A DNA stretch of 63,738 nt, counting the filler, from Thraustochytrium aureum (Eukaryota): assembly GCA_012862495.1 (NCBI GenBank). It is 6 parts of 6 records of this genome, joined end to end, with 100 filler letters (N's around TTAATTAATTAA, not from the genome) between each part and the next. Parts side by side here need not be neighbours in the genome. Positions count along the whole stretch, not along the records: positions 25,242 to 38,525 come from BLSG01000045.1; 5 more parts are not named here. The stretch is one strand, 5' to 3'. Position numbers and translations under genes: made by a program. Each line of letters opens with the position of its first letter. Within the stretch, counting starts at the first letter, position 1. The notes under the pieces are model-generated. The model did not search any database, had not been told where the DNA came from, and saw nothing but the letters and a program-made list of their open reading frames with translations. Below are positions 1 to 63,738 of the stretch, one piece after another.

Positions 1-9
1 CACAGTGCA
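1..9 (+). repeat. Left terminal inverted repeat CACAGTGCA
   Basis: Exact reverse complement of 8847-8855; CAC...GTG termini are typical of CMC-superfamily elements. Confidence 0.78.
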
Positions 10-644
10 AGAAAAGGGGGGTATAGGGGGGCAGTTAGGCCCACCTAGAAAAACATCTTGGCGCACGGGAAATCAGTTGGGGATTTGGGCAAAATCTCCT
101 GGGGAACGACTTCGGAGCGGCTTTTCGCGCTTGCGAAAAGAAGTATAGCGGGGCCCGAAAGCCGTTTCGGCGCCGGAGCTGATTTGTTGGGGAATGCATT
201 TGGTGGGAGCTAAGCGCGGATTTGGGAGGACCCAAAACATCCCTGGGGATCGCGAGATCGCAGCTGGGGAGCTGGCTGGGGCGGCAGCGTTCGTTGACGA
301 AGCTGGGGCGGGCGAAAAGATAGTTCGGGAGCCCGAGAAACTTGGGAAGGGTTCCGCAGGTCAGGCGTCAAAGGGAGTTACGACAAGGTCGTCTCCGTGG
401 CGGCCTGTTGCGCGGCGTGGCGCGCCTTCTCTGTGCGCCACGGCCCCAATCCGAACCCAATTGGGTGTCGACAAGCGGCACTTGAGGACGGCAGCAGCGT
501 TCCTCGAGGTGCTGGTGCACGGAGCTCAACTTTTTCTGCCATGAGGGCTTGCCGCTTGCTTCAGACCCCAGCGTCTTCAGGCGTGCAAAATCTACCTACC
601 GCACAAGTTCTGGATGATGCAAAACGCAGATGGTATTTGGGTAG

Positions 645-3600
645 TTATGCACCACGCTTGCTCCTTTTTGCACTTCTGCCCTGACCAGCGCTGTCAGCTG
701 TTCTGTAGGACAGCTGCACAGGTTCGGCAGACAAGCCCGTGATGCCAGGCAGGACCTGGCCAGGGAGAACGAAAATCTTGGCTGACTGGAGCTCCACCCT
801 GCAAGCGAAGTGGTTGAAGTGCAGCCAGGCAAACTGCCTGGACCCGATGGGAATCCGATCGCGCACGACGCGCGCCATGGCCCAATCTCCGTTAAACTTG
901 ACCTGGATGTCCTGCACTAGCTCGCGCATTAGCGGAGGCATGAAATCCACCTCGGATGCCGAGCGCCATGGGACCTTCCGCCATTCGTTGTTATGCGTGT
1001 CGAAGATAGCAATGCTCATCTCTCGCACCCCAACGCGCCGGTTGTAAAACCCGAACTGGGCCTGGAGGACGTTGGCGCTTACAGGGACTCCCATCCAGTT
1101 GAGGGCCTTGGCTTCGTTAAGCGCAGTTGCAGACACGAGTTGATGGAATCCCGTTTCCTTCGAGTACCCGCATACTTTCAAGCACTGGAACTCTTGCCTG
1201 ATGCGGACGAACAAAACTCTGCCCAGCATGTTGGAGCGCCAAGACTCGCGCAACAGTGTTGAGCTCGAGAGCGGATACACGTCCCACTCCACCTGGTGAG
1301 GTGAGTCTCCATCCAGTGTTTCCGGGGCCGCTTGGAGCGAGAACGCCGCCGACGCTCGTGGAAAGGCCACAAGGTGAACGGCGCTACCCGCGTCTGGCAG
1401 CTTGTACGTGTAGAGTGGACGGAGTTCGCGCGCGTCCAGGAGCAGTGCCTCGCACGCGCCGAGCCTTACATGAACAAAGCAGTCCAGCGCTTCGAGCACC
1501 GTCGTTCCACCGCGGACGAACGCACGATTACGCACCGGCGCTTGAGGAATGCAAACGCAGGCTACATGCTCGTGCAGGGTACCGCTAGGTTGCCTGATCT
1601 GGACCGCCGCAACCATGAGGTACAGATTGCCGCGCACATCCCAGACAAGCGACGGCTGCCGGGCGTTGTACTCCCTTGTTTCCAGACCGCCCTGGCCTCT
1701 TCTACAGAGACCTCGAAGCGTGTGCGATGAGACGCCAGCACGTTTCACCTCCTTCAGGTGGGCCGCCGACGCAATGACGACCGAACAGTCTGTTGCTACA
1801 CCACTGAACAGGCGAGTCCAGTCCTCACCTCGCACCGCGGCGTCAGTTCGCTTTTCACCGATGACGTCGTGTGCGGTCCACCGCAGCAGGGCGTTGACCT
1901 CCTGTCGTGCGTCGCGGACACTAACTTCCATCACTCCGCCTGCAGCCTTCGCTTGGACCTTGGCTTGCAGCTCGCGCGGAGGCGTGGGCAGAGCTTCGGT
2001 GCAGCGCAAGACCATCGCATCACGCTCAATGGCGAGGTTCAAGATGTGCTTGCCCACGCCGCTCGCGTCTTTGTTGTTAAGTTGCCGTGACGGTCTCTTG
2101 CAATGCTCCAAATGCGCTTTCTCGAAAGCGCTGGTGTCCGTGGCGATGCCAGGGCCGCTCCTCTGCAGCGCCGCAAAAATGTGCCGCGTGCCGTGCTCTT
2201 TTATGGTTCGCACAGGTCCGGGGTTGCTGCCATTGGCGCTGCCCCGGGCAGCCTTGACAGCGCCAAATATTCCGACATAGAAGCGATCGAAAATGTCGTA
2301 CTCCATGAGCGCCGCGTCCACCGATGTAGGTGTTGGCTGCCGGAGCCGAGCGTAGTAGTGCAGCTTGAGCACCGACTGAGCGAGAAGCAGAACCGCCTCA
2401 AAGCCCTCGATAACCTGCAGCACTGGGTGGGGCTCGTCCACGATGATTTCCCTGTACCACAGCGCCACAAAGCAGCGCAAGTACTCGCTCCACCATTTCG
2501 CTTCAACGCGCGTGAGCAAGTTGCGCGATGGCAACAGCCTTGCTAGGGCAGCGCACACGTTCTCTTGCGGCTTGGTGAGCGCTTTTCGCTTCATGCGCTT
2601 ACCCAGCGCGTGCATCGTAGCAGGGATGCTGCCGGAAGAGCTGCCAGCAACGTGGAAGGCAAGCGTAAAGACGTCTTTCACGATGCCCGAGTCGATGGTG
2701 TGCATCATGTCGAAACCGAAGAGCTCGTAGGGGTTGCGCAAACGAAAGTCAAGCGAAGTCTGCAGTACGGCGTTGAGCTCCCCAGCCTCGCAATGCATTT
2801 TCCACTTGCTTGTAAAGTACTTGCCGTGCGCAGCACGGTTTGGGCCTGGTGCCGTCGCCGTTGACCACGCCTCCTTCAAGGTCCTGAGTGACTTTAGCGG
2901 GCAGCCGAGCGCGAGGTTGCCGGCCTCGCCTTCGTCTTCGACCGCCCGGCTCCCGCCTTCGCGGAGACGGGCAGTGCAGAATCTGCAGTTATAGCCAACG
3001 CAGCCGGCCTGCGTGTTTGCGTCCTTATTGTCCGCGATGCAAGCGCTGAGGTTCACGAGGTACCTTCGCCGCGTGCCGTCCCCCGCGGTCATGCAGAGTC
3101 CGCCTTCCAGTACCGCGACACGCTGCGCAACAGCGATGGCTTCAAAGACGCAAAGGAGAGCGGCTTGCTTTTCCCAACGAGCAAAGCGGCGCGGGAGGTC
3201 CGACGAGCTTGTCTTCTTTTCCAGCTTGGTGGTCACAAAGTAGCCAATAACGCTGTGCGACCGGTCCTGCTGCCTTGCCAAGGCGCCAGTGTTACCCACT
3301 TGCATCAGGATTGGGCACATCGTCCGCCCGCTAAAGCTCACCACGGTGTCGTCCTGGAAGACGATGAGTGAAAGCAGCTCGGCGTCGCTGATGGCGCGCT
3401 CATTCGCCTCAAGGATTTGGACCCGGTTTTGCACGTTGTTGCATTCCGCTGCCGTCTCCGCCACGTGCCTCGCAGAGGCGACTGCTGCTGCCTTCTCAGC
3501 TGCAAGCTGAGCGAGCGCGCGATCGCCGCTGGTCAGGTCGTCAAAAACGCGTACGCCGCCGTGGCCGACGAATTCCTCCACCCGCGGCAGAGCGCCGAAG

Positions 3601-4820
3601 TCCTTGCAAAGCTCCGGCCGCGACAGAAGAGCGTGCGCAACAGCGAGCACGTCCCGCAGGACGAAGGACTTGTGGGAGCCGATGTTTGGATCCCCAGCGT
3701 TGCGAAACTCTTCTGGGACCTCGACTCGAAACTCAGTCGTGAAGCCTGTATAGTCACAGGTGTCTTGTCGAAGGTGCTTTCGAAGAGTCCGTGACAGGGA
3801 TAGGTTCTGGCGGCGGTACTCCCTCGCCTTTGCAGCTGGGTCGAAGATGTTGTGCAGCTTGGCAAATTTGCGCAAGACCGACTCTGTCGTGCGGGATACG
3901 GCATCATACGTCTCAAAGGACCCGCCAGGCGTGATGATGTCCTCGTAGAACTGCAGTTGTGGCTCGGAAACGTGACGCTCGAGCCGGCTCTGGGCGGCTC
4001 GGCGCATTTCGTCAAGCGTGCACTCGCCGTTCTGCACCCACCGCCGCCGCATGACACACTCGTAGCCCGCGATGTCTAAGCCCGCGCCGCGGTTCAATCC
4101 TGCTGTGGCAGTGGAGGCCTCGTTGAGGAAAACGACTGGTGATGCCACATGACCGTCGTTCGAGTCTCCGGAACCAAAGAGGTCGGCCTCGGAGCAAGCA
4201 GCGCCGGCTGGGCAATCCTCCTCGCTCCCAACCACCTCAAGGCTGGTGTCGCTATCCGCCTCTTCCGCGTGAAAGTCGATCGCCGACTCGCTCGAGCTGT
4301 CGGACAACTCTTCGCCAGCCCCGTCGCACTCCCCAACATACTCGAGCTCGTCCGTCTCCCCTTGTCTGGCGCCATCTCCTTGCGGCACGTTTTGGGGTCG
4401 CGCTTGCAGAGGCGAATCACCGAGCATGGCGCTTGGGCAGCTCGTAGGTGCACCAGGGAGCGCGCCAAAATCTGGGGCCGGCTTGTCGCTCCTTAACGGA
4501 ACGCCATGCTCGGCGCGGAATTGAAACCGCCTCTGCGAGAGCCAACGCGAAGTCGGGCTCGCAATCGTCTCGAACGCGGCGGCACCACGAGTTGAATCAT
4601 GGCCGACATCGAAGTGCCGGAAAAGCCGCGCGTAACCACCTGCGTCCGCTGAAAACGACGCCCGACAACTTTCCACAGGACAGCGAACGTAAAGCCCACC
4701 GCACCTCCTGATGCTCTTCTTCACGCAACCGAGTTGTGGGTGCGGGTGAGAGCGCCGTTGCTTGGCGCCGCAGAAGAAACAACCCCAGGGGTCGCACCAC
4801 ACGTCCACTTGGAGCGACAT
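645..4820 (-). CDS. Plavaka-like transposase (N-terminal C2H2 zinc finger, RNase H-fold core, long C-terminal extension)
   Basis: 1391-aa uninterrupted ORF. Motifs: CPVESC...RHFDVGH (C2H2), VFDDLTSGD, LIVFQDDTVV...CPILMQVGN, VIGYF, IADNKD...CRFC, FDMMHTIDSG (DxxH), IKEHGTRH, TDTSAFEKAHLEHCKRPSRQLN (ExxH...K). This order matches Plavaka transposases. Confidence 0.82.
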   Translation of the reverse strand: MSLQVDVWCDPWGCFFCGAKQRRSHPHPQLGCVKKSIRRCGGLYVRCPVESCRASFSADAGGYARLFRHFDVGHDSTRGAAAFETIASPTSRWLSQRRFQFRAEHGVPLRSDKPAPDFGALPGAPTSCPSAMLGDSPLQARPQNVPQGDGARQGETDELEYVGECDGAGEELSDSSSESAIDFHAEEADSDTSLEVVGSEEDCPAGAACSEADLFGSGDSNDGHVASPVVFLNEASTATAGLNRGAGLDIAGYECVMRRRWVQNGECTLDEMRRAAQSRLERHVSEPQLQFYEDIITPGGSFETYDAVSRTTESVLRKFAKLHNIFDPAAKAREYRRQNLSLSRTLRKHLRQDTCDYTGFTTEFRVEVPEEFRNAGDPNIGSHKSFVLRDVLAVAHALLSRPELCKDFGALPRVEEFVGHGGVRVFDDLTSGDRALAQLAAEKAAAVASARHVAETAAECNNVQNRVQILEANERAISDAELLSLIVFQDDTVVSFSGRTMCPILMQVGNTGALARQQDRSHSVIGYFVTTKLEKKTSSSDLPRRFARWEKQAALLCVFEAIAVAQRVAVLEGGLCMTAGDGTRRRYLVNLSACIADNKDANTQAGCVGYNCRFCTARLREGGSRAVEDEGEAGNLALGCPLKSLRTLKEAWSTATAPGPNRAAHGKYFTSKWKMHCEAGELNAVLQTSLDFRLRNPYELFGFDMMHTIDSGIVKDVFTLAFHVAGSSSGSIPATMHALGKRMKRKALTKPQENVCAALARLLPSRNLLTRVEAKWWSEYLRCFVALWYREIIVDEPHPVLQVIEGFEAVLLLAQSVLKLHYYARLRQPTPTSVDAALMEYDIFDRFYVGIFGAVKAARGSANGSNPGPVRTIKEHGTRHIFAALQRSGPGIATDTSAFEKAHLEHCKRPSRQLNNKDASGVGKHILNLAIERDAMVLRCTEALPTPPRELQAKVQAKAAGGVMEVSVRDARQEVNALLRWTAHDVIGEKRTDAAVRGEDWTRLFSGVATDCSVVIASAAHLKEVKRAGVSSHTLRGLCRRGQGGLETREYNARQPSLVWDVRGNLYLMVAAVQIRQPSGTLHEHVACVCIPQAPVRNRAFVRGGTTVLEALDCFVHVRLGACEALLLDARELRPLYTYKLPDAGSAVHLVAFPRASAAFSLQAAPETLDGDSPHQVEWDVYPLSSSTLLRESWRSNMLGRVLFVRIRQEFQCLKVCGYSKETGFHQLVSATALNEAKALNWMGVPVSANVLQAQFGFYNRRVGVREMSIAIFDTHNNEWRKVPWRSASEVDFMPPLMRELVQDIQVKFNGDWAMARVVRDRIPIGSRQFAWLHFNHFACRVELQSAKIFVLPGQVLPGITGLSAEPVQLSYRTADSAGQGRSAKRSKRGA

Positions 4821-6140
4821 GTGTCGCCCTTGTCGGCGCTTTCTTCGTCGGAAGCCAGAGGGTCGTCACGGTTGCGCTCGCTTGGATTGCAATTTGCAGG
4901 CCGAGTTCTCTTCCACCATGCGCTTGTCGCGTCGTGCGCTTCCGCGCTGCGCTGTGCTGAGCAGGATGCGGGATGCGCTGAGGTGCGTAACGTTGCCAGT
5001 GTGCCGTGGCGAGCCGAGCGAGCTGTGCCGCGGCGCCGTGCGCTATGCGCGGTTCTGAACACTCCAGCTTGAGGGAGAGTTCGTCTGTCACCCGGAAAGT
5101 CAAGAGGAAAGTTCGAGGAAGACGAATGTCNNNNNNNNNNNNNNNNNNNNNNNNNNNNNNNNNNNNNNNNNNNNNNNNNNNNNNNNNNNNNNNNNNNNNN
5201 NNNNNNNNNNNNNNNNNNNNNNNNNNNNNNNNNNNNNNNNNNNNNNNNNNNNNNNNNNNNNACAGAGGACGCACCTTTCGAAAATGGTGGGGTAGGTAGT
5301 AAATAGTTTAGGCATTATAAAAATAGTACCGAAAATTAAATTAATTGTCCGATTAAGCGAAAATGTGATTGTATTGTTTTAGATACCCATGGGATTGTGA
5401 TTGAGGTGAGGGCGCCCTGGGGTGAGGGCTAGGCAATTGTATTTCACGGGGATTTCAGGATTAATAATCTTACCTATAAGTCTGAGAAGATCAGCCGAGT
5501 ATAAGGAAACCTGTTGTTGGCTGCTCCTGCTGGTGCTGCTGCTGTTGGTAGTGTTCGCAAGGTTTAAAACTCAAATTTGAGCGGCAAAAGGCAATTTAAG
5601 AAAAGATCACGGCACCTTCCTAAACAAAATATCTACTAGATATCTGTGAAGAATGTGCGCGGTTTGGCCCCTTTGCCCCTTTCAGTCCACCGCGCAACCC
5701 TTTCCAGACCGACCCAATTGAATAGTGACGCCCCTATGTTCAAGGTGAGCGGCAGGATCTGTGCAGAATCTGCCGACCCTGGAGCAGCAGAGCCGCAACC
5801 AACCCAAGCAGAAGCGAGAAGAGGAGGGGGCAAGAGCGCCGTCGTGATCTCGCGGCGGCGGGAACAGCCAAAATCATGGCGCTCCGCCGCCACACTGACA
5901 GGCTGCCAGCGCAGACTCGACTCAGAGGTGCAGCGCCGCCGGCGGTTCCAGAGAGCGAAATGCCGGAGCGCGGTCGTGAAGGTCCGGCAGCGAGAACACG
6001 CAACTTGAAGGCCAGCTTGGCCACCGTGACCGCGCATTGCTGGAAGGAGTCCAAGCCTGGCCATCCTTTCTACTAGTAGTCGTGGGCACCTGACTGTAAG
6101 TGCAAGCTCTTCACGGCAAACCCCAATCAGCTCGGCAGTG

Positions 6141-6277
6141 CCAGCGCGGAACCAGGCTAGCAGTACCAGCGCGGAACCAGGCTGACCAGCGCAGCCCCAA
6201 GCGGGGCAAGCCTGAGCGGCGCAAGCAACCCGGAAGCAGCAGCGCGGGCGCAACCAGCTCCAGCGCGGAACCAGGCT
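6141..6277 (+). repeat. Three copies of the 18-mer CCAGCGCGGAACCAGGCT inside the transposon
   Basis: Copies at 6141-6158, 6166-6183 and 6260-6277. A separate 15-bp tandem (CGTGACGTGGGGCAC) lies at about 6412-6447. Confidence 0.8.
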
Positions 6278-6458
6278 GCAAGTAGCACCAGCAGGCAGAG
6301 CGCGTCACGAGGAGCATCAGGCAGCGACTGGCAAGTTGGCAGTTGGACCAGATAAGTTTAGTTGCCTACTCACCAAACGTCGTGCTCTGGCCGACCGGTC
6401 GTGACGAGGAGCGTGACGTGGGGCACCGTGACGTGGGGCACCGTGACGGGCAAAATTC

Positions 6459-8418
6459 TTGGCAGCGTATTGGCAGGGCTGGCCACTGCGGGAAGCCCGA
6501 GTGAGCGCGCTCAAGTTGACAGACGCGAGCCTCGAAGACCGCGAGCGCGCAGGAGGCATCTGGACGCACGGACGAGCCGAGAGACAAAGGCGCCGTCAAG
6601 CACAGAATAGCAATCTCGAACGAATGCTCCTCGAACCTACTTCGAGTTTCTCGAGCACGCCCCGCAGCACATCGAGCGATGCGGATCTAAGTGCGAGCCC
6701 AGCTTTCTATGTGCTTATTGGCTGGTTGCAGATGCTCGTGGCTCGGGGCGGCGAAACAGGCGTCGAAGGACCCGTTTCTGGCAAGGTGCGCAGTCCCTAC
6801 TCCAAGGCGCTTGAGAGCTTTTTGTGGCTCATCAACTTTCAGAACGCCTTTCGCCGCAAAGCCTATGCCACCTGCCAATCCAATGACGCCAACGGAGTGG
6901 AGGCAACCGGCAAAGCGGATGCGCAACCCACGCCGCGGACGTTTGCCGATCAAGTCGGGATCCCCATTGCCACCGAGATCCTGATAAACTTCGGCGGCCT
7001 TAGCGCGGCGACGGCAGCCGCGCTTTCGTACAAGTGCGAGGATCAGTTGACGCAGTCCGGCAACGCCACCCCCGAACCTGAAGATATTCAAAGTATCGAG
7101 CAATCAATGCATACCGAGGGGGTCAAAATTGCTCGCGAGTGCATCATCAAGACATGCTGGTTCTTGTCTTGTGGTCTGGTGGCGCTTCGGGAGGTCATCA
7201 ATAACTTCAAGTACGAGCACGACCGGAAGGTGAAGGAGCGCTTGGCTAAGGCTGTCAAAGGAAAGACCTTGCACGCGCTCCTCCGAGCTGTTGTTGCCGG
7301 TCGTAGCGACAGCAACGTGCCCGACGACGAAGATGTTCTGCACCGTTTTATGGGCTTTCACGTGGATCCCACAAGCCATCCTGCGGGACAAGAGTCTCAA
7401 TCTGGGAGTGCGAGACATGGGCGATGCAAACGCAACGAGGAGCTGATCAACAAGTTCCCATGCAAGCACGCGGAGAGCCTTGAGGGCAACAGGTGCTTGC
7501 TGCACATTGCTTTCGGAAAGCGGGAGAACCCGACAACGGGAGAGTCGATCGAGGTGACCACCAGGGAACAGGAGAGCAGATTTCGCGACGACGAGTCCCA
7601 GGCCACTTCAGAGTCGGAGGACGATGATCACCTAGCTGCGGCTGTGTCTGGGAAGCGGAAGGCGTCGTCCATGAGCTCGCAGTCTACGACGGTGAAAGCT
7701 CTTCGGCTGGAGTTGCCCTCGACGCCGCCCTGCTCGGCGGAGAGCCCAGGCGGGCAAGAGCCGATCTCAATCGATTCTGGTAAGTCTGTTCACGGCCCAC
7801 GCGATTTGCCCCAGATGTCTCCTCAAACTGACGCATCCGGGCTCCAGCTGAGGAGCGCGACCGAGCCATCGCTGCCTACTATGGACTCATCGCGTACGCC
7901 GCGGGGGCCGACAACACCGGCTTCCTGTTGCCTCACATGGGCCAGAGCCACGCCACCATAAAGAACCTCGAGGACACTTTCCCGCCCCGCTACCAGGCAA
8001 GTCTGCTTGCGCAAGCCGCCTCTGTGCTTGCCGAGCACTCTTTCACCCAAGGCCAGAGCTCGCGAGTTGCATCTGATGCAATGGCCTGGATAAGTGATTT
8101 GAAGCTTTTCCCTGGCCGTGCTGAAGGCGCGAGCACCCTGGTCGACGTGGTGCAAGCTCTCGACACCCTCTCGGTGAGTTGCTCAGGCTCTGGCCCCGCT
8201 CAAGTTTGCCAGCGTAGCCGCTCCGGATTGCCTCCCAACTGGACATCAACAAAACTACCGGCGCCGTGGCCATGGACTTCATCTACAGCTTGAACCGCTG
8301 AGCGCACCTAGGCTCGCGTGACCGCCCAAAGCCGGACCATGCCCAAGTTGGAAGCGTGCACGACCGCACGCTGCGTGCCCGAGCAGCGCGTGCAGGCGCT
8401 CGAGCGCCATAGCTAGAT
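6459..8418 (+). CDS. Second transposon ORF, unknown function (accessory/TnpA-like candidate); 3' part frameshifted
   Basis: 500-aa ORF 6459-7961 with protein-like helical composition, continuing in overlapping frames 7928-8293 and about 8339-8418. It lies inside the TIRs, divergent from the transposase across an AT-rich spacer (about 5290-5640). Start is uncertain (first ATG about 6624). Confidence 0.55.
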
Positions 8419-8620
8419 AGATAGAGGACAGCAGTCCACTACAAGAAAAAGAATTTAGCACAACAAGATCTCGAGTTCCGCTGGCCAGCAGTCCATTTCG
8501 GCCGCCCCAACCTCGAAGCTTTGGGGGCGCCCAGCTGACTGTTTTGGCCACCGACCTCCGTCCGCGAAGCCGCTTCTTCGGAAACCCCAAACGAAATCCA
8601 CGGAACCCATGGATAAAGTC

Positions 8621-8786
8621 TGGGTGCTGTACCCAAATTTTGTGGGGCGAGTTGGGCCCCAAATCCACAAGGATCATCTCGGAGTCCTAAACGGCGACCC
8701 CAGAAGACCGTTTGGGTGCTGTACCCAATTTATTTCGAAAAATTCAGGCCCGCTATCCAGAAGCAAGTTTGGGTGCTGTACCCAAA
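8621..8786 (+). repeat. Subterminal quasi-palindromic repeat TGGGTGCTGTACCCAA x3
   Basis: Copies at 8621, 8713 and 8770, each with TGGGT...ACCCA inverted arms, within 250 bp of the right TIR. Confidence 0.85.
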
Positions 8787-8846
8787 TTGCGAGGGAAACT
8801 GGCCTGGGCCAGCCCAGCTGTTTTCCCGATTTTCCGAAAAAGCCTG

Positions 8847-8855
8847 TGCACTGTG
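8847..8855 (-). repeat. Right terminal inverted repeat TGCACTGTG
   Basis: Reverse complement of 1-9; followed by only 3 nt (ACG) before the linker. Confidence 0.78.
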
Positions 8856-8858
8856 ACG

Positions 8859-8958
8859 NNNNNNNNNNNNNNNNNNNNNNNNNNNNNNNNNNNNNNNNNN
8901 NNTTAATTAATTAANNNNNNNNNNNNNNNNNNNNNNNNNNNNNNNNNNNNNNNNNNNN
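8859..8958. other. Artificial contig-joining linker N44-TTAATTAATTAA-N44
   Basis: Six-frame stop linker at 8903-8914 inside a 100-nt spacer. Confidence 0.97.
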
Positions 8959-9180
8959 GCCGAGCAGCACCGCGTCCGTCGCCTCGACAGTCTCCACGGC
9001 CTCGACATACGCCGCAGCGGCGGCCTCGCACGCGCGTCGAGGCCCCAGCGCGTCCAGCGCGGCCGACACCGCGTCCGGCCATACCTTAGCGAATTCCTCC
9101 ACGTCGCGCGCCGCCACCTCGGCCGCCGTCGCTGGCGACGGCGTCGCGGGCGCCGTCCTTGGCGCCATCCCGGACGTCAT
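8959..9180 (-). CDS. 5' fragment of a hypothetical protein, truncated by the contig end
   Basis: ATG at 9180 (MTSGMAPRT...EEFAKVWPDAV), GC3-rich codons, runs into the linker. Confidence 0.45.
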
Positions 9181-9395
9181 CGCGGCCCGCAGCGAGGGCC
9201 GCTCGGAACAAGTGATGCTTCGTCCGCTCGACCTGCCTGCCTGCCTGCCTGCCTACACGCGCGCCGCCATCCTTCCCTGCGGCGCGCTCTCCGGCGCCGC
9301 GCTCGCCGCCTGCCTGCCTTCGGGCTCTGCTGCTCGCTCGCCTGCTGTTCTTGCTGTTCTTGCTGTTCTTGCTTGGCGGCTTCCTGCCTTCCCTG

Positions 9396-9700
9396 TTTAA
9401 CGGAAACGGACGCGATTGACGGTAGAGAGAAGCGCCCTTCACGGAAAGAGACGTTGAGTACGGATAGACTCGATATTTATGGGAAGAGACGGAGAGTGCG
9501 GGGAGGAACGGGCTTTACGGGAAGAGACCGAGTTAGGGGAAACAAACGTGGGTAACGGATCAATGCGTTCTTTGCGGTAATAGACCTAGAGTACGGATAA
9601 AAATGCTGTTTGTAAACTAATGTTCGGAAAGAGGCGCTTTAAACGGTAAAACCCGTTATTCAAGCATAAAAACGCTCTTTACGGTAAGGCTCGCTCTCGC
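9396..9700 (+). repeat. Degenerate ~19-bp tandem array (approximate consensus TTTACGGAAAGAGACGCNN)
   Basis: ACGG-type cores recur at about 19-nt intervals (9400, 9419, 9441, 9460, 9479, 9498, 9517, 9555, 9574, 9593, 9624, 9643, 9681). Confidence 0.7.
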
Positions 9701-10021
9701 ATCCGTTATACACGGATACAATCGCTCTCACCGCGAAACAGCAATTTCCCATTTCAAACGTCAGTTTCCATGTTATACGGCTCCACGTCTTCCGTCCCCC
9801 ACGGAAGATACCGCTTCCGACGCTTGTTTCCGCCGTTCTCGGAACGCGGCGCAAGCAGCCAAGCAGATCAGTTCAGAACAGAACTTCGAGCAGAACAGGA
9901 TAGACGTGCGGGCGGCCGTCTGACGAGAAGAGCAAGCAGCTGACGGACGCACGAGCCGCGGCGCCAGCGCCGCTTGGGTCGGTCGAAAGGCCGTGCGCAG
10001 GCGCTTGCGCAGGCACGGAGG

Positions 10022-11453
10022 ATGGCGCGCGGCTGGGTGAAAAATCGGGTGCGGGCGGCAGGCTCGGCGGCGATTACGGTGGTTTTGTGGGCGTGTGCCT
10101 TCCAACGGGCCCGCGCGCTGGAGGGCGCACCGGCACTCGGGACGGCACACCCCGCCATGGGCAAGGTTGCGGTACCGCGCGGGGAGATCGACGGGTGCCT
10201 CACGTTTGAGCAGTCGGAATCGTATCTGCGCCGGGTCGCGGAGGCGTACGAGGCAGTGGTCAAGCTCGAGGTCGTGGGCACCTCGGTGGAGGGCAACCCG
10301 TTGACCGCGCTGTGCGTCGGGTACGCGTGCTTTGACGAACGCAACGTGCCCGAGTCGTTCCAGAACGGAATGCACCACTCGAGAGAGTGCCTCTCGATGA
10401 TGACGCTCCACTATGGCCTAAACGCCATCCTCGAAGGTCTTGACTCAAGCAAGCCGTGGGCCCTCCACCTCCTTGAGACGCGAAAGATCTGGATGCTCCC
10501 CATCGTCAACCCCGACGGATACCTTTGGAACGAGCGCAAGTTCCCCGGCGGGTTTGGCATGCAGCGCAAGAACAGGCGCCAGGGCGAGTGCCCNNNNNNN
10601 NNNNNNNNNNNNNNNNNNNNNNNNNNNNNNNNNNNNNNNNNNNNNNNNNNNNNNNNNNNNNNNNNNNNNNNNNNNNNNNNNNNNNNNNNNNNNNNNNNNN
10701 NNNNNNNNNNNNNNNNNNNNNNNNNNNNNNNNNNNNNNNNNNNNNNNNNNNNNNNNNNNNNNNNNNNNNNNNNNNNNNNNNNNNNNNNNNNNNNNNNNNN
10801 NNNNNNNNNNNNNNNNNNNNNNNNNNNNNNNNNNNNNNNNNNNNNNNNNNNNNNNNNNNNNNAACGCGGGGATCTGGCACTCTGCTGGCGCTGTGACAGT
10901 CTCCACGAGGGCCGGTGGCGTCCAGGCTAGGCGGAGCTGGGCCTTGTCCCGGCCAAGTTCGGCGCGGCCGTTTGCGCGGCTCGAGCTCCCCTTGGCGGCT
11001 TTGCTCGACGCAACGTCTAGCGGCGTGGGACTGCTGCTCAGCGTGTCAGACGGCGCTTCGTGCGGCGTCTTTGCGATTCGCGACGAGCACGTCTCGCCGC
11101 TCCGCAAGCCGGCCCCCGCGCCTGTCAACGTGCCCATGAACTACACTGTGTACCAGGACAGATTCGCGCCCGACTCGCAGGTTTGCACGTTTTGGCAGAG
11201 GGCCGACCCTGTCGAGCTGCCGCCTGGTAGCGAGAATAGGCCGCCGCAAGCAACGTCGGGCGAGGCCGACTGGTTCAGTCGCCTCAGTGTCGGCCTGTAC
11301 ACTAGCCCGTGGCTCCTCGCGGTGCCATTGGTTGTCTTGTCAATCGGCTGCTCGGTGTGCCTCTTGCGCCTCAAGAAGGGCGACGATGCTGCCTATGACA
11401 AGATTGCAGACGATGCTGGCACAAGGGTGGATGATGAGGGCGACGATGTGTAG
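10022..11453 (+). CDS. Zinc carboxypeptidase, M14 family (carboxypeptidase T-like), with C-terminal TM helix; internal gap
   Basis: GTSVEGNPL, GMHHSRE (HxxE Zn ligands), WMLPIVNPDGY, QRKNRR; N-terminal hydrophobic segment; TM helix WLLAVPLVVLSIGCSVCLL after the gap. Confidence 0.88.
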
Positions 11454-11516
11454 CAAGCCTGTTGTGCTGCGCGGTTGGGCGGTGAAGGAATAGGGATGTT
11501 TTTTTAATTATAAATC

Positions 11517-14500
11517 CTAGTGCGAGCCGAATCCGCGAGCAGCGCCTCGGCGTGGCAGGTTGGACTTGTACTGCTTGGAGAGCGCTGCCGCTTGCATATC
11601 TTGGAGGTCGCGATCAAGCAGAGCTGCGTTCCTCTGCTTCAACTTGGGCTTCGAAGTCACGTCCGTCTCCACCTTGAGCCTGCGGGTGACTCGGCGGACG
11701 CGGCTCGTCGCAATGTCGCGAAGTCGGTGGTGGATCTCCGGAAAGTCCTTGAGCGCCGACAGAAGCTCCTCTCGATACAGCACATACAGGATCGAGACAC
11801 AGGTGGAGCGCGCACTGGCTGTCCTGCGCACTGGCAGGAGCATAGCAACCTCGCCAAAGAAGCAGCCGTCTGAGATGTTGGCGATAACTGTGATCTCCGC
11901 CCGCGCTTGCGAGAACTGGGACGACGACATCACCGAATTGGTCCGTCCGTTTTTCTTCGCACCGAAAATCCTGTTTTGGCCCTGGCGCCCTTTGGGCGTT
12001 GCGCTGGGAGCATGCCCAGACCCCGACCGCGACCCGACACGGCCGTCCAGCGACTCTTCGGGGACTTCTTCGACAAAGATTTGCACCTTGCCCGAGGAAA
12101 TAAAGAACATGCAGTCGCCCGTCGTGCCCTCCTCGATGATGGTATCGTTTTCGAAGGCGACCATGGGATTGAGGCACATCGCGAGCGAAGAAATAAACCC
12201 GTTCCCGCTGTCTCGAAAGAACGGCACTTTGAGGAAGAGCTCACGCGAGGTGAAAATCATGATCTCGCGCCTTAGCGCCGGGCTCAGGTCCTTCATGATG
12301 GACTCTTCATTGAACACCTTGCCCTCCGTGTACCGCAACGCGAAATAGTCGCGAACCTTGTCGCGGAGCTGCGGCGGCAGGCCCTTGGACCGCATGTACT
12401 CGTTGAGCTGTTGCGCCTTCTCCTGGTACAGCCGCGAGGCAAAGTTCATGCTGAAGATGATGGACGAGATACTCGAGATCATGATGGCGTAGAACAGCGA
12501 CCCAGTGTACATGCAGACCAGCGTCACCCACATCTCAAAGGCGCACCAGTCGTCCTCGAGGTCTTGGCAAGTCATGTTGGTGATCGGCGGCGACTCGTAG
12601 CCGACGCCAATCATCTGCGCCAGGGCTTTGTAGAACGCCCAAGTGTACTGTTGGCGAACCCCCATTTGGTCGATCTTTGCCTGCACGACCCAGCTCGAGT
12701 CGGGAAAGTCCATGAGCCGACAAACCATGAACTGGATACAGCCGATCCAGTGCGCAAGAATAAGTAAAAGCATCCCCAGCTTGCCCATGCGGACCGTGCT
12801 CTCGTGCACTCGCCAGCGCAGCCTGGTCTCGAGAAATCGCCGCCATAGTTGCAGGTACTTTGCAGCGCGCCCAACGCGGAGGAGCCGGAAAAGCTTGGTT
12901 ATGCGGATGAGGCGAAAGAGCTTGAGGCTCTTGGCGCTCCGCGTAAAGGGATCTGTGCTCGCGTCGGCGTTAAAGTGCGAGATCACAAGGTCAATCGGTA
13001 CCGAGCTCAAGAGGTCGGGGACAAACCAGGTAGTTGCGTAGTGGGTTACGATCCACCAGCGCGACATCCGGATGATCCCGTCCTCGTCCACGTACCCGGT
13101 TCGAAAGTTCTTGAGGATGTCGAGGAGGAAGATGATGTCTACGCCGAGGTTGAATGAATATATTGCCTCGTTGATCTCCTCGAACGCCATCGTCAGCGGC
13201 AACGTGAGGACGGTCACCAGGAGGATTGCTGAGATGCACAGGTCCCACGCAACGTGCAGCGTACTTTGTGGGTGGATGACGTATTTGCTCTCCAGCTCGA
13301 GGAGCTCGAGCTCGTCGTAGACGTTTGCCAATGAGCTCTGCTTGGTCTTCATGGACTGAATCTGCTTGCTGATGCCGCTGATCCCTTGGAACCGCGCAAA
13401 ATCGAACAGATTTGCCATCGTGATGCCTTGTATGTGGTTTTGGCTCACGTTGAGAGAACCGACCACTTTGTGGTACCACTCGGCAAGCTCCACGAAGCTC
13501 ACGCCGCCGTTCAGGTCGTCGTCCACTTCCTCGAAGAAGCGCTTGATGTCGTCGTCCGACACGTCCGAGCCGAGCTCTAGCTGCAGGTACATGCCAAGCT
13601 CGCTGCTGTCGATCTCTCCGGACCCATCGCGGTCGTACCGCGTGAAGCTGGCCCACAGCTCGGGGTAGAGCTTTTTCATCTTGTCTTGGCGCTCTTTCAG
13701 CTCAAGCTCCAAGTGCGCCTCTGGGTTTACTGCGCGATCCTCGTACTGCTGCTTGCGCAGCGCAGTCTTGCTCGTCTGCACGCGATTGATGCTCTTCAGG
13801 TCCTCGATGAGCGACGACTGGGACCCAAGCAAAGCGCTAACAGGTGCCACGCTGACCTTTTTCTCGCCGGCGCCCAAAATGGAGAGACGCGGCAGCTTTT
13901 GCGTCGCGCGTTTGATCATGGACATCGCCCGACCGTCCGGCTTGGCGGCTCTGACTGCAGCTTGCTCGTTGGCCTCTCGGATCGCCTTCTCCGCCCCGAC
14001 CTTTCGGGCGCGGTCGGTGTCGACGCCGGCCTCGCGCATTGCAGCCGCCCTCTCGAAGATCGAGTTTCTCCGCATCATCTCCCGCTCCTCGAAGGACAGC
14101 GCTGTGGCCCTTCGTCGCTGGTTGGAGAGCTCGACGAGGGTTGCTTGCAAGGCGCGATCTTCTCTCGCCCTCCTCTCTTGCTCGTGCGGCGCCGGCGTGA
14201 TCTGCGGCAATTCATTGCGTCCGATGATTGGCGGCAGCGCAGGTCTGCTAGCTGCGCCTGTCGCGCCCGCGAGATAGGCAAAGGTGCTTTGGTTGCTCGC
14301 GAGCGCTTTTAAGAGCTGTGCGACCACGCGTTGGGTGCTCTGCTCGTCCAGCCTGAGCACGCCGCTGCAACATGAGCTGTCGGCGCCCGCGCCCTGGCCG
14401 TCTGTCTCAGCTCGGCGCCCTTTCGCCTGCTCCTCGTACTCTGTCCCGCTGCTGTCACAGCTCGCCGTTTCCAGCAAATCGAGCGAGACACCAAGTGACT

Positions 14501-14591
14501 GCGCAGGCGTGTTGAGCTGCTCCGACTCAAACTCTGCTCTACTCCTCCGCTTCCCGGCGCCAGGCGAGTTGGCCCTGCTTGGGCTCGACAT
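11517..14591 (-). CDS. HCN/CNG-like cyclic-nucleotide-gated cation channel with an N-terminal EF-hand pair
   Basis: EF hands DRDGSGEIDSSE and DDDLNGGVSFVE; YVIHP...WD, FRTGY, Arg/Lys-rich S4 (LKLFRLIRITKLFRLLRV), HWIGC, pore KALAQMIGVGYE, C-linker, CNBD FFGEVAML...RRTAS. Confidence 0.93.
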   Translation of the reverse strand: MSSPSRANSPGAGKRRSRAEFESEQLNTPAQSLGVSLDLLETASCDSSGTEYEEQAKGRRAETDGQGAGADSSCCSGVLRLDEQSTQRVVAQLLKALASNQSTFAYLAGATGAASRPALPPIIGRNELPQITPAPHEQERRAREDRALQATLVELSNQRRRATALSFEEREMMRRNSIFERAAAMREAGVDTDRARKVGAEKAIREANEQAAVRAAKPDGRAMSMIKRATQKLPRLSILGAGEKKVSVAPVSALLGSQSSLIEDLKSINRVQTSKTALRKQQYEDRAVNPEAHLELELKERQDKMKKLYPELWASFTRYDRDGSGEIDSSELGMYLQLELGSDVSDDDIKRFFEEVDDDLNGGVSFVELAEWYHKVVGSLNVSQNHIQGITMANLFDFARFQGISGISKQIQSMKTKQSSLANVYDELELLELESKYVIHPQSTLHVAWDLCISAILLVTVLTLPLTMAFEEINEAIYSFNLGVDIIFLLDILKNFRTGYVDEDGIIRMSRWWIVTHYATTWFVPDLLSSVPIDLVISHFNADASTDPFTRSAKSLKLFRLIRITKLFRLLRVGRAAKYLQLWRRFLETRLRWRVHESTVRMGKLGMLLLILAHWIGCIQFMVCRLMDFPDSSWVVQAKIDQMGVRQQYTWAFYKALAQMIGVGYESPPITNMTCQDLEDDWCAFEMWVTLVCMYTGSLFYAIMISSISSIIFSMNFASRLYQEKAQQLNEYMRSKGLPPQLRDKVRDYFALRYTEGKVFNEESIMKDLSPALRREIMIFTSRELFLKVPFFRDSGNGFISSLAMCLNPMVAFENDTIIEEGTTGDCMFFISSGKVQIFVEEVPEESLDGRVGSRSGSGHAPSATPKGRQGQNRIFGAKKNGRTNSVMSSSQFSQARAEITVIANISDGCFFGEVAMLLPVRRTASARSTCVSILYVLYREELLSALKDFPEIHHRLRDIATSRVRRVTRRLKVETDVTSKPKLKQRNAALLDRDLQDMQAAALSKQYKSNLPRRGAARGFGSH

Positions 14592-16515
14592 CTCGCCTGC
14601 GCTCGGTTCTCCCGCGGCGCTCCTTCCCAGCCCCGCTCACGCATGCACGCCCTGACAGCCGGCTTTCGCCCACATCGACAAACTGCAGTGTGCGAGCGCC
14701 CAGGGAACTGGGCCTTGTGCCAGGCGCAGCGCTGCGCGTTCGCAAGCAATCTCACCCCTGTTAGACCCTGGGAAGCTCTGCAACGCTTTGNNNNNNNNNN
14801 NNNNNNNNNNNNNNNNNNNNNNNNNNNNNNNNNNNNNNNNNNNNNNNNNNNNNNNNNNNNNNNNNNNNNNNNNNNNNNNNNNNNNNNNNNNNNNNNNNNN
14901 NNNNNNNNNNNNNNNNNNNNNNNNNNNNNNNNNNNNNNNNNNNNNNNNNNNNNNNNNNNNNNNNNNNNNNNNNNNNNNNNNNNNNNNNNNNNNNNNNNNN
15001 NNNNNNNNNNNNNNNNNNNNNNNNNNNNNNNNNNNNNNNNNNNNNNNNNNNNNNNNNNNNNNNNNNNNNNNNNNNNNNNNNNNNNNNNNNNNNNNNNNNN
15101 NNNNNNNNNNNNNNNNNNNNNNNNNNNNNNNNNNNNNNNNNNNNNNNNNNNNNNNNNNNNNNNNNNNNNNNNNNNNNNNNNNNNNNNNNNNNNNNNNNNN
15201 NNNNNNNNNNNNNNNNNNNNNNNNNNNNNNNNNNNNNNNNNNNNNNNNNNNNNNNNNNNNNNNNNNNNNNNNNNNNNNNNNNNNNNNNNNNNNNNNNNNN
15301 NNNNNNNNNNNNNNNNNNNNNNNNNNNNNNNNNNNNNNNNNNNNNNNNNNNNNNNNNNNNNNNNNNNNNNNNNNNNNNNNNNNNNNNNNNNNNNNNNNNN
15401 NNNNNNNNNNNNNNNNNNNNNNNCGAAGCACGTCTACCGCACGGTCAGGTCCTGGAAGGTCCTCTCGCGTCCTGCAGCGCCGTGCCGCGATGGAGGCCGC
15501 CGTCCTTGCTGCTCTGCGTCTTCCTTCCTGACGCGCCATACCGGTCATCTCCGCGCCCCCCTTTTTCCTCGCTTTAAAACCTCCCGAAATATACACTTTA
15601 CATTATACACCGATATTACCGACAGGCGTCCTTGGGGGGCACACGGCTACGCTGTGACGCAATTGGGGGTAGAGTTACGTACATACGCTCGCTCGCTTGG
15701 GGTGAAAGGGGGGTGAAAGGGGCGTGAAGTGACGCGATGGGCCCACTCGTGATGGCTGCAGCTTGTTTGTACAAGGTATTCAAGAGTCACCCGCTGCCCC
15801 TCATGGCCCCAGTCCCTGTGAGGAACGGATGTAACTCTTGAACAAGTGCACGTAACTCTTGAATGGTAGCACGGAGCGAGCAGTGAGGGGCACCCCTCTG
15901 AAACCGCCTTTCCGAGTGTGGCACTTGTCGGGCTGCCTTGCACTCTTGAACAGGATCGGCCAATTCCCCGCCTCTCGGCAAAACAAACGAGAGCGAGAGG
16001 AGTCAAGGCCTCCATCCCCCTCTATAAAGCAAGGTTTCCTTCACTAACGGACAATCCGAAACAGTCTCGGTGAATCTTCGCAAGTGTGAATAGCGACTTT
16101 CTTCCTGCTTTCCTCCTCACAAGGAGTACCCACCCACCTAGAGTACTTAGAGGTATACCTTTCCATTGAGTGAGTGTGGCAGGACACACGTGCTGTTGGC
16201 GAAGCAGAGCAGCAGCGCAGAGCAGCACGGAGCAGAGCAGGGCAGAGCAGCGCAGGACAGGGCAGAGCAGAGCGGCGAAGCGCGGCGCGGCGCCGGTCGA
16301 GCGGCCGCAGGCGTCTCCCTGCGAGCCCGCCGGAGCCCGGGCTCGCTGATCCTGGTTTGGCGGATTTTGCTGTCGTTTTCCTGGATTCTGCCACTCCAGC
16401 CAGGCCTCGTCAAGCGCGCGCGAGCCTGACTGACGGGGCTGACTGACGCTCGCGCGCGGCGCGGAGCGGCAGCGCGCGCCTGCCGCGAGCGGATGGGGCC
16501 GCGGGCAAGGCTGGG

Positions 16516-18390
16516 ATGGCCAACGGGAGGCACGAGGAAGCGGCCGCGGACGATGGGCAAGTCTCGACGGGAAAGCCCAGAGTGCTGGCCAAGCACAGTG
16601 TGTCATTCTCCGCGTATGAGCTCAAGAAAGAACGCGGAAATGTGGGGAATTCCGCAGACAAGGCCAAGACGCCAAGCCTGGCCAAATTTCTGTCGTCGCC
16701 GCCGAAATACGATGCCAACTTCACCGTCGGAACACCAGACCCAAAGTTTGTCATCGAGTCCAAGCTGTACCAGGCGAAACTGAGGCGCGAGCAGGAGAGC
16801 AGAGACGCGCAGCTCCGGGAGCGGGGCAAAGTGGAGGACACGGAAATCGTCGAGTCAGAGGTGGAGGCCAGCAGTCAAGGCGATGCTCGCCGTCTGGGAG
16901 CAGCTGCCAAAAGCCAAGCCGCTGCCGCCGCGGCCGACCAAAGCGGCAAATGCCAGTCCGGCGGCGGGCAAGCCCAAGCCTCCGGCCGGCGACAATCCAG
17001 AGACAAGCGGGCCGAGCTCGGCCAAAATCGCTGAAGGAAAACAGCGACGGTCGAAGCAAGCAAGTGACTCTCAGCGCCAGCCAGGCGGCGGCGCATCGGC
17101 CTCACTGATCAGCTCCCGGAAGAGCAAATCGCCCAGAGAGGGTCCTCCTGCCGAAGCCGCCCCACAGTCGGAGTCGCTAGGTCGAACCTCTTCGTGGTGG
17201 TCGCTCTTGTCCTACGTCACCGGCTTCGGGAGCCAGGAGGAAGGGGAGAAGGATGACCAGAGCGGCGCCACTGACTCTCGCGCCGGCCCTGAACCAACAA
17301 AAGACAAGCCAAGGGACCCCCAAAAGACAAGCCTAAGGATTCCCGAAAGGGCAAGCCAGAGGAAGCCAAACGAGTTGAGCCCGACGAGGCGACTCGACCT
17401 GGACGCGCCAGATCCTCGCAAGACGCGAATGGGCTCACCAAGTCTTCGCGCTCAAAGAGCAGGAAAGGCTCCGTTTCCCTCGAATCCGAGTCGGTGGTCT
17501 CAGGACGATCGGCAACGTCCTTTACGACAGCCCGGTCGCAAAACAGCGAGCGGCGTGACAAGGGCGTCTCGCAACGATCTGGCAAAGGTGACGGCCGAGC
17601 GTCGGGCCACGACGAAGAGCGGGACTTGCTCGAGACGAGCTCCTTCCGTACTGCCAAGTCGGGCAAGTCCAAGTCTTCCTCCAAGACAGCCAGGAGCTAC
17701 AAAACAACTCGCACGTCCGCGACGGACAAGTCTGCGTCACGGCGCACGAGGCGGGCGAGCAGCGCGGAAGACGCCTTCCTTGATGGTTTTGAGACCGGGT
17801 CGTTCATTACCGTCGCGAGCGTGCTCACGCGCCAGTCTCACGACAGCCGCAAGCTGCCATCTTCGAAAGCGGCAATTCGGCGTGCGGCGAGCTACTCGAT
17901 CGACTCGACAAACACGGTTGATGATGACCTCCTTGACAAGAGCTCCCTCTTTGCCATTGGCTCAGCGTCCGGGAAGCGCGAAAGGCGCCGCATGCGCAAG
18001 ACGCGCGACTCTCTCGACTCGCTCGACGAGCTGGTCAAGGCGGCCGCGGTCGGCGTCGCCAAAGTGACCAACAAGTCCTCGAGCGCGGCGTCATCCAGCA
18101 GAATGCGCCTCCTCCCGGTCGAGGACGATGACTTTGCCTCTGTCAAGACGAGCCGGAGCGGGAGGAGCGGCAAGAGCTCCAAGAGCGGCAAGTCGTCACG
18201 ACCTACGAGAGGCCGTAGCGCCGTCCGCGGCGGCTCCGTTGACGCCCTCGACGGCGAGATCCTCAAGTTGACCAAGGGCACAAAGTTGCGCTCAAAGCGC
18301 TCGCGGCAGCCCCAGGCCCCCAAACGCCTTGCGAGCGACTCGCTCGACACCCTCGACGGGGAATTGCTTGAGCTGCTTCCAGCTGCGTGA
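16516..18390 (+). CDS. Hypothetical Ser/Lys/Arg-rich low-complexity protein (split across frames)
   Basis: Overlapping ORFs 16516-17034, 16883- and 17494-18390 with similar composition; repeated SLD(S/T)LDxEL motif in the last part. Confidence 0.5.
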
Positions 18391-18554
18391 TCTACAATAC
18401 AGGAGATCGGCTCGACGAAGGGGCGCAAAGACAATTAGTTTGATGAACAGTTACTTTTTTTAATTAAAATACCTTGCGTAGGCCTACTCTTTTGCTGGCT
18501 GACGCACCACTGGCCGGCTCAGCCGGGCCGCGGCAAGCCAAAGGCAACCCCGAC

Positions 18555-20580
18555 TCACAGCAAAACCTGGCGCTGCTCGCAGTCGAACGCGAGTACGCGC
18601 AGCACCGCGGCTGCAAGAGCCACATGGTCCACTGCAAGCGACGCGTAGCGCGCAAAAACCTGCGCCACAGCTTCCTGCCTGGCGCGGGAGATGTAAAGCC
18701 CAGGCCGGAGGCGCCGCGCGTCCAGGATAATCGCGCTGGCCATGCGCGGCGGCAGCGTTGGAGCATCTATATTGTTCCCGCGCAGGTCGAGAGTGCGCAA
18801 GGTGTTGTTCATTGCGAGGCCGTCGAGCAGCACGCTCAGGGGCGCCAGCACTTGGCGGCCCTCGTGCTTGCGGCGTGCCGGGAGCGGCTTTGAAGGCGCG
18901 CAGAGTGCCAAATCGCGCAAACCGAAGACGCGAAGGGAGCGAGTCGCCGCGAGCATTTCCGCGATTGCATGCACGCATGCAAGTGCCTCCTCCGGTGTGG
19001 CGGCGCGAAGGCGGTTCCCGGACAAGTCCAAGTCTGCCAGGCGGTACAGCCGACCGAGTCCGCCAACCGCTGTCGCGATGCTAGCCAGCCCGGCGTGCGA
19101 AAACCCAACATTTGCGAGCCCAAGGGATCTAATCCCTCGGTTGGCCTTGAGAATCCGCGCCAGGACCAGCACCCCACCGTCTTCTATCCTGTTGCCGTCG
19201 AGGCTGAGCTCCTGGAGCCCGCGGTGAAGCGCCAGGCTTGACTCGAGGACCCCTATGGAGCTGGCGCTCAAGTGGTTGCCCGCGAGGCACAACTTGCGCA
19301 GCCCGACGCACGAGCAGATCATATGCGATAGGGAAAAGGCACTCCGGTGCGTAAGCTTGTTGAACGAGAGGTCGACGTCGACAAGCGAGCTTTTAGGGAC
19401 GGAGAACCCGTGACCTGAGACAAACGCCTGGAATACTGTGTCGCCCAGCCCGTTGCGCGACAAACTGAACGCCTCAAGGAGGGGCAGCGTTTTTATAGAG
19501 CTCGAGAGCAGCACCGCGACTTGGGCGAGCTCTTCGTAGACAGGCCTGCCGGCGTCGTCCATGCGCTCCCAGCGACCGCGAGCGATCCAGTTCCCGGAGA
19601 GGTCCAGCCGTCGGAGCTTCTGGCACCCAGCTTTCACAGCCCTCAGCAGTGGCTCGAGATCCCCGGCAACCAGACCGCACTGCGGTACGCCAAAGTCTAA
19701 TAGCTCTGTCTGGTGAACCAAGGGCCGCGGCCAGTGCTTCTACGGCAGACTGCTCGCCGCGCTTGGACCGGAGCCCGACCGAGCGGAACCGGAGCGTGCG
19801 CGCACTGGTGAAAACCTCGAGCGCTTTGAGCAGGCCCAGCCGCTGGCCGGCCCACGAGTCCCGAACCTCCAGCTCAAAGACGCTGTCAAAAGACTCGACC
19901 CTGTGAAGAAGCGTCTTGAGGGGCCCCCCGCTCATTGTGCGCGCAAGCTCTTTCAGCGCCGTCGCTTCAATAGTCCTCTGCTGGTTGCGCGCGAGGCGAG
20001 CGGCTGTCTCCTCTTCCTCTCGGATGCGCCGCTGCATCTCCTCGACGAGATTCCCCACGCGGACCGCTTCGTGCCGCGACCGAACCATGGATTGGATTTT
20101 GGTGGCAGCCGCGACGCGCTCGGCGTGGCGCGCGCGCCCTGCAGCTTGTCGCGATGCGCTCACAGCGACGTAGCGCTCGATCAGGTCGTTGCGCATCTTC
20201 TCTTTGTATTGCAGCGCGTTCGCGCGCGTGCTTGCCTCGCTAGCGAGCGCGAGACGCGGGATGAGCCCGACGCGGGGCAGCGTGCCGAGCTCGCTCCGCA
20301 AGTTCACGACCGGCGGCAGCTCCTCAGACTCCGGCGCTGCTGCGTGTCCGCTGCGAAGGCGTCGCATCTGCTCGGCCTGCAGCTTGTTCTGCAGCAGCTT
20401 TTGCCTGCCCCGCTTCATCTTGGCCGCCTTGGCCTTGTCCGCTATCTCGCGTCGCCTTGCCTCTTGCTTGTCGCGCGCCGCACGGAGCTGCATGATCTTG
20501 TGCTTGCTCTCAGCGCCATCGCGATGCGCTCCGCTCACGTCTTCCATCGGGCCGCGCATTGTCGCGGCGCCAATGGCCAT
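18555..20580 (-). CDS. IQ-motif plus RNI-like leucine-rich repeat protein (frameshift near 19720)
   Basis: IQ motif AATKIQSMVRSRHE and coiled coil, then LRRs (LRRLDLSGN, LQELSLDGNRIEDGG, LADLDLSGN, LRTLDLRGN); ORFs 19474-20580 and 18555-19721 overlap. Confidence 0.8.
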
Positions 20581-21520
20581 CCGGGACGCCAGGCCGGTTG
20601 CCCGTCTCGCGCGCGAAGGTGCACCAAGGACATTTGCACTCTACCCGAAGTCCGATGCTCAACGGATCTCTCGACCTCGACGGAGTGTGCACCTTTGTCT
20701 ACAGAGAGCGAACGACACGAACGCGCTCGCTGTCTGCTGCGGCGACCGTCCTCGTGAGAGGATGGCTCTCGACCGAGCGACAGAGACCCTGAGGCGCTGG
20801 GACGACCCGGGTCACGACCGAGATCCTTGTGGCGCTGGCTCTCGAGCTCCGTAGACTGCACAGGACGACGACGACGATGTTGTACTTAGCTAGCTCTAGA
20901 GTGCCAGTGCGCAATTCTGCTGTGGTTGTGACAACCGCCAGTGTGCAGTCCACGTGCACGAGCGCGCAGCATTGTTGGACACAACACTTGCAAGCAAAGG
21001 ACTTTGCAACCAGTTTGAAGTTGGACACAACTCGTGCAAGGAAAAGAAGGCCTGTGCCAGCCTCATCAGGGGTCATCAGGGGTGTTGGACTCGGAAAGGC
21101 TTGCAGAGTCTGCTCGGACTCGGAGGCGGGCGTCTTCAACTTGGAGACGTTGTTCTCTTTCAAGATCAATCAATCAAAAGTTGTTGCAGTTGCGTCGAGT
21201 CAAGGAAAGGCTTGCGGGCACATCAGCAGCATCTTGCGAGACCAATGCATCAGTCGACCTGAAGGGCGTCTGACACTGTTCAAATTGACAGTGATTAGGC
21301 CCAACTCGCGGGGGCTCGATCGCCGTCAGGTGATTTCGCTCGCAGTGCGACAGAAAGGCGGGCCTCCACGACGAGACCACGAGGTATCATGGGCTGCGGC
21401 GGTGGAACCTGTCCAGCAAACACGCATCAGTGGGCAGCCCGAGTGGAAAGTGAAACGACCTAAGGCGCTCGAGAACACCACCAGCTTGACAAGCAAAGCC
21501 GCGAGGGGTCACGAGGGAAG

Positions 21521-24500
21521 ATGGGCACGGCGTCACATGCCTCGAATACGTCCGTCACGGACGAGGAGGGCGGCAAGGTCGAGTTTCTGATCGCCCGCGG
21601 CGAGCGACTCGTAGTTGCAGAGATGGTCGCCAAACAGTTCGTTCGGCGACCGCGGGTCTGCCTAGCATCGTGGTGGCTTCTCATCCTGGGCCTGACAGGT
21701 GTCGCTATCGCTGCCGGATGGCTCAGCATTGGCAACCTGGGAGGGCGAGACTGGATTGTTGCATCCAGCATCGAGTCTGAACGACTTGACGCACTCGAGG
21801 ACGCCTTTGATCGGCTCGACATCAACCAGGAAGACAAGTCACAGACAGAACCTCGCAGTCGTCCGAGCGCGACCAGGTCGGTGCAGATCCTGCTGGAATG
21901 GGAGGACGAAGGGCGAAAAGAGGCGGTCTTTACACCTGCCAATATCCAGGGCCTCTGCAAGTTCGAACGTGTGGTGCGTCGCTTGCAAAACTTCACCAAG
22001 TATTGCCTCACAGACGAGCCTCGTGGAACAGAGACAAAGTGCAAGGCAGGGGCGACCAACCTCGTTGGCTACTTTTACCAGACAACGGAGGCGCAGGACG
22101 CATGCGATGCAATCGATCCGGCAATTTTCCAGAGTGCGCTCGCGCTTGCCATGCAAGAACCAAACTTGGTGGCGTTCTTCGTTTCCGGCAGCGACCAGGA
22201 AACCGGTGTCGCGGTACGGACGCGATCCGAGGTCCTGATTGGCTTTCCGCTCGGCTCTGACACCACGGGCGATACAAGCCTGGACGACGACGTCGTTGGC
22301 GGCTTTTACGAGCCGTTCACCGACGAGATGGAAGAGGCCCTCAAGGAGTATTCTGGGCTAAAAGGAAGCTTTTTCAGCAGCGCCTACAACACAGGCGGCG
22401 TTTCCATTGGTGGCGGGGCGCGTGTTCGGTACTTTAGCTACTCGTTTGGCGACAACGAGTTTGGCAAACTGGTAAACAGCGACCAGGTGCTCGCCAGCGC
22501 TTCTGCGCTCCTGGTTGGAGTCCTCACGTACTGGCACGTGCGTTCGCTGTTCATTACGGTAAGCGCGGTGTTCGGAATCCTCTTCTCGGTTCCAGCCGCT
22601 CTCGTCGTGTACACTGGCGTGTTTGGCATCCACTACTTCAACTCGATCCACATTGTAACCGTCTTTCTCGTCCTTGGCATTGGCGCGGACGCCATCTTCG
22701 TGCTCGTCGACGCCTTCAAGCAATCAGCAACGAGCTGGGTGCACATGCGCGGCCTGCGCTCCGCGGTGGAGGCGGAGAGGGCTAACAAATACGGCACTGG
22801 TCGCGCCGAGACCGAGATCCTGATCGCTCGCCTCGCGTACTCGTGGCGGCGTACCGCAATTGCCGTGTTCAACACCAGCATCACCACCTGCTTGCGTTTT
22901 TGGCGACCGGGGCCTCGCCCGTGCTCCCGGTCTCGGGCTTTGGGTACTTTGCTGCTGTCACAGTTATGGTTGTCTACGTTTGGTCGCTGACCCTTTTCCC
23001 AGCTATTCTCGTGGTCGACCACCTCTTCTTTGCGCGTCGCCCATTTTGCTGCGCTTGCTTGAGAGTAGAGCGCGTGAGTGCTCCAGATGCTATGGTCGCG
23101 GATCGCGACGCGGCAGCCGCTGGCAGTGGCTCGTGCGAGGAGCGAGTGTTCACGGCGGCCTACATCCCGGCCATGAAAGCGAAAACCAACATCGGAGCGC
23201 GCTCGGTCCACTGTCTGGCGTGGGCCTGTGTGCTGACGCTGGTGGCGTTCGCGTGCTCAATGTTAGTTTTTGCCACCAAGCTGTCGACCCCAACCAAGCC
23301 GGACGTCTCCTTTTCCAGCAACCACATGTTCGCAGGCTTCGAGGACGACTACCAGAAATTCTCTGCTGGCGAAGGACGCTTTGCCGAGCCCTTTCTCGTC
23401 TTTGGGATTGCTGGCATAGACCGCACTGGCTACAACCGCTGGTTACCCTCGAAGAACTTGGGCTCGGCTGTTTTCGACGCAGGCTTTGATTTGGCTCCGC
23501 GCGGGGCACAGCAGTATATGCTGGACCTCTGCGATAGCCTTGAGGGGCTGACTTGTATCCCGGAAGGCGCAACCAAGCGGTTAGAAGGNNNNNNNNNNNN
23601 NNNNNNNNNNNNNNNNNNNNNNNNNNNNNNNNNNNNNNNNNNNNNNNNNNNNNNNNNNNNNNNNNNNNNNNNNNNNNNNNNNNNNNNNGTTGGCAACGTC
23701 GAGTGCGTCCTTCGGGAATTTCACGAATGGCACGCGGCAGCGTTTCCGGGCGACATCCCAGCCCTCGAGTTAGGCGAGGTCAACCCAGCACAGTGGTACG
23801 GCCGCCTCAAGGCCTTTGCGCGCAACAGTACGCGTGCTGCGGCCCGTGTCGGCGTGATCAATGACGAGGTCAAGTTTTTCGTCATGAGCTACGAAACGAG
23901 CCTGACAGAGTTTCGCCCGGAGCAAATCAAGGCTCCGGTTCTTGAGCTTTTGGAAGCTTGGTTCCAGCGCGAGTCGGCCAAGGCGCCTGCGAGCTTGCGG
24001 AGCTTTTTCCAGACCAGCATCGACATCGTGTGGATCGTCACTGAGCAGGGCATTGTGCAGGGCATTTTCACAGGACTCGGGATTTCTCTCCCGTTCGCCT
24101 TCCTGGTGGTCCTTGTCGGGACCTCCAACGTTGTCCTTTCGCTATTCGCTGTCATCTCTATCGTATCCATCGTCTCCTTCGTGCTGGCCTCAGCGTACCT
24201 CTTGGGCTGGAGCCTCGGAATCGGCGAGGCGATCGCTGCGGTTATGGTCGTGGGCTTGTCCGTCGACTATGTGCTTCACCTCGGCCAGGTGTATAGCCAC
24301 GCGATCGAAGAGGGTCACCACACATCGCAAGAGAGGTTTGAATACACTGCGAAGGTGATGGGCCCAACGGTGGTTGCGGCAGCGGCAACAACTGCGCTCT
24401 CCTCGTCAATCATGTTCTTCACGCAGCTCGCTTTCTTCAGCAAAATGGGTGCTCTCATCGTGCTCACCATAGTGGGCTCGTTCGTGTACAGCGTGTTTTT

Positions 24501-24609
24501 CTTCCTCCCACTCTGCCTCCTGCTAATGAGCGACGATCCGTCATTTGGCAACTGGGTTGAGTTCCTGCGTACTGTTTGCTCCAAGCCATCGAGCAAGGGC
24601 CTCGAATGA
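21521..24609 (+). CDS. Dispatched/Patched-like RND-family membrane protein with sterol-sensing domain (frameshift near 22890, small gap)
   Basis: Two TM bundles with GIGADAIFV and GLSVDYVLH (GxxxD) motifs, NTSITT, MGPTVVAAAATT, and two large extracellular loops. Confidence 0.9.
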
Positions 24610-24918
24610 CAGCCTCGAATGACAGCCTGATCTGCACCAATAGTTCTACTCGCTCTACAGACGGGCTCTCGACCTCCCCGCTTGAGAACTGCTGAGTATG
24701 CGAAGTGCAACGGTGGACCGATCTAAGCTCGACGTCGTTTTTTCCAATTGATTCAGTTGTTTTTGGTATTTGGTGCATGTGTTCGAGTGGCGCTCGCACT
24801 AGAAATCGGTTGTGCTTGCTTCTAGGGTCACCTCGATCGCGTTGGCGCTGCTGTGTCAGATTTTCATCCCTTGCTTGAAGCTGTGCACGCTGCCTGGAAG
24901 TCTGCGCCGCTTGGCGGT

Positions 24919-25141
24919 TCAGGCGCTCGCCATCTTGTCCATCATGTTGCATTTGGCTTCGAGATCAGCGACGATATCAGTTAGAACACGCGTCTCACAA
25001 TTCAGGAACTCGATATCTGCGTGGGCATCGTCGAGCTTGATTTGCAAGTATTTCGCAGTCTTTTGGGCGGCGGAGGCGTTTTGCAAAACCAACTTGTACT
25101 TGAGCCGTCCAAGGCGTTTGGTGGCGGTGCACTGCATTGCC
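24919..25141 (-). CDS. 3' fragment of a hypothetical coiled-coil protein
   Basis: Open frame running from the linker to the stop at 24919 (LQIKLDDAHADIEFL...VADLEAK). Confidence 0.35.
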
Positions 25142-25241
25142 NNNNNNNNNNNNNNNNNNNNNNNNNNNNNNNNNNNNNNNNNNNNTTAATTAATTAANNN
25201 NNNNNNNNNNNNNNNNNNNNNNNNNNNNNNNNNNNNNNNNN
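25142..25241. other. Artificial contig-joining linker
   Basis: TTAATTAATTAA at 25186-25197 flanked by Ns. Confidence 0.97.
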
Positions 25242-25257
25242 CCAACATGAAAGTACG

Positions 25258-25566
25258 TCGCGCGATGGAGTGCCGCGGCGAATCGCTGTTGACGTCCTCG
25301 CCAGGACGACCGGCGCCACCGCCAGCCACCGGCAACGACGAGCAAGTGCTCCAGGTACTCACTTCCGACGACGCTGTGACTTAGTTGGCAGAGCAAGTAG
25401 AGTACTCTCGAGCTCTTCGCCATTGACGCAATAGAGTCTCGCGCGATGGAGTGCCGCGGCGAATCGCTGTTGACGTCCTCGCCAGGACGACGACCGGCGC
25501 CACCGCCAGCCACCGGCAACGACGAGCAAGTGCTCCAGGTACTCACTTCCGACGACGCTGTGACTT
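25258..25566 (+). repeat. Near-identical ~125-bp direct repeat
   Basis: Copies at 25258-25382 and 25439-25566; the second has a 3-nt (CGA) insertion. Confidence 0.9.
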
Positions 25567-26084
25567 GTACCCCACCCCACGCCGCGCAGCCAGCCACTCG
25601 GCCATCGGAAACAGGCACGCAAGGCAGCAGCCTGGACCGCGCCCCGACTGAAAATCCGCACTGAATAGGTTGCGCGCCGCGCGCGGGTTAGGGTGTGGCG
25701 CACGCACCAACAGCAGGCGGCAGGCCGGCCGCGTCGACCCAACAGACAGACAGACAGACAGACTCGCAAGGCACCGCGAGACGCAGGGACGGCGGCCGAA
25801 AGCAAGCGCGCACGAGGCGTGACTGGACGAGGTAAGTTGCGGGCACGGCCTGTCGCTCGCGCTGGTCCGCTGGCGCCGGCTCGGCTCGGCTCGCCCTCCA
25901 GTGTGAAAAAACNCGGGCGGGACAATGGCTGCGACGCGCCTTGTCGCCGCCCGTGGAGGTGCCGCGCCGATGCGGCTCGGCGCCGGAGGCGCTGCGGAGG
26001 GCGGTATGGTAGGTGTGCTGACGCGCTGGCGCGCTGCGGCGGGCGCTCTTGGGTGGACAGCGGGAAGGAAGGAAACTGGGCAAG

Positions 26085-26873
26085 ATGAACGTTATTTTTG
26101 TGCTCGGCGGCCCCGGCGCCGGCAAGGGCACGCAGTGTGAGTTTATCACCGAGACGTTCGATTTTGTACACCTTAGCGCCGGCGACCTGCTCCGCGAGGA
26201 GCGCAACAACGCCAAGTCCGAGTTCGGCGAGCTGATCAGCAACTACATCAAGGAGGGCAAGATCGTGCCGGTGGAGATCACGGTCAAGCTCCTGCTGAAC
26301 GCCATGGTGGCCTCGGGCCGCACCAACTTTCTCGTGGACGGCTTTCCTCGCAACCAAGACAACCTGCAGGGCTGGGAGACGGTAGTCGGCGACAAGGCCA
26401 CAGTGCTGGGGTGCCTCTTTTTCGACTGCCCCGAAGAGGTGATGGAGAAGCGCCTCCTGAAGCGCGGCGAGTCGTCCGGGCGCTCGGACGACAACCTCGA
26501 GTCGATCCGCAAGCGTTTCCGCACCTACCAGGATGACACGATGCCCATCATTAACCACTTCAAGTCGCAGGCCAAGTGCTGGACGATCAACAGCGACCGG
26601 ACCATGACGGAGATCCGCGCCGAGGTCACCAGCGTGGTGCAGGGCGAGCTGGGCTTCCAGGTCGAGGGGGCCTTGAGCAAGGTGGCGCACCGCGCGCAGG
26701 ACGTTGCGCACGCCGCCAACGAGGCGGCGCACAAGGCTGCCGAGGCCGCCAACGTGGCCGCGCACAAGGCCGCAGACCAAATCGCGACGCTGCCCCCGGG
26801 CGTCAAGATGGCGGCTGGCCTCGGCTTCCTCTCCATCGCGGCGTTCATGATCGTGCGCTCGCTCAAGAACTGA
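26085..26873 (+). CDS. CMPK: UMP-CMP kinase (adenylate kinase family) with an Ala/His-rich linker and C-terminal hydrophobic tail
   Basis: MNVIFVLGGPGAGKGTQC, HLSAGDLLREE, GKIVP, FLVDGFPRNQDN, SGRSDDN..SIRKRF. Confidence 0.95.
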   Translation: MNVIFVLGGPGAGKGTQCEFITETFDFVHLSAGDLLREERNNAKSEFGELISNYIKEGKIVPVEITVKLLLNAMVASGRTNFLVDGFPRNQDNLQGWETVVGDKATVLGCLFFDCPEEVMEKRLLKRGESSGRSDDNLESIRKRFRTYQDDTMPIINHFKSQAKCWTINSDRTMTEIRAEVTSVVQGELGFQVEGALSKVAHRAQDVAHAANEAAHKAAEAANVAAHKAADQIATLPPGVKMAAGLGFLSIAAFMIVRSLKN

Positions 26874-27232
26874 ACTGACAGTGAGTAGGCTCGCTCGAAG
26901 AGTCGCTCGTAGAGTTTTTCCGAATCGGCGAGAATGCGCGTTCAGTTAGTCGCTGTGCTTTACTGGCTGCCGCGCGCTTGCCGTCTCTCGCGCGGCGGCG
27001 ACAGGGCTTGCCGGCTGCGGCCGTCAGACGGTCAGGAATCTCTTTGTTTTCTTGGTTTCTCTACTTGCTCAGTTTACTTTCGGGGGACTCGCTTGCGCTC
27101 TTGCAGCCAGCAGGCCGGGGAGCCCGGGGCAAGAACGGATGAGGCACGAAAAGGCAGGCGAAGCGGAGGCGGACGGGGGGGCAGTTCGGTCGTATTGCGA
27201 AGGGGAGCAGGAGCCGGCGCATCGGCGCGCCT

Positions 27233-28140
27233 CTAGCGGGTGTGCTCGGCTGTGCTCTCCGTCGCGGGCGGCCGAGTCCAGCGCGATTCGCGCGTCTTGA
27301 TGTTCCAGTAGTAGACCTTGCCCGAGGGCGCCACGGCCTGGCGCCACTCGCCGGCGAGGTTGGGCGACTCGGCCTCGATGTCGATCCAGCTCAACTTGCC
27401 CTGGAAGAGGTCGTCCCTGCTCAACTTGTCCAGCGTCGAGATCTGGTTGCGCACATAGTCGGCCATGCGGTACACGCACTCGTCCGGGGTCTTGGCATCA
27501 GACTGGTAGATGTTGCGCCAGATCGCAGAGCCGAGCTCCAGGTTCTCGTCGTCTGCGATGTTGAGCCCGTGGTCGTACGAGACCGCCGACGTAAAGCAGG
27601 ACTTTTGCACCTGCGCCAAGTGCTTGTTCACCGTCAGCTCGTGCACCCGGTGCTTCGGATCCTCCGCGTCGTGTCGTCCCAGAGCGTGTCAAACAGGGTC
27701 TCTTGGAGGTCCTTGCCGTGTTCGCCTTCCACCAGGAGCCGCCGGTGGACCATCCACACGTGCAGCATCAGCAGCTGCTGTCTCACCTGAAAGTTTTTAG
27801 TGTCATAGTACTCGAATTCGAGCCCAAAGCTCTCGTCGTTTGAGACGAGGATGCTCTGCTCCTCGCAGCTGCGGAATAGCGCTTGGCCCGTGCGAATGTC
27901 TGACGACTCCTTTCCGTAGTACCCCAACAGCCTCAGCAGCCAGTCCCACCGCTTCAAGAACACGTTGCGTTTCTCTTTCACCGGGGCGGCCTCCTTTATT
28001 CTCGCCTTGCCCGTCTCCCCCGCGTGGCCTTCCCCAGTGGCCAGGCCCCGGGCGCCGCCGCCTTTCGCAACAAGTTGCGCCCAGCCGCCGACCGTCGCGG
28101 CCCGCCACTCCCCGGCCGGCTCGGGCCACTTGGCAGAACC
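27233..28140 (-). CDS. CBP3: Cbp3/UQCC1 ubiquinol-cytochrome c reductase chaperone with a C-terminal WW domain (frameshift near 27645; 5' end in gap)
   Basis: QLLMLHVWMVHRRL, LFDTLWDD, SYDHGL, LGSAIWRNIY, MADYVRNQ; WW domain GEWRQAVAPSGKVYYWNIKTRESRWTRP. Confidence 0.85.
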
Positions 28141-29127
28141 NNNNNNNNNNNNNNNNNNNNNNNNNNNNNNNNNNNNNNNNNNNNNNNNNNNNNNNNNNNN
28201 NNNNNNNNNNNNNNNNNNNNNNNNNNNNNNNNNNNNNNNNNNNNNNNNNNNNNNNNNNNNNNNNNNNNNNNNNNNNNNNNNNNNNNNNNNNNNNNNNNNN
28301 NNNNNNNNNNNNNNNNNNNNNNNNNNNNNNNNNNNNNNNNNNNNNNNNNNNNNNNNNNNNNNNNNNNNNNNNNNNNNNNNNNNNNNNNNNNNNNNNNNNN
28401 NNNNNNNNNNNNNNNNNNNNNNNNNNNNNNNNNNNNNNNNNNNNNNNNNNNNNNNNNNNNNNNNNNNNNNNNNNNNNNNNNNNNNNNNNNNNNNNNNNNN
28501 NNNNNNNNNNNNNNNNNNNNNNNNNNNNNNNNNNNNNNNNNNNNNNNNNNNNNNNNNNNNNNNNNNNNNNNNNNNNNNNNNNNNNNNNNNNNNNNNNNNN
28601 NNNNNNNNNNNNNNNNNNNNNNNNNNNNNNNNNNNNNNNNNNNNNNNNNNNNNNNNNNNNNNNNNNNNNNNNNNNNNNNNNNNNNNNNNNNNNNNNNNNN
28701 NNNNNNNNNNNNNNNNNNNNNNNNNNNNNNNNNNNNNNNNNNNNNNNNNNNNNNNNNNNNNNNNNNNNNNNNNNNNNNNNNNNNNNNNNNNNNNNNNNNN
28801 NNNNNNNNNNNNNNNNNNNNNNNNNNNNNNNNNNNNNNNNNNNNNNNNNNNNNNNNNNNNNNNNNNNNNNNNNNNNNNNNNNNNNNNNNNNNNNNNNNNN
28901 NNNNNNNNNNNNNNNNNNNNNNNNNNNNNNNNNNNNNNNNNNNNNNNNNNNNNNNNNNNNNNNNNNNNNNNNNNNNNNNNNNNNNNNNNNNNNNNNNNNN
29001 NNNNNNNNNNNNNNNNNNNNNNNNNNNNNNNNNNNNNNNNNNNNNNNNNNNNNNNNNNNNNNNNNNNNNNNNNNNNNNNNNNNNNNNNNNNNNNNNNNNN
29101 NNNNNNNNNNNNNNNNNNNNNNNNNNT

Positions 29128-30700
29128 TGAGCTGCTTCACGAATGCGCTGGCCACGGCCCCGTTGAAGCCGTTCTCGTTGTACAAAAAGTGCTCGAGGCG
29201 CTCGAGAAACTGGATCCGCGTTTCGATCGACCGCGAGTCGGCTTGCGAGACCCGGTACTCGTTGTGCACGAGAGCAGTGAGGCGGAAAGCGAGCTCCATC
29301 GAGGTCGTCGTCGCGTCGCGGAAGGCGAGGTAGTCGCGCTTGCCCAGCTTGCCCTGGCCTAGCGAGGCAGGCCCGTTGCGCGAGCCAGTGATCTGCTTCC
29401 AGATCTCCTCTGCGCGGCCAGGCGAGAGGTCTTGCTCAAAGGCAGCGTACTTTGAAAAGTAGGCCGATTTCGGCGTGTTGGGGCAGTCGGAGCGGAACGA
29501 GCGCAGGCCCAGCTTGACGTCCATGACGCTGACGGGCTCGAGCTCCGGGTTGGCGCCCTCGTCGCGCACGAGCATGGTCGCGTCGGAAATGACCAGCTCG
29601 CGGGGCGAAACCTCCTCGTTGACGCGCAGGAGTCGCGGCATGAAGCGCGTCAGCGCGTCCGGCGGCTGCGTCTCCCAGGCCCTGCGGTAAAAGGCCACCT
29701 CGTCGTCAAACTGCTCGGGCTTGTCCTCCTTCTTTACGAGCTCCCCGCCGTGCGAAGCGATGTTGCCATGAGCACCGCCGACCTGGGCCATGTTGCTGCT
29801 GGCGGTGATCTTGCCCATCGTGACTTGCAGGCAATGCTTGAGGAAGGTCAGCCCGTGAAGGTATCCCGCGTCCTTGCCGCCGTCCGAGATCTCGAAAATG
29901 TGCGCAAAGTCAATCATGCGCACGCGCACCTGGGGGGGCGCCCCGGCAGCGCCCTCGTACACAACCAGAAGCGAGCTGCCGTACATCCGCCACGTGGGAT
30001 ACTTGATGAGCATGGCTTCAATCTCGCTCAGGCGCTTGATGACCTCCTCGACCACGCTGTGGCGCACGACGCGGCCGTCGAAGAAGAACTGCTCGATCGC
30101 GTTTTGCATCGTCTCGGCAGTGATGCCCATGCACCACTCGCGCGACGACTTCCAGACCTGGCCGATGCTAGGCCGGTACACTTTCATGCCCACGATGCGG
30201 AATCCGATGGCCTCCTGCGGCGGGTACTTTTGGCGCTCGCGCTCGATCTTTGCCGCCGAGGCGGTCTCGTCGTACGTTTGCTGGCCCATTTTCAGGTCGA
30301 GCACGCAGGGCTCGCGCATGCCGTGGGTGAGGTTCTCCATCTTGAGGTACATCGCGTCGCCCACCTTTTCCTGGCCAAAGTACTTTGGGATAAACTCCTT
30401 GATCGGGTGGTTGTCCCGCGTCACCTGCGCGTAAAAGTCTGCCTCCAGCTCGCCGCGGCTCTTGCCCTTGCCGGGCTGCGCCGGCTGGAACGGCTTGAGG
30501 ATCTGCGCCCCGCGCATCAAGATTGGCGGCCCCTTGTCCTTTTTGCTCCCGTGCCCGCCCACAGCGTCCAGCTGCGACAGCTCGGACACCTGCGAGCTGC
30601 GCTTGCTCGCGGCGTCCTCCGCCGTGCCCTCTTGCTGCCTCTCCATCCGCTTCTTCAGCAGGTACATCGCGCCAGCCACAGCAGCGACGCAGCACGCGCC
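29128..30700 (-). CDS. Inositol polyphosphate kinase (IPK/IPMK family) with two tandem kinase domains; both ends in gaps
   Basis: Domain 1: FIPKYFG, MENLT, PCVLDLKMG (PxxxDxKxG), GFRIVG, SSLLVVY, MIDFAH, GYLHGL. Domain 2: EVAFY, FMPR, PVSVMDVKLG, AFRLTA. Confidence 0.9.
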
Positions 30701-31194
30701 NNNNNNNNNNNNNNNNNNNNNNNNNNNNNNNNNNNNNNNNNNNNNNNNNNNNNNNNNNNNNNNNNNNNNNNNNNNNNNNNNNNNNNNNNNNNNNNNNNNN
30801 NNNNNNNNNNNNNNNNNNNNNNNNNNNNNNNNNNNNNNNNNNNNNNNNNNNNNNNNNNNNNNNNNNNNNNNNNNNNNNNNNNNNNNNNNNNNNNNNNNNN
30901 NNNNNNNNNNNNNNNNNNNNNNNNNNNNNNNNNNNNNNNNNNNNNNNNNNNNNNNNNNNNNNNNCGCACGAGGCGCGCGAGAGCTTTCGTACTGCGTGCG
31001 GCTTGCACTCTCTAGAGCTACTCGCTAGAGCTCGAGAGAGAGAGAGAGTTCTTGTGGACTGTGTGCGGATTGCGGTGCTCGGCTCTGACGTCGACAGGAG
31101 CGCGTTGAGGAGGGACTCGGACAGCATGTTCGCGACCTCGACGAGCAGGTTTGATTGAACGCTTTTGAGAACGCTTGACTGATTGTTGAACGCT

Positions 31195-31283
31195 TGCTTG
31201 GTCGATTGATTGATTGATTTTGATTGATTGAATTGGATTGAACGCTTGATTGATTGATTGATTGATCGATCGATCGATCGATC
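31195..31283. repeat. (ATTG)n/(GATC)n microsatellite
   Basis: Imperfect GATT and GATC tetranucleotide runs. Confidence 0.85.
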
Positions 31284-31526
31284 CAGCTGTGCAGTGATGC
31301 TGGGCTTGCTGGGCCGGCCGGTTGTTGGCGCGCTCCATCGCGAAGTGGTTGTTGCTGGTGTTCTACTTATAAACGCTACCCACGGCTCGAGGACCTTGCG
31401 CTTGTTCGGCTTGGGGTTTGGCTTCTGCCCCGAGCAGAGGCAAGCCACGCCGCCTCGACGGCTTGCAGCTTGGGGGCGTGTGACCCCCCCGGCGCCCGTG
31501 GCGATGAGGGCGACTGACTCTGCTGG

Positions 31527-34500
31527 CTAGGCGGGCAGCTGGAAGTCGGCAGGCACGACGCCTTCGAGAAGAGGAACGATGCGCTGTCGCAGCGACTCCT
31601 GCACCTCGGGCAACTCGCGAGCCACGTCGTTCCGCCAGTAACGCTCCAGCCTTTCGCCCCGCAACTCGACCCACGCCCGCTCGAGGTCGCCACGGTCCCC
31701 GAAATAGCCTTGGCGTGGCGCGCGGTTTTGCGGGCAATTGGCAACGTGCTCGTGAGCGTCGTTGCCACAGTCCTGCAGACACCAGGCGCAAAAGTGGCAC
31801 CCACACCCGTTCCGTCCACAGGTGAGCGCAAAACAGCCTTGAAAGTCTGCGAAAACCTCCTCACACCGCGGGCAACTCAACGAAAGGATCTTGTCAGTGA
31901 TGTGATTCCAATGCCGCCGGACAATGAGCCCCATCTCCCCCTTGGCCAGCTCGGCCTCAAGCCGGGCCTTGAACTCGCGTTCCAAGTCCGCGCGGTGCTG
32001 GTCCTGAAGCCGCGCTTGGACATCTGCCCACGCCTCAGGGGAGGCCAGGCGCGCCAGCTCACTGCTCGGAATTACGTCGTCGCATACGCTGCAGGACACC
32101 GACCCATCGGGGGCGAGCCGCTCGCCTTGCAACGCACCGAGAAAGCCATCGAGGCACGACTCTTGACACACCGCGTGGCCTTGCGGGCAGCACGCTGCGC
32201 GCGCGCGGTCCACCTTGTCCATGCACGCCACGCAGTCGCGCACCTCCACCGCCGCACGATCGAAGAACGCCCGACCTCGCACGCCAGCCGCGCTTGGCCT
32301 GGCGGTCGGGTCGTCCGAGCACAGCTCCTCCACGAGGCTGGAAACGTCGTGGATGCCGTCGAAGAGCTCCGCGAGCAGCTTGCCGAACGCGTACATGTCG
32401 GCGCTGCTCCTCGCCGACGTCTCCGCCCCAGAAGCAACCTCAGGGGCGAGATATCTCAAGGTGACGTGCAGTGCCCGTGTGGCCGTAGCGTCAGCGTGCC
32501 GCACGCCGTCAAAGTCGCCGATCACAGCGCGGCCAGACGTGGTGAGCAGCACGTTTCCCGGCTTGATGTCCATGTGGACACACCCTGCTGCGTGCACGGC
32601 CGCGAGTCCGTCAAGCAGGTCGCACGCGATGCTCTTGCAGACCTCGACGCTGCGGGCCTGGCCCTCGTCGGTCAGGAGCCACTGGTCCAAACTGCCACGT
32701 TCGTAAAAGGGCATTACCAGAAACCCAAAGTGACCCTCGACGAAGACGCCCTGCACGCACACCACGAACGAGTTTCGAAGAGCCCGCAGCACGCCACACT
32801 GTCGGTAAAAGTGGCGCTGGCGGTCCTCGTCGCCGAGAAAGAAACGCTTGAGCACGACCGTTCCCCCGCGTGAATCGGTGGCTCGAACAACGGTCTTGCC
32901 ACTGACCGTCGCCAAGGTGTTTACGACGGCAAAGTCGCTCTCCTTTGCGTCGTCCAACCAAACGCCGCTGCGGCACAGCTCCGCGACGGGAAAACCCGCG
33001 CTGACGCGCAGCTTGAACAGAACAGCCTCGTCAAAGCGCTTTTCGGGAAAGTGCTGGAATACAATCTTGAGGATGCGCGATCGCTCATTGCGCAGCTCGC
33101 GCTCCACCCTCCACTGGGCACTCGAGGCGTCCAGCTCGACCAGCTCGCGCTGCAACTTTGCAATCTGCGCAATGGCTTCGGCGCGTACATCCGGGCTGTC
33201 CATGAATTTCAGGTCGTCCTCCAAGTCTTGTATCTGTTTCCGAAGCTCGTGTCGCTCCTCGCGGATCCTGAGGCTTGCGGCGCGCAGCTCTGCGACGCAG
33301 CCCTCGATCCGCGCAAAGCTGGGCTCGTTCTCACCGGCAACGACTTCGTCGAGCTTCAGCTTGGCTGCCTTGCGTTCGTCCTGCAGCGCTTCGAGCCGCC
33401 CGGGCACCCACTTGCCGTAAAACTCGGTGATCGCAGCCAAGGCGGCATAGACGAGCTCGACCGGTGCGTCGGCTTGCGGGTTGCGATCCTCCAGCGCAGC
33501 AATCTCTCGCCGCATCACTTCTCGTAAGCGGCTCAGCCACCCCTCCAGGCCGCTCAGGTCGTCTGGGTCCTGTAGAAGCGACTCAAGCGAAGGCGACGCT
33601 CCATCAAGCTCGCGCATCGTTGCTTCTGTGGCGTCTAGAAGACCACCAAGGTCGTGTTTGGACCTCCACAAGTCGATTTGCTCGAGCGTGACCTGGGCTG
33701 TCGCTTTCACCGCGCCGAAATCGTCTACTTCAGAGGTTGTCTTGGACTCGACGAATGGCTCGACAGTCTCCAACGCGGCTTGGGCTCTCGCGTTTGCGCG
33801 GACAGCGTCGATCTCGACGTCTCGCATCCTGCCGTCGAACGGGAAGGCGAGCGATTCTCGAAGGCTCGCTAGCAAGGTGGAGCGCGCCGCGTTGCGGCGC
33901 TCGACAGTTCCGACCAAGTCCTCCACATCAGGGCTATGAAGCACAGCCTGGAGCGCCTCCAGCTCAGCTGCTGACTCGCTCGCTTGTGCCAGGCTCTGCT
34001 CCAAGTCAGCCATGCGACTTAGCGGGTTGACGTGGGCCAAGACCTGGTCGAGGGCGGCTCTCGCGGCGTCAAGAAACTGGATCTCGCTATTCCTTCTCCC
34101 CCTGGCCAACTCGGAGGCGGACGAGTCGGGTGCGTGTACGAAAGCAATCAAAACACAGCTCCATTGCCGGGGTGCTGCCACGAAGCTCCGCCTCGAGCTT
34201 GGCTCGCGCTGCCTGCTCAGTCTGCTGCTCTTCTTGCTGGGCTGCTCTATCCTCACCGCCGGTTCCCTGACCTCGAGCTAGAATCGATTGGACCCGCTCT
34301 TGAAGGGGGCTCGACAGCTCGTTTCCAGAAAGGCTGTGTTGGGGTGGCCACTTTGTCAGCGATCGGCCCGGACCACACGTTTAAAAGCAGAGCCCTCCCG
34401 CGCGCGCTGTGACGCCCCCTGTCGTGACTTACTCCAAAGACGTCAGCGTCGAGTTGTGCAAGAGCGCCTCGGCCAGCGCTCCGCCTCCTACATCGGTGAT

Positions 34501-36681
34501 TGCATTGACCGGAAGACTGGCGACGAGTTCTCCCAGCATGTCAGCTAGCTGGCAAGCCGTGCAAAGAGTGGCGAGCCGGGGATCCAGCGCACCCGAAAGC
34601 AACCCGCTTCTGGAGGCTTTCCCTGCAACGACTTACCCCAGGCAAGTCAGCGTGGAGTTGGTTTCGAGCGCCTTGCCGAGCGCGGCAGCTCCCTCGTCGG
34701 AGATTTGGTTGAAACCAAGCCTGTTGGCGTTCACTCTTTCGTTAGCGGGCGAGAAGATTGCTCGCGATTCGTCGCAGAGGCCGTCTACTTACGACAACTC
34801 GGTCAGCGTCGAGTTGGTCTCAAGCGCCTTGCCAAGCGCGACTGCCCCTTCGTCCGAGATGTGGTTATCATGAAGGCTGGCGTCGTCGGGGGCATCAGAG
34901 CACGTTAGCAAAGGCTGCTGATCGAGCGCCGCCAGCGCCGTGTCTCGTCCCGCATGAACTTACTGCAGCACAGCCAGCGTGGAGTTGGTCTCGAGCGCCG
35001 CGCCGAGCGCGGTGGCATCGGCAGCGGAGATGCTCTGGCTAGAAAGGCTGTCACCGTGAGGCGAAACGCTCTGTTGTTAGCGGGGAAGGAGCCGGGTTGT
35101 ACCGGCGCGGTAGGTGCAGTGCGGCGCCCTGCCGCGACTTACTCGAACTCTGTTGCGCCTCGTTTCATCGCGCCCACCGTGAGCAGCGTGGCGATTCGAG
35201 ATTGCAGGTGATCGGAGATGTTGCCGTTGAAGAGGCTGTCGTCGGCGGCGCCGCCCATTAGCACGTCAGCTTTTGAGTGCGGCTGAGCGCGCCTCATCGC
35301 TACCAGCAGGTGCAGAGCGGTCCCTGCAACGACTTACTCGAGCGTCGTCAGCGTCGCGTTGGTCTTGAGCGCCTCGCATAGCGCTTCAACCCCTTCGTCG
35401 GAGATTTGGTTGAAACCAAGGCTGGCAGCGTTGATGAAGAGCATGGAATTGCTCGGATTCTTCGTCAGCGGGCCAGACCCTTCGTAGTCGCAACAACCCT
35501 CGCACTGCACCAACCTACCCTAGCTCAGTCAGCGTCAAGTTGTTCTCGACCGCCGTGGCAAGCGCGGCGACTCCAAAGTCGGAGATGAGGTTCAAACCAA
35601 GGCTGTGGGTGTGTGTTCGATGGCGTTGGTGAGCAGGCCGGATCGCCTCCGTCAGCGAGCGAGAATGAGCAAGTGACGCGGCAGTGCAAGCATGTCGAGC
35701 GCGGATCCAGCACACTCGACAGTCCGCCCGCACTGACGCCTCGCAACGACGTACTTGAGCTTTGTCAGCGTCGAGTTGGTCTCAAGAGCCTTGCCGAGCG
35801 TAGCAGCTCCTTCATCGGTGATTTGGTTCTGCTCGAGACTGTTGATAATCGTGGGGAGGAGGGTTTCGAGCCCGGCTTGTCAGCAAACGAAACGAAAACG
35901 GACGAGCCGGCAGCATGTATTCGACAGTTCGACGGCCACCCAACTCATTCAGACGCTCCAAGCCGACTTACTCCAGCGCCGTCAGCGTCGAGTTGTTCTG
36001 GAGCACATTGCCGAGCGCTGCGGCACCATCGTCGGAGATTTTGTTCTCTTGAAGGCTGCATTCGTTCGTTTTTGCGTCGATACCAATGCGTCAGCGAGCC
36101 TCAAAAATGTAAGGTAGCCTTGAAAACAGCACGGCGTTCTGAGCGCGAAGTGGAGAACGCTGCGCGCTGCGACGCCTTGCAAACAAGACACCTTACTTTA
36201 GTTCAGTCAGCGTCGAGTTGGATTCGAGCGCCTCGGCCAGCGCGAACGCCCCTTCATTGGAGATGCTGTTACCCTGGAGACTATTGGCATTCAGTTTGTT
36301 TTTGATTTGTTTTGTCCCGAAGCCCGTAGCGAACGTCAGCGCGCGTCTCGAAAAAGTCTGTGCTTGCGAGCAGGTCGGCGCTGCGGGGGCACAGAAGAGC
36401 CGCACAGCAAACAGGACGTACCTCAGTTCAGTCACCGTCGAGTTGGTCTTGAGCACCTCGGCCAGCGCGACCGCCCCTGCCTCGTCAACCTCGTTGTTGT
36501 CGAGCCTGCGACCGCGTTGTTAGCCATCTACTCGACCGCATCAAACAAAACCTCCACGACAAAGCCCTCCACCACGCAAACAAGCCCTCCACCGCAAGCC
36601 CGAGGCCACTTACTCGATCCTCCTCTCCCCGCGCTGCGCCGCGCCCACGGCGTCCTCCACGTCCGTCGCCGTGTACCCCAT
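31527..36681 (-). CDS. Multi-exon LRR - coiled coil - protein kinase - RING - Rcat/IBR-like protein
   Basis: Exons, all bounded by GT-AG and phase 2: 36614-36681 (ATG; MGYTATDVEDAVGAAQRGERRI), 36422-36505, 36197-36280, 35972-36055, 35755-35838, 35519-35602, 35338-35421, 35143-35235, 34964-35047, 34793-34876, 34637-34720, 34433-34516. The terminal exon starts at 34333, with a frameshift or small intron near 34090-34160. Kinase motifs VVLKRF, HMDIKPGN, GDFD, YLAPE, DMYAFG; RING CVAC...CPQGHAVC..SC...CSVC; then CPRC...FQGCFALTC...CGCHFCAWC...H. Confidence 0.88.
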
Positions 36682-37240
36682 GCGCCCGCCCAAAAGACAG
36701 ACCGACCGAGCGACCAACCTCCACCACCAGCCCCGTGCGCAGCAGCCGCCCGCGCGAGCGGCCCGCCGCCCAGCAGCCCCGCGTTCGACGCGTCGCGTTC
36801 GACGAGGCCTGCGCGACCCAGGAGCTGTCCCTGCGCGCCGCTGCCTGACTCGTTCGGGCTCTGCTCGTCCCTCTCTCGTACTCGGTTCTCCACTCGGTCA
36901 CGCAATGCAACAAGATCCGAATTAGCCCAACCCAGCCTCTGCACCTTGGCTGTATTCGGATAAACTGTTTATTTTACCGGGGATGGATGGTTAGGGCAGA
37001 GACGGTGTGCACTGTTTCTCCGAAGCGAGGAGGGCAAATTATTGTGCGTGGGTCGTGTCTATGGAGGCGACTGATGGGGCGGGTGTGCGACTGTGGTGAG
37101 CGGCGGCGAGGTGGGCGCGCGAGAGGGTGGACCGCGCTTGCGGGCGCGCGCGGCCATAATTTGTGCGGAACGCTTTCTAATGGAATTTTTCAGTTCCGTT
37201 TTGATCGTTTTGGGAACTTTGGACTGACCTCGAGGAAGGG

Positions 37241-37380
37241 TTGCGAGTTTGGGAGAATCATTCGAGCGTGGCCGCCCAGCTCGACAATATCGGATTGGTG
37301 CGCTTTGATCACGGCAACAACGTCGAGGCGCTGCAGCACTTTGAGCAAGCCCTTGTCGTTGACCAGAGGCGCCTGGAGAT
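37241..37380 (+). pseudogene. Isolated kinesin-light-chain-type TPR repeat (remnant or single exon)
   Basis: ENHSSVAAQLDNIGLVRFDHGNNVEALQHFEQALVVDQR fits the 42-aa TPR consensus (HPxVAxxLxNLGxxxxxxGxxxEALxxxExAL); no long flanking ORF. Confidence 0.6.
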
Positions 37381-38525
37381 TTCGAACTGCATGTGGCTTG
37401 GCATCTACACAATATCGGAATGCTGCACGCAAAGCAGGGCAACAAGGACATGGCGCACGCATGTCTGTTCCAGGCGGTGGGCATTTTCGTGGTCGTGCTC
37501 GGTGCCGACCACCCGCAGAGCAAAGACACCGCTGGGTGGCTGACCTCACCAGGCTAACTTTAGACAAGCGTTGGGTCAGCCAACGAGGATACAAACAGCA
37601 GCGGCTGGTCCCCCCCCCGAAACGCGCTTCACAAGGCACCACGTTGTGTGCCAAGCAGTATGCTTGGAGCGCTCCAAACAAGTAGACTGTGGCCCGGCGA
37701 GCTCTTGCCTTNNNNNNNNNNNNNNNNNNNNNNNNNNNNNNNNNNNNNNNNNNNNNNNNNNNNNNNNNNNNNNNNNNNNNNNNNNNNNNNNNNNNNNNNN
37801 NNNNNNNNNNNNNNNNNNNNNNNNNNNNNNNNNNNNNNNNNNNNNNNNNNNNNNNNNNNNNNNNNNNNNNNNNNNNNNNNNNNNNNNNNNNNNNNCGCTG
37901 GCGTTGTGGCTGGCATGGCCCACTCGCAGCTTCGGGCGCACGTGAACCGCGTCTCCCTTCCTTGCGCCCATCCTCCAGGGAATCAAAGAGAGTACCGCTC
38001 GCGCGGCGGTCAGCAAGCTGGCGAGGCTGGGCCCCGCCGTGATGGCGGCTCTAGCGCGCGGACGACGAATCGCGAGCGCGCATCTCACCTTGACGGCGCG
38101 GCCAACTCATCCGCGGATGGATGCGCCAGCGATGGACGGCTGGAGAAGTTCTCGTCGGAATAGGCCTGACCGTCATGCGTCCGCCTGCGTGAACAGACCG
38201 CTGCTCGCTCGGTGGCTCGATTCAAGAGCCGCGTGCGCACATTTCGCCGCCTGCGAGGCCGCGTGGGAGCCAGCCAGCACCGCGCCTCCCGGAGAAAACC
38301 ACCATCGGTTTTCACGATCGCGTGCACAACCTGCATGATGATCGCTTCCTTGGCGCAACGCGCTCCCGAGGACACCGTGCGCGAAGACGCGCCAGACCAC
38401 AAACCAGCGCAGCGCTGCTCCGTGGGAGCAAGCGAGGCACCGAGCGGGCACGATGCGCAAGTCGCTGGGCAAGCTCGCCAAGCGCGTCAGCCTGCGCGGC
38501 AGCAAGCGCGCCGACGAGGACGAGG

Positions 38526-38625
38526 NNNNNNNNNNNNNNNNNNNNNNNNNNNNNNNNNNNNNNNNNNNNTTAATTAATTAANNNNNNNNNNNNNNNNNNN
38601 NNNNNNNNNNNNNNNNNNNNNNNNN
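38526..38625. other. Artificial contig-joining linker
   Basis: TTAATTAATTAA at 38570-38581. Confidence 0.97.
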
Positions 38626-38670
38626 CGGGGCTGAGCTAGGTGTCTCCGACGGGGCAGACGACGGGGCCGA

Positions 38671-38735
38671 GCTACGCTACGCTACGCTGCGCTGCGCTGC
38701 GCTGCGCTACCGGTACGCTGCGCTGCGCTACGCTA
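38671..38735. repeat. (GCTAC/GCTGC)n pentanucleotide microsatellite
   Basis: Directly visible tandem pentamers. Confidence 0.85.
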
Positions 38736-39806
38736 AAAGACGGGAGGCGCAACCTCAAAAGAAATGAGAAGGAAAAAACAGCAGGGCCAAGCCTGCCCAG
38801 TGACGGCCAGGAGTCAAATCTCAATCTGCTGGTGGGCAGGGGCTTCTTCTCCTTCTCCTTTCGAGCGAGGCCCTCGTGTGAAGCAAGGAAGATCCTCCCT
38901 GTGAAGCGACTTCAATAAGTGGACAGTTCAGGAGGGTCCGAGTGTCGCCCACAGTACAGTACCTCCTGACGACGTAGAACAGATCTGGCGCCCAAACTGG
39001 ACATCGCGTGGCGCGAGAGCTTTGCCAAGGCATCGTCATGGCAAGCCGAGAAGCGTGAATTTCCCTGCATGGAGCTTATCATCAATGACATGCCACTGGC
39101 CTATGATGCCAGTGGCGCAGCGAGCGAGATGCCTCTGGCACACGACGCCAAGGGCTGTTTTCCGCGAAGGAAGAGGCGGCGGTGCCGCGAACTGTCGCGT
39201 CTGGCTGTCGCCAACGGAAAGGAGGCAAAGCAACGCCAAAGGGGTGCGCTCAGACGCTGACCTGCTGGCAAATACGACGAGCCAACGAACAGACTAGGAC
39301 AGCTTCAGCTTGGAGAATTGCCTTTGAACAAATACGACGACGAAGCTGAAAGCAAGGAGGATCCGCGCCGAGAGCTAGGTCGTCCTTGCCCGTGCTGCGT
39401 CTGCTTTTACAGGAGAATCCAGCTTGATTTTGGAGAGGAAAAGGNNNNNNNNNNNNNNNNNNNNNNNNNNNNNNNNNNNNNNNNNNNNNNNNNNNNNNNN
39501 NNNNNNNNNNNNNNNNNNNNNNNNNNNNNNNNNNNNNNNNNNNNNNNNNNNNNNNNNNNNNNNNNNNNNNNNNNNNNNNNNNNNNNNNNNNNNNNNNNNN
39601 NNNNNNNNNNNNNNNNNNNNNNNNNNNNNNNNNNNNNNNNNNNNNNNNNNNNNNNNNNNNNNNNNNNNNNNNNNNNNNNNNNNNNNNNNNNNNNNNNNNN
39701 NNNNNNNNNNTAGTAGCACTGTTGGCGTGGGTGCGGTTTCTCAAGACGATTAGGAGCCTCAGGCTGGGCTGGGCGAGTTCGTGTGTCGATCAAACGGATG
39801 CGCTCA

Positions 39807-40846
39807 TCAGATGTGCGATGACTGTTGGACGTGGTCGCGAAGAAACAGCGTGCTCTTCCGATTAGGTATCCCAACACGCTTGACAACCCGGCAGCCGTCG
39901 AGATCAATGCTCACAAACCTGCGCGCCCTGTCTCCGAACCGCGAAACGAGAAAGTCGCGCGACTGAGCCGAGAGGCTATCCAACACGCGCTGCACTTTCC
40001 AGACGTCAAACGTGGAAAGAACTCGCGAGCCCAAACTGCCGCCAATTCTATACTCGGCAAAGCCAAGGGTTCGCGGTAGCTCATCGGAGAGACCCGAACC
40101 GGCTGCCACAAAAGCTTGCAGAGCCTGGATTGTTGCTTCAAGGACGGGGACGTGTTCCTCAAAAAACTGCTCGAGGAGTGGCTCTACGGTCGCAGGAATG
40201 TTGTTCTGATCGTCGCCAAAGCCAGCGACGCGTTCTCCAAGGCAGATGGATCCTGCGTTGTCCACCCACTGCGCGCGTTCTGCGCCAAGAAAGCACCCAC
40301 CCTCGACGCGCTCAACCCATTCAGCCACGAGCGGGTATTGCGTCCGCATGACGTATCCAGGAACAGGGTCGCGGTATAGGTGCGCAAAAAGCGGGCCGAC
40401 GAGCCCGAAGTCGCCAACGCACGGCGCGCCCCCCAGCAAATAGCGGTGCTGGCTCAAGTGCGCCGAGAACGCCCCCATGAAGCGATGGTAGCTCGCCTCA
40501 ATCCCCGGTATGGTTTCGTTGCTGACGCCGAGGGCAGGGAGAAGGCTGGCAAAGCGGTGCATCATAGCGCTTGCACGCTTGTGGTTGGCCAGTCGTTGAT
40601 TCGGGTCTGCCCTCGCGTGCGCCTCTGGGTTGCTAGTGCGGTCCCACTCGTTGCGCAGGAAGCCGAGTTGCTCGGGAAAGCTCCATCGGTAGTGCATTGC
40701 TGCCGTCTTGAGAAACTCGTCCCCAAACAACTCCATTATGGCCGCAACAGCGCCCATATTGCTGCCTTTTGCTGGGTACACGGGTCGGAACTCGGGATGC
40801 TTGGCTTCAAAGTGGTCAATGATCATCGACGTATCTTGCACGACCC
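39807..40846 (-). CDS. Glutathione S-transferase-like protein (long type); 5' end in gap
   Basis: VVQDTSMIIDHFE, ELFGDE, AMHYRW, YLLGGAPCVGDFGL.GPLFAHLYRDP (GST C-terminal N-capping motif). Confidence 0.78.
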
Positions 40847-41387
40847 NNNNNNNNNNNNNNNNNNNNNNNNNNNNNNNNNNNNNNNNNNNNNNNNNNNNNN
40901 NNNNNNNNNNNNNNNNNNNNNNNNNNNNNNNNNNNNNNNNNNNNNNNNNNNNNNNNNNNNNNNNNNNNNNNNNNNNNNNNNNNNNNNNNNNNNNNNNNNN
41001 NNNNNNNNNNNNNNNNNNNNNNNNNNNNNNNNNNNNNNNNNNNNNNNNNNNNNNNNNNNNNNNNNNNNNNNNNNNNNNNNNNNNNNNNNNNNNNNNNNNN
41101 NNNNNNNNNNNNNNNNNNNNNNNNNNNNNNNNNNNNNNNNNNNNNNNNNNNNNNNNNNNNNNNNNNNNNNNNNNNNNNNNNNNNNNNNNNNNNNNNNNNN
41201 NNNNNNNNNNNNNNNNNNNNNNNNNCTCTTGCGGCAGGCCTCCTGGTTCGAGCTGGCTCGAGAGCCCTCCGTCGTGGTCCACGCTCGAGACCCCGAGGTC
41301 TCTCTAGCTAGCTATACCGTACGAGAGAGCTCTGAGGGCTGCTGGCGAGCGTCGGGCCCAACGCAAGAGACCCCGCGTGCGGCGAGG

Positions 41388-42395
41388 ATGGCGGAGCTGG
41401 CCGCCAAGCACCTGTTCCATGGGGCATTCAAGTCGGCGCAAGGCTCGGTCTCCGGGTGAGTTGCACTTGCTTGCTCGGCGAGCTGGCTGGCTGGCTGGCT
41501 CTGGCTGGCTGGCGCTCTGGCTCGCTCGACGCGTGGAGGCCTGCGGCTGACGTGGAGCGTGGAGACCCCGGGGACGCAGTATCGCCGAGGCAGTGTCGAA
41601 CGCCGCGCACCGCGCCACGAGCAGCCGAGGGCCACGGAGCGAGGGTGCAGGCGCGCTGGGCAGCGATGCGAATGCGCCGTTGCATGGATTCTGCTCGTGC
41701 TTTCAGCGCGCCATCCAAGTCGTCGGTGACCTGACGGGGTCGACGACTCCAGAGGAAAACGGAGGCGAGAGTTTGACCGCAGCCTGCTGCCGATCCTGCA
41801 AGACGGGGCGCTCTTCTCCATGGTCGAATACGAGCGGCCCCAAAGCGCCAACTTGGTGAGCCAGGTCTCGCGCTCGGTGACGTCCTTCCTGGGCGGGACC
41901 GCGCGAGCAGCCGCCGGCCACAGCGCAACAAGCAGCACGACAGCGACCGACGCGGTTGGCTGCTCTGTGATGCTTGCTCTGGACGTGCAAGACGGTCTCG
42001 CGTTGGTTTGGAGGTCGCTGGAGCTGGAGCAGAACCGTCCCAAGTTCTCCGGCCGCGTCGAGTTGCACCTCATCAACGCTGCAGCGAGCGTCGACAGCGC
42101 CAGTGAAGGGCCCCTGCTGGTCTTGCGCGGGCGGGCCGGCAAGGTCCTTCTTAGCGTCAAAGGCGAGTCAGGGTCGCAGTGCAGCGAGTGGGCAAAGGCA
42201 ATCTCTGAAGCCCTGGTCGTCCTGGCTCCGCAGCTCGAGGAAAGCGCAAGCGAAAGCCGCGGCCTAATGGATCGCCAGCAGCGCTTTGTCGAGCTGGAGC
42301 GCCGAAAGCGCGAGCGAGAGAAAAAGAAGGCTGCGCTTGGGAGTGTCGGCATGACATATACGGCGCAGGCCATGATCGGGCGGTCTGACGCGTGA
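41388..42395 (+). CDS. Hypothetical PH-like domain plus coiled-coil protein (intron about 41456-41706)
   Basis: ATG at 41388, GTGAGT donor and TTTCAG acceptor; ORF 41820-42395 has beta-rich segments ending in a CSEWAKAI helix (PH-like); exon 2 needs frame corrections. Confidence 0.5.
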
Positions 42396-42904
42396 GAGAT
42401 TCTTGTACACGCAGGTGATGTTGCGGCGCAATGTGCACGCGGCAACGAGCGCTGTGTTTTTCGCTAGCGGCTTGGGGCCAGAACAGAGCCCCTGCGGGCC
42501 TCAACTTCGAGAAGGCATCATGTAGGCCTGCTGTTTTGCTGCGTTGCGTTGTGCTGAAGAAATGGCTGTACCTTCTGCATGAGTGGGCGTTCAAGCTACG
42601 CGGCCTTCATTCTGAAAGGCTGGTGCGGAACGAGTTCTGGGTGCGCTGCCGGGACGTCACTGCTTGCCACAGCGGCGGGTGGCCCAACCCCGACCGGCTC
42701 CCAAAAGGGGCCGAATCCCACTGTGCAGAAAAGAAAAAAAAGCAAGAAAGTGTAGAAAGGTTAGGAATCTTGCTCTCCTGTGCAAGACCAGGACTACCGG
42801 GGTACGCCCCAATCGGTCACCTCTGCGCGCGTCAGGTGTCGCATGCTGGGGAGAGCTCGAACTGGCCCCTGTTGAAGATTTTTTCCTGAAGTTTCTCTTC
42901 AAGA

Positions 42905-44440
42905 TCAATCAAGCTTTTTTGAGACCGAAAAAATGAACCCGCTGAAGACGGCCTCAAAGATAACCGAGCAGGTGTACACGCCGCCGAGGATGGCACACAT
43001 CCCGGTCAAGCCCTCTATCCAAGGCTTGGCCTCCTCGGTGACCTGCACCTTGAGCGGGCTCAAGTCGTACGAGATTATCACCTCTGGGGAGCCTCCCTCG
43101 GAGTCGTGCGTGTTGCTGTTGATCGTGTACTCGTACGCGTGAATGGGGTGCCCGCGCAGCGGGACTCGTGTCGTGGACACCACCTTGATGTAGTGCTCGA
43201 AAGAGGCGTTGGTGTTCTCCGCGGTGAAGCCGACCTCGTCCTCCTGCTCGGCGAGGACCACGGGACGGCCAACTTTCTCCGCGTACGCGCCGTCCATGTT
43301 TCCCGGCGTCTGCTTGCGCACTGCTTTGGGCGAGCGGTTGCCAAAGCTGAGGTGCTTAATCGTGTGGTCCATGTCGAGCATGCCCGTGTTGAACGTGTGC
43401 GCTGTCGACTTGGGTCGGAAGATGACTTGGCCCGGGACGCGCTGCACCATCATGTAGCCATCAATCCGACATCCCTTGGAGTGGACCTGCGAGTCGGGGA
43501 CGCCGTCCTTGTTGGCGTCGTGGCCGCCCTTGACGTCCGCGTGCGCGATCTGGGCCGCCGGGTCCTTCTTCTGCACCTCTTGCAAGACGCTGATGGCAAA
43601 GTCTGCAATCGGCTTGGCTTCACGCTCCCCGCTATAGGCCTCATAGTACTTGCCGCGAGGGCCAGTGACGATGTTGTTCGTGCTCTGTCGAAATACAAGA
43701 ATCGTCGGGAAGGCTTGAATGTGGTTGTTCATGCACACCCGGCGATGTGCAGGCACGGTGCAGTCAAGCGTGGCCAGAGCCACCGAGTGCTTGTGGTGGC
43801 CGTCCACCTCGACTGGTGCGCGCTGTTTGACCAGGTCGGCTGCGTGCTCGAAGATGGGAGACAAGTTCTGGCAGTGCACGCACCAAGGTGCATGAAAGTC
43901 GACCAGCAAGACCTCAAACTTGTCCACCATCTCGGAAAACGAGGTGCCGGTGAGCTCAATCGCATGGCGGGTGTTGCCATAGTGGTCCTTGTCCGTTCCT
44001 GCGTACAGGTGCTCAAGGTCCTTTTTGTCGTCGTTGGCAAACCCCACGAACTGGCCGTCCAGCGAGTATTTGTGAACTGTGCGGTCAGAGACGTCGTCGC
44101 GCTTCTTGCCGATCACATTCTTCAGGTCGACGCTCGCGAACTCGCACGACAGGTGCGGAAACGTGATGTTGAAGTTGATCTGGAAGATGCCGTCCTCTGT
44201 GTGGTCGATCTCGATCGAGGTCACCTCTTTAATCGCCAGAAAATTGCGAACCTCCATCACGAACAGCGTCACGAAAAACACCACAAACACCACCGAGATC
44301 GACCCGCCCACAGCGGTCGCTTCCGTGAGGTCCTTGGGAACCTTTCTATACAGATCGAGCGCGCGTAGCCTCGCGCCCAGCCCTCCGGCGGTCCCAGGTG
44401 TGGCGCCTGCCCCGCTCGCGCCGACCGACCTTTGCTTCAT
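42905..44440 (-). CDS. PDI-C type protein: Erv41/Erv46 (ERGIC) cargo receptor with an inserted thioredoxin domain
   Basis: LDLYRKVPKDLTEAT (ERGIC_N), TM1, FNITFPHLSC, DFHAPWCVHC thioredoxin site, GCRIDG..VQRVPG, YDLSPLKV, CAILGG TM2, C-terminal KKLD. Confidence 0.93.
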   Translation of the reverse strand: MKQRSVGASGAGATPGTAGGLGARLRALDLYRKVPKDLTEATAVGGSISVVFVVFFVTLFVMEVRNFLAIKEVTSIEIDHTEDGIFQINFNITFPHLSCEFASVDLKNVIGKKRDDVSDRTVHKYSLDGQFVGFANDDKKDLEHLYAGTDKDHYGNTRHAIELTGTSFSEMVDKFEVLLVDFHAPWCVHCQNLSPIFEHAADLVKQRAPVEVDGHHKHSVALATLDCTVPAHRRVCMNNHIQAFPTILVFRQSTNNIVTGPRGKYYEAYSGEREAKPIADFAISVLQEVQKKDPAAQIAHADVKGGHDANKDGVPDSQVHSKGCRIDGYMMVQRVPGQVIFRPKSTAHTFNTGMLDMDHTIKHLSFGNRSPKAVRKQTPGNMDGAYAEKVGRPVVLAEQEDEVGFTAENTNASFEHYIKVVSTTRVPLRGHPIHAYEYTINSNTHDSEGGSPEVIISYDLSPLKVQVTEEAKPWIEGLTGMCAILGGVYTCSVIFEAVFSGFIFSVSKKLD

Positions 44441-45666
44441 CCTGCCGAGCGTGCGGCCGCGACGGCAGCCCGAACAGCCAGGGCAGCAGCAAGCCAGCAA
44501 GCCACGCGAAAACACGGCCCGAATGGCCTGCGAACCCGCACGCCCGCAGCAGCCACGCGGCCAGCACCAATAACGCTCGTGCTCGCCCCAAGAAAGGGTG
44601 TCTGCCTGCCTGCCAGCTTGCCTAACCTACTCCCACCGAACAATTCCCTAAACCCTAACCCACGCGTCAGGGGAGTTAGGGCCACGCGGCTTAAACCCCG
44701 CCTCCTCTTCATAAGGCGCCGTCGCAACAACTCACTCGGTGTACCTTAACAAGATAAAAGTGGATCCTAGAGGCGACCGTGCCACGAAGGCGTTGCGCAG
44801 CTGGCTTGCATGCCACTTTAGGACGCCGAGTGGTGGGCATTTGGGGTGCAGCGCGCCTGACAAGCCGCTGGCGTTGATTTTTTTGGTTGGGCGTGTGTGT
44901 TTCGGGTGTGCACTCTGCACGCTGCTGATCAATGTGAATGTGCGAGCGAGCGATGCGAAAGCGCACTGGCAGCAAGCAGGCTCATGAGGAGTTGGTCTGC
45001 TCAAGCTTGGTCTGCTTGCCTGGCGGGCAAGTGTCCTGGCCACTGGCAGCGGCATCTCGTTCAACCCAATCAACCTAGGCCTACTAGCATTTCGCAAGGT
45101 CCGAGCCTCGCCCACCGCGGCGCTGCCAGAGGTGATGGAGCTCGGCGTCAGATCATCCGTCACGAGCTCGCGGAAATGGGGTGCTTTGCCTTCTTCTTGT
45201 GCAAGTTGAAACCATGATTGCCAAGAGATTGGTCGATCGATGGGAGACTCTGGACTTTGTTCACTTGGACCAACTTGTGGCGATGGATGATGCGACAGGC
45301 AGGTTGGCGCCGCCGGTCTCTGCTGACCGCGGTTGTCTCTTGCGCCGAAGACGCTTCGCTCTCGCCGCGCGGCCCACCGACCTCGTGAGCCTCGACGCAA
45401 CCTCGTCCGTGCTGTCCCGCTCTGCGCGCTCTGCGGGGCCGCACTGCTCGAGCGCGCTCGCTGTTGGCGCAGGCTCACGGACTTGACCGGGGCGCAGGAC
45501 CAGCGCCGGGGTGGAGCGCGCTACTCGGTAGCCCGCTGGCTGCGACGGAGGGGCGCGGGGCTACGGCCGGTCCGGGCCGGAGGACCTACCGCACAGCAAG
45601 CGCAACTGGAAACTGGCCAAAGCTGGTCCGGCCTTGTCGACTAGCGCAGCTCCCCGCGACCTGGTC

Positions 45667-46989
45667 ATGACTGAGCAGGGCGGGCAAGCCAGCGTCCTCG
45701 AGCTAGACGAGGAGGCAGCGGCAGCGGCCAGGCGAATCAGCACCTGCAGCAGCATGGGCCGGCGCAAAAGCAAGCGGGGTGAGCCGGAGGCTGAATCGGA
45801 GGTGATGAAAGCCCTCGGCACAGAGCACATGAGTGGTGCGCGGAATTCGCGGACGAGGAGGCGAAAGGGCGTTGCTTCGAGCGAGGGGACAAAGGCGCTG
45901 TCGACACGATCGCAGCGGTTTTTGGACGAGTTCGACGAAGAAGTGCAAGACCCCGCCGACGGAAAAGACCCGCGGGGGTCTTTCAACGAATTCGATGACC
46001 TTGAGGACTTTGCTCCGGACGACGAAGTTGGCTCGCAAACCTCCTCGACAGCCAGCAGTCGCGGCTCCCGCCGGCTGCACAGGACCGAGACCCCACAGCT
46101 TTTGCAAGTCCCGGTGCCAAAAATCATGCACGTGGTCGCGCCGGTGCGGGCTGCCAGCAAGTTCAAGAGCTTGGGCAAGCAGGTCTTTGAGAGCGAGCAT
46201 GTGAAGCGGCTCGCAGAGAAGCGGCGAGCGGCGCAGAAGGAGCTCGGCTCCCTGACCAACTCTTTCCTCGAGTCTGACTACTTTGTAAACATGGTCAATC
46301 AGGCCTTTGACGAGTGCGACATCGACGGGAACGGTTCCATCGAGGCCTCCGAGCTCTATGCCGGGATCCTTCTTCTCTACCGTACGTTTCTCCTTCGCTT
46401 TGCAGACTTGTTGCTGCTTGCCCGCATGATGACTGACCGATGAGAGCACGTGCGCGCCCCGCTCTGACTCGCAGACAACATCAATCGGATTCCCTGGGGG
46501 GGGCGCAAGCCGCCGCCCACGCGCGAGCAAGTACTTGTGACCATGAAAAAGTACGACTTTGACGGCAGTAACACCCTAGACAGGGACGAGTTTCTCGCCC
46601 TGTGCCAGGACCTCTGCTCCAATATTGCCGTCGACGTCAGCAAGCGCGTGCTGCTCGTACTCTTGGTGTTTCCGTCCATGGCGCTTCCATGCAAGCGGCT
46701 GACCGAGGGAACGCTGCGCGTCGTTGGCCTTGGCGCGGTCAGCAACGTGCTCGCAGCAGTGCCGGACCACCTGTTCACGTCCCTCTTCGTGGCTATTATG
46801 GTGACGGTCATGCCGTATATCGAGCAAAACCTTTTGCAGCCCTCCCACACCTGGGAGGCGCTCTCGAAAATGCGCAAGCGCGACATTAAGATGTTCCGCC
46901 GCCAGCGTCGCAAGAAGCTTGAGAGCTCCAAGATCCGCAAGTACTTCAACGACAAGAGCGAGAGCACTGACTTTGTGCCGGAGCTGTAG
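45667..46989 (+). CDS. EF-hand membrane protein (intron 46382-46474)
   Basis: EF hands DIDGNGSIEASE and DFDGSNTLDRDE join in frame across a GTACGT...CGCAG intron; two hydrophobic segments follow. Confidence 0.85.
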
Positions 46990-47813
46990 CAAGTTTTCAC
47001 TCTCTACTCGCTCAAGCTCGAGCCTAGGCGAAGTAGAGTAGAGAGAACACAGGAAGAGTAGCAAGCAAGCAAGCGCATGCAGGCAGGCAGACAGACAACG
47101 GGCACGACAACTATCTCCATCTCAAGCTCCTCAAGCTTCTGCTCTAGCTCGAGCTACATGAAGATAGAGATAGACAACGAGAGAATCAAATCGATCATCA
47201 TCAAGCCCAGTGTGGCAGCAAATCGTTCGTTGTTTTACCTCGTGCACAGAACAGAGCCTCGCATCGTTCGCGCCTGTCGCTTGCCGCAACAGCTTCGCGT
47301 CAAGCACGAAGGTCTTCTTTTCTTTTTAAGTTCTACGTGTTGCTTTGCTATTTTAGAACACAGTAAACGAACATGTCAAGTATAAGGACCGGAATCGGAA
47401 CGAGAGGCGAACGGAAGAAGCGCAGAACGAGTCGCAGAGCCCCAAGCCGACCAACACCAGCAGCANNNNNNNNNNNNNNNNNNNNNNNNNNNNNNNNNNN
47501 NNNNNNNNNNNNNNNNNNNNNNNNNNNNNNNNNNNNNNNNNNNNNNNNNNNNNNNNNNNNNNNNNNNNNNNNNNNNNNNNNNNNNNNNNNNNNNNNNNNN
47601 NNNNNNNNNNNNNNNNNNNNNNNNNNNNNNNNNNNNNNNNNNNNNNNNNNNNNNNNNNNNNNNNNNNNNNNNNNNNNNNNNNNNNNNNNNNNNNNNNNNN
47701 NNNNNNNNNNNNNNNNNNNNNNNNNNNNNNNNNNNNNNNNNNNNNNNNNNNNNNNNNNNNNNNNNNNNNNNNNNNNNNNNNNNNNNNNNNNNNNNNNNNN
47801 NNNNNNNNNNNNN

Positions 47814-49390
47814 CGGCTCTTTCGAGCGTGTTCAACCCAATCGTGCTCCCACTGTTCCTGAGCGACGTGGGGTTCCAGAGCTGGACCTCGTACTGTTCGA
47901 GCTGTTGAGTCTCCTCAAATGGAAGTTTGAGCACAGTATGCTCCACAGCACGCTCGAAATGTCGTTGCGAGGGCCGCGTCTGCGGCTCTTCTTCGATAGG
48001 CTCGAGGCCAAGATCAGCGCGCATGTCGGCACGCTTCCGGCCTTTCCTGGACGTGCTCGACTCTCCAATGCTCGCGGTGCGCGAAACTGAGGGCCGGCAA
48101 GCCTTTGACACAAAAGTTCAAGAGCAGCTCAAGAGGAACGGCGGCGTCATGCGCGTCGAGCACCTGATAGAGGACGAAGATGGAAAGTCCTGGTGGCTCG
48201 ACCAATTTGGCTGTTCAACATACGCCGTGGCGTGGGCCAAGTTTGAGGACAGGCTCGCCAACCACCCAGACGAACACGTCAGGACCCTCGCGGGGCACCC
48301 TGAAGTCCTGGGCACACTGCGGGAGACGATCAGCCCGCAACAGCGCAAGGCAGTGACGCTGTTCCAGTGGAGCGAGTTTCTCTGGTCGTACGGCCCAGGA
48401 GTCCGAGTTGCTCTCATCCAGATGATCGCGTCTTCAAGAAGCGCGCCTTGGTTTGCGGGGGCGCTCAGCTACGACGAAGCGCGTTCGGTGCTCACGCCGT
48501 TTCCGGGCGGGACTTTTCTCATCCGATTCAGCGAATCTGCAGTTTGCACATGGGCTGTCTCATATGCGAACGAGGTGACTGGTGTAATCAATCACGCGCT
48601 GGTACAGGCCGTCTCGCCGGACCCGTTAAGGCCTGGCGGCGCGGGCCCCGACGACTACTACTTTAGATGCGGGCAAAAGCGCTACCGGTCGTTTGCCGAG
48701 ATTGTGGCGGTCAACGCGGGCCAGCTCCGGCACCCGGCGCCGAACGTTAAAAACTTGGGACCAGCGCGGTGCTTTCGCGATTTTTTGACGTTTGAGGAGG
48801 CGGAGGACATGCTGCGCGGGCAGCGAGCAGGCACCTTCCTGATTCGGTTCAGTATCAACCAGGAGGGGTGCCTCGTCGTCGCCTACGTGACCGCGGAGGG
48901 GGCCATTTTGCAGTCCAAGATTTACTGCGAGCCAGAGCGCGGCTTCGTGCTTGGCGGCCAGGTCTACAAGCGCATCCCTGACATGATCAAGCAGAATCGA
49001 ACCAAGCTCCGCTACCCGCTCGCCGTCCAGTACGGCGGCGGCTGGCTCGACCTCGACGCAGAGGACATGGATGAGACGATTATGTCGAATCACGTGGGCG
49101 CGCGCGAGCGCCGCGCAGAGAGCGGCAATTATGGCGCGCTTGACGCCGCTGGCTCGATGCGCATGTCGGCTGAAGCAACCTACCTGCCTCTCGGCGAGGT
49201 GACCCATTCAGACGGCTGGCCGGCGGACAAGTACTACGACGCTTCTTCTGCCTACGGCTCCGTTGCGCTGCCAGGAGACGACGCCTACGATAATGCCGCC
49301 TACTGTGACGTCTACGGTCCAGTCGGGCTTAGCGCCGGTCTGAGCGACCCAGGCTCGCACGAGGACGTGTACTGGCCAGTGCAACAGTAG
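47814..49390 (+). CDS. Tandem SH2-domain protein with a Tyr-rich C-terminal tail; 5' end in gap
   Basis: WFAGALSYDEARSVL...GTFLIRFSES and FRDFLTFEEAEDML...GTFLIRFS (FLVRES-like, conserved Arg); the preceding helical region VTLFQWSEFLWSYGP resembles the EF-like segment found before Cbl/Shk-type SH2 domains. Confidence 0.88.
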
Positions 49391-49950
49391 AGGTAGAGTA
49401 TTCTAAACTCTACCAAGCGCGCCGCGCATTGTAGAGTATTGTAGCGGAGCATGTAGTAGCGGGCGTACCGGTCCTCGTCCATCTCGCCGCTCTCCGGCGC
49501 AGACTCTGATCAGTTGACCCAAGCCGCGCGTCACGACGCACAGATTCGCTCGACGGGCACACCCTGATGGGAACCCATCCACGACCACAAACAAAACTCG
49601 AGTCGAGCGCGACGCACCACGAGGCGCTCCTCACGACGTACCTCGAACGAAGCAGTGCCAGGTGAGCACCCGACCACTGGCTGGCTGGCTGGTGATCAGC
49701 ATTGGATTGGCATGGAGGCGACCAACCACGCACCACGAAACAAACATCCATCGTGGCAATCTCTCCCTACCTACAACAACAACAACGACAACAAAAAACA
49801 GCAAAACAGGAGAAGAACAAACGAATGATCTATATGATCTGCATGTGGTCTGTGAGGATGCACTCACTACTTGCAGTGGGAGGGAGGGGTGCGTGAGAGA
49901 GAGACGGACGGACGCGAGCAGAACAGCGTCTGAGGCAGACACCAAACCGC

Positions 49951-50007
49951 ACGCAGGCAGGCAGGCAGGCACGCAGGCACGCAGGCAGGCAGGCAGGCAC
50001 GCAGGCA
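49951..50007. repeat. (GCAG)n microsatellite
   Basis: Tandem GCAG/GCAC units next to a gap. Confidence 0.8.
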
Positions 50008-50253
50008 NNNNNNNNNNNNNNNNNNNNNNNNNNNNNNNNNNNNNNNNNNNNNNNNNNNNNNNNNNNNNNNNNNNNNNNNNNNNNNNNNNNNNNNNNNNNN
50101 NNNNNNNNNNNNNNNNNNNNNNNNNNNNNNNNNNNNNNNNNNNNNNNNNNNNNNNNNNNNNNNNNNNNNNNNNNNNNNNNNNNNNNNNNNNNNNNNNNNN
50201 NNNNNNNNNNNNNNNNNNNNNNNNNNNNNNNNNNNNNNNNNNNNNNNNNNNNN

Positions 50254-52851
50254 NGCCGCGTGTGCAGTTTGCGTGGAACAGCGGGGACGCTGCCAAGCCC
50301 AAGCCGCAGACGAGCGGCCCCCCCGCGGCCCTTTCTCCAAGGCTGCGGCGGAGAGCGTGCCGAACCCGTACAACTACGAGGCGCTCAGCGGGAACGAGTC
50401 GATCAACAGCCTCCGCGTGGACGCTGCCAAGCTCGACTGGTCGCAGCCCACGGACGAGTACCCCGCCGAGTACCCGTACTTTGTGCGTGGTCGCGACTCG
50501 GTGCGCGAGTACATCATCGAGCTGTTCACGCGCGAGATTGCCATGTACGACGGCGCCATGGGCACCATGATCCAAAACTACTCCAAGGACCACACGCTTG
50601 GCGAGGAGGAGTACCGCGGCGAGCGGTTCAAGGACTGGGCCTCCTCCGTGAAGGGCAACAACGACCTTCTCACGCTGTCGCAGCCGCACATCATCAAGGG
50701 GATCCACACCCAGTACCTCGAGAGCGGGTCGCAGCTGATCGGGACCAACACGTTCAGCTCCACCACGATCGCACAAGCGGACTACAAGATGGAGAAACTC
50801 GCGTACGAGCTCAACTACCACGGCGCGCGCCTGGCGCGCGAGGCATGCGACGAGATGACCGCCAAGGACCCGACTCGCCCGCGCTTTGTCGTCGGCGCCC
50901 TCGGCCCCACGAACCGGACGGCCTCCATCTCGCCGGACGTCGAGGACCCCGCCGGCCGCAACGTCACCTTTGACGAACTCGTCGAGGCGTACTTTGAGCA
51001 GGTCGTCGGTCTGATGGACGGCGGGGCCGATATCCTGATGGTCGAGACGATCTTCGACACGCTCAACGCCAAGGCGGCACTGTTTGCCATCACCAAGTAC
51101 CTCGACGAGACCGAGCTGGACGTCCCGGTGTTTGTGAGCGGCACGCTCGTCGACCAGAGCGGGCGCACGCTCTCTGGGCAGACCGGCGAGGCGTTCTACA
51201 CCTCGATCCGCCACGTTCGGCCGATGTGCGTGGGGCTCAACTGCGCGCTCGGCGCGCAGCAAATGTTCCCCTTCCTGGAGCGCCTCTCGAAGATCGTCGA
51301 GTGCTACGTACACGTGTACGCGAACGCAGGCCTCCCGAATGCGATGGGCGGCTACGACGACACGCCCGCCGACATGGCCAAGTACAACACGCCGTTCTTC
51401 GAGGGCAACTTTATCAACATGGTTGGTGGCTGCTGCGGCAGCACGCCGCCGCACATTGCGGCCCTCGCCCAGTGCATCAAGGAGAACGAGTTCAAGCCGC
51501 GCGAGCTCCCCGCGCTCGGCCAGCCCAAGATGTGGCTGTCAGGCCTCGAGCACCTCATTGTGGANNNNNNNNNNNNNNNNNNNNNNNNNNNNNNNNNNNN
51601 NNNNNNNNNNNNNNNNNNNNNNNNNNNNNNNNNNNNNNNNNNNNNNNNNNNNNNNNNNNNNNNNNNNNNNNNNNNNNNNNNNNNNNNNNNNNNNNNNNNN
51701 NNNNNNNNNNNNNNNNNNNNNNNNNNNNNNNNNNNNNNNNNNNNNNNNNNNNNNNNNNNNNNNNNNNNNNNNNNNNNNNNNNNNNNNNNNNNNNNNNNNN
51801 NNNNNNNNNNNNNNNNNNNNNNNNNNNNNNNNNNNNNNNNNNNNNNNNNNNNNNNNNNNNNNNNNNNNNNNNNNNNNNNNNNNNNNNNNNNNNNNNNNNN
51901 NNNNNNNNNNNNNNNNNNNNNNNNNNNNNNNNNNNNNNNNNNNNNNNNNNNNNNNNNNNNNNNNNNNNNNNNNNNNNNNNNNNNNNNNNNNNNNNNNNNN
52001 NNNNNNNNNNNNNNNNNNNNNNNNNNNNNNNNNNNNNNNNNNNNNNNNNNNNNNNNNNNNNNNNNNNNNNNNNNNNNNNNNNNNNNNNNNNNNNNNNNNN
52101 NNNNNNNNNNNNNNNNNNNNNNNNNNNNNNNNNNNNNNNNNNNNNNNNNNNNNNNNNNNNNNNNNNNNNNNNNNNNNNNNNNNNNNNNNNNNNNNNNNNN
52201 NNNNNNNNNNNNNNNNNNNNNNNNNNNNNNNNNNNNNNNNNNNNNNNNNNNNNNNNNNNNNNNNNNNNNGCATGCTATCCTCGAGAGCGGCATGGACGTC
52301 GGCATCGTCAACGCCGCCGAACTGATGTCGGCGTCCGAGGTCGATGCGGAGCTTCTGCCGATCTGCGAGGACCTCGTCTTTAACCGTACCCCAGAGGCCA
52401 CCGAGCACATGCTGGACGCCACAACCAAAGAAAAAGAGCGCCTGCAGAAGCTCAAGGAGGGCGGAGACGCTGGGCCGAGGTGAAGAAGGACGCGTGGCGC
52501 TCACTTCCAGTCAAAGAGCGTCTATCCCACGCCCTTGTGAACGGCATCCCGCAGTACATCGACGGCGACGTTGAGGAGTGCCGCAAGCAAGTGGGCCGCC
52601 CCTTGAACGTGATCGAAGGCCCGCTCATGGACGGCATGAACATTGTGGGCGATCTCTTTGGCTCCGGCAAGATGTTTTTGCCGCAGGTGATCAAGTCTGC
52701 CCGCGTGATGAAAAAGGCTGTGGCATACCTCCTGCCGTTCATGGAGAAGGAGAAGGAAGACAACCTCATTGCGCAGGGCATCGACCCTTCCACGGTGGCG
52801 GAGGACGACGACTCGGCCTTTGCTGGAAAGGTGCTGATGGCCACCGTCAAG

Positions 52852-52883
<32 letters not shown>

Positions 52884-54296
52884 CGGCATCGTTCTACAGT
52901 GCAACTCGCTCAAGGTGATTGACATCGGGGTGATGTGCTCCTGCGAGGACATTCTGGCCGCCGCCAAGCAGCACAATGTGGACGTGATCGGGCTCTCCGG
53001 GCTCATCACGCCTTCGCTCGAGGAGATGGTCCATGTCGCAAAGGAGATGAAGAAGGCGGGCTTTACCGTTCCGCTCCTGATCGGCGGTGCCACCACGAGC
53101 AAGACGCACACCGCCGTCAAGGTCTCGCCCAACTACACATCGGCGCAGCACCCGGTCATCCATGTCCTTGATGCCTCGCGCGCTGTGACGGTCGTGCAAA
53201 ACCTGCTCGGCGACGGCAAGGCTGACTATGTCGAGGACATCCTCGAGGACTACGAGGAGATCCGCGAGGACTATTACGCCGGCCTGGAGGAGCGCAAGTA
53301 CCTGACCTTTGACAAGGCGCAAAAGCTGTCCAAGCCGATCGACTTTGTGTCTCGGCCCCCTGCTGCGGCGCCCAACTCGGGCTTCGGCGCCCAAAAGGCC
53401 CCGCCGTGCAAAATCGAGGAGGTGCTCCCGTACATTGACTGGAACCCCTTTTTCCAGACGTGGGAGCTCCGTGGAACGTACCCGAACCGGTCGTACCCCA
53501 AGATTTTCGAGGACAAGCGCGTCGGGTCGGAGGCGAAGAAGCTCTTTGACGACGCACAGGCGATGATCACGCAGATCGTCAATGACGGGTCCATGTGGCT
53601 TGCCGGCGCGCTCGCCTTTTACCCGGCCAACCGCAGCGCCGACGGCGAGGACGTCGTGCTCTACGAGGACGAGTCGCGCACCACGGAGAAGGGCCGCTTC
53701 TGCATGCTTCGGCAGCAGGCGCAGAAAGAGAGTGACGAACCCATGATGAGCCAGGCGGACTTTATCGCGCCAGCCGGCCACAAGGACTACCTCGGCATGT
53801 TTGCGGTCGCCTGCCACGGCTGCGACGATCTCGCCAAGAAGTTTGAAGAGGACAACGACGATTACAGCAAGATCCTCGCCCAGGCGCTCGCTGACCGCTT
53901 CGTGGAGGCTTACGCTGAAAGCTTCACCATGACATTCGCGTCAAGCTGTGGGGTTACGCCAAGGACGAGACCCTGGCGCACGAGGACCTGCTCAAGGTCA
54001 AGTACGACGGGATCCGCCCGGCGCCGGCATACCCGAGCCAGCCCGACCACACGGAGAAGGACACGCTCTGGAGCCTGCTGGACGCAGAGAACCTTGCCGC
54101 CATGAAGCTGTCCTCGAGCTACTCGATGCTTCCCGCCTCGTCGGTCTCCGCGCTGGTCTTCGCGCACCCTGACTCGGAGTACTTTGCTGTTGGCCAAATC
54201 TGCAAAGACCAGGTCGAGAGCTATGCCGCTCGCAAAGGGCAGTCCGTCGAGTTTGTCGAGAAGTGGCTCGCCCAGAACCTCGCATACGACAACTAG
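50254..54296 (+). CDS. METH: Cobalamin-dependent methionine synthase (internal gap; frameshifts near 52475 and 53925)
   Basis: [66 protein letters not shown] (DxHxxG), [17 protein letters not shown]; activation domain [21 protein letters not shown]. Confidence 0.97.
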
Positions 54297-54879
54297 CTCG
54301 AGCTCGCCAGCGTCCGGCCTGCCAGCGCGCAAGATAGAGTCCCAACCAAAAAACCAAAACCAAAACCAAAACAGAAAGGCCTCCGAACACCCGCGCCCAG
54401 CAGCCGGCCGCTGCCGACACGATCGAGTCCGAGCGGGCGCCAGCAGGCCCGCGCAAGCCACGAGCAAACCAAGTACCTGTAGACTCCGTCGTTTTCCGGC
54501 CGAGTCTGCGAGCGTTCCAAGACCGGTCCGTGATCGTTCTGATCGAGCCGGAGCAAGAGCGTGGGCCTCGAGAGCAGAGGCGCTCGGGGCGGGGACGCGG
54601 AGCAGCACGGGCAACGCGCGCGATGCGTCGTGGGTGCGCCTCGGCAGTACGCGAATAGTTCTCGCTGCCTCGCGCTCGCGGCGCTCCAGGCTGGTTTTCG
54701 GTCTTTGCGGGAGCCCATTTGCGCGCTTGCTCGCTCGCTCGGTCCTGGGACGCCCGGTCGTGCGCTTCCCTCCCTCTCCGTGGCTCTCCCTCCTCCTGCG
54801 CGGGCGAGCGCTCCTGGCGCTGGGCGCCGCAGCCGCCACGCACGGGGCTGCGCGCACCGCGGCTGCGAAGGGACGCGGG

Positions 54880-56963
54880 ATGGAAGGCGCTGTGGCTGTG
54901 CGACGGCAGGTGGACGAGCCCAGACCGAGCAAGGTCGAGGCGCCGCAGGTGCTGACTGCGCCAGCCGGCGCCGGCGAGGCGAGCGGCGGCGTGGCTCGGA
55001 GGGACGCCGCCGGACTAGTCGCGCAGAGGCCGCCAAGGGCGCCGCACGCCTGCGGCGCAGAGGATGTCGCGCACCTACCCGCGGAGGTGGAGAGCGGCAA
55101 CCACGAGTACAAGTTCCAGCTCGCGTACGCGTCAGAGGAGCGTGTGCGCCGGCTAACGTCGCAGATGAAGTGGCGCCTCGCTGAAGGCGGCGGCGAGGCG
55201 CGCTACTCTGTGGGGGTCGAGGACGACGGAACTCCAACCGGGATCCCCCCGGAAGAGCTTCGCCGCTCCCTCGCCACACTCAAGCGCATGGCCAGCGAGC
55301 TGGACTGCTCCTTCGCGGAGCTCAAGGTCTCGCGCGGATTGGCGCGCGGCGCCAAGACCGCCTTCGTACGAATCCGATCCAACCCAAGGGACAAGATTCC
55401 GCCAGAGCTGCGCGTCATTGTGCTGGGCGAGTCCGGGGCCGGGAAAACGACGCTCATTGGTGTTCTCAAGCAAGGCCAGGCCGACGACGGGGCAGGCCTC
55501 GCGCGCATGCAGGTGCTGCAGCACCAGCACGAGATGGACCAGGGCCTGACCTCGAGCGTGTCGTGCCACAACATCTGGTTCGACAAGTCCGGCGAGGCCG
55601 ACTTGGACTTTGACGATGAAGACGTGCGGTCAAGCGTGTTCGCGGACCTCGGCGAGGGCGCCGCAGCGGCAACTGGGATTGAAGAGTACAGCAAGGTGGT
55701 TGGCCTCATCGACACGGCGGGGCACCCGCGCTTCGTCAAGTCTGCCTTCTACGGGCTGGAAGTGCTGCAGCCGGACTTTGCCCTCGTCGTTGCGGACGCC
55801 GAGACGCTCGCCGCGGCTTCCGTGCCAGGCGCCGATCCGCTCAAGCTGCTCCCCGTGACCGCCAATCTGGTTCACGCCTGCCGCGCCATCGGGCTACCAT
55901 TCGCGGTGGTTGTGAGCAAACTAGATGTCCTTGAGTCGGACGAGGCGCGCACTAGCGCCGAGCGAGGCGTTGAGGCCCTTTTGGCTGCTGCGTCTGTGCC
56001 GGCCCCGCAGCGCGACCAGACTCGCATCTTCTTGTGCTCGAGCGTCCGTCTGGACGGGGCGGACGCGCTGCGATCGTTTCTAGGGACCGGGATAGGCGCC
56101 CGCAGGCGCGTAGACGTGGTGGACGCCGCGGGAGTGTGCATGTTTGTGCGCGAAGCGTTCTACATCATTGGCTTTGACGGGGCCATCCTGGGCGGCATCC
56201 CGCTCTCCGGGACCGTCCGCCTCTACGACAGGCTGAAGCTAGGGCCGGACGAGTATGGTGCCTTCCACACTGTCTCGGTGGAAAGCATCCGGACGGCCTA
56301 TGGCCAGAGCGTGACGAGTATTTCAAAGGGCCACACGGCCACGCTCGGGGTCCGTCTTGTGCCTACCGATGACTCGGAGACGGCGAGGCTCGTGTGCGGC
56401 GCGCCGTTCCAGCACGTGACCAGCGCGCAAAGCGCGCGTGGCGCGTCGGATGGCCTTTTGGCGAAGGGCGAGGACAGCGGCGGCGAGGAGTGCGAGGAGT
56501 GCGAGTCGCCTACCTTTGCCACGCAGCAAGCGTTTTTCCGGCATGTTGTGCGCAGAGGCACCTGCTTGCTCTCGCTCGATGCCGCCGCGCGCGCCTCGCG
56601 GACGATCACGCTGCAGGTTGACGACTGGCTCAGCTTCTCGGCCAAGCGCGGCGTCTGCACGCTCAACCCGGCGTTCGTGCCTGACTTGACCAAGGTGTAC
56701 CATTTTGTCTTCGTAGCAACACGGTCAAGCGCGGCGCGACGCTCATCGACGCGCGCCCTGGGCTGCTTCAAGTTCGCCTCCAGTCGGGGCCTGAGCTCAT
56801 AATTCCCGGGGCGCACATTATCGTGCAGCACAACTCGCTCGTCGCCGTTGCGACGGTTGTGGAAGCAGCTGGCGACACTGTGGGACTGGATCCTGCGACG
56901 CCGCCGAGCTGCGTGCAAGCTGGCGCAGAGCAGGAAGCGCAACAGGGAGTGAATGTATTATGA
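54880..56963 (+). CDS. GTPBP1/GTPBP2-like translational GTPase (frameshift near 56705)
   Basis: LPAEVESGNHEYK, LTSQMKWRLAEGGGEA.Y..GVEDDG, GESGAGKTT, HQHEMDQGLTSS, DTAGH, SKLD, LGPDEYGAF. Domain III continues in a shifted frame to TGA at 56963. Confidence 0.88.
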
Positions 56964-57102
56964 GTAAATGAATGCCTTCTCGGGTTTCTTGCGCGCTCTT
57001 CTTGGGATTGCGTCATCCCAATTTGATTGATACCTACTCTGCCTACTTTGATTGAAACTGAAAGAGAAATCGACGCGAGAGAGCGGGTCGCCACAATGGC
57101 CG

Positions 57103-57532
57103 CTAGAACGAGGCGCGCCGAGGCACAATATAATCGCCGTTCGCGGCGAGCGCCTTTTGCGACTCCGCCAACTCGGCAAGCCGCTGCGAGGTCTCTGCCA
57201 CATCCTTCTTCAGCTTGTTCTTCCGCACCATATCAATAACCGAGGTCGTGTGCTTGCGGAGCGCAGCCCACTTGACGTGCTCTGCGGAGCCCTCGACAAA
57301 GTTGGTCTCGCGCGCTCGGATACAGCGCTCGCTCATTCGCCCAATCACGGCATTTGCGATAGTAAACCGCCGAAGGTTGTTGTCAATCAAAAAGTCCACC
57401 TCCTCTGTTGCCCTCTTGGCTTCCTTGACGGACTTGACCAGGTTGCGCTGCGACCGGCGTGCATGGAAAACCTCCTTTTGGATGTCTTCGAGCGTGCCCC
57501 GCCGCATCATCATTGCTCCGTCGTGAAGAACC
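57103..57532 (-). CDS. 3' fragment of a hypothetical helical protein (5' end in gap)
   Basis: Open frame from the gap to the stop at 57103 with protein-like composition. Confidence 0.5.
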
Positions 57533-58448
57533 NNNNNNNNNNNNNNNNNNNNNNNNNNNNNNNNNNNNNNNNNNNNNNNNNNNNNNNNNNNNNNNNNNNN
57601 NNNNNNNNNNNNNNNNNNNNNNNNNNNNNNNNNNNNNNNNNNNNNNNNNNNNNNNNNNNNNNNNNNNNNNNNNNNNNNNNNNNNNNNNNNNNNNNNNNNN
57701 NNNNNNNNNNNNNNNNNNNNNNNNNNNNNNNNNNNNNNNNNNNNNNNNNNNNNNNNNNNNNNNNNNNNNNNNNNNNNNNNNNNNNNNNNNNNNNNNNNNN
57801 NNNNNNNNNNNNNNNNNNNNNNNNNNNNNNNNNNNNNNNNNNNNNNNNNNNNNNNNNNNNNNNNNNNNNNNNNNNNNNNNNNNNNNNNNNNNNNNNNNNN
57901 NNNNNNNNNNNNNNNNNNNNNNNNNNNNNNNNNNNNNNNNNNNNNNNNNNNNNNNNNNNNNNNNNNNNNNNNNNNNNNNNNNNNNNNNNNNNNNNNNNNN
58001 NNNNNNNNNNNNNNNNNNNNNNNNNNNNNNNNNNNNNNNNNNNNNNNNNNNNNNNNNNNNNNNNNNNNNNNNNNNNNNNNNNNNNNNNNNNNNNNNNNNN
58101 NNNNNNNNNNNNNNNNNNNNNNNNNNNNNNNNNNNNNNNNNNNNNNNNNNNNNNNNNNNNNNNNNNNNNNNNNNNNNNNNNNNNNNNNNNNNNNNNNNNN
58201 NNNNNNNNNNNNNNNNNNNNNNNNNNNNNNNNNNNNNNNNNNNNNNNNNNNNNNNNNNNNNNNNNNNNNNNNNNNNNNNNNNNNNNNNNNNNNNNNNNNN
58301 NNNNNNNNNNNNNNNNNNNNNNNNNNNNNNNNNNNNNNNNNNNNNNNNNNNNNNNNNNNNNNNNNNNNNNNNNNNNNNNNNNNNNNNNNNNNNNNNTTTT
58401 TTTTCTTTTTCCGGGGCGGGATTGTTTGATTTTTTGGGGTGTTTTTAG

Positions 58449-59954
58449 GTGGCGGTTTTGGGCGGTTGGTCAGGCCGCGTGCGAGACGCGATGGTGGCAT
58501 TCTTGACCGCAGAAGAGCGCCTGAAGGCGAGTCAGGCGGGGTCGAAATGGCTCGTGGACAAGGCGGAGAGTGCGCTGGCGGAGTTTGAAGTTGAGGCGAG
58601 GAAGCACAGCGAAAAGGTGGCGGCCTTGGTGGAGGAAAATGAGGCGCTGCGGCAGCGCACCGAGGTCGTTGGCACCGTGGACGCCCTGACAAAGGAGCTC
58701 AAGAACGCGACCGATGAAAAGGAACGGCTCGCCGACGAGATCGCCAAGCTGAAGCGCGAGGCAGACGCCGCTGCGCAGCGACTGATGGCCGCTGAAAACC
58801 TGGCCAATTACCGGAAAGACGAGGTGAGCAAGCTGCAGGAAGAGCTTGAGGAAGCTGGTGCCCGCGCCAGGGCAGAGCGACAGCGCGCCGCCAAGCTGGA
58901 AGACGAGGTGCGCGCCCTGCAGAGCAACGACGGCAAGGCCGAGGTGGAGCTCGCACGACGCAAAGCCGAGCTCAAGGAGAAGGAAAGCGAGTGGTTGCGA
59001 GAGTCGCTCGAGGAGCGCGCCAAGGAGCTACTGGACCTCCGCAAACTGCGCGACGCCCAAGTGGGCGAGCTCGAGGCGCGCGTTGACCGGCAGGCCGAGG
59101 AATTGCGCGCCATGCAGGAGCGCGTGCAGAGCCTTCGCGAACAAGTCGAGGCTGCTCAGGCGAGCCGCGACGAGGAAGTCGCGCGGCGCATCGAGACAGA
59201 GCGTCTGGCCAACGAGGACAAGCGCGGGCTCGAAAAGCTCCTAGAGTCGGAAGGGCGCGTCCGGACCGCGCTCAAGGCGCGGGCTGAGGACCAGGCTCGT
59301 GAGCTGGAAGCCTCAGGGGCACAGCTCGACCGCGCCACGGAGGAGCTCATCGAGACCAAGACGCAGCACGAGCAGGCGATGGCCGAGCTCCAGCGCGTCG
59401 CCCGTGAGCAGGTGGCCCAGCTCAAGGAGGGCCACGCGGCAGATCTTGCAGCCGCCAAGGCTGCGAACGACGAGCTGAAGCGCGAGTTGAAGGCCAAGGA
59501 GACCGCGAGCATCGAGCACGTGTCAAACATCTCCGGGACCGCTGCTGACGCAAACTTGGCAGCGCAGGGCCTGACGATGACCGAAATGTATCGTCAGCTG
59601 GCCGAGTCGCGCGAGGCGCGCGCACGGGACCAGCAGGAGATCAAGAGCCTCAAGGGGTATTTGCAGCGTATTCTGGCCGACATTGAGCGCAACGCGCCAG
59701 TGGTGGCCGAGCTGCGCGAAAAATACGACCGGGCTCTCGAGGCCTACGACAGGCTCTCGAGCTCGCAGGCGGACATACTCCGCGAGGCGGACGAACTCCG
59801 CGATGCCAACCAGTCGTTACGGCGCGACCTGGATGCTGCAAGGGACGAGGGAGCGCTGGCCAAGCAGGACGCCGAGGATCTCGCCCGGCAGGTCCAGAAC
59901 CTGCTGTGGGCTCAGCACAAGAGCAGCAGCGGCAACGCAGGCGGCGGCGGCGGC
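58449..59954 (+). CDS. TPR: Nucleoprotein TPR/Mlp1-like nuclear basket coiled-coil protein, N-terminal part (truncated)
   Basis: Long coiled coil with GLTMTEMY, YLQRILADIERNAPVV..LREKYDR and DLARQVQNLL, motifs typical of TPR/Mlp1. Confidence 0.8.
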
Positions 59955-60054
59955 NNNNNNNNNNNNNNNNNNNNNNNNNNNNNNNNNNNNNNNNNNNNTT
60001 AATTAATTAANNNNNNNNNNNNNNNNNNNNNNNNNNNNNNNNNNNNNNNNNNNN
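59955..60054. other. Artificial contig-joining linker
   Basis: TTAATTAATTAA at 59999-60010. Confidence 0.97.
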
Positions 60055-60056
60055 CT

Positions 60057-61235
60057 GGCAAGACCTCGCTTGTTCGGTCACTTCTGGGGAAGGAGTTTAA
60101 CGCAGAAGAAGAGTCAACTGTAGGTGCTGAGCTCCACAAAGTCACGGTGACGGGGGTCTGGAACGAGCTGACCATTGGCGATAAGCACAACACTGCGGAT
60201 CTGATGGCCCGTCGCAACGTGACTCGCAAGAGCAGGGGAAGTTCGGCATCGTCAAAGATTGGTGATGTAGCGAAAGGGATGACAAAGAGGGTCTCGAGGG
60301 CCTTGTCACGGCCAAAGTCCACCACGCGCGCTCGGGAACTTGAGCATGTGCCTCAGACCCTTGACGAAAAGCATGAGTTCGAGGAAGGCGAGTGCGTGAA
60401 GCGGTATGCTGACCTGAAAGTAGACGCCTCTGATCCTGAGAAGCGGCTTACCTTGTCTCTGTGGGACTTTGCCGGCCAGGAGGTGTTTTACTCTTTACAC
60501 CACTTGTTTTTGACAGAGCATGGGATCTACCTGGTCGTTTTTAACAGCGAAATCCTCGTGAAGGGTGAGGATAGTGCAGAGTCATCAACGTTGCGGTTCT
60601 GGCTGGATTCCATTCGCCTCCACACCAAAAAGGCTCGCGTCCTTCTTGTCGGGACGCATCGAGATCAAATCTCCGACAAGCAGGTGAAAAAAGTGGATGA
60701 GATTGTCAGGCAGATTGTCAAAACCTGTAAGATGAGGACGCGTCGGCTGAAAAACACGGTGGCGAAATTGGATTTTTTCCCAGTGGACAATAAATCGAGG
60801 AACGGGGTTGACGTGGTTAGCAAAATGATCTCGGAGCAGGCTCTCGAACTTGAAACCGTGAAGCAGGAGGTCCCGCTCCGGTGGGTCAATATGCTCGACA
60901 CACTCGTAGAGCTCGATGAGCCAAAGTTTAGCAGTGAGCGTGTGAAGGAGATCGCAAAGTCGTGTGGTGTCTCAGATCAGGAGAGAATGCTACGGTTTTT
61001 CCACAAACTCGGCTTGCTGGTGTTCTTAAAACAGACCGCAAGCCTCAAGGAGTTGGTCGTCGTTGACCCTCAGTGGCTCATAGAACAACTCACCCGTGTC
61101 GTGCGGGATCGCGACCATATCGAACTCATCTGCAGAGAGGAGGGCGCCGAAGACTTTGAGGACGATATCCAAAATTGGGAGGACAAGGGTCTTGTGAGCA
61201 AAAGCCTACTCGCCTACTTGTGGAGAGAGCTTGAA
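60057..61235 (+). CDS. ROCO protein fragment (Roc GTPase plus COR domain)
   Basis: GKTSLVRSLLG.EF....ESTVG, LWDFAGQEVFYSLHHLFLT..GIYLVVFN, FWLDSI, LLVGTHRD, then COR motifs EVPLRW, LRFFHKLG, VVVDPQWL; open across the whole contig. Confidence 0.93.
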
Positions 61236-61335
61236 NNNNNNNNNNNNNNNNNNNNNNNNNNNNNNNNNNNNNNNNNNNNTTAATTAATTAANNNNNNNNN
61301 NNNNNNNNNNNNNNNNNNNNNNNNNNNNNNNNNNN
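61236..61335. other. Artificial contig-joining linker
   Basis: TTAATTAATTAA at 61280-61291. Confidence 0.97.
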
Positions 61336-62330
61336 CTCGCTCGCCAGCAGGCCGGTAGAGCATGATCAGTCCACGTGTACCTGCGACACGACTAATGATG
61401 GCGCGCTCGCTTTTGACGCAAGCAGCGGGGACTGCAAGTGCGTTTCGGCGGCCTCTTTCTGAACCCAACGAGTTGCATGCCCTGCGATGTGAACAAGTAC
61501 GTGAGTGATGCTGGGACATGCGAGCAGTGCGGCATCTTTGCCAGTCGTTCCGAAACCCAAGACCAATCGTCCTGCACCTGTGCAGCGCTGCCGGGCCTCC
61601 GCTGGATTTCAAGGCGAGCAGCAGCAACTGCGAATGCTCGTCGGGTCCACTCGTGCAAGGTCCGGCTGCTGTCGATGTGAGCCAAACTGAAGGCTCCGAT
61701 GGAAACCAAGGCGGTACTATTCCAACACACTGGCAGTCGTTCAGCCCGACGAAGAGCGGGAGGCTCGACAGCATTATGCTGCACCTTGGCTGCGGTAAAG
61801 CATCGGGCTCGAATACCATCACTTTCGGCTTGCGTCCCAAACAAGGGATGTCGCAACCTTCTATGGGAACCTGGCGGGAGACCGTTTCGTGTACGCCCGG
61901 CGTCACTGAGCGCACGTTCATAGTTCCGCCCTCTCTCTTTCTTGCCAGTTTCCTCGTGAAAGGGCAGACCTACACTATTACGTTCTCGTACTACGAGTAC
62001 TTCGGCGGAGTATCACCAGGAATAAATTGGTACAAGCACAGCGGTTACAGCGACCGGTACACCGCAGGCCGCAGCAGTCTCGGCATTGGCGACTTTGCTT
62101 TCAAGACGGTCATGGCTGCGACCACTTGCCCTAGCTCTCGTTTGTAGAGACCTGCACGAAAATGAGTTCGTCAACGAAGGATGGCTCGTGCAGGGCGTGC
62201 TGCGTGCTCAGCATCTAGTTGCTCTTCGGGCAGCGAGCTTCAATTGCCGAGGTGCTGAACGGAGGCTGACGGTTGAGTCGCGTGGACCACAGCTGTGGGG
62301 TCCGTCGGAGTGGCGCCTGGACTACTAGGA
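61336..62330 (+). pseudogene. Degenerate Cys-rich (GCC2/GCC3- or TNFR-like) surface protein gene
   Basis: PAGR*S (a broken CPAGRYS), SCMPCDVNKY..GTCEQC, SSCTC, NCECSSG, then a beta-rich domain (WQSFSPTKSGRLDSI, LVKGQTYTI); several stops and frameshifts. Confidence 0.5.
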
Positions 62331-63738
62331 GCACTCCCAGCCTGCTACCGCGTTTCGCAACCGGAGCACCCTCTTGAGAGACCGTCGGGTCTTTGGGAGT
62401 ACGTGCGGGCCCCGCTGACGAGCCCACCACGATGAATACTGTCGTCCGCCGTGCGCGGGGCCTCTGATATTCCAAACGGAGCGCTACCTTGGGCGCTCCA
62501 TGTGCTTGCTCTGCCAATCAGCCCACCTTTCAAATTCTTAAATCCTCCCTTGCACAGGCCGAAACTCGGCGTTTTCCCCAGGACCCGATCTCGCGCGAGA
62601 GGACCGCGACCGAGCGTGCCGTTCTTGCGGCCCCCTTGCAAGGCTTTCACGATCGCCAAGGGTCGCGACGCAAACCCGATTCGGCTTTGACCCTTTGTGT
62701 GGTCCAACTCAAGTGTGTGGCCCAGCCTGCTGGTCTCCTCGCAGCCAGAGGACCCAGTTGCACCTGGTTGGGCCGGTTCCAACGTTCAACCTCGCGTCTT
62801 TGAGCTTAGCGACGCGGATAGCACTGATGTCGACAAGCAGACTCTGCGACCGAGCTCGAGCGAAACTCGCGATATCCGAAGGAGGCGCTGGCGCCGGCTG
62901 TGGAGCTAGCTCCTCGCGAGGCAGGCCAAGAGCAGATTCCTTCATCGAACCGCGACGCTCTCCAATAGCTGTGCGACTACAGCGGCGCGTTGCAGGCAGG
63001 TCTCGACGTTTCGTTATTTGGGATGCGATGATTGACTCGAACGCTTACCTTTCTGCAGTATTCGAGCCTGTGTGCGCGTCGCGTCGGGTTGTTGCTCGCA
63101 TTGCCGATTCGTTCACCTTTCCGAGGTCGCGATCTCGTCTCGTCCAGCGTACATAACGTAGAAACACCCCGAAGGTTTGGCAGTGGTGCTTCTTTCACGT
63201 GTCGTTTGAGGTCGCGCCTCCCGCCTTTTAGCGTTGTGCACATGGACGCGCCTCGCCTCGAGGCCATCAATCCTATTGCTCGGCCACAGACCGTTTGAGC
63301 GGGCACAGTTTGTTGGGGGCGGAGGCGTGCACCACCTCACGCTGCGCATCGCGCGACCAACAGCCCCAAGCTGGTGTTCGTGCGAGCCCCAGCCGTCGGC
63401 GCCCCCGACCGCGAAGGGCGGCTGGCAAGGCCGCGCCCAGTCGAGCTCGTGGCGTGTTTGTTGGCGTTTCGAAGCGCCGCGCCGCGGCCGACACGGGCGA
63501 GGAAGGCGCGCTGCGCGAGGCGGGAGGGAGCAAGGCGATGCGATGCCAGGCAGACACGAACGAGCCCGAGCTCCGGGAGGTCTTGCGCATCGCTCTTGAT
63601 CATCAAGAGACGTCTCGATCGCAAGAATACCGTTCATGGCACCCTCGACAATGCGGGTTGCAGCAAGTGGGCGAGCGGACACCGAGCGAGGCGCGCCGCC
63701 GCGCTGAGCGAAGATGGACGTTGCGAGCCTCGCGCAAA

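Follow-up and report, generated by a model that had tools for sequence, protein, structure and literature searches.

We describe an element at the start of a 63,738-nt stretch of DNA (the whole stretch analysed, here called the window) that is probably a complete, low-copy CMCT-clade transposon in what looks like a thraustochytrid-like host. It is likely autonomous, was likely active not long ago and likely moves by cut-and-paste. Its transposase scores as Plavaka and its ends are of the EnSpm type; it may belong to a thinly sampled branch that lies between EnSpm and Plavaka. In the mechanism we propose, an AT-richer spacer would drive both genes outward, and the transposase, perhaps via its N-terminal zinc-finger-like motif, would bind the subterminal palindromes. 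It would then pair the ends and cut beside CAC, and insertion would give a short target-site duplication (TSD) of 2-5 bp, most likely 3 bp. Typical lengths are 3 bp for EnSpm, 2 bp for Plavaka/ESTA, 4 bp for Chapaev and 5 bp for Transib.

Element ends and subterminal repeats

The original prediction described a complete element with defined termini, and this was borne out by 9-bp terminal inverted repeats (TIRs) at both ends and an open transposase frame between them (Table 1). The 9-mer occurs exactly twice in the window, once in each orientation. Allowing one mismatch gives 20 matches where 16.6 would be expected, so that the repeat is meaningful by its position and not by its length. The termini read CACAG..CTGTG, and hence show both the 5'-CA..TG-3' of the CMCT clade and the CAC..GTG of EnSpm/CACTA. 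Hairpins at the ends go mildly beyond shuffles (z -2.6 and -2.2), and the element has no Rfam match. As the original prediction noted, the first bases of the window contig are those of the left TIR, and it extends only 3 nt beyond the right TIR, ahead of the assembly linker.

Table 1. Coordinates of the features of the element, counted along the window
Feature	Position	Strand	Remark
Left TIR CACAGTGCA	1..9	+	First 7 nt identical to the V(D)J RSS heptamer
Left subterminal region	10..350		CCCAAA/TTTGGG half-sites at 84, 221, 231; palindrome 221-236
Transposase ORF	645..4820	-	Intronless, 1391 aa; stop-free; DDE
Intergenic spacer between divergent genes	4821..5807		Likely bidirectional promoter
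Scaffold gap, 131 N	5131..5261		True gap near zero; bridged by X1 and X7 contigs
Gene 2 transcript contig, 2,537 nt	5808..8509	+	Long leader with 66-codon upstream ORF at 5876
Gene 2 leader intron, GT..AG	6096..6194	+	Joint in X2, missing from X1 DNA contig
Gene 2 first coding exon	6624..7779	+	ATG at 6624
Gene 2 coding intron, GT..AG	7780..7847	+	Run contigs
Gene 2 last coding exon	7848..8301	+	Ends the 533-aa reading of the window
Right subterminal region	8505..8846		7 CCCAAA/TTTGGG half-sites and three 20-nt repeats
Right TIR	8847..8855	-	X2 contig diverges from the window behind 8856
Right flank, 3 bases	8856..8858		Candidate TSD half

In run X1 the same three bases follow position 8855 as in the window. 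They might belong to the element, whose true ends would then lie farther out (for example a 12-bp TIR, with the left end clipped in the assembly). We regard this as very improbable, since the X2 contig diverges after 8856, CAC is the standard terminus of the clade and the window starts exactly at CAC.

The predicted subterminal repeats are present as well. A 20-mer found three times at the right end (8619, 8711 and 8768) was absent in all of 100 shuffles. These right-hand repeats are TTTGGGT-N5-ACCCAAA palindromes, and the half-site CCCAAA/TTTGGG is common to both ends, occurring three times within the leftmost 350 nt and seven times within the rightmost 350 nt, where 0.19 would be expected. 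Direct and inverted subterminal repeats thus occur together, as in EnSpm/CACTA.

The 131-N gap inside the element had been missed by the original prediction. A single X1 contig of 9,223 nt covers both halves of the element and crosses the gap with 5 letters, which brings the size to about 8,736 bp. Single bases are absent from the window after 8233 (present in all four compared runs) and after 8484 (present in three of the four); both are likely homopolymer errors. Elsewhere in the window we found neither a second copy nor a member of the same family, and no TSD or empty site was seen.

The transposase, its relatives and gene 2

The predicted open frame of the transposase is indeed uninterrupted, and pieces from run X2 cover the gene from 349 to 4690 without splice joints. 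Residues 466-716 match the Plavaka profile PF18759 (E 8.2e-19; 68.4 bits against a cut-off of 26.3), and the best feature matches in the ESM Atlas are Plavaka clusters (0.95). Alignment with six relatives places the catalytic triad at D490, D597 and E900, the D-D-E of the CMCT clade, and zinc-binding type C/H motifs of the clade are found as C612xxC615, DMMH707 and H876xxxH880. The N-terminus carries a C2H2-like motif noted by eye (C47, C52, H69, H74), followed by an acidic linker; the C-terminal 450 or so residues are without domain assignment. The second catalytic Asp sits in a D-N/T-K-E signature of this transposase group, a D-x-K that we take to be reminiscent of RAG1/Transib.

Searching 1.84 billion representatives with the transposase gave only six matches, none of them named fungal or algal: Hondaea fermentalgiana GBG29895.1 as the sole named relative, and five unnamed ones (P0001-P0003, P0005 and P0006). 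Identity is 17-22% in the multiple alignment and 23-25% over 284-630 columns in BLAST alignments to the nearest relatives. The region of the D-N/T-K/M-E-type motif and a CRxC are common to five of the six. In the Hondaea model the first two catalytic residues are replaced by G and N, and a long tail is unrelated; on these sequence features it is likely dead or mis-joined. The Plavaka profile was matched by six of eight aligned members, and Transposase_21 or DUF4218 by none of the eight in Pfam at E up to 10. PDB sequence searches gave no transposase match, and none of six proteins looked up exactly, the transposase and five from the host, was found. A word-index homologue search gave no transposase match even when queried with the alignment of its own relatives, and its blank is uninformative. 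Scans for related loci found no relative in metagenome contigs, viral contigs or prokaryotic genomes. End-motif scans gave none in metagenome contigs, none in prokaryotic genomes and one in viral contigs (L001), an isolated 18-mer without further similarity that we dismissed as chance.

How far these findings set the element apart is a matter of classification. The chances are only slightly below even that it is an ordinary member of a curated group, whether the CAC-ended EnSpm of Repbase or the red algae's 'EnSpm of the Plavaka lineage', in an unsampled host and representing no new lineage; the mechanism would be the same. Families that resemble Plavaka but have CAC..GTG ends and a TSD of 3 bp have been filed under EnSpm (Kojima 2025, PMC12730594), the fungal EnSpm-3_PSt and three ESTA families likewise start with CACAG, and in the Bostrychia paper Plavaka counts as a lineage within EnSpm (bioRxiv 10.1101/2025.02.11.637652). 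However, the domain results for the eight aligned members, the six matches among 1.84 billion representatives and the failure to detect TET, SET or methylase cargo speak against such a membership.

The fold comparison was made with a low-confidence transposase model (pLDDT 46; single-sequence fold pLDDT 36), and its scores all lie under the tools' own thresholds: RAG1 chains came top in Foldseek (E 0.026), and VIA-align superposed the first 237 residues of the model (aa 361-597) on mouse RAG1 534-708 (Z 6.8, rmsd 4.9, 147 aligned), with Z 7.6, rmsd 4.6 and 148 aligned against 4wwx. This RAG1 alignment terminates at D597, opposite the catalytic D708 of RAG1. To our knowledge, solved structures in the CMCT clade are limited to RAG1, BbRAGL and Transib, and such proteins would therefore be expected atop the fold search anyway. 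The highest VIA-align rows were discarded as generic helix bundles on a low-confidence part of the model, and a viral fold library gave no match at E 0.001.

RAG1 in first place and the D-x-K could point to a Transib/ProtoRAG-like element with RSS-like ends and gene 2 as a RAG2-like partner. The RSS heptamer consensus, CACAGTG (PMC1131882), opens both ends, and the right end matches the Transib nonamer at six of nine positions at spacers 12 and 23. Yet this match is within chance (p ~0.095) and the left end reaches at most three of nine; an RSS 12/23 architecture was rejected on this ground. Moreover, the profile match is to Plavaka, Pfam searches of gene 2 exon by exon gave no kelch or PHD match, and Transib elements are 3-4 kb long with transposases of about 700 aa. 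We consider this reading very improbable.

The second, divergent gene of the original prediction is real, and it is spliced twice. Its product has 533 aa according to the window and about 536 aa with the extra base seen in the runs; X7 has a 1-nt deletion in the gene at 7171. Exon-by-exon searches of Pfam, PHROGs, NCBIfam, PDB and the ESM Atlas gave no match that reached threshold. The product does not resemble the Hondaea protein's tail and has no clear membrane span, and no TET/JBP, SET or methylase cargo was detected in the element. Part of the spacer between the two genes (5262-5807) has 46% GC against 57-64% elsewhere in the element, and the whole spacer is likely a bidirectional promoter. 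A CACTA-like two-gene layout had been proposed, but plant TnpA and TnpD are overlapping products of one contiguous, alternatively spliced transcript (PMC8195511), whereas the present genes stand head-to-head and gene 2 has no match to a TnpA domain in the exon-by-exon Pfam search. Gene 2 is most likely an element-borne helper. It might bind the ends or act as a regulator, in the role that TnpA has in CACTA, a tentative assignment; that it is a passenger is possible but a little more doubtful, and an anti-silencing role like that of other Plavaka/EnSpm cargo seems unlikely.

Copy number, probable recent activity and probable host

The multicopy state suggested by the original prediction was supported, and copy number is low, about four. 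In X1 the element has a depth of 19.2 against 4.72 for the host (weighted; 8 host contigs listed of 48 records), a ratio of 4.07 by contig depth, which is a crude copy measure. Element and host bins were covered in 30/30 and 12/30 cases in X3 and in 24/30 and 3/30 in X7, in runs selected for holding the element; the two read-contig comparisons used unequal likeness thresholds (85 and 90).

Depth of this kind might also come from one old insertion within a larger block present in about four copies by segmental or tandem duplication, in which case the depth would be the block's and the element maybe immobile. The X1 contig extends unbroken for 483 nt left of the left TIR and 4 nt past the right TIR, and X1 and the window agree in their three flank bases. 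This reach can be explained by a repeat larger than the element, or else by tip-clipping at 5x depth. We find the larger block improbable: the window contig begins and ends at or next to the TIRs, a 32-nt X1 record just beyond the right end has a depth of 5, the single-copy level, and in X2 one low-depth contig (~3.4) carries another flanking sequence, 192 nt long, from 1 nt beyond the right TIR onward. The transposase half is also less divergent between runs than the host genes.

This low divergence suggests that the element is probably young and recently active, as had been predicted. Among the listed pieces, differences from the window number 33/7588 in host pieces and 2/5130 in the transposase half (1-5130) for X1, 31/2661 and 1/4365 for X2, and 22/1345 and 1/1213 for X3. 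For X7 the corresponding values are 26/421 and 40/2312. Differences in the gene-2 half are close to host levels (X1 16/3593, X3 16/1966), and several letters are common to X1, X2 and X3. Of 13 listed changes in the X7 transposase, six are synonymous, where chance alone would give 25%; the number is too small to demonstrate selection.

Both genes are covered in X2, which is probably an RNA run, a guess in that no run is recorded as RNA; on this footing both genes appear to be expressed. The host genes in the window encode an ERGIC-thioredoxin fusion, MetH, SH2, Roc-COR and an EF-hand/CNG channel, mostly in long open frames, and the host is probably a non-fungal, thraustochytrid-like protist.

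Significance and comparison with known systems

The element has an open frame, a transposase gene free of introns, few copies and apparent expression, and so is amenable to tests of excision, TSD length and the role of the helper. A broader reading would be an undescribed, still transposing CMCT lineage of labyrinthulomycetes that combines a Plavaka-like transposase, a RAG1/Transib-type D-x-K, RSS-heptamer ends and a new kind of orphan, spliced helper gene. We rate this as rather unlikely. If it were true, thraustochytrids would gain a native tool for mutagenesis, and the branch between EnSpm/Plavaka and Transib/RAG would have a live model without introns. Our interest is foremost for specialists in transposable elements, because the basic mechanism is already known.

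The CMCT clade, with EnSpm/CACTA, Plavaka, Chapaev, Transib and RAG1 as members, is defined by a D-D-E triad, 5'-CA..TG-3' termini and a TSD of 2-5 bp (Kojima 2025, PMC12730594). PlavakaA and PlavakaB of Agaricomycotina share with the present element the PF18759 match, the DDE with C(2)C and H(3-4)H motifs and a similar size (~6-9 kb; Kojima 2025 Fig. S2). They end in TGT..ACA and CATCA..TGATG, respectively; our element has CAC..GTG ends, a perfect TIR of only 9 bp, no detected TET/JBP cargo and a probably non-fungal host. The Plavaka-type assignment of the original prediction therefore holds for the transposase but not for the ends. A Pfam Plavaka match does not predict Plavaka-type ends, which bears on the border between EnSpm and Plavaka. 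Two further premises did not stand: Plavaka boundaries are not poorly documented, as the termini and TSDs of PlavakaA/B have been defined (PMC12730594), and Plavaka is not almost confined to fungi, since published cases include complete elements with defined ends in red algae, candidates in green algae and mosses, and repeats in Amoebidium. Complete Plavaka elements and non-fungal ones are thus already known from fungi, red and green algae and Amoebidium. In the literature we found no report of a Plavaka-like element in stramenopiles, and, as far as the accessible texts go, none of a Plavaka element shown to transpose.

Transib/RAG1 resembles the element in the heptamer-like ends and in an RNase H core weakly alignable to RAG1 534-708 on the low-confidence model; it differs in that our element has no significant nonamer, a far longer protein and no detected RAG2-like gene. 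Plant CACTA/En-Spm (TnpD and TnpA) likewise makes two products and has CAC ends, a short TIR and direct as well as inverted subterminal repeats; here, however, the genes are divergent, the transposase is intronless, and neither Transposase_21 (TnpD) nor Transposase_24 (TnpA) is matched in Pfam at E up to 10. The rust EnSpm elements such as EnSpm-3_PSt (Kojima 2025) share CAC..GTG ends (one starts CACAG), a Plavaka-similar transposase and a second gene. Their cargo is a TET/JBP dioxygenase and their 3-bp TSD is known, while the left flank of the present element is absent from the window and there is no close sequence match. Red-algal Plavaka elements of Bostrychia and Chondrus (bioRxiv 10.1101/2025.02.11.637652) are likewise complete and non-fungal, with accessory genes and inverted-repeat arrays. 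As described there they are 17-19 kb long, mostly degenerate and of very high copy number, and their three accessory genes are an unknown, a methylase-SET and a ParB-2OG oxygenase; the present element has 8.7 kb, an open frame, about four copies and one orphan gene.

Structure and gene content of the element

We found that the element is a real, complete, few-copy transposon of the CMCT clade, the transposase clade of Kojima 2025 with EnSpm/CACTA, Plavaka, Chapaev, Transib and RAG1. Its terminal inverted repeat (TIR), CACAGTGCA, opens the window, and the reverse complement at the right end is followed by 3 bases and then the assembly linker. A window-wide search of 63,738 nt returned only two exact copies of this 9-mer, both at the element ends (20 near-matches against 16.6 expected, i.e. 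chance level). The complete element with defined ends in the original prediction was confirmed. The predicted subterminal repeats were found as well: a 20-nt repeat of palindromic form (TTTGGGT-N5-ACCCAAA) occurs three times close to the right end, in none of 100 shuffles, and its half-site is seen three times in the left and seven times in the right 350 nt, where host DNA would predict 0.19; the element interior of 8,024 bases holds 4. In X1, a public sequencing run, one contig of 9,223 nt spans 1-5130 and 5266-8858 with 5 letters in place of the N gap, and overhangs the left TIR by 483 nt and position 8858 by 1 nt. Since this single contig bridges both halves, they form one element of ~8,736 bp. 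The window consists of six linker-joined scaffolds; hence no gene beyond 8958 sits beside the element in the genome.

Coordinates of features in the window
Feature	Position	Strand	Remark
Left TIR	1-9		
Transposase frame	645-4820	-	1391 codons, no stop
N gap	5131-5261		131 N, inside element; absent from the original prediction
Upstream ORF	5876-6073		66 codons, plausible start context, in long leader of gene 2
Gene 2 intron, GT..AG joint	6096-6194	+	X2 contig; absent from X1 DNA contig
Tandem repeats, 25-nt and 15-nt	6135-6189, 6412-6448		first within intron 1
Gene 2 intron, GT..AG joint	7780-7847	+	X2 contig; absent from X1 DNA contig
Right TIR	8847-8855		
Linkers, N44-TTAATTAATTAA-N44	8859-8958, 25142-25241, 38526-38625, 59955-60054, 61236-61335		
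Host protein	27803-30667	-	tandem pair of inositol polyphosphate kinase stretches
Host protein kinase	31527-34013	-	828 aa; N-terminal coiled region; Pfam match kinase only; C-terminus Cys/His-rich, RING/IBR-like by eye
Host SH2 protein	48023-49390	+	intronless; repeated SH2/Cbl-type SH2 domains, tyrosine-rich tail; non-animal protist
Roc-COR (Roco) gene fragment	60204-61235	+	

The transposase is uninterrupted, as had been claimed, and the profile search proposed for it matched Pfam Plavaka (PF18759, E 8.2e-19), with no other Pfam family at E up to 1. Unspliced pieces of X2, a run presumed to be RNA, span it from 349 to 4690. Among 1.84 billion cluster representatives, six relatives passed a cut-off of E 0.001. 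BLAST aligned them to the transposase at 23-25% identity, and only one, Hondaea fermentalgiana GBG29895.1, carries an organism name. In the gene model of that protein, a transposase whose catalytic residues are substituted runs on into a membrane-protein tail (weak Mlo match, E 0.0017); probably the model was wrongly joined, or a dead copy lies beside a host gene. The Plavaka profile was matched by six of eight aligned members, Transposase_21 and DUF4218 of Pfam by none, and the ESM Atlas features of the transposase pointed to Plavaka clusters (0.95). The usual motif at the second Asp is D-x-P in EnSpm and Plavaka, and D-x-K in RAG1/Transib. By alignment, the catalytic residues are D490, D597 (D-N/T-K-E-type motif) and E900, accompanied by C612xxC615, H707 and H876xxxH880; such D-D-E and C/H motifs are markers of the CMCT clade in the available text of Kojima 2025 (PMC12730594). 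A structural model from eight sequences was weak (pLDDT 46). Its best Foldseek rows were RAG1 (E 0.026, under the tool threshold), and VIA-align placed aa 361-597 on RAG1 534-708 (Z 6.8, rmsd 4.9, 147 aligned; likewise under threshold), a likeness of fold that may serve as a consistency check only.

The second, divergent gene of the original prediction is also real. An X2 contig of 2,537 nt over 5808-8509 contains two GT..AG joints, which show plus-strand transcription and splicing of gene 2, opposite to the transposase. From a start codon at 6624, the window letters encode 533 aa, or ~536 aa with an extra base after 8233 that is present in all four runs compared. Queried exon by exon, gene 2 had no match among Pfam, PHROGs and NCBIfam profiles, PDB sequences, the ESM Atlas and viral contigs; as far as these collections go, it is provisionally an orphan.

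The most likely mode of movement is cut-and-paste transposition, every step of which we infer from the CMCT clade. The AT-richer spacer between the divergent genes (46% GC) would promote both genes outward. The transposase would bind the subterminal palindromes, bring the CAC ends together in a pair and cut the element out, and insertion elsewhere would create a short duplication. The likeliest role of gene 2 is that of a helper, which might bind the repeats like TnpA or act in anti-silencing as proposed for other cargo; it may instead be a passenger.

Copy number and age

The left half of the element is at least partly present in 11 of the 15 runs listed, four of which (X1, X2, X3 and X7) were compared in detail. 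In X1 the element contig has a depth of 19.2 and the host contigs 3.6-5.1 (weighted mean 4.72, from eight contigs on one host scaffold, the longest listed among 48 records). Because contig depth is crude, host ploidy may affect it and the runs were picked for containing the element, we take the ratio of 4.07 only as a few copies, some two to four loci if not more, which upholds the claim of a multicopy element. A 32-nt X1 record directly past the right end has a depth of 5. Bins were covered at 30/30 (element) and 12/30 (host) in X3, and at 24/30 and 3/30 in X7. A single X2 contig of depth ~3.4 tracks the right end to 8856 and continues with 192 different letters; this alternative flank suggests that the element also sits at a second site, and places the end near the TIR.

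In the pieces listed (with a further 83 and 51 records outside the two listings), the transposase half differed from the window at 2/5130 positions in X1, 1/4365 in X2, 1/1213 in X3 and 40/2312 in X7, and host genes at 33/7588, 31/2661, 22/1345 and 26/421, respectively. The far lower divergence of the transposase half suggests that the element spread after the host strains had split. However, the gene-2 half (16/3593 in X1, 16/1966 in X3) is close to host levels, which counts against such a young spread. Several of its differing letters are common to runs, and the window copy may therefore carry a variant in this half. Of the transposase changes listed in X7, 6/13 are synonymous (25% expected), too few for a claim of selection. 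The suggestion of recent activity was upheld in part: the low divergence of the transposase half speaks for a young spread, and the gene-2 half against. The element is probably young; that it stands for a lineage of its own, still active and equipped with a new kind of helper gene, is the boldest reading and rather unlikely.

One-base indels against the public runs occur at 8233, 8484 and several sites in 15718-21159. They suggest homopolymer errors of the window assembly, and some apparent host-gene frameshifts at 16883-18067 and 21521-24609 may be artefacts.

The host

The host scaffolds encode an ERGIC-thioredoxin fusion, a B12-dependent methionine synthase, SH2 and Roc-COR proteins and an EF-hand/cyclic-nucleotide channel. 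Most of these frames are long and uninterrupted, and GC is ~60%. This gene set, which we take to be unlike that of higher fungi, and the Hondaea relative suggest that the host is a fairly likely thraustochytrid-like stramenopile. The same host genome is seen at low depth in all four runs, whose labels name three different organisms and one runoff metagenome; a widespread associate or a contaminant of cultures would be expected to give this pattern.

Comparison with known elements

The view that Plavaka is mainly fungal and its ends poorly documented did not hold against the available text of the sources cited here. PlavakaA ends in TGT..ACA and PlavakaB in CATCA..TGATG, Plavaka-similar families with CAC..GTG ends and 3-bp target-site duplications are classed as EnSpm, and CACAG starts are found in one rust EnSpm and three ESTA families (PMC12730594). 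Giant Plavaka elements, complete and furnished with accessory genes, are reported from red algae (bioRxiv 10.1101/2025.02.11.637652); their termini and tree may bear on the rarity of CAC ends. Plavaka candidates are described from green algae and moss (bioRxiv 10.1101/2025.10.09.681428; PMC13519894) and Amoebidium (bioRxiv 10.1101/2024.01.08.574619), and active fungal CMC elements end in CACTG and CACGG (bioRxiv 10.1101/2025.05.19.654958). Among the papers listed from the open literature (outside Repbase and subscription journals), largely judged by title, we found none that reports elements of this kind from labyrinthulomycetes or from any other stramenopile, and the available parts of PMC12258536 and bioRxiv 10.1101/2021.09.26.461848 name none.

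The ends equal the heptamer of the V(D)J RSS as given in the available text of PMC1131882. A match resembling the nonamer occurs at the right end only, within chance (p ~0.095). The proposed resemblance to the two-gene layout of CACTA/CMC elements was not supported: in CACTA, a single transcript is spliced into both TnpA and TnpD, which overlap (PMC8195511, available text), whereas here the two genes lie head-to-head. All CMCT tests that could be run were positive for the element. It probably works like EnSpm/Plavaka elements, but its ends fall outside the terminal definition of PlavakaA and PlavakaB.

What the first reader, a model, noticed from the sequence alone, without database searches (positions are those of the whole stretch)
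34433..36505. One-LRR-per-exon cassette array with variable surface residues: candidate exon-shuffling receptor repertoire
Seen in sequence: in an otherwise nearly intron-free region, this gene has ten exactly 84-nt exons and one 93-nt exon, all with GT-AG boundaries and phase 2 on both sides. Each encodes a single 28-aa RI-type LRR (LDNNEVDEAGAVALAEVLKTNSTVTEL, LQGNSISNEG..., LQENKISDDG..., LEQNQITDEG..., LGLNLISDFG..., LGFNQISDEG..., LSSQSISAAD..., LHDNHISDEG..., LGFNQISDEG..., LPVNAITDVG...). The helix scaffold is conserved while the xLxxN positions of the concave binding face vary, and the junction codon is built from two exons. Known context: 84-nt LRR exons occur in vertebrate NOD/NLRC genes, and shuffling LRR/TPR exons were reported in brown-algal (Ectocarpus) ROCO and NB-ARC genes. 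Inference: any exon can be skipped, duplicated or swapped without frameshift, giving a diversifiable recognition surface. The ORF track largely misses this structure.
Basis: partly seen in the sequence, partly recalled or inferred. Interest (0 to 1): 0.9.

Follow-up and report, generated by a model that had tools for sequence, protein, structure and literature searches.

The report
Protist LRR-kinase-ligase with cassette exons
A protist gene, likely from a thraustochytrid, splices eleven same-frame mini-exons into a leucine-rich binding arm in front of a kinase and a predicted ubiquitin ligase; the arm bears likely traces of past copying and fusion, so it is probably one member of a diversifying intracellular sensor family, but only the plain, in-order splice form was seen.

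Summary
Ten 84-nt exons and one 93-nt exon, GT-AG and phase 2, lie on the minus strand, and all 12 introns are joined at the predicted bases in RNA-like contigs. It runs from an ATG exon at 36681 to 31527 and encodes LRRs, a helical region, a non-RD kinase, a RING1 and an Rcat-like domain (1268 aa; this assembly carries one extra base that two runs lack). The host is likely a thraustochytrid. The 93-nt exon is not an ordinary repeat: it resembles a C-cap fused to an N-cap, so two capped solenoids (6+4 repeats) were likely joined. Exons 6 and 10 share a conversion-like tract, and many paralogous cassettes show in the runs. Against an active repertoire: 0 of 12 joints skip an exon, no dead or inverted exons exist, related haplotypes differ only synonymously in the LRR exons, and concave-face variability is generic (49 of 52 similar arrays). 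The exon design is known from brown algae, Tetrahymena and vertebrate NLRC genes. What I found no paper on is its use in this lineage and the kinase-RING-Rcat module, which carries different repeat heads across protists.

The parts
36614..36681 (-). Exon 0: ATG and N-terminal cap helix, 68 nt, ends in phase 2
   Evidence: sequence; joint 36504/36613 in X2
36422..36505 (-). LRR exon 1, 84 nt
36197..36280 (-). LRR exon 2, 84 nt
35972..36055 (-). LRR exon 3, 84 nt
35755..35838 (-). LRR exon 4, 84 nt; the intron after it aligns with the intron after exon 10 (z 9)
35519..35602 (-). LRR exon 5, 84 nt
35338..35421 (-). LRR exon 6, 84 nt; 28 of its first 30 bases equal exon 10
35143..35235 (-). Exon 7, 93 nt: 5' part like the C-cap of the last exon, 3' part like the N-cap of exon 0; likely the seam of two fused LRR modules
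   Evidence: shuffle p 1e-4 and 6e-4, test chosen after seeing the likeness
34964..35047 (-). LRR exon 8, 84 nt; atypical repeat (Gln for Asn, Asp for Gly), first of the second module
34793..34876 (-). LRR exon 9, 84 nt; its scaffold words have very high depth in three runs
34637..34720 (-). LRR exon 10, 84 nt; mosaic of exon-6-like 5' part and other 3' part
34433..34516 (-). LRR exon 11, 84 nt
31527..34333 (-). Last exon, intronless: LRR C-cap, linker, helical region, kinase, RING1, long helix, Rcat-like domain
34092..34092 (-). One base present in the window and absent from one contig each of X1 and X2; it shifts the frame between the LRR and kinase parts
32964..34079 (-). All-helical region of about 370 residues (predicted)
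32253..32954 (-). Protein kinase domain; Lys, Asp-x-Lys-x-x-Asn, Asp-Phe and APE kept; non-RD; no canonical glycine loop
32082..32234 (-). RING1-like zinc finger followed by a long helix
   Evidence: parkin RING1, Z 7.2, rmsd 2.6, 87 aligned
31734..31874 (-). Rcat (RING2)-like zinc domain; Cys at the parkin catalytic position (codon 31835-31833), Ala where parkin has His

Best explanation
This is a spliced 13-exon gene for an LRR - helical - kinase - RING1 - Rcat-like protein, likely a cytosolic sensor, whose LRR arm is built one repeat per phase-2 exon and was likely reshaped over evolutionary time by duplication, conversion and fusion of cassettes from a large paralogous pool, while each gene likely makes one main in-order mRNA. 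Shown: exon structure, splicing, domain order, same-order transcripts. Inferred: recombination history (chimeric exon 7, shared tract, homologous introns), the size of the pool, the thraustochytrid host. Inferred from family knowledge only: the concave LRR face binds a protein ligand, binding relieves inhibition through the helical region, the kinase signals, and RING1 hands ubiquitin from an E2 to the Rcat-like cysteine for transfer to the ligand or to the protein itself. A defence role is the most likely use, at about even odds.
For: 12 of 12 introns joined at the predicted bases, all between neighbours. One 1268-codon frame once the base absent from X1 and X2 is left out; homologue P0157 has the same cap + 11 LRR + cap + helical + kinase + RING + Rcat order in one chain. 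Exon 7 scores 25 against the C-cap (ordinary exons 0-14) and 23 against the N-cap (ordinary exons -12 to 4); exons 6 and 10 share a run of 22 polymorphic sites, global p 0.0015; introns 4 and 10 align, z 9. Window repeats are 55% alike on average, match P0157 repeats at 7-17 of 28 residues and are not collinear with them. Same-residue codons are identical in 0.65 of 689 pairs against 0.40 at saturation, while concave codons are near saturation (pN 0.68; dN 1.79 against whole-exon dS 0.61). Paralogues: at 90% likeness 63 of 97 X1 contigs, 53 of 74 X3 and 23 of 40 X2 are only 90-95% alike (whole gene laid); X1 contigs leave the window sequence a few bases into an intron; four contig stretches carry other concave residues between like scaffolds, read by eye. 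Bin depth 672 over exon 9 against about 3-6 elsewhere in X1. The kinase-RING-Rcat module is in 107 of 150 best hits; of 77 scanned, 12 carry ankyrin, 9 LRR, 3 ubiquitin, 1 each WD40, RanBP1, MYND. At least 54 of 58 homologues are non-RD, a trait linked to pathogen recognition in IRAK-family kinases (PMC2553837).
Against: No ligand, activity or induction data. The concave-over-convex contrast is in 49 of 52 comparison arrays and 11 of 52 reach this gene's contrast; those arrays are mostly more homogeneous than this one. Synonymous difference at the concave codons is as high as non-synonymous (0.68 each), so positive selection is not separated from conversion of the scaffold. No dead or inverted exons. 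X1 differs at 1 of 744 covered LRR-exon bases (synonymous) against 10 differences in 1043 intron bases; X2 shows 2 synonymous changes. The LRRs of P0157 and two cluster mates differ at one residue. Depth sums include any organism in the run and give no copy number. 53 of 77 scanned homologues show no Pfam repeat head at the thresholds used. The non-RD link was made for IRAK-family kinases, and membership there was not tested. The Rcat match is weak (E 0.002), lacks the His, and no IBR lies between the two zinc domains.
Confidence: 0.6

Rival explanations
1. An old, now static signalling or protein-quality gene: the cassettes record how the LRR domain once grew by tandem exon duplication, each repeat then fixed on one partner, and nothing is being diversified.
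For: Exons only 58-77% alike and introns of 72-152 nt mostly unalignable; same order and only synonymous exon changes in X1, X2, X3 where bridged; concave variability is generic; P0157 has a similar repeat number.
Against: Chimeric exon 7, conversion-like tract over the variable codons, unsaturated scaffold codons, no collinearity with P0157; many 90-95% alike cassettes in the runs; different heads on one module.
Confidence: 0.25
2. A repertoire made inside cells: exon skipping (or DNA rearrangement) yields many LRR arms per gene; skipping exon 7 alone would merge the 6+4 modules into one 10-repeat solenoid.
For: Every internal exon is frame-symmetric. LRR-exon splice variants are reported for brown-algal ROCO genes (PMC11378527) and human NLRP3 (PMC6642158). 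Joints between non-adjacent places appear at 90% likeness.
Against: At 96% likeness 0 of 12 joints skip an exon; two X2 contigs of 505 and 387 nt run in order. The non-adjacent joints have sides of 22-40 bases, mostly lack GT-AG ends and vanish at 96%, as paralogues would. Donor and branch signals are strong and uniform. The test is weak: depth 3-6, contigs only.
Confidence: 0.1
3. The window's copy is a real frameshifted allele giving an LRR-only product or a dying copy, as in birth-and-death families.
For: The window has a stop about 80 codons into the last exon; the window also differs from X1 at other places, so it may be another haplotype.
Against: One contig each of X1 and X2 lacks the base; both parts are otherwise open and keep their catalytic residues; no laid contig was listed as carrying the window's version, though only single low-depth contigs cover the place.
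Confidence: 0.05

Closest known systems
Brown-algal LRR-ROCO and LRR-kinase genes with one-repeat exons (Zambounis 2012, PMC3341825; Teng 2024, PMC11378527)
   Same: One LRR per exon, phase 2, variable concave face, stramenopile host, recombination within the array. Ectocarpus LRR-kinases have repetitive exons without dead or reshuffled copies, as here.
   Different: 72-nt, 24-residue repeats there; 84-nt, 28-residue RI-type here. No Roc-COR here. No intronic or inverted dead exons and no splice variants seen here.
[quoted passage not shown]
   Same: Exact-length exons, phase 2, junction codon from two exons, about ten exons per gene, some fused to kinases, spread by ectopic recombination.
   Different: 90 nt there; peaked intron lengths and a retrotransposon link there, short variable introns here; thousands of genes shown there, family size unknown here.
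Vertebrate NOD/NLRC genes (Hoss 2019, PMC6642158) and NLRC3-like arrays of corals and Mortierellaceae
   Same: 28-residue RI-type repeat; one repeat per exon in most NOD/NLRC genes.
   Different: No NACHT or NB-ARC domain here; the LRRs are N-terminal and the output is kinase plus ligase-like domains.
RBR ubiquitin ligases (parkin, RNF216, HOIL-1, HHARI)
   Same: RING1 fold with following helix; Rcat-like zinc domain with Cys at the catalytic position.
   Different: No IBR between them, Ala at the His position, and fused behind a kinase and a repeat head.
Protist repeat - helical - kinase - RING - Rcat-like proteins (P0152, P0155, P0196 Hondaea; P0174, P0176, P0182, P0195 Chromera; P0167 Sphaeroforma; P0220 Euglena; P0192 Polykrikos; P0157)
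   Same: Same C-terminal module, 30-37% identical for the proteins named; P0157 has the same whole architecture.
   Different: Heads differ (ankyrin, LRR, WD40, RanBP1, ubiquitin, MYND or none found); their exon structures could not be seen; source names are generic, and my searches found no description of the family.

Membership tests
Brown-algal-type exon-shuffling LRR loci | One repeat per equal-length, same-phase exon | tested here: met
Brown-algal-type exon-shuffling LRR loci | Dead or inverted LRR exons in the introns | tested here: not met
   protein and DNA profiles find only the ten coding exons in the window
Brown-algal-type exon-shuffling LRR loci | Traceable recombination within the array | tested here: met
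   chimeric exon 7, exon 6/10 tract p 0.0015; introns 4 and 10 align
Brown-algal-type exon-shuffling LRR loci | Scrambled exon number and order between recent paralogues | not testable with these tools
   no genome held; paralogues seen only as short contig pieces
Brown-algal-type exon-shuffling LRR loci | Positive selection at concave residues | tested here: inconclusive
   concave dN over whole-exon dS 2.9 (subsamples 1.9-5.7), but local pS equals pN; contrast generic
Brown-algal-type exon-shuffling LRR loci | Alternative splicing of LRR exons | tested here: inconclusive
   0 of 12 joints skip, in low-depth contigs
ROCO proteins | Roc-COR tandem | tested here: not met
   Pfam finds only kinase and weak IBR_2 in the last exon
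NLR receptors | NACHT or NB-ARC NTPase | tested here: not met
   the region between LRR and kinase is predicted all-helical
Tetrahymena-type LRR exon arrays | Exact-length phase-2 exon array of three or more | tested here: met
   84 nt rather than 90
Tetrahymena-type LRR exon arrays | Uniform intron length and retrotransposon next to the repeat units | tested here: not met
   introns 72-152 nt, varied, too short to hold an element
RBR E3 ligases | RING1 domain | tested here: met
   parkin RING1 Z 7.2, rmsd 2.6, 87 aligned, RBR chains in the top seven rows; a middling Z
RBR E3 ligases | IBR between RING1 and Rcat | tested here: not met
   a single helix of about 50 residues joins the two zinc domains in both models
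RBR E3 ligases | Rcat with catalytic Cys | tested here: met
   aligns to parkin Rcat, E 0.002; Cys in 55 of 58 homologues; Foldseek best hit RNF216, E 1.7e-4
RBR E3 ligases | His two residues after the catalytic Cys | tested here: not met
   Ala here and in 55 of 58 homologues
RBR E3 ligases | Ubiquitin thioester on the Cys | not testable with these tools
   needs an assay
Non-RD IRAK/Pelle kinases | No Arg before the catalytic Asp | tested here: met
   Met here; Cys 31, Ala 10, Gly 8, Ser 5 of 58 homologues
Non-RD IRAK/Pelle kinases | Placement in the IRAK/Pelle clade | not tested
   no kinase tree built; fold hits do not separate kinase groups

The most novel reading that the evidence does not exclude
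Thraustochytrids keep a genome-wide pool of hundreds of 84-nt LRR cassettes that recombine between genes, and feed it into an undescribed, protist-wide class of single-chain immune receptors in which a swappable repeat head (LRR, ankyrin, WD40) drives a non-RD kinase and an IBR-less RING1-Rcat ubiquitin ligase: an NLR-like system without an NTPase.
Probability: 0.3. Interest if true: 0.8.

Novelty: new variant of a known kind. Interest (0 to 1): 0.5.

Why it matters
One-repeat-per-exon LRR arrays have arisen in brown algae, ciliates and vertebrates; a case in a lineage whose neighbouring genes look intron-poor suggests that these introns are kept for what they allow, and gives a culturable group in which to test it. 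The downstream module may matter more: a kinase joined to a minimal RING1-Rcat ligase behind exchangeable repeat heads, found in five distant protist groups, is a concrete candidate for how single-celled eukaryotes detect and tag intruder proteins, and a test of whether an RBR-type ligase works without an IBR.

Tried and rejected
No whole genome is held, so paralogues could not be counted or ordered. A cassette-end pattern gave 1 metagenome match, L001, which is unrelated prokaryote-like DNA, a chance hit; a scaffold pattern gave 0 in viral contigs. No run is on record as RNA; X2 and X3 are treated as RNA-like because their contigs skip GT-AG introns, and X3 also holds an intron-bearing contig. 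X4 and X5 held almost nothing. The non-adjacent joints were rejected as exon skips (short sides, gone at 96%). The word-based search with the last-exon ORF found only 1 family member among 29 hits; the full HMMER search was needed. The LRR search returned mostly coral and Mortierellaceae proteins, chosen for many matching repeats, so the control is biased to homogeneous arrays; 24 of 76 were dropped for having under 10 parsed repeats. Fold searches with the 853-residue model returned only kinases, so the helical region has no tested fold. The spliced LRR arm was not folded. The taxon number in the label of P0302 resolves to a fungus, so the host of P0157 is unresolved; a thraustochytrid is my recollection for that label only. 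The script stopped part-way and its repeat finder undercounted; one search replaced it. Literature: 0 papers for thraustochytrid + leucine-rich repeat + exon + LRR, 0 for labyrinthulomycete + leucine-rich repeat + expansion + genome, 1 irrelevant for Aurantiochytrium + intron + leucine-rich repeat, 0 for the six RBR/kinase/protist terms together, nothing relevant in the listings; PMC12258536 has no mention of LRR, ankyrin or kinase. These are narrow searches of an open-access library.
Full report
Observation. The introns are 72-152 nt and each has a CTRAC motif 18-59 nt before the acceptor. The same cassette pattern occurs nowhere else in the window and in 0 of 1000 Markov resamples. Five runs were listed, none on record as RNA. 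Contigs of X2 and X3 skip all 12 introns at the predicted bases, 11 in X2 and 3 in X3, one of these in X3 only. The structure is real and spliced.

The whole gene. A 68-nt ATG exon lies upstream (36681-36614) and a last exon begins at 34333. In the window the frame stops about 80 codons into that exon, but one contig each of X1 and X2 lacks the base at 34092, and without it the frame is open for 1268 codons to 31527. The last exon encodes an LRR C-cap, a linker, about 370 predicted helical residues, a kinase, a RING and a second zinc domain (model pLDDT 92.7). The kinase keeps its catalytic residues, lacks a canonical glycine loop and is non-RD. The RING matches parkin RING1 (Z 7.2, rmsd 2.6, 87 aligned). 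The last domain aligns weakly to parkin Rcat with the catalytic Cys in register and Ala for His (E 0.002). Only a long helix lies between them, so this works like a minimal RBR ligase by inference but fails the IBR and His tests. A neighbouring ERGIC-thioredoxin gene has its best named hits in Mucochytrium (68%) and Hondaea (60%), which points to a thraustochytrid.

The family. A full HMMER search gave 133 proteins at E below 1e-30; 107 of the best 150 have kinase, RING and Rcat-like domain in order (profiles built from 59 of these sequences, so partly circular). Of 77 scanned, chosen for length, 24 carry a recognisable extra domain: 12 ankyrin, 9 LRR, 3 ubiquitin, 1 each WD40, RanBP1 and MYND, with three overlaps; 53 show none. 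Named members come from Hondaea, Chromera, Sphaeroforma, Euglena, Polykrikos and Durusdinium records (20 looked up). P0157 has cap, 11 RI-type repeats, cap and the same module in one chain, which confirms the fused architecture. The Atlas places the C-terminal part of homologue P0155 near unnamed eukaryotic clusters and then IBR/RBR clusters.

History of the array. The 93-nt exon is not an ordinary repeat. Its residues 7-18 score 25 against the C-cap of the last exon (ordinary exons 0-14) and its last 12 score 23 against the N-cap of exon 0 (ordinary exons -12 to 4), both ungapped and in register with the exon ends; shuffle p 1e-4 and 6e-4, from a test chosen after I saw the likeness. The arm is therefore likely two capped solenoids, 6 and 4 repeats, fused end to start. 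Exons 6 and 10 share 28 of their first 30 bases, variable codons included, a run of 22 polymorphic sites with global p 0.0015; introns 4 and 10 align over about 100 bases (z 9). Exons are 58-77% alike, scaffold codons are not saturated (0.65 against 0.40), and the repeats are not collinear with those of P0157. These fit duplication, conversion and fusion within the lineage, of moderate age.

Pool of paralogues. At 90% likeness most laid contigs are only 90-95% alike (63 of 97 in X1, 53 of 74 in X3, 23 of 40 in X2; whole gene laid), X1 contigs run a few bases into an intron and then diverge, and four contig stretches carry other concave residues between like scaffolds (read by eye). Depth over exon 9 is 672 in X1 against about 3-6 elsewhere, and 31-nt pieces reach 1800 in X3. 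This suggests many cassettes, but the sums include any organism in the run and are no copy number.

Surface variation. The five concave positions average 2.69 bits, ten exposed convex ones 1.54 (exact p 9e-5); concave dN is 1.79 against whole-exon dS 0.61. Two cautions: synonymous difference at those codons is equally high (0.68), and the same contrast holds in 49 of 52 arrays, 11 of which reach this gene's contrast, though none reaches its concave entropy.

Against an active repertoire. All 12 joints are between neighbours (depth 3-6, contigs drop rare forms). No dead or inverted exon copies exist in the window. X1 keeps the order where bridged and differs at 1 synonymous site in 744 LRR-exon bases against 10 differences in 1043 intron bases; X2 shows two synonymous changes. 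X1 may be the source sample or a close haplotype, so this is a narrow comparison.

Mechanism. Shown: structure, splicing, domain order. Inferred: a cytosolic sensor (the N-terminus is a short cap helix; no signal or membrane predictor was run) whose concave face binds a protein, with output through the kinase and a RING1-to-cysteine ubiquitin relay; new specificities arise in the germline by cassette recombination rather than by splicing. Non-RD status is linked to pathogen recognition in IRAK-family kinases (PMC2553837, passages); membership in that clade was not tested. Confidence 0.6 overall, about even for a defence role.

Known systems. PMC3341825 (parts 2-4 of 7 read) defines shuffling by dead and inverted exons and scrambled paralogues, and found repetitive exons without these signs in Ectocarpus LRR-kinases. 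PMC11378527 (passages): 72-bp phase-2 exons and splice variants. PMC6564038 (passages): 90-bp phase-2 arrays, some fused to kinases. PMC6642158 (passages): one 28-residue LRR per exon in most NOD/NLRC genes, and NLRP3 exon skipping. PMC12258536 (passages): no LRR mention. PMC1331981 was seen only as a reference. No supplements were read; those of genome papers may list such genes. My searches found no account of this design in thraustochytrids or of the module. Other notes of this scan report like arrays in other genomes; they are unchecked leads and show the design is recurrent.

Verdict. A real, spliced one-repeat-per-exon LRR array with local traces of recombination, on an undescribed kinase-RING1-Rcat-like module. 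New variant of a known kind; interest 0.5.

Noticed in passing
window 37230-37558 (+): Frameshifted TPR-like fragment (two frames read as TPR-type helices by eye), divergent from the LRR gene and next to an assembly gap; possibly a decayed repeat gene.
   Followed up: no
window 60204-61283 (+): Roc-COR (ROCO) fragment between gaps; no 84-nt cassette found upstream in the sequenced bases.
   Followed up: partly
window 645-4820 (-): 1391-codon ORF with a Plavaka transposase domain.
   Followed up: no
window 18555-20580 (-): Another RI-like LRR gene with diverged repeats in one open stretch, apparently without the cassette introns, split over two ORFs; a local contrast to the cassette gene.
   Followed up: partly
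window 36199-36504 (-): Intron 1 (141 nt) is open in frame, so its retention would insert 47 residues without a stop; 8 of 12 introns have lengths divisible by three.
   Followed up: no
window 48023-49390 (+): Protein with two SH2 stretches and a Cbl-type SH2-like hit.
   Followed up: no
window 32422-32795: Raised contig depth and many other letters over the kinase core in X1, X2, X3, suggesting close kinase paralogues.
   Followed up: no
P0290: A family hit that joins RI-type LRR, kinase and a HECT domain, a second ubiquitin-ligase type on a like chassis.
   Followed up: no
Atlas row 15: A cluster of Nucleocytoviricota proteins with Rcat/IBR domains scores 0.89 against the C-terminal part of P0155; a lead only.
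   Followed up: no

What the first reader, a model, noticed from the sequence alone, without database searches (positions are those of the whole stretch)
31527..34333. Unusual effector module: cytosolic LRR sensor fused to coiled coil, atypical kinase, RING and Rcat-like domain
The LRR array splices onto about 400 aa of helical/coiled-coil sequence, then a kinase with HMDIKPGN and APE but DFD in place of DFG and a degenerate Gly-rich loop. After that come a RING and a CPRC...FQGCFALTC...CAWC domain resembling RBR RING2/Rcat: the catalytic-position Cys is kept, the usual His is absent, and no intervening IBR is visible. No signal peptide or TM helix is seen. Inference: an intracellular receptor coupling ligand recognition to both phosphorylation and ubiquitination, an NLR-like logic without a NACHT or NB-ARC domain.
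Basis: partly seen in the sequence, partly recalled or inferred. Interest (0 to 1): 0.78.

Follow-up and report, generated by a model that had tools for sequence, protein, structure and literature searches.

The report
Protist receptor with IBR-less RBR ligase
This protist gene joins a leucine-rich-repeat array, a kinase and a Parkin-type ubiquitin-ligase module that lacks the family's usual middle (IBR) domain; the same module is fused to many other sensor-like domains in protists, so it is likely an overlooked class of intracellular immune receptors that tag their targets with ubiquitin.

Summary
It has a cap exon, 11 phase-2 LRR exons and a long last exon: helical rod, kinase, RING1, 51-aa helix, Rcat-like domain. 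A frameshift breaks the window copy; contigs from two studies lack one base there, so it is probably an assembly error or allele. The RING is RBR-type RING1 and the last domain aligns to RING2 of parkin, CUL9 and ARIH1. AlphaFold (pLDDT 91) shows one helix where the IBR should be. The module is not a one-off: 147 sequences were gathered (protists where named). The catalytic-position Cys is present in 132 of 132 non-redundant members; the +2 His never is. Three RNA-binding relatives keep an IBR. The module is fused to kinases (50 of 147), SF1/ZNFX1-like helicases (about 24) and CCCH fingers. Within one kinase clade the front end is LRR, ankyrin or WD40. Likely a cytosolic sensor with a kinase switch and a thioester E3; activity, ligand and immune role are inferred. 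Not an RBR or NLR by definition. No description was found in the papers searched.

The parts
36614..36681 (-). Exon 1: ATG and LRR N-cap (22 aa)
   Evidence: by eye resembles the N-terminus of Hondaea P0004
34433..36505 (-). LRR array: ten 84-nt phase-2 exons (36505-36422, 36280-36197, 36055-35972, 35838-35755, 35602-35519, 35421-35338, 35047-34964, 34876-34793, 34720-34637, 34516-34433) and one degenerate 93-nt exon (35235-35143); one 28-aa RI-like repeat per exon
   Evidence: exon borders match spliced paralogue joints
34087..34333 (-). Start of last exon: last partial LRR and linker; this frame stops at 34089-34087; the frame shift most likely lies in 34087-34209
   Evidence: table 8 records 5 and 16
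32943..34130 (-). All-helical rod of about 400 aa ending in the conserved H-F/Y-P-E helix that abuts the kinase; no known family
   Evidence: AlphaFold model, mean pLDDT 85; homologous in 11 other family members at E<1e-4; no Atlas hit above 0.75
32262..32933 (-). Non-RD eukaryotic-type kinase domain: Lys477 (32849), alphaC Gln493 (32801), HMD Asp570 (32570), DFD Asp588 (32516), APE611; Gly loop degenerate (P0001 numbering)
32082..32234 (-). RBR-type RING1 (C682 C685 C697 H701 C704 C708 C729 C732), followed by its helical extension
   Evidence: parkin RING1 Z 7.2, rmsd 2.9, 87 residues aligned
31887..32039 (-). Single 51-residue helix in the place of the IBR
   Evidence: H78-128
31734..31874 (-). 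Rcat/RING2-like domain: C802 C805 C820 C825; catalytic-position C815 (31835); Ala817 for His; second site C830 C833 H842 C848 with extra C837 and H844
31527..31694 (-). Two C-terminal helices and stop codon

Best explanation
This spliced protist gene, frameshifted in the window copy but likely intact in nature as a 1268-aa protein, is predicted to be a cytosolic sensor whose LRR array would bind a ligand and, through the helical rod and kinase domain, would switch on a C-terminal RING1-helix-Rcat ubiquitin ligase. Shown: exon structure, domain order, RBR-type RING1, RING2-like domain with the Cys at the catalytic position, one helix in place of the IBR, family-wide conservation, and front-end swapping. 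Inferred: RING1 binds E2~Ub; ubiquitin passes to Cys815 as a thioester and then to the bound target or the receptor itself. The helix must bend, or a second chain must act in trans, to bring the two sites together. The DFD, non-RD, alphaC-Gln kinase is a low-activity or tightly gated switch. The role is cell-autonomous defence, marking microbes or viral proteins for destruction. The organism is likely a labyrinthulomycete (nearest named homologues are from Hondaea; not determined).
For: RING1 matches: parkin RING1 E 1.3e-5 and HOIL-1 and KIAA0161 by profile; parkin, HOIL-1, ARIH2 and HOIP RING1 by structure, Z 5.2-7.2; top Foldseek hit RNF216/E2~Ub, E 3.7e-4. Last domain matches RING2, not IBR: parkin Rcat E 0.002 with C815 on the catalytic Cys; CUL9 RING2 23.6 bits; parkin RING2 15.7 vs IBR 5.9 bits. 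L051, L069 and P0213 carry a Pfam IBR in front of this same domain, so it holds the RING2 slot. C815 is Cys in 132 of 132 non-redundant members and in 28 of 28 loci that do not match the Cys-containing search pattern, while neighbouring positions vary. His-less RING2 enzymes are active (HOIL-1, 10.1101/2022.11.13.516300; RNF216, PMC7458406). Animal ZNFX1 uses a RING-like domain plus a catalytic-Cys domain in an RBR-like two-step mode (10.1101/2025.10.14.682297, 10.1101/2025.09.05.674436), and this module ends protist SF1/ZNFX1-like helicases. Immune-like traits: one-repeat phase-2 exons as in Tetrahymena LRR genes (PMC6564038); 7-9 different residues among 10 exons at exposed positions against invariant scaffold Leu/Asn; LRR, ANK and WD40 front ends in one alphaC-Gln clade of 15 (SH-aLRT 98, quick tree); 38 of 50 kinases non-RD.
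Against: No activity of any kind is shown. No transcript bridges LRR and kinase exons of this gene, and the place of the missing base was not displayed. Z-scores under 8 are weak on their own, and Foldseek TM-scores over the whole module are low (0.25 for the top hits) because the domain arrangement differs from RBRs. The IBR holds donor and allosteric ubiquitin in known RBRs (PMC7458406), and a rigid 51-aa helix may keep RING1 far from Cys815. Extra conserved ligands (C837 in 118 of 132; H844 His 126, Cys 5) suggest a further metal site that could use C815. The alphaC Glu and Gly loop are lost. Many partners (DEAH11-like RNA-binding domains, CCCH, UBA, ARM) need not be immune. pN/pS near 1 at two exposed LRR positions (0.71/0.67) is near saturation and fits relaxed selection as well. 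The tree is the quick one; the careful search did not finish.
Confidence: 0.55

Rival explanations
1. Same receptor, but the kinase domain is a non-catalytic nucleotide-sensing switch (pseudokinase), so the only enzymatic output is ubiquitination.
For: alphaC Glu is Gln in all 15 members of the clade, the Gly loop is degenerate, DFG is DFD. L009 (LRR-bearing) reads HAN and NFD at the two catalytic Asp sites. P0131 has the Rcat module after an H-F-P-E helix with no Pfam kinase.
Against: Lys, catalytic Asp/Lys/Asn and the Mg-binding Asp are kept: Lys in 42 of 45 aligned kinases; H, D, K, P, N near-invariant in A5. MNK1/2 are active DFD kinases (PMC3326643 passages). 24 of 45 family kinases keep the Glu.
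Confidence: 0.3
2. The module is a one-step RING ligase or an adaptor; the last domain is a structural zinc knot and C815 is a metal ligand, not a nucleophile.
For: No IBR; +2 His absent in 132 of 132; extra conserved Cys/His (C837, H844) need partners.
Against: C815 aligns on the catalytic Cys of parkin and with the GC motif of CUL9 RING2. It is never replaced by His, unlike ligand positions 820 and 844. The RING is of the RBR RING1 type, which in known RBRs favours transfer to a Cys (PMC7458406 section 4).
Confidence: 0.15
3. The window copy is a frameshifted pseudogene or two genes (a 415-aa LRR protein and a separate kinase-ligase).
For: In-frame stop at 34089 as written; no branch-point motif for a rescuing intron in 34256-34087; several homologues start in the helical region without repeats (P0002, P0003, P0188, P0193).
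Against: Two contigs from two studies lack one base in the right interval; all other exons are open and in phase; fused homologues exist (P0004, L009). X1 may be the window's own source, so it is not fully independent.
Confidence: 0.12
4. An active ligase, but for housekeeping (RNA or protein quality control, development) rather than defence.
For: IBR-keeping relatives carry DEAH11-like RNA-binding domains; other partners are CCCH, RRM, UBA and ARM.
Against: Paralogue expansion (four Hondaea copies; many paralogous LRR exons in runs X1-X3), front-end swapping within a clade and exon-per-repeat LRRs fit fast-evolving recognition.
Confidence: 0.2

Closest known systems
RBR E3 ligases (parkin, HHARI/ARIH1, CUL9, HOIL-1, RNF216)
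   Same: RING1 of RBR type with helical extension; RING2/Rcat-like domain with the Cys at the catalytic position; His-less site as in HOIL-1 and RNF216
   Different: No IBR: a 51-aa helix instead; Ala/Ser at +2; DCG-DAHxH-xxxC second zinc region with extra ligands; fused to a kinase and repeats
ZNFX1 (and RNF213) RZ-type immune E3s
   Same: RING-like E2-binding domain plus separate catalytic-Cys zinc domain, no IBR described, controlled by a nucleotide-binding domain in the same chain (passages); this module ends protist SF1/ZNFX1-like helicases
   Different: Catalytic domain here is RING2-like, not RZ (no RZ Pfam hit in any scan); regulator is a kinase and the sensor an LRR array
LRSAM1
   Same: LRR sensor plus C-terminal RING that ubiquitinates bacteria for autophagy (abstract of PMC11863841; domain order recalled)
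   Different: LRSAM1 has no kinase and no catalytic-Cys domain (recalled)
Leishmania TKUL
   Same: Thioester E3 with an integrated regulatory kinase domain (one passage of PMC13196369); TPR front end recalled
   Different: HECT rather than RING1-Rcat
NLRs, ROCO/LRRK kinases and plant LRR receptor kinases
   Same: Repeat sensor joined to signalling domains; non-RD kinase (link to immunity seen only as the title of Dardick and Ronald 2006 in a reference list)
   Different: No NACHT/NB-ARC, no ROC-COR, no transmembrane helix
[quoted passage not shown]
   Same: One repeat per exon, phase-2 introns, mostly without TM, proposed defence role (PMC6564038)
   Different: 84-nt exons and a kinase-E3 tail

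Membership tests
RBR E3 ligase | RING1 with canonical RING fold | tested here: met
RBR E3 ligase | IBR zinc domain between RING1 and RING2 | tested here: not met
   One helix in the model at pLDDT about 85-97; no Cys between C732 and C802 in P0001; IBR pattern in 2 of 127 family members with RING1 visible, plus P0213 by Pfam; the sample leans to IBR-less relatives
RBR E3 ligase | RING2/Rcat with a Cys at the catalytic position | tested here: met
   Pfam IBR_2 only E 0.026, below its cut-off
RBR E3 ligase | His two residues after the Cys (common, not universal) | tested here: not met
   Ala 128, Ser 4 of 132
RBR E3 ligase | E3~Ub thioester formation | not testable with these tools
   needs an assay
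Active eukaryotic protein kinase | Lys (VAIK), Asp (HxD), Asn, Asp (DFx), APE | tested here: met
   K477, D570, D588, APE611; kinase fold
Active eukaryotic protein kinase | alphaC Glu and Gly-rich loop | tested here: not met
   Q493; no GxGxxG
Active eukaryotic protein kinase | Phosphotransfer | not testable with these tools
   needs an assay
NLR (STAND) | NACHT or NB-ARC NTPase | tested here: not met
   No such Pfam hit at E<=1 in P0001 or the linker; the region between LRR and kinase is modelled as all-helical
RI-like LRR protein | 28-aa repeats LxLxxNxI...LxxNxxLxxL | tested here: met
   Seen directly in the exons; homologue P0004 hits Pfam LRR_6; the window's spliced LRRs were not scanned with Pfam
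LRR receptor-like kinase | Signal peptide and one TM helix | tested here: not met
   hydropathy scan only
ROCO/LRRK | ROC-COR tandem | tested here: not met
   no Pfam hit in P0001

The most novel reading that the evidence does not exclude
RING1-helix-Rcat is an undescribed, IBR-free class of thioester-forming E3 ligase. It arose from the DEAH11-like RNA-binding RBR lineage and spread across protist supergroups as a plug-in effector of cell-autonomous immunity. It is wired to shuffled LRR, ankyrin or WD40 sensors through a gated kinase, or to ZNFX1-like RNA helicases in place of the animal Miz-RZ pair: a NACHT-free receptor system that marks invaders directly, perhaps on non-protein targets as HOIL-1 does.
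Probability: 0.4. Interest if true: 0.85.

Novelty: new variant of a known kind. Interest (0 to 1): 0.7.

Why it matters
The IBR is part of the definition of RBR ligases and holds ubiquitin during catalysis. A natural family of over 100 members that keeps RING1 and the catalytic Cys but replaces the IBR with a helix makes it directly testable whether the IBR is needed, and whether transfer can work in trans. It also offers candidate intracellular immune receptors for microbial eukaryotes, whose defences against giant viruses and bacteria are poorly known. And it suggests that the design 'RING plus catalytic Cys controlled by a nucleotide-binding domain' of ZNFX1 and RNF213 arose more than once. 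Pfam scans leave the module almost unannotated (no hit reaching its cut-off for the window's module), which may be why it was missed.

Tried and rejected
No whole genome is held, so paralogues were not counted. No listed run is on record as RNA; X2/X3 are guessed RNA and hold spliced LRR joints. The place of the missing base could not be displayed. Homodimer prediction of the module: no verdict, score 0.05, alignment not used; no evidence either way. Viral contigs: 0 of 24 pattern matches confirmed. Prokaryote genomes: 0 of 49. One Nucleocytoviricota Atlas cluster at 0.91 is a lead only. The 1.84-billion representative search never ran (queue full, 5 tries). Helical rod: no family from Pfam or the Atlas (best 0.75); the Foldseek list was all kinases, so its fold is untested, not shown to be new. 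A rescuing intron was considered: one donor-like GTGAG at 34256, but no CTRAY branch site between it and 34087, and both contigs run through colinearly over the part they cover. The reading 'RING1-IBR, RING2 lost' was rejected because IBR-bearing relatives have this domain third and it scores better with RING2. Earlier findings of this scan: nothing returned. Literature: searches listed no paper on this module or architecture; subscription papers and all supplements were not seen and may describe it. PMC1331981 is not held.

Full report
Gene structure. The finding's coordinates cover only the last exon of a minus-strand eukaryotic gene. Upstream lie ten exact 84-nt AG..GT exons in phase 2, each coding one 28-aa RI-like LRR, a degenerate 93-nt exon and a 68-nt start exon at 36681. 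The 11 introns tabulated are 72-152 nt, each with a CTRAY motif 22-59 nt from the acceptor (two borders there were one base off and corrected). Contigs of runs X2 and X3 (RNA by guess) carry paralogous LRR sequences joined without introns. All 12 joints displayed table 5c (10 more not shown) have exactly the letter count predicted from these exon borders: 9 checked, 3 by hand. So this exon family is spliced at these borders; no displayed contig joins this gene's last LRR exon to its kinase exon.

The frame join. Spliced as written, the protein stops after 415 aa at 34089; the kinase frame is one base out. In one search table 8, a near-identical X1 contig covers 270 window bases with 269 letters and an X2 contig covers 283 with 282, each with one gap; their overlap is 33985-34209. 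Of 225 single-base omissions there, 123 (34087-34209) give one 1268-aa frame and 102 would break the conserved frame. The simplest reading is an extra base in the window (assembly error or allele), about 80%. The exact place was not displayed, and X1 may be the window's own source. Independent support for the fusion: Hondaea P0004 has cap, LRR_6 repeats, helical region, kinase, RING and Rcat in one annotated protein, and L009 has LRR_6, kinase and the module in one uninterrupted ORF.

The ligase module. AlphaFold on a 14-row alignment gave mean pLDDT 91.3, pTM 0.70: a RING, short helices, one 51-residue helix, a zinc-finger-like domain and two helices. The RING matches RING1 of RBR ligases by profile (parkin E 1.3e-5) and by structure (parkin Z 7.2, rmsd 2.9, 87 aligned; ARIH2, HOIL-1 and HOIP lower; Z under 8 is modest). 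Foldseek's one hit under 1e-3 is the RNF216/E2~Ub complex, and the top 13 rows are all RBRs, though TM-scores are about 0.25. The last domain aligns to parkin Rcat (E 0.002) with C815 on the catalytic Cys. It scores better with RING2 than with IBR in parkin (15.7 vs 5.9 bits) and matches CUL9 RING2 (23.6 bits), which assigns H842 and C848 as the second-site ligands. The Atlas lists two unnamed eukaryotic clusters first (0.96, 0.95), then RBR clusters.

A family, not a one-off. Three protein searches and one metagenome scan (217 confirmed stretches, best 80 kept, 50 distinct ORFs) gave 147 sequences, 132 non-redundant at under 90% identity in the core. C815 is Cys in 132 of 132; position +2 is Ala 128, Ser 4; H842 131; H844 His 126, Cys 5; C837 118. 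One scan pattern contained that Cys, so I counted apart the loci that do not match it: 28 of 28 have Cys. Of 127 members with RING1 visible, 2 show an IBR pattern (L051, L069) and Pfam adds P0213; 17 had no RING1 in view and 3 were not parsed. The search favours IBR-less relatives, so this share is a floor. The three carry RNA-binding domains (two DEAH11-like by Pfam) and have the same Rcat subtype in third place, which fixes its identity as RING2. It also suggests origin by IBR loss; the direction was not tested. Named sources span Hondaea, Salpingoeca, Balamuthia, Diacronema, Chromera, Chrysophaeum and Durusdinium. None was confirmed in viral contigs or prokaryote genomes. By motif, 50 of 147 carry a kinase and 24 an SF1 helicase (one counted in both). 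Pfam also shows CCCH, RRM, UBA, ARM, ubiquitin-like, HECT and a ZNFX1 domain.

The kinase. Lys477, HMD-Asp570, Asn, DFD-Asp588 and APE are present; the Gly loop is degenerate and the alphaC Glu is Gln. Family-wide, 36 of 50 have DFD and 38 of 50 are non-RD. Of 45 aligned kinase-module pairs, 24 have alphaC Glu and 15 Gln. The 15 form one clade (SH-aLRT 98, quick tree only) whose front ends are LRR (window, P0004), ankyrin (P0198) or WD40/beta-propeller (L001; P0203 weakly); others begin in the helical rod and may be cut at introns. MNK1/2 show that DFD kinases can be active and auto-inhibited (PMC3326643, passages). I put phosphotransfer at about even odds. The 400-aa rod is all helices and has no recognised family.

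LRR variation. Across the ten regular exons (58-77% identical), scaffold Leu and Asn are invariant while exposed positions take 7-9 residues. pS/pN is 0.67/0.71 at the two positions after the first Leu against 0.37/0.21 elsewhere. This fits diversified recognition but is near saturation and uses paralogous repeats.

Mechanism. Most likely: ligand on the LRRs relieves inhibition through the rod and kinase; RING1 recruits E2~Ub; ubiquitin passes to C815 and on to a target. In RBRs RING1 holds E2~Ub open for transfer to the RING2 Cys, and the IBR binds donor and allosteric ubiquitin; RNF216 works without the His (PMC7458406, passages and section 4). HOIL-1 lacks it too and uses a His from a binuclear zinc cluster (10.1101/2022.11.13.516300, passages). 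The six conserved ligands C830, C833, C837, H842, H844 and C848 could form a similar cluster; this is inference. ZNFX1 shows an RBR-like two-step transfer from a RING-like domain to an RZ Cys, possibly in trans, under control of its helicase (10.1101/2025.10.14.682297 and 10.1101/2025.09.05.674436, passages), and the present module sits at the C-terminal end of protist SF1/ZNFX1-like helicases. Functional analogues are LRSAM1 (PMC11863841, abstract) and TKUL (PMC13196369, one passage). Tetrahymena gives the precedent for exon-per-repeat LRRs (PMC6564038, passages and section 27).

Verdict. It works like an RBR or ZNFX1-type thioester ligase wired to a repeat sensor. It is not a member of the RBR family as defined (IBR not met), nor an NLR, ROCO or receptor-like kinase. 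Six searches of the held library (listings only) showed no description; subscription journals and supplements were not seen. New variant of a known kind; interest 0.70.

Noticed in passing
window 60057-61235 + (with ORF 58449-59954 + upstream): Roc-COR (ROCO) gene: Pfam Roc E 3e-20, COR-A E 6e-13; another candidate recognition gene in this window.
   Followed up: no
window 648-4865 -: 1406-aa ORF with a Plavaka transposase domain, E 8.5e-19.
   Followed up: no
window 18558-19739 -: A second LRR ORF with no 84-nt exons.
   Followed up: no
window 11520-14636 -: Ion channel with EF-hands in front and a cyclic-nucleotide-binding domain behind.
   Followed up: no
window 47909-49387 +: ORF with an SH2 domain, E 1.7e-15.
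   Followed up: no
window 50255-54102 +: B12-dependent methionine synthase in two ORFs either side of an N gap.
   Followed up: no
window 29129-30700 -: Downstream neighbour: inositol polyphosphate kinase that seems by eye to carry a second, IPK-like domain (D-V-K-L-G motif).
   Followed up: no
L046:2-4129: Kinase, HECT-like domain and RING1-Rcat in one ORF: two thioester-type E3 modules.
   Followed up: no
L009:6277-9768: Intron-free LRR-helical-kinase-RING-Rcat ORF whose kinase lacks both catalytic Asp residues (HAN, NFD): a clear pseudokinase member.
   Followed up: partly
L013, L019, L025, L027; P0155 (Salpingoeca), P0124 (Diacronema): SF1/ZNFX1-like helicases ending in RING1-helix-Rcat (no RZ hit in the Pfam scans); L013 also has a ubiquitin-like domain.
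   Followed up: partly
window 34637-36505 -: Summed contig depth on LRR exons is up to about 100-fold that on unique parts of the last exon in X1, from many paralogous exons; not a copy number.
   Followed up: no
window 31140-31290: (TTGA)n/(GATC)n microsatellite just past the stop codon.
   Followed up: no
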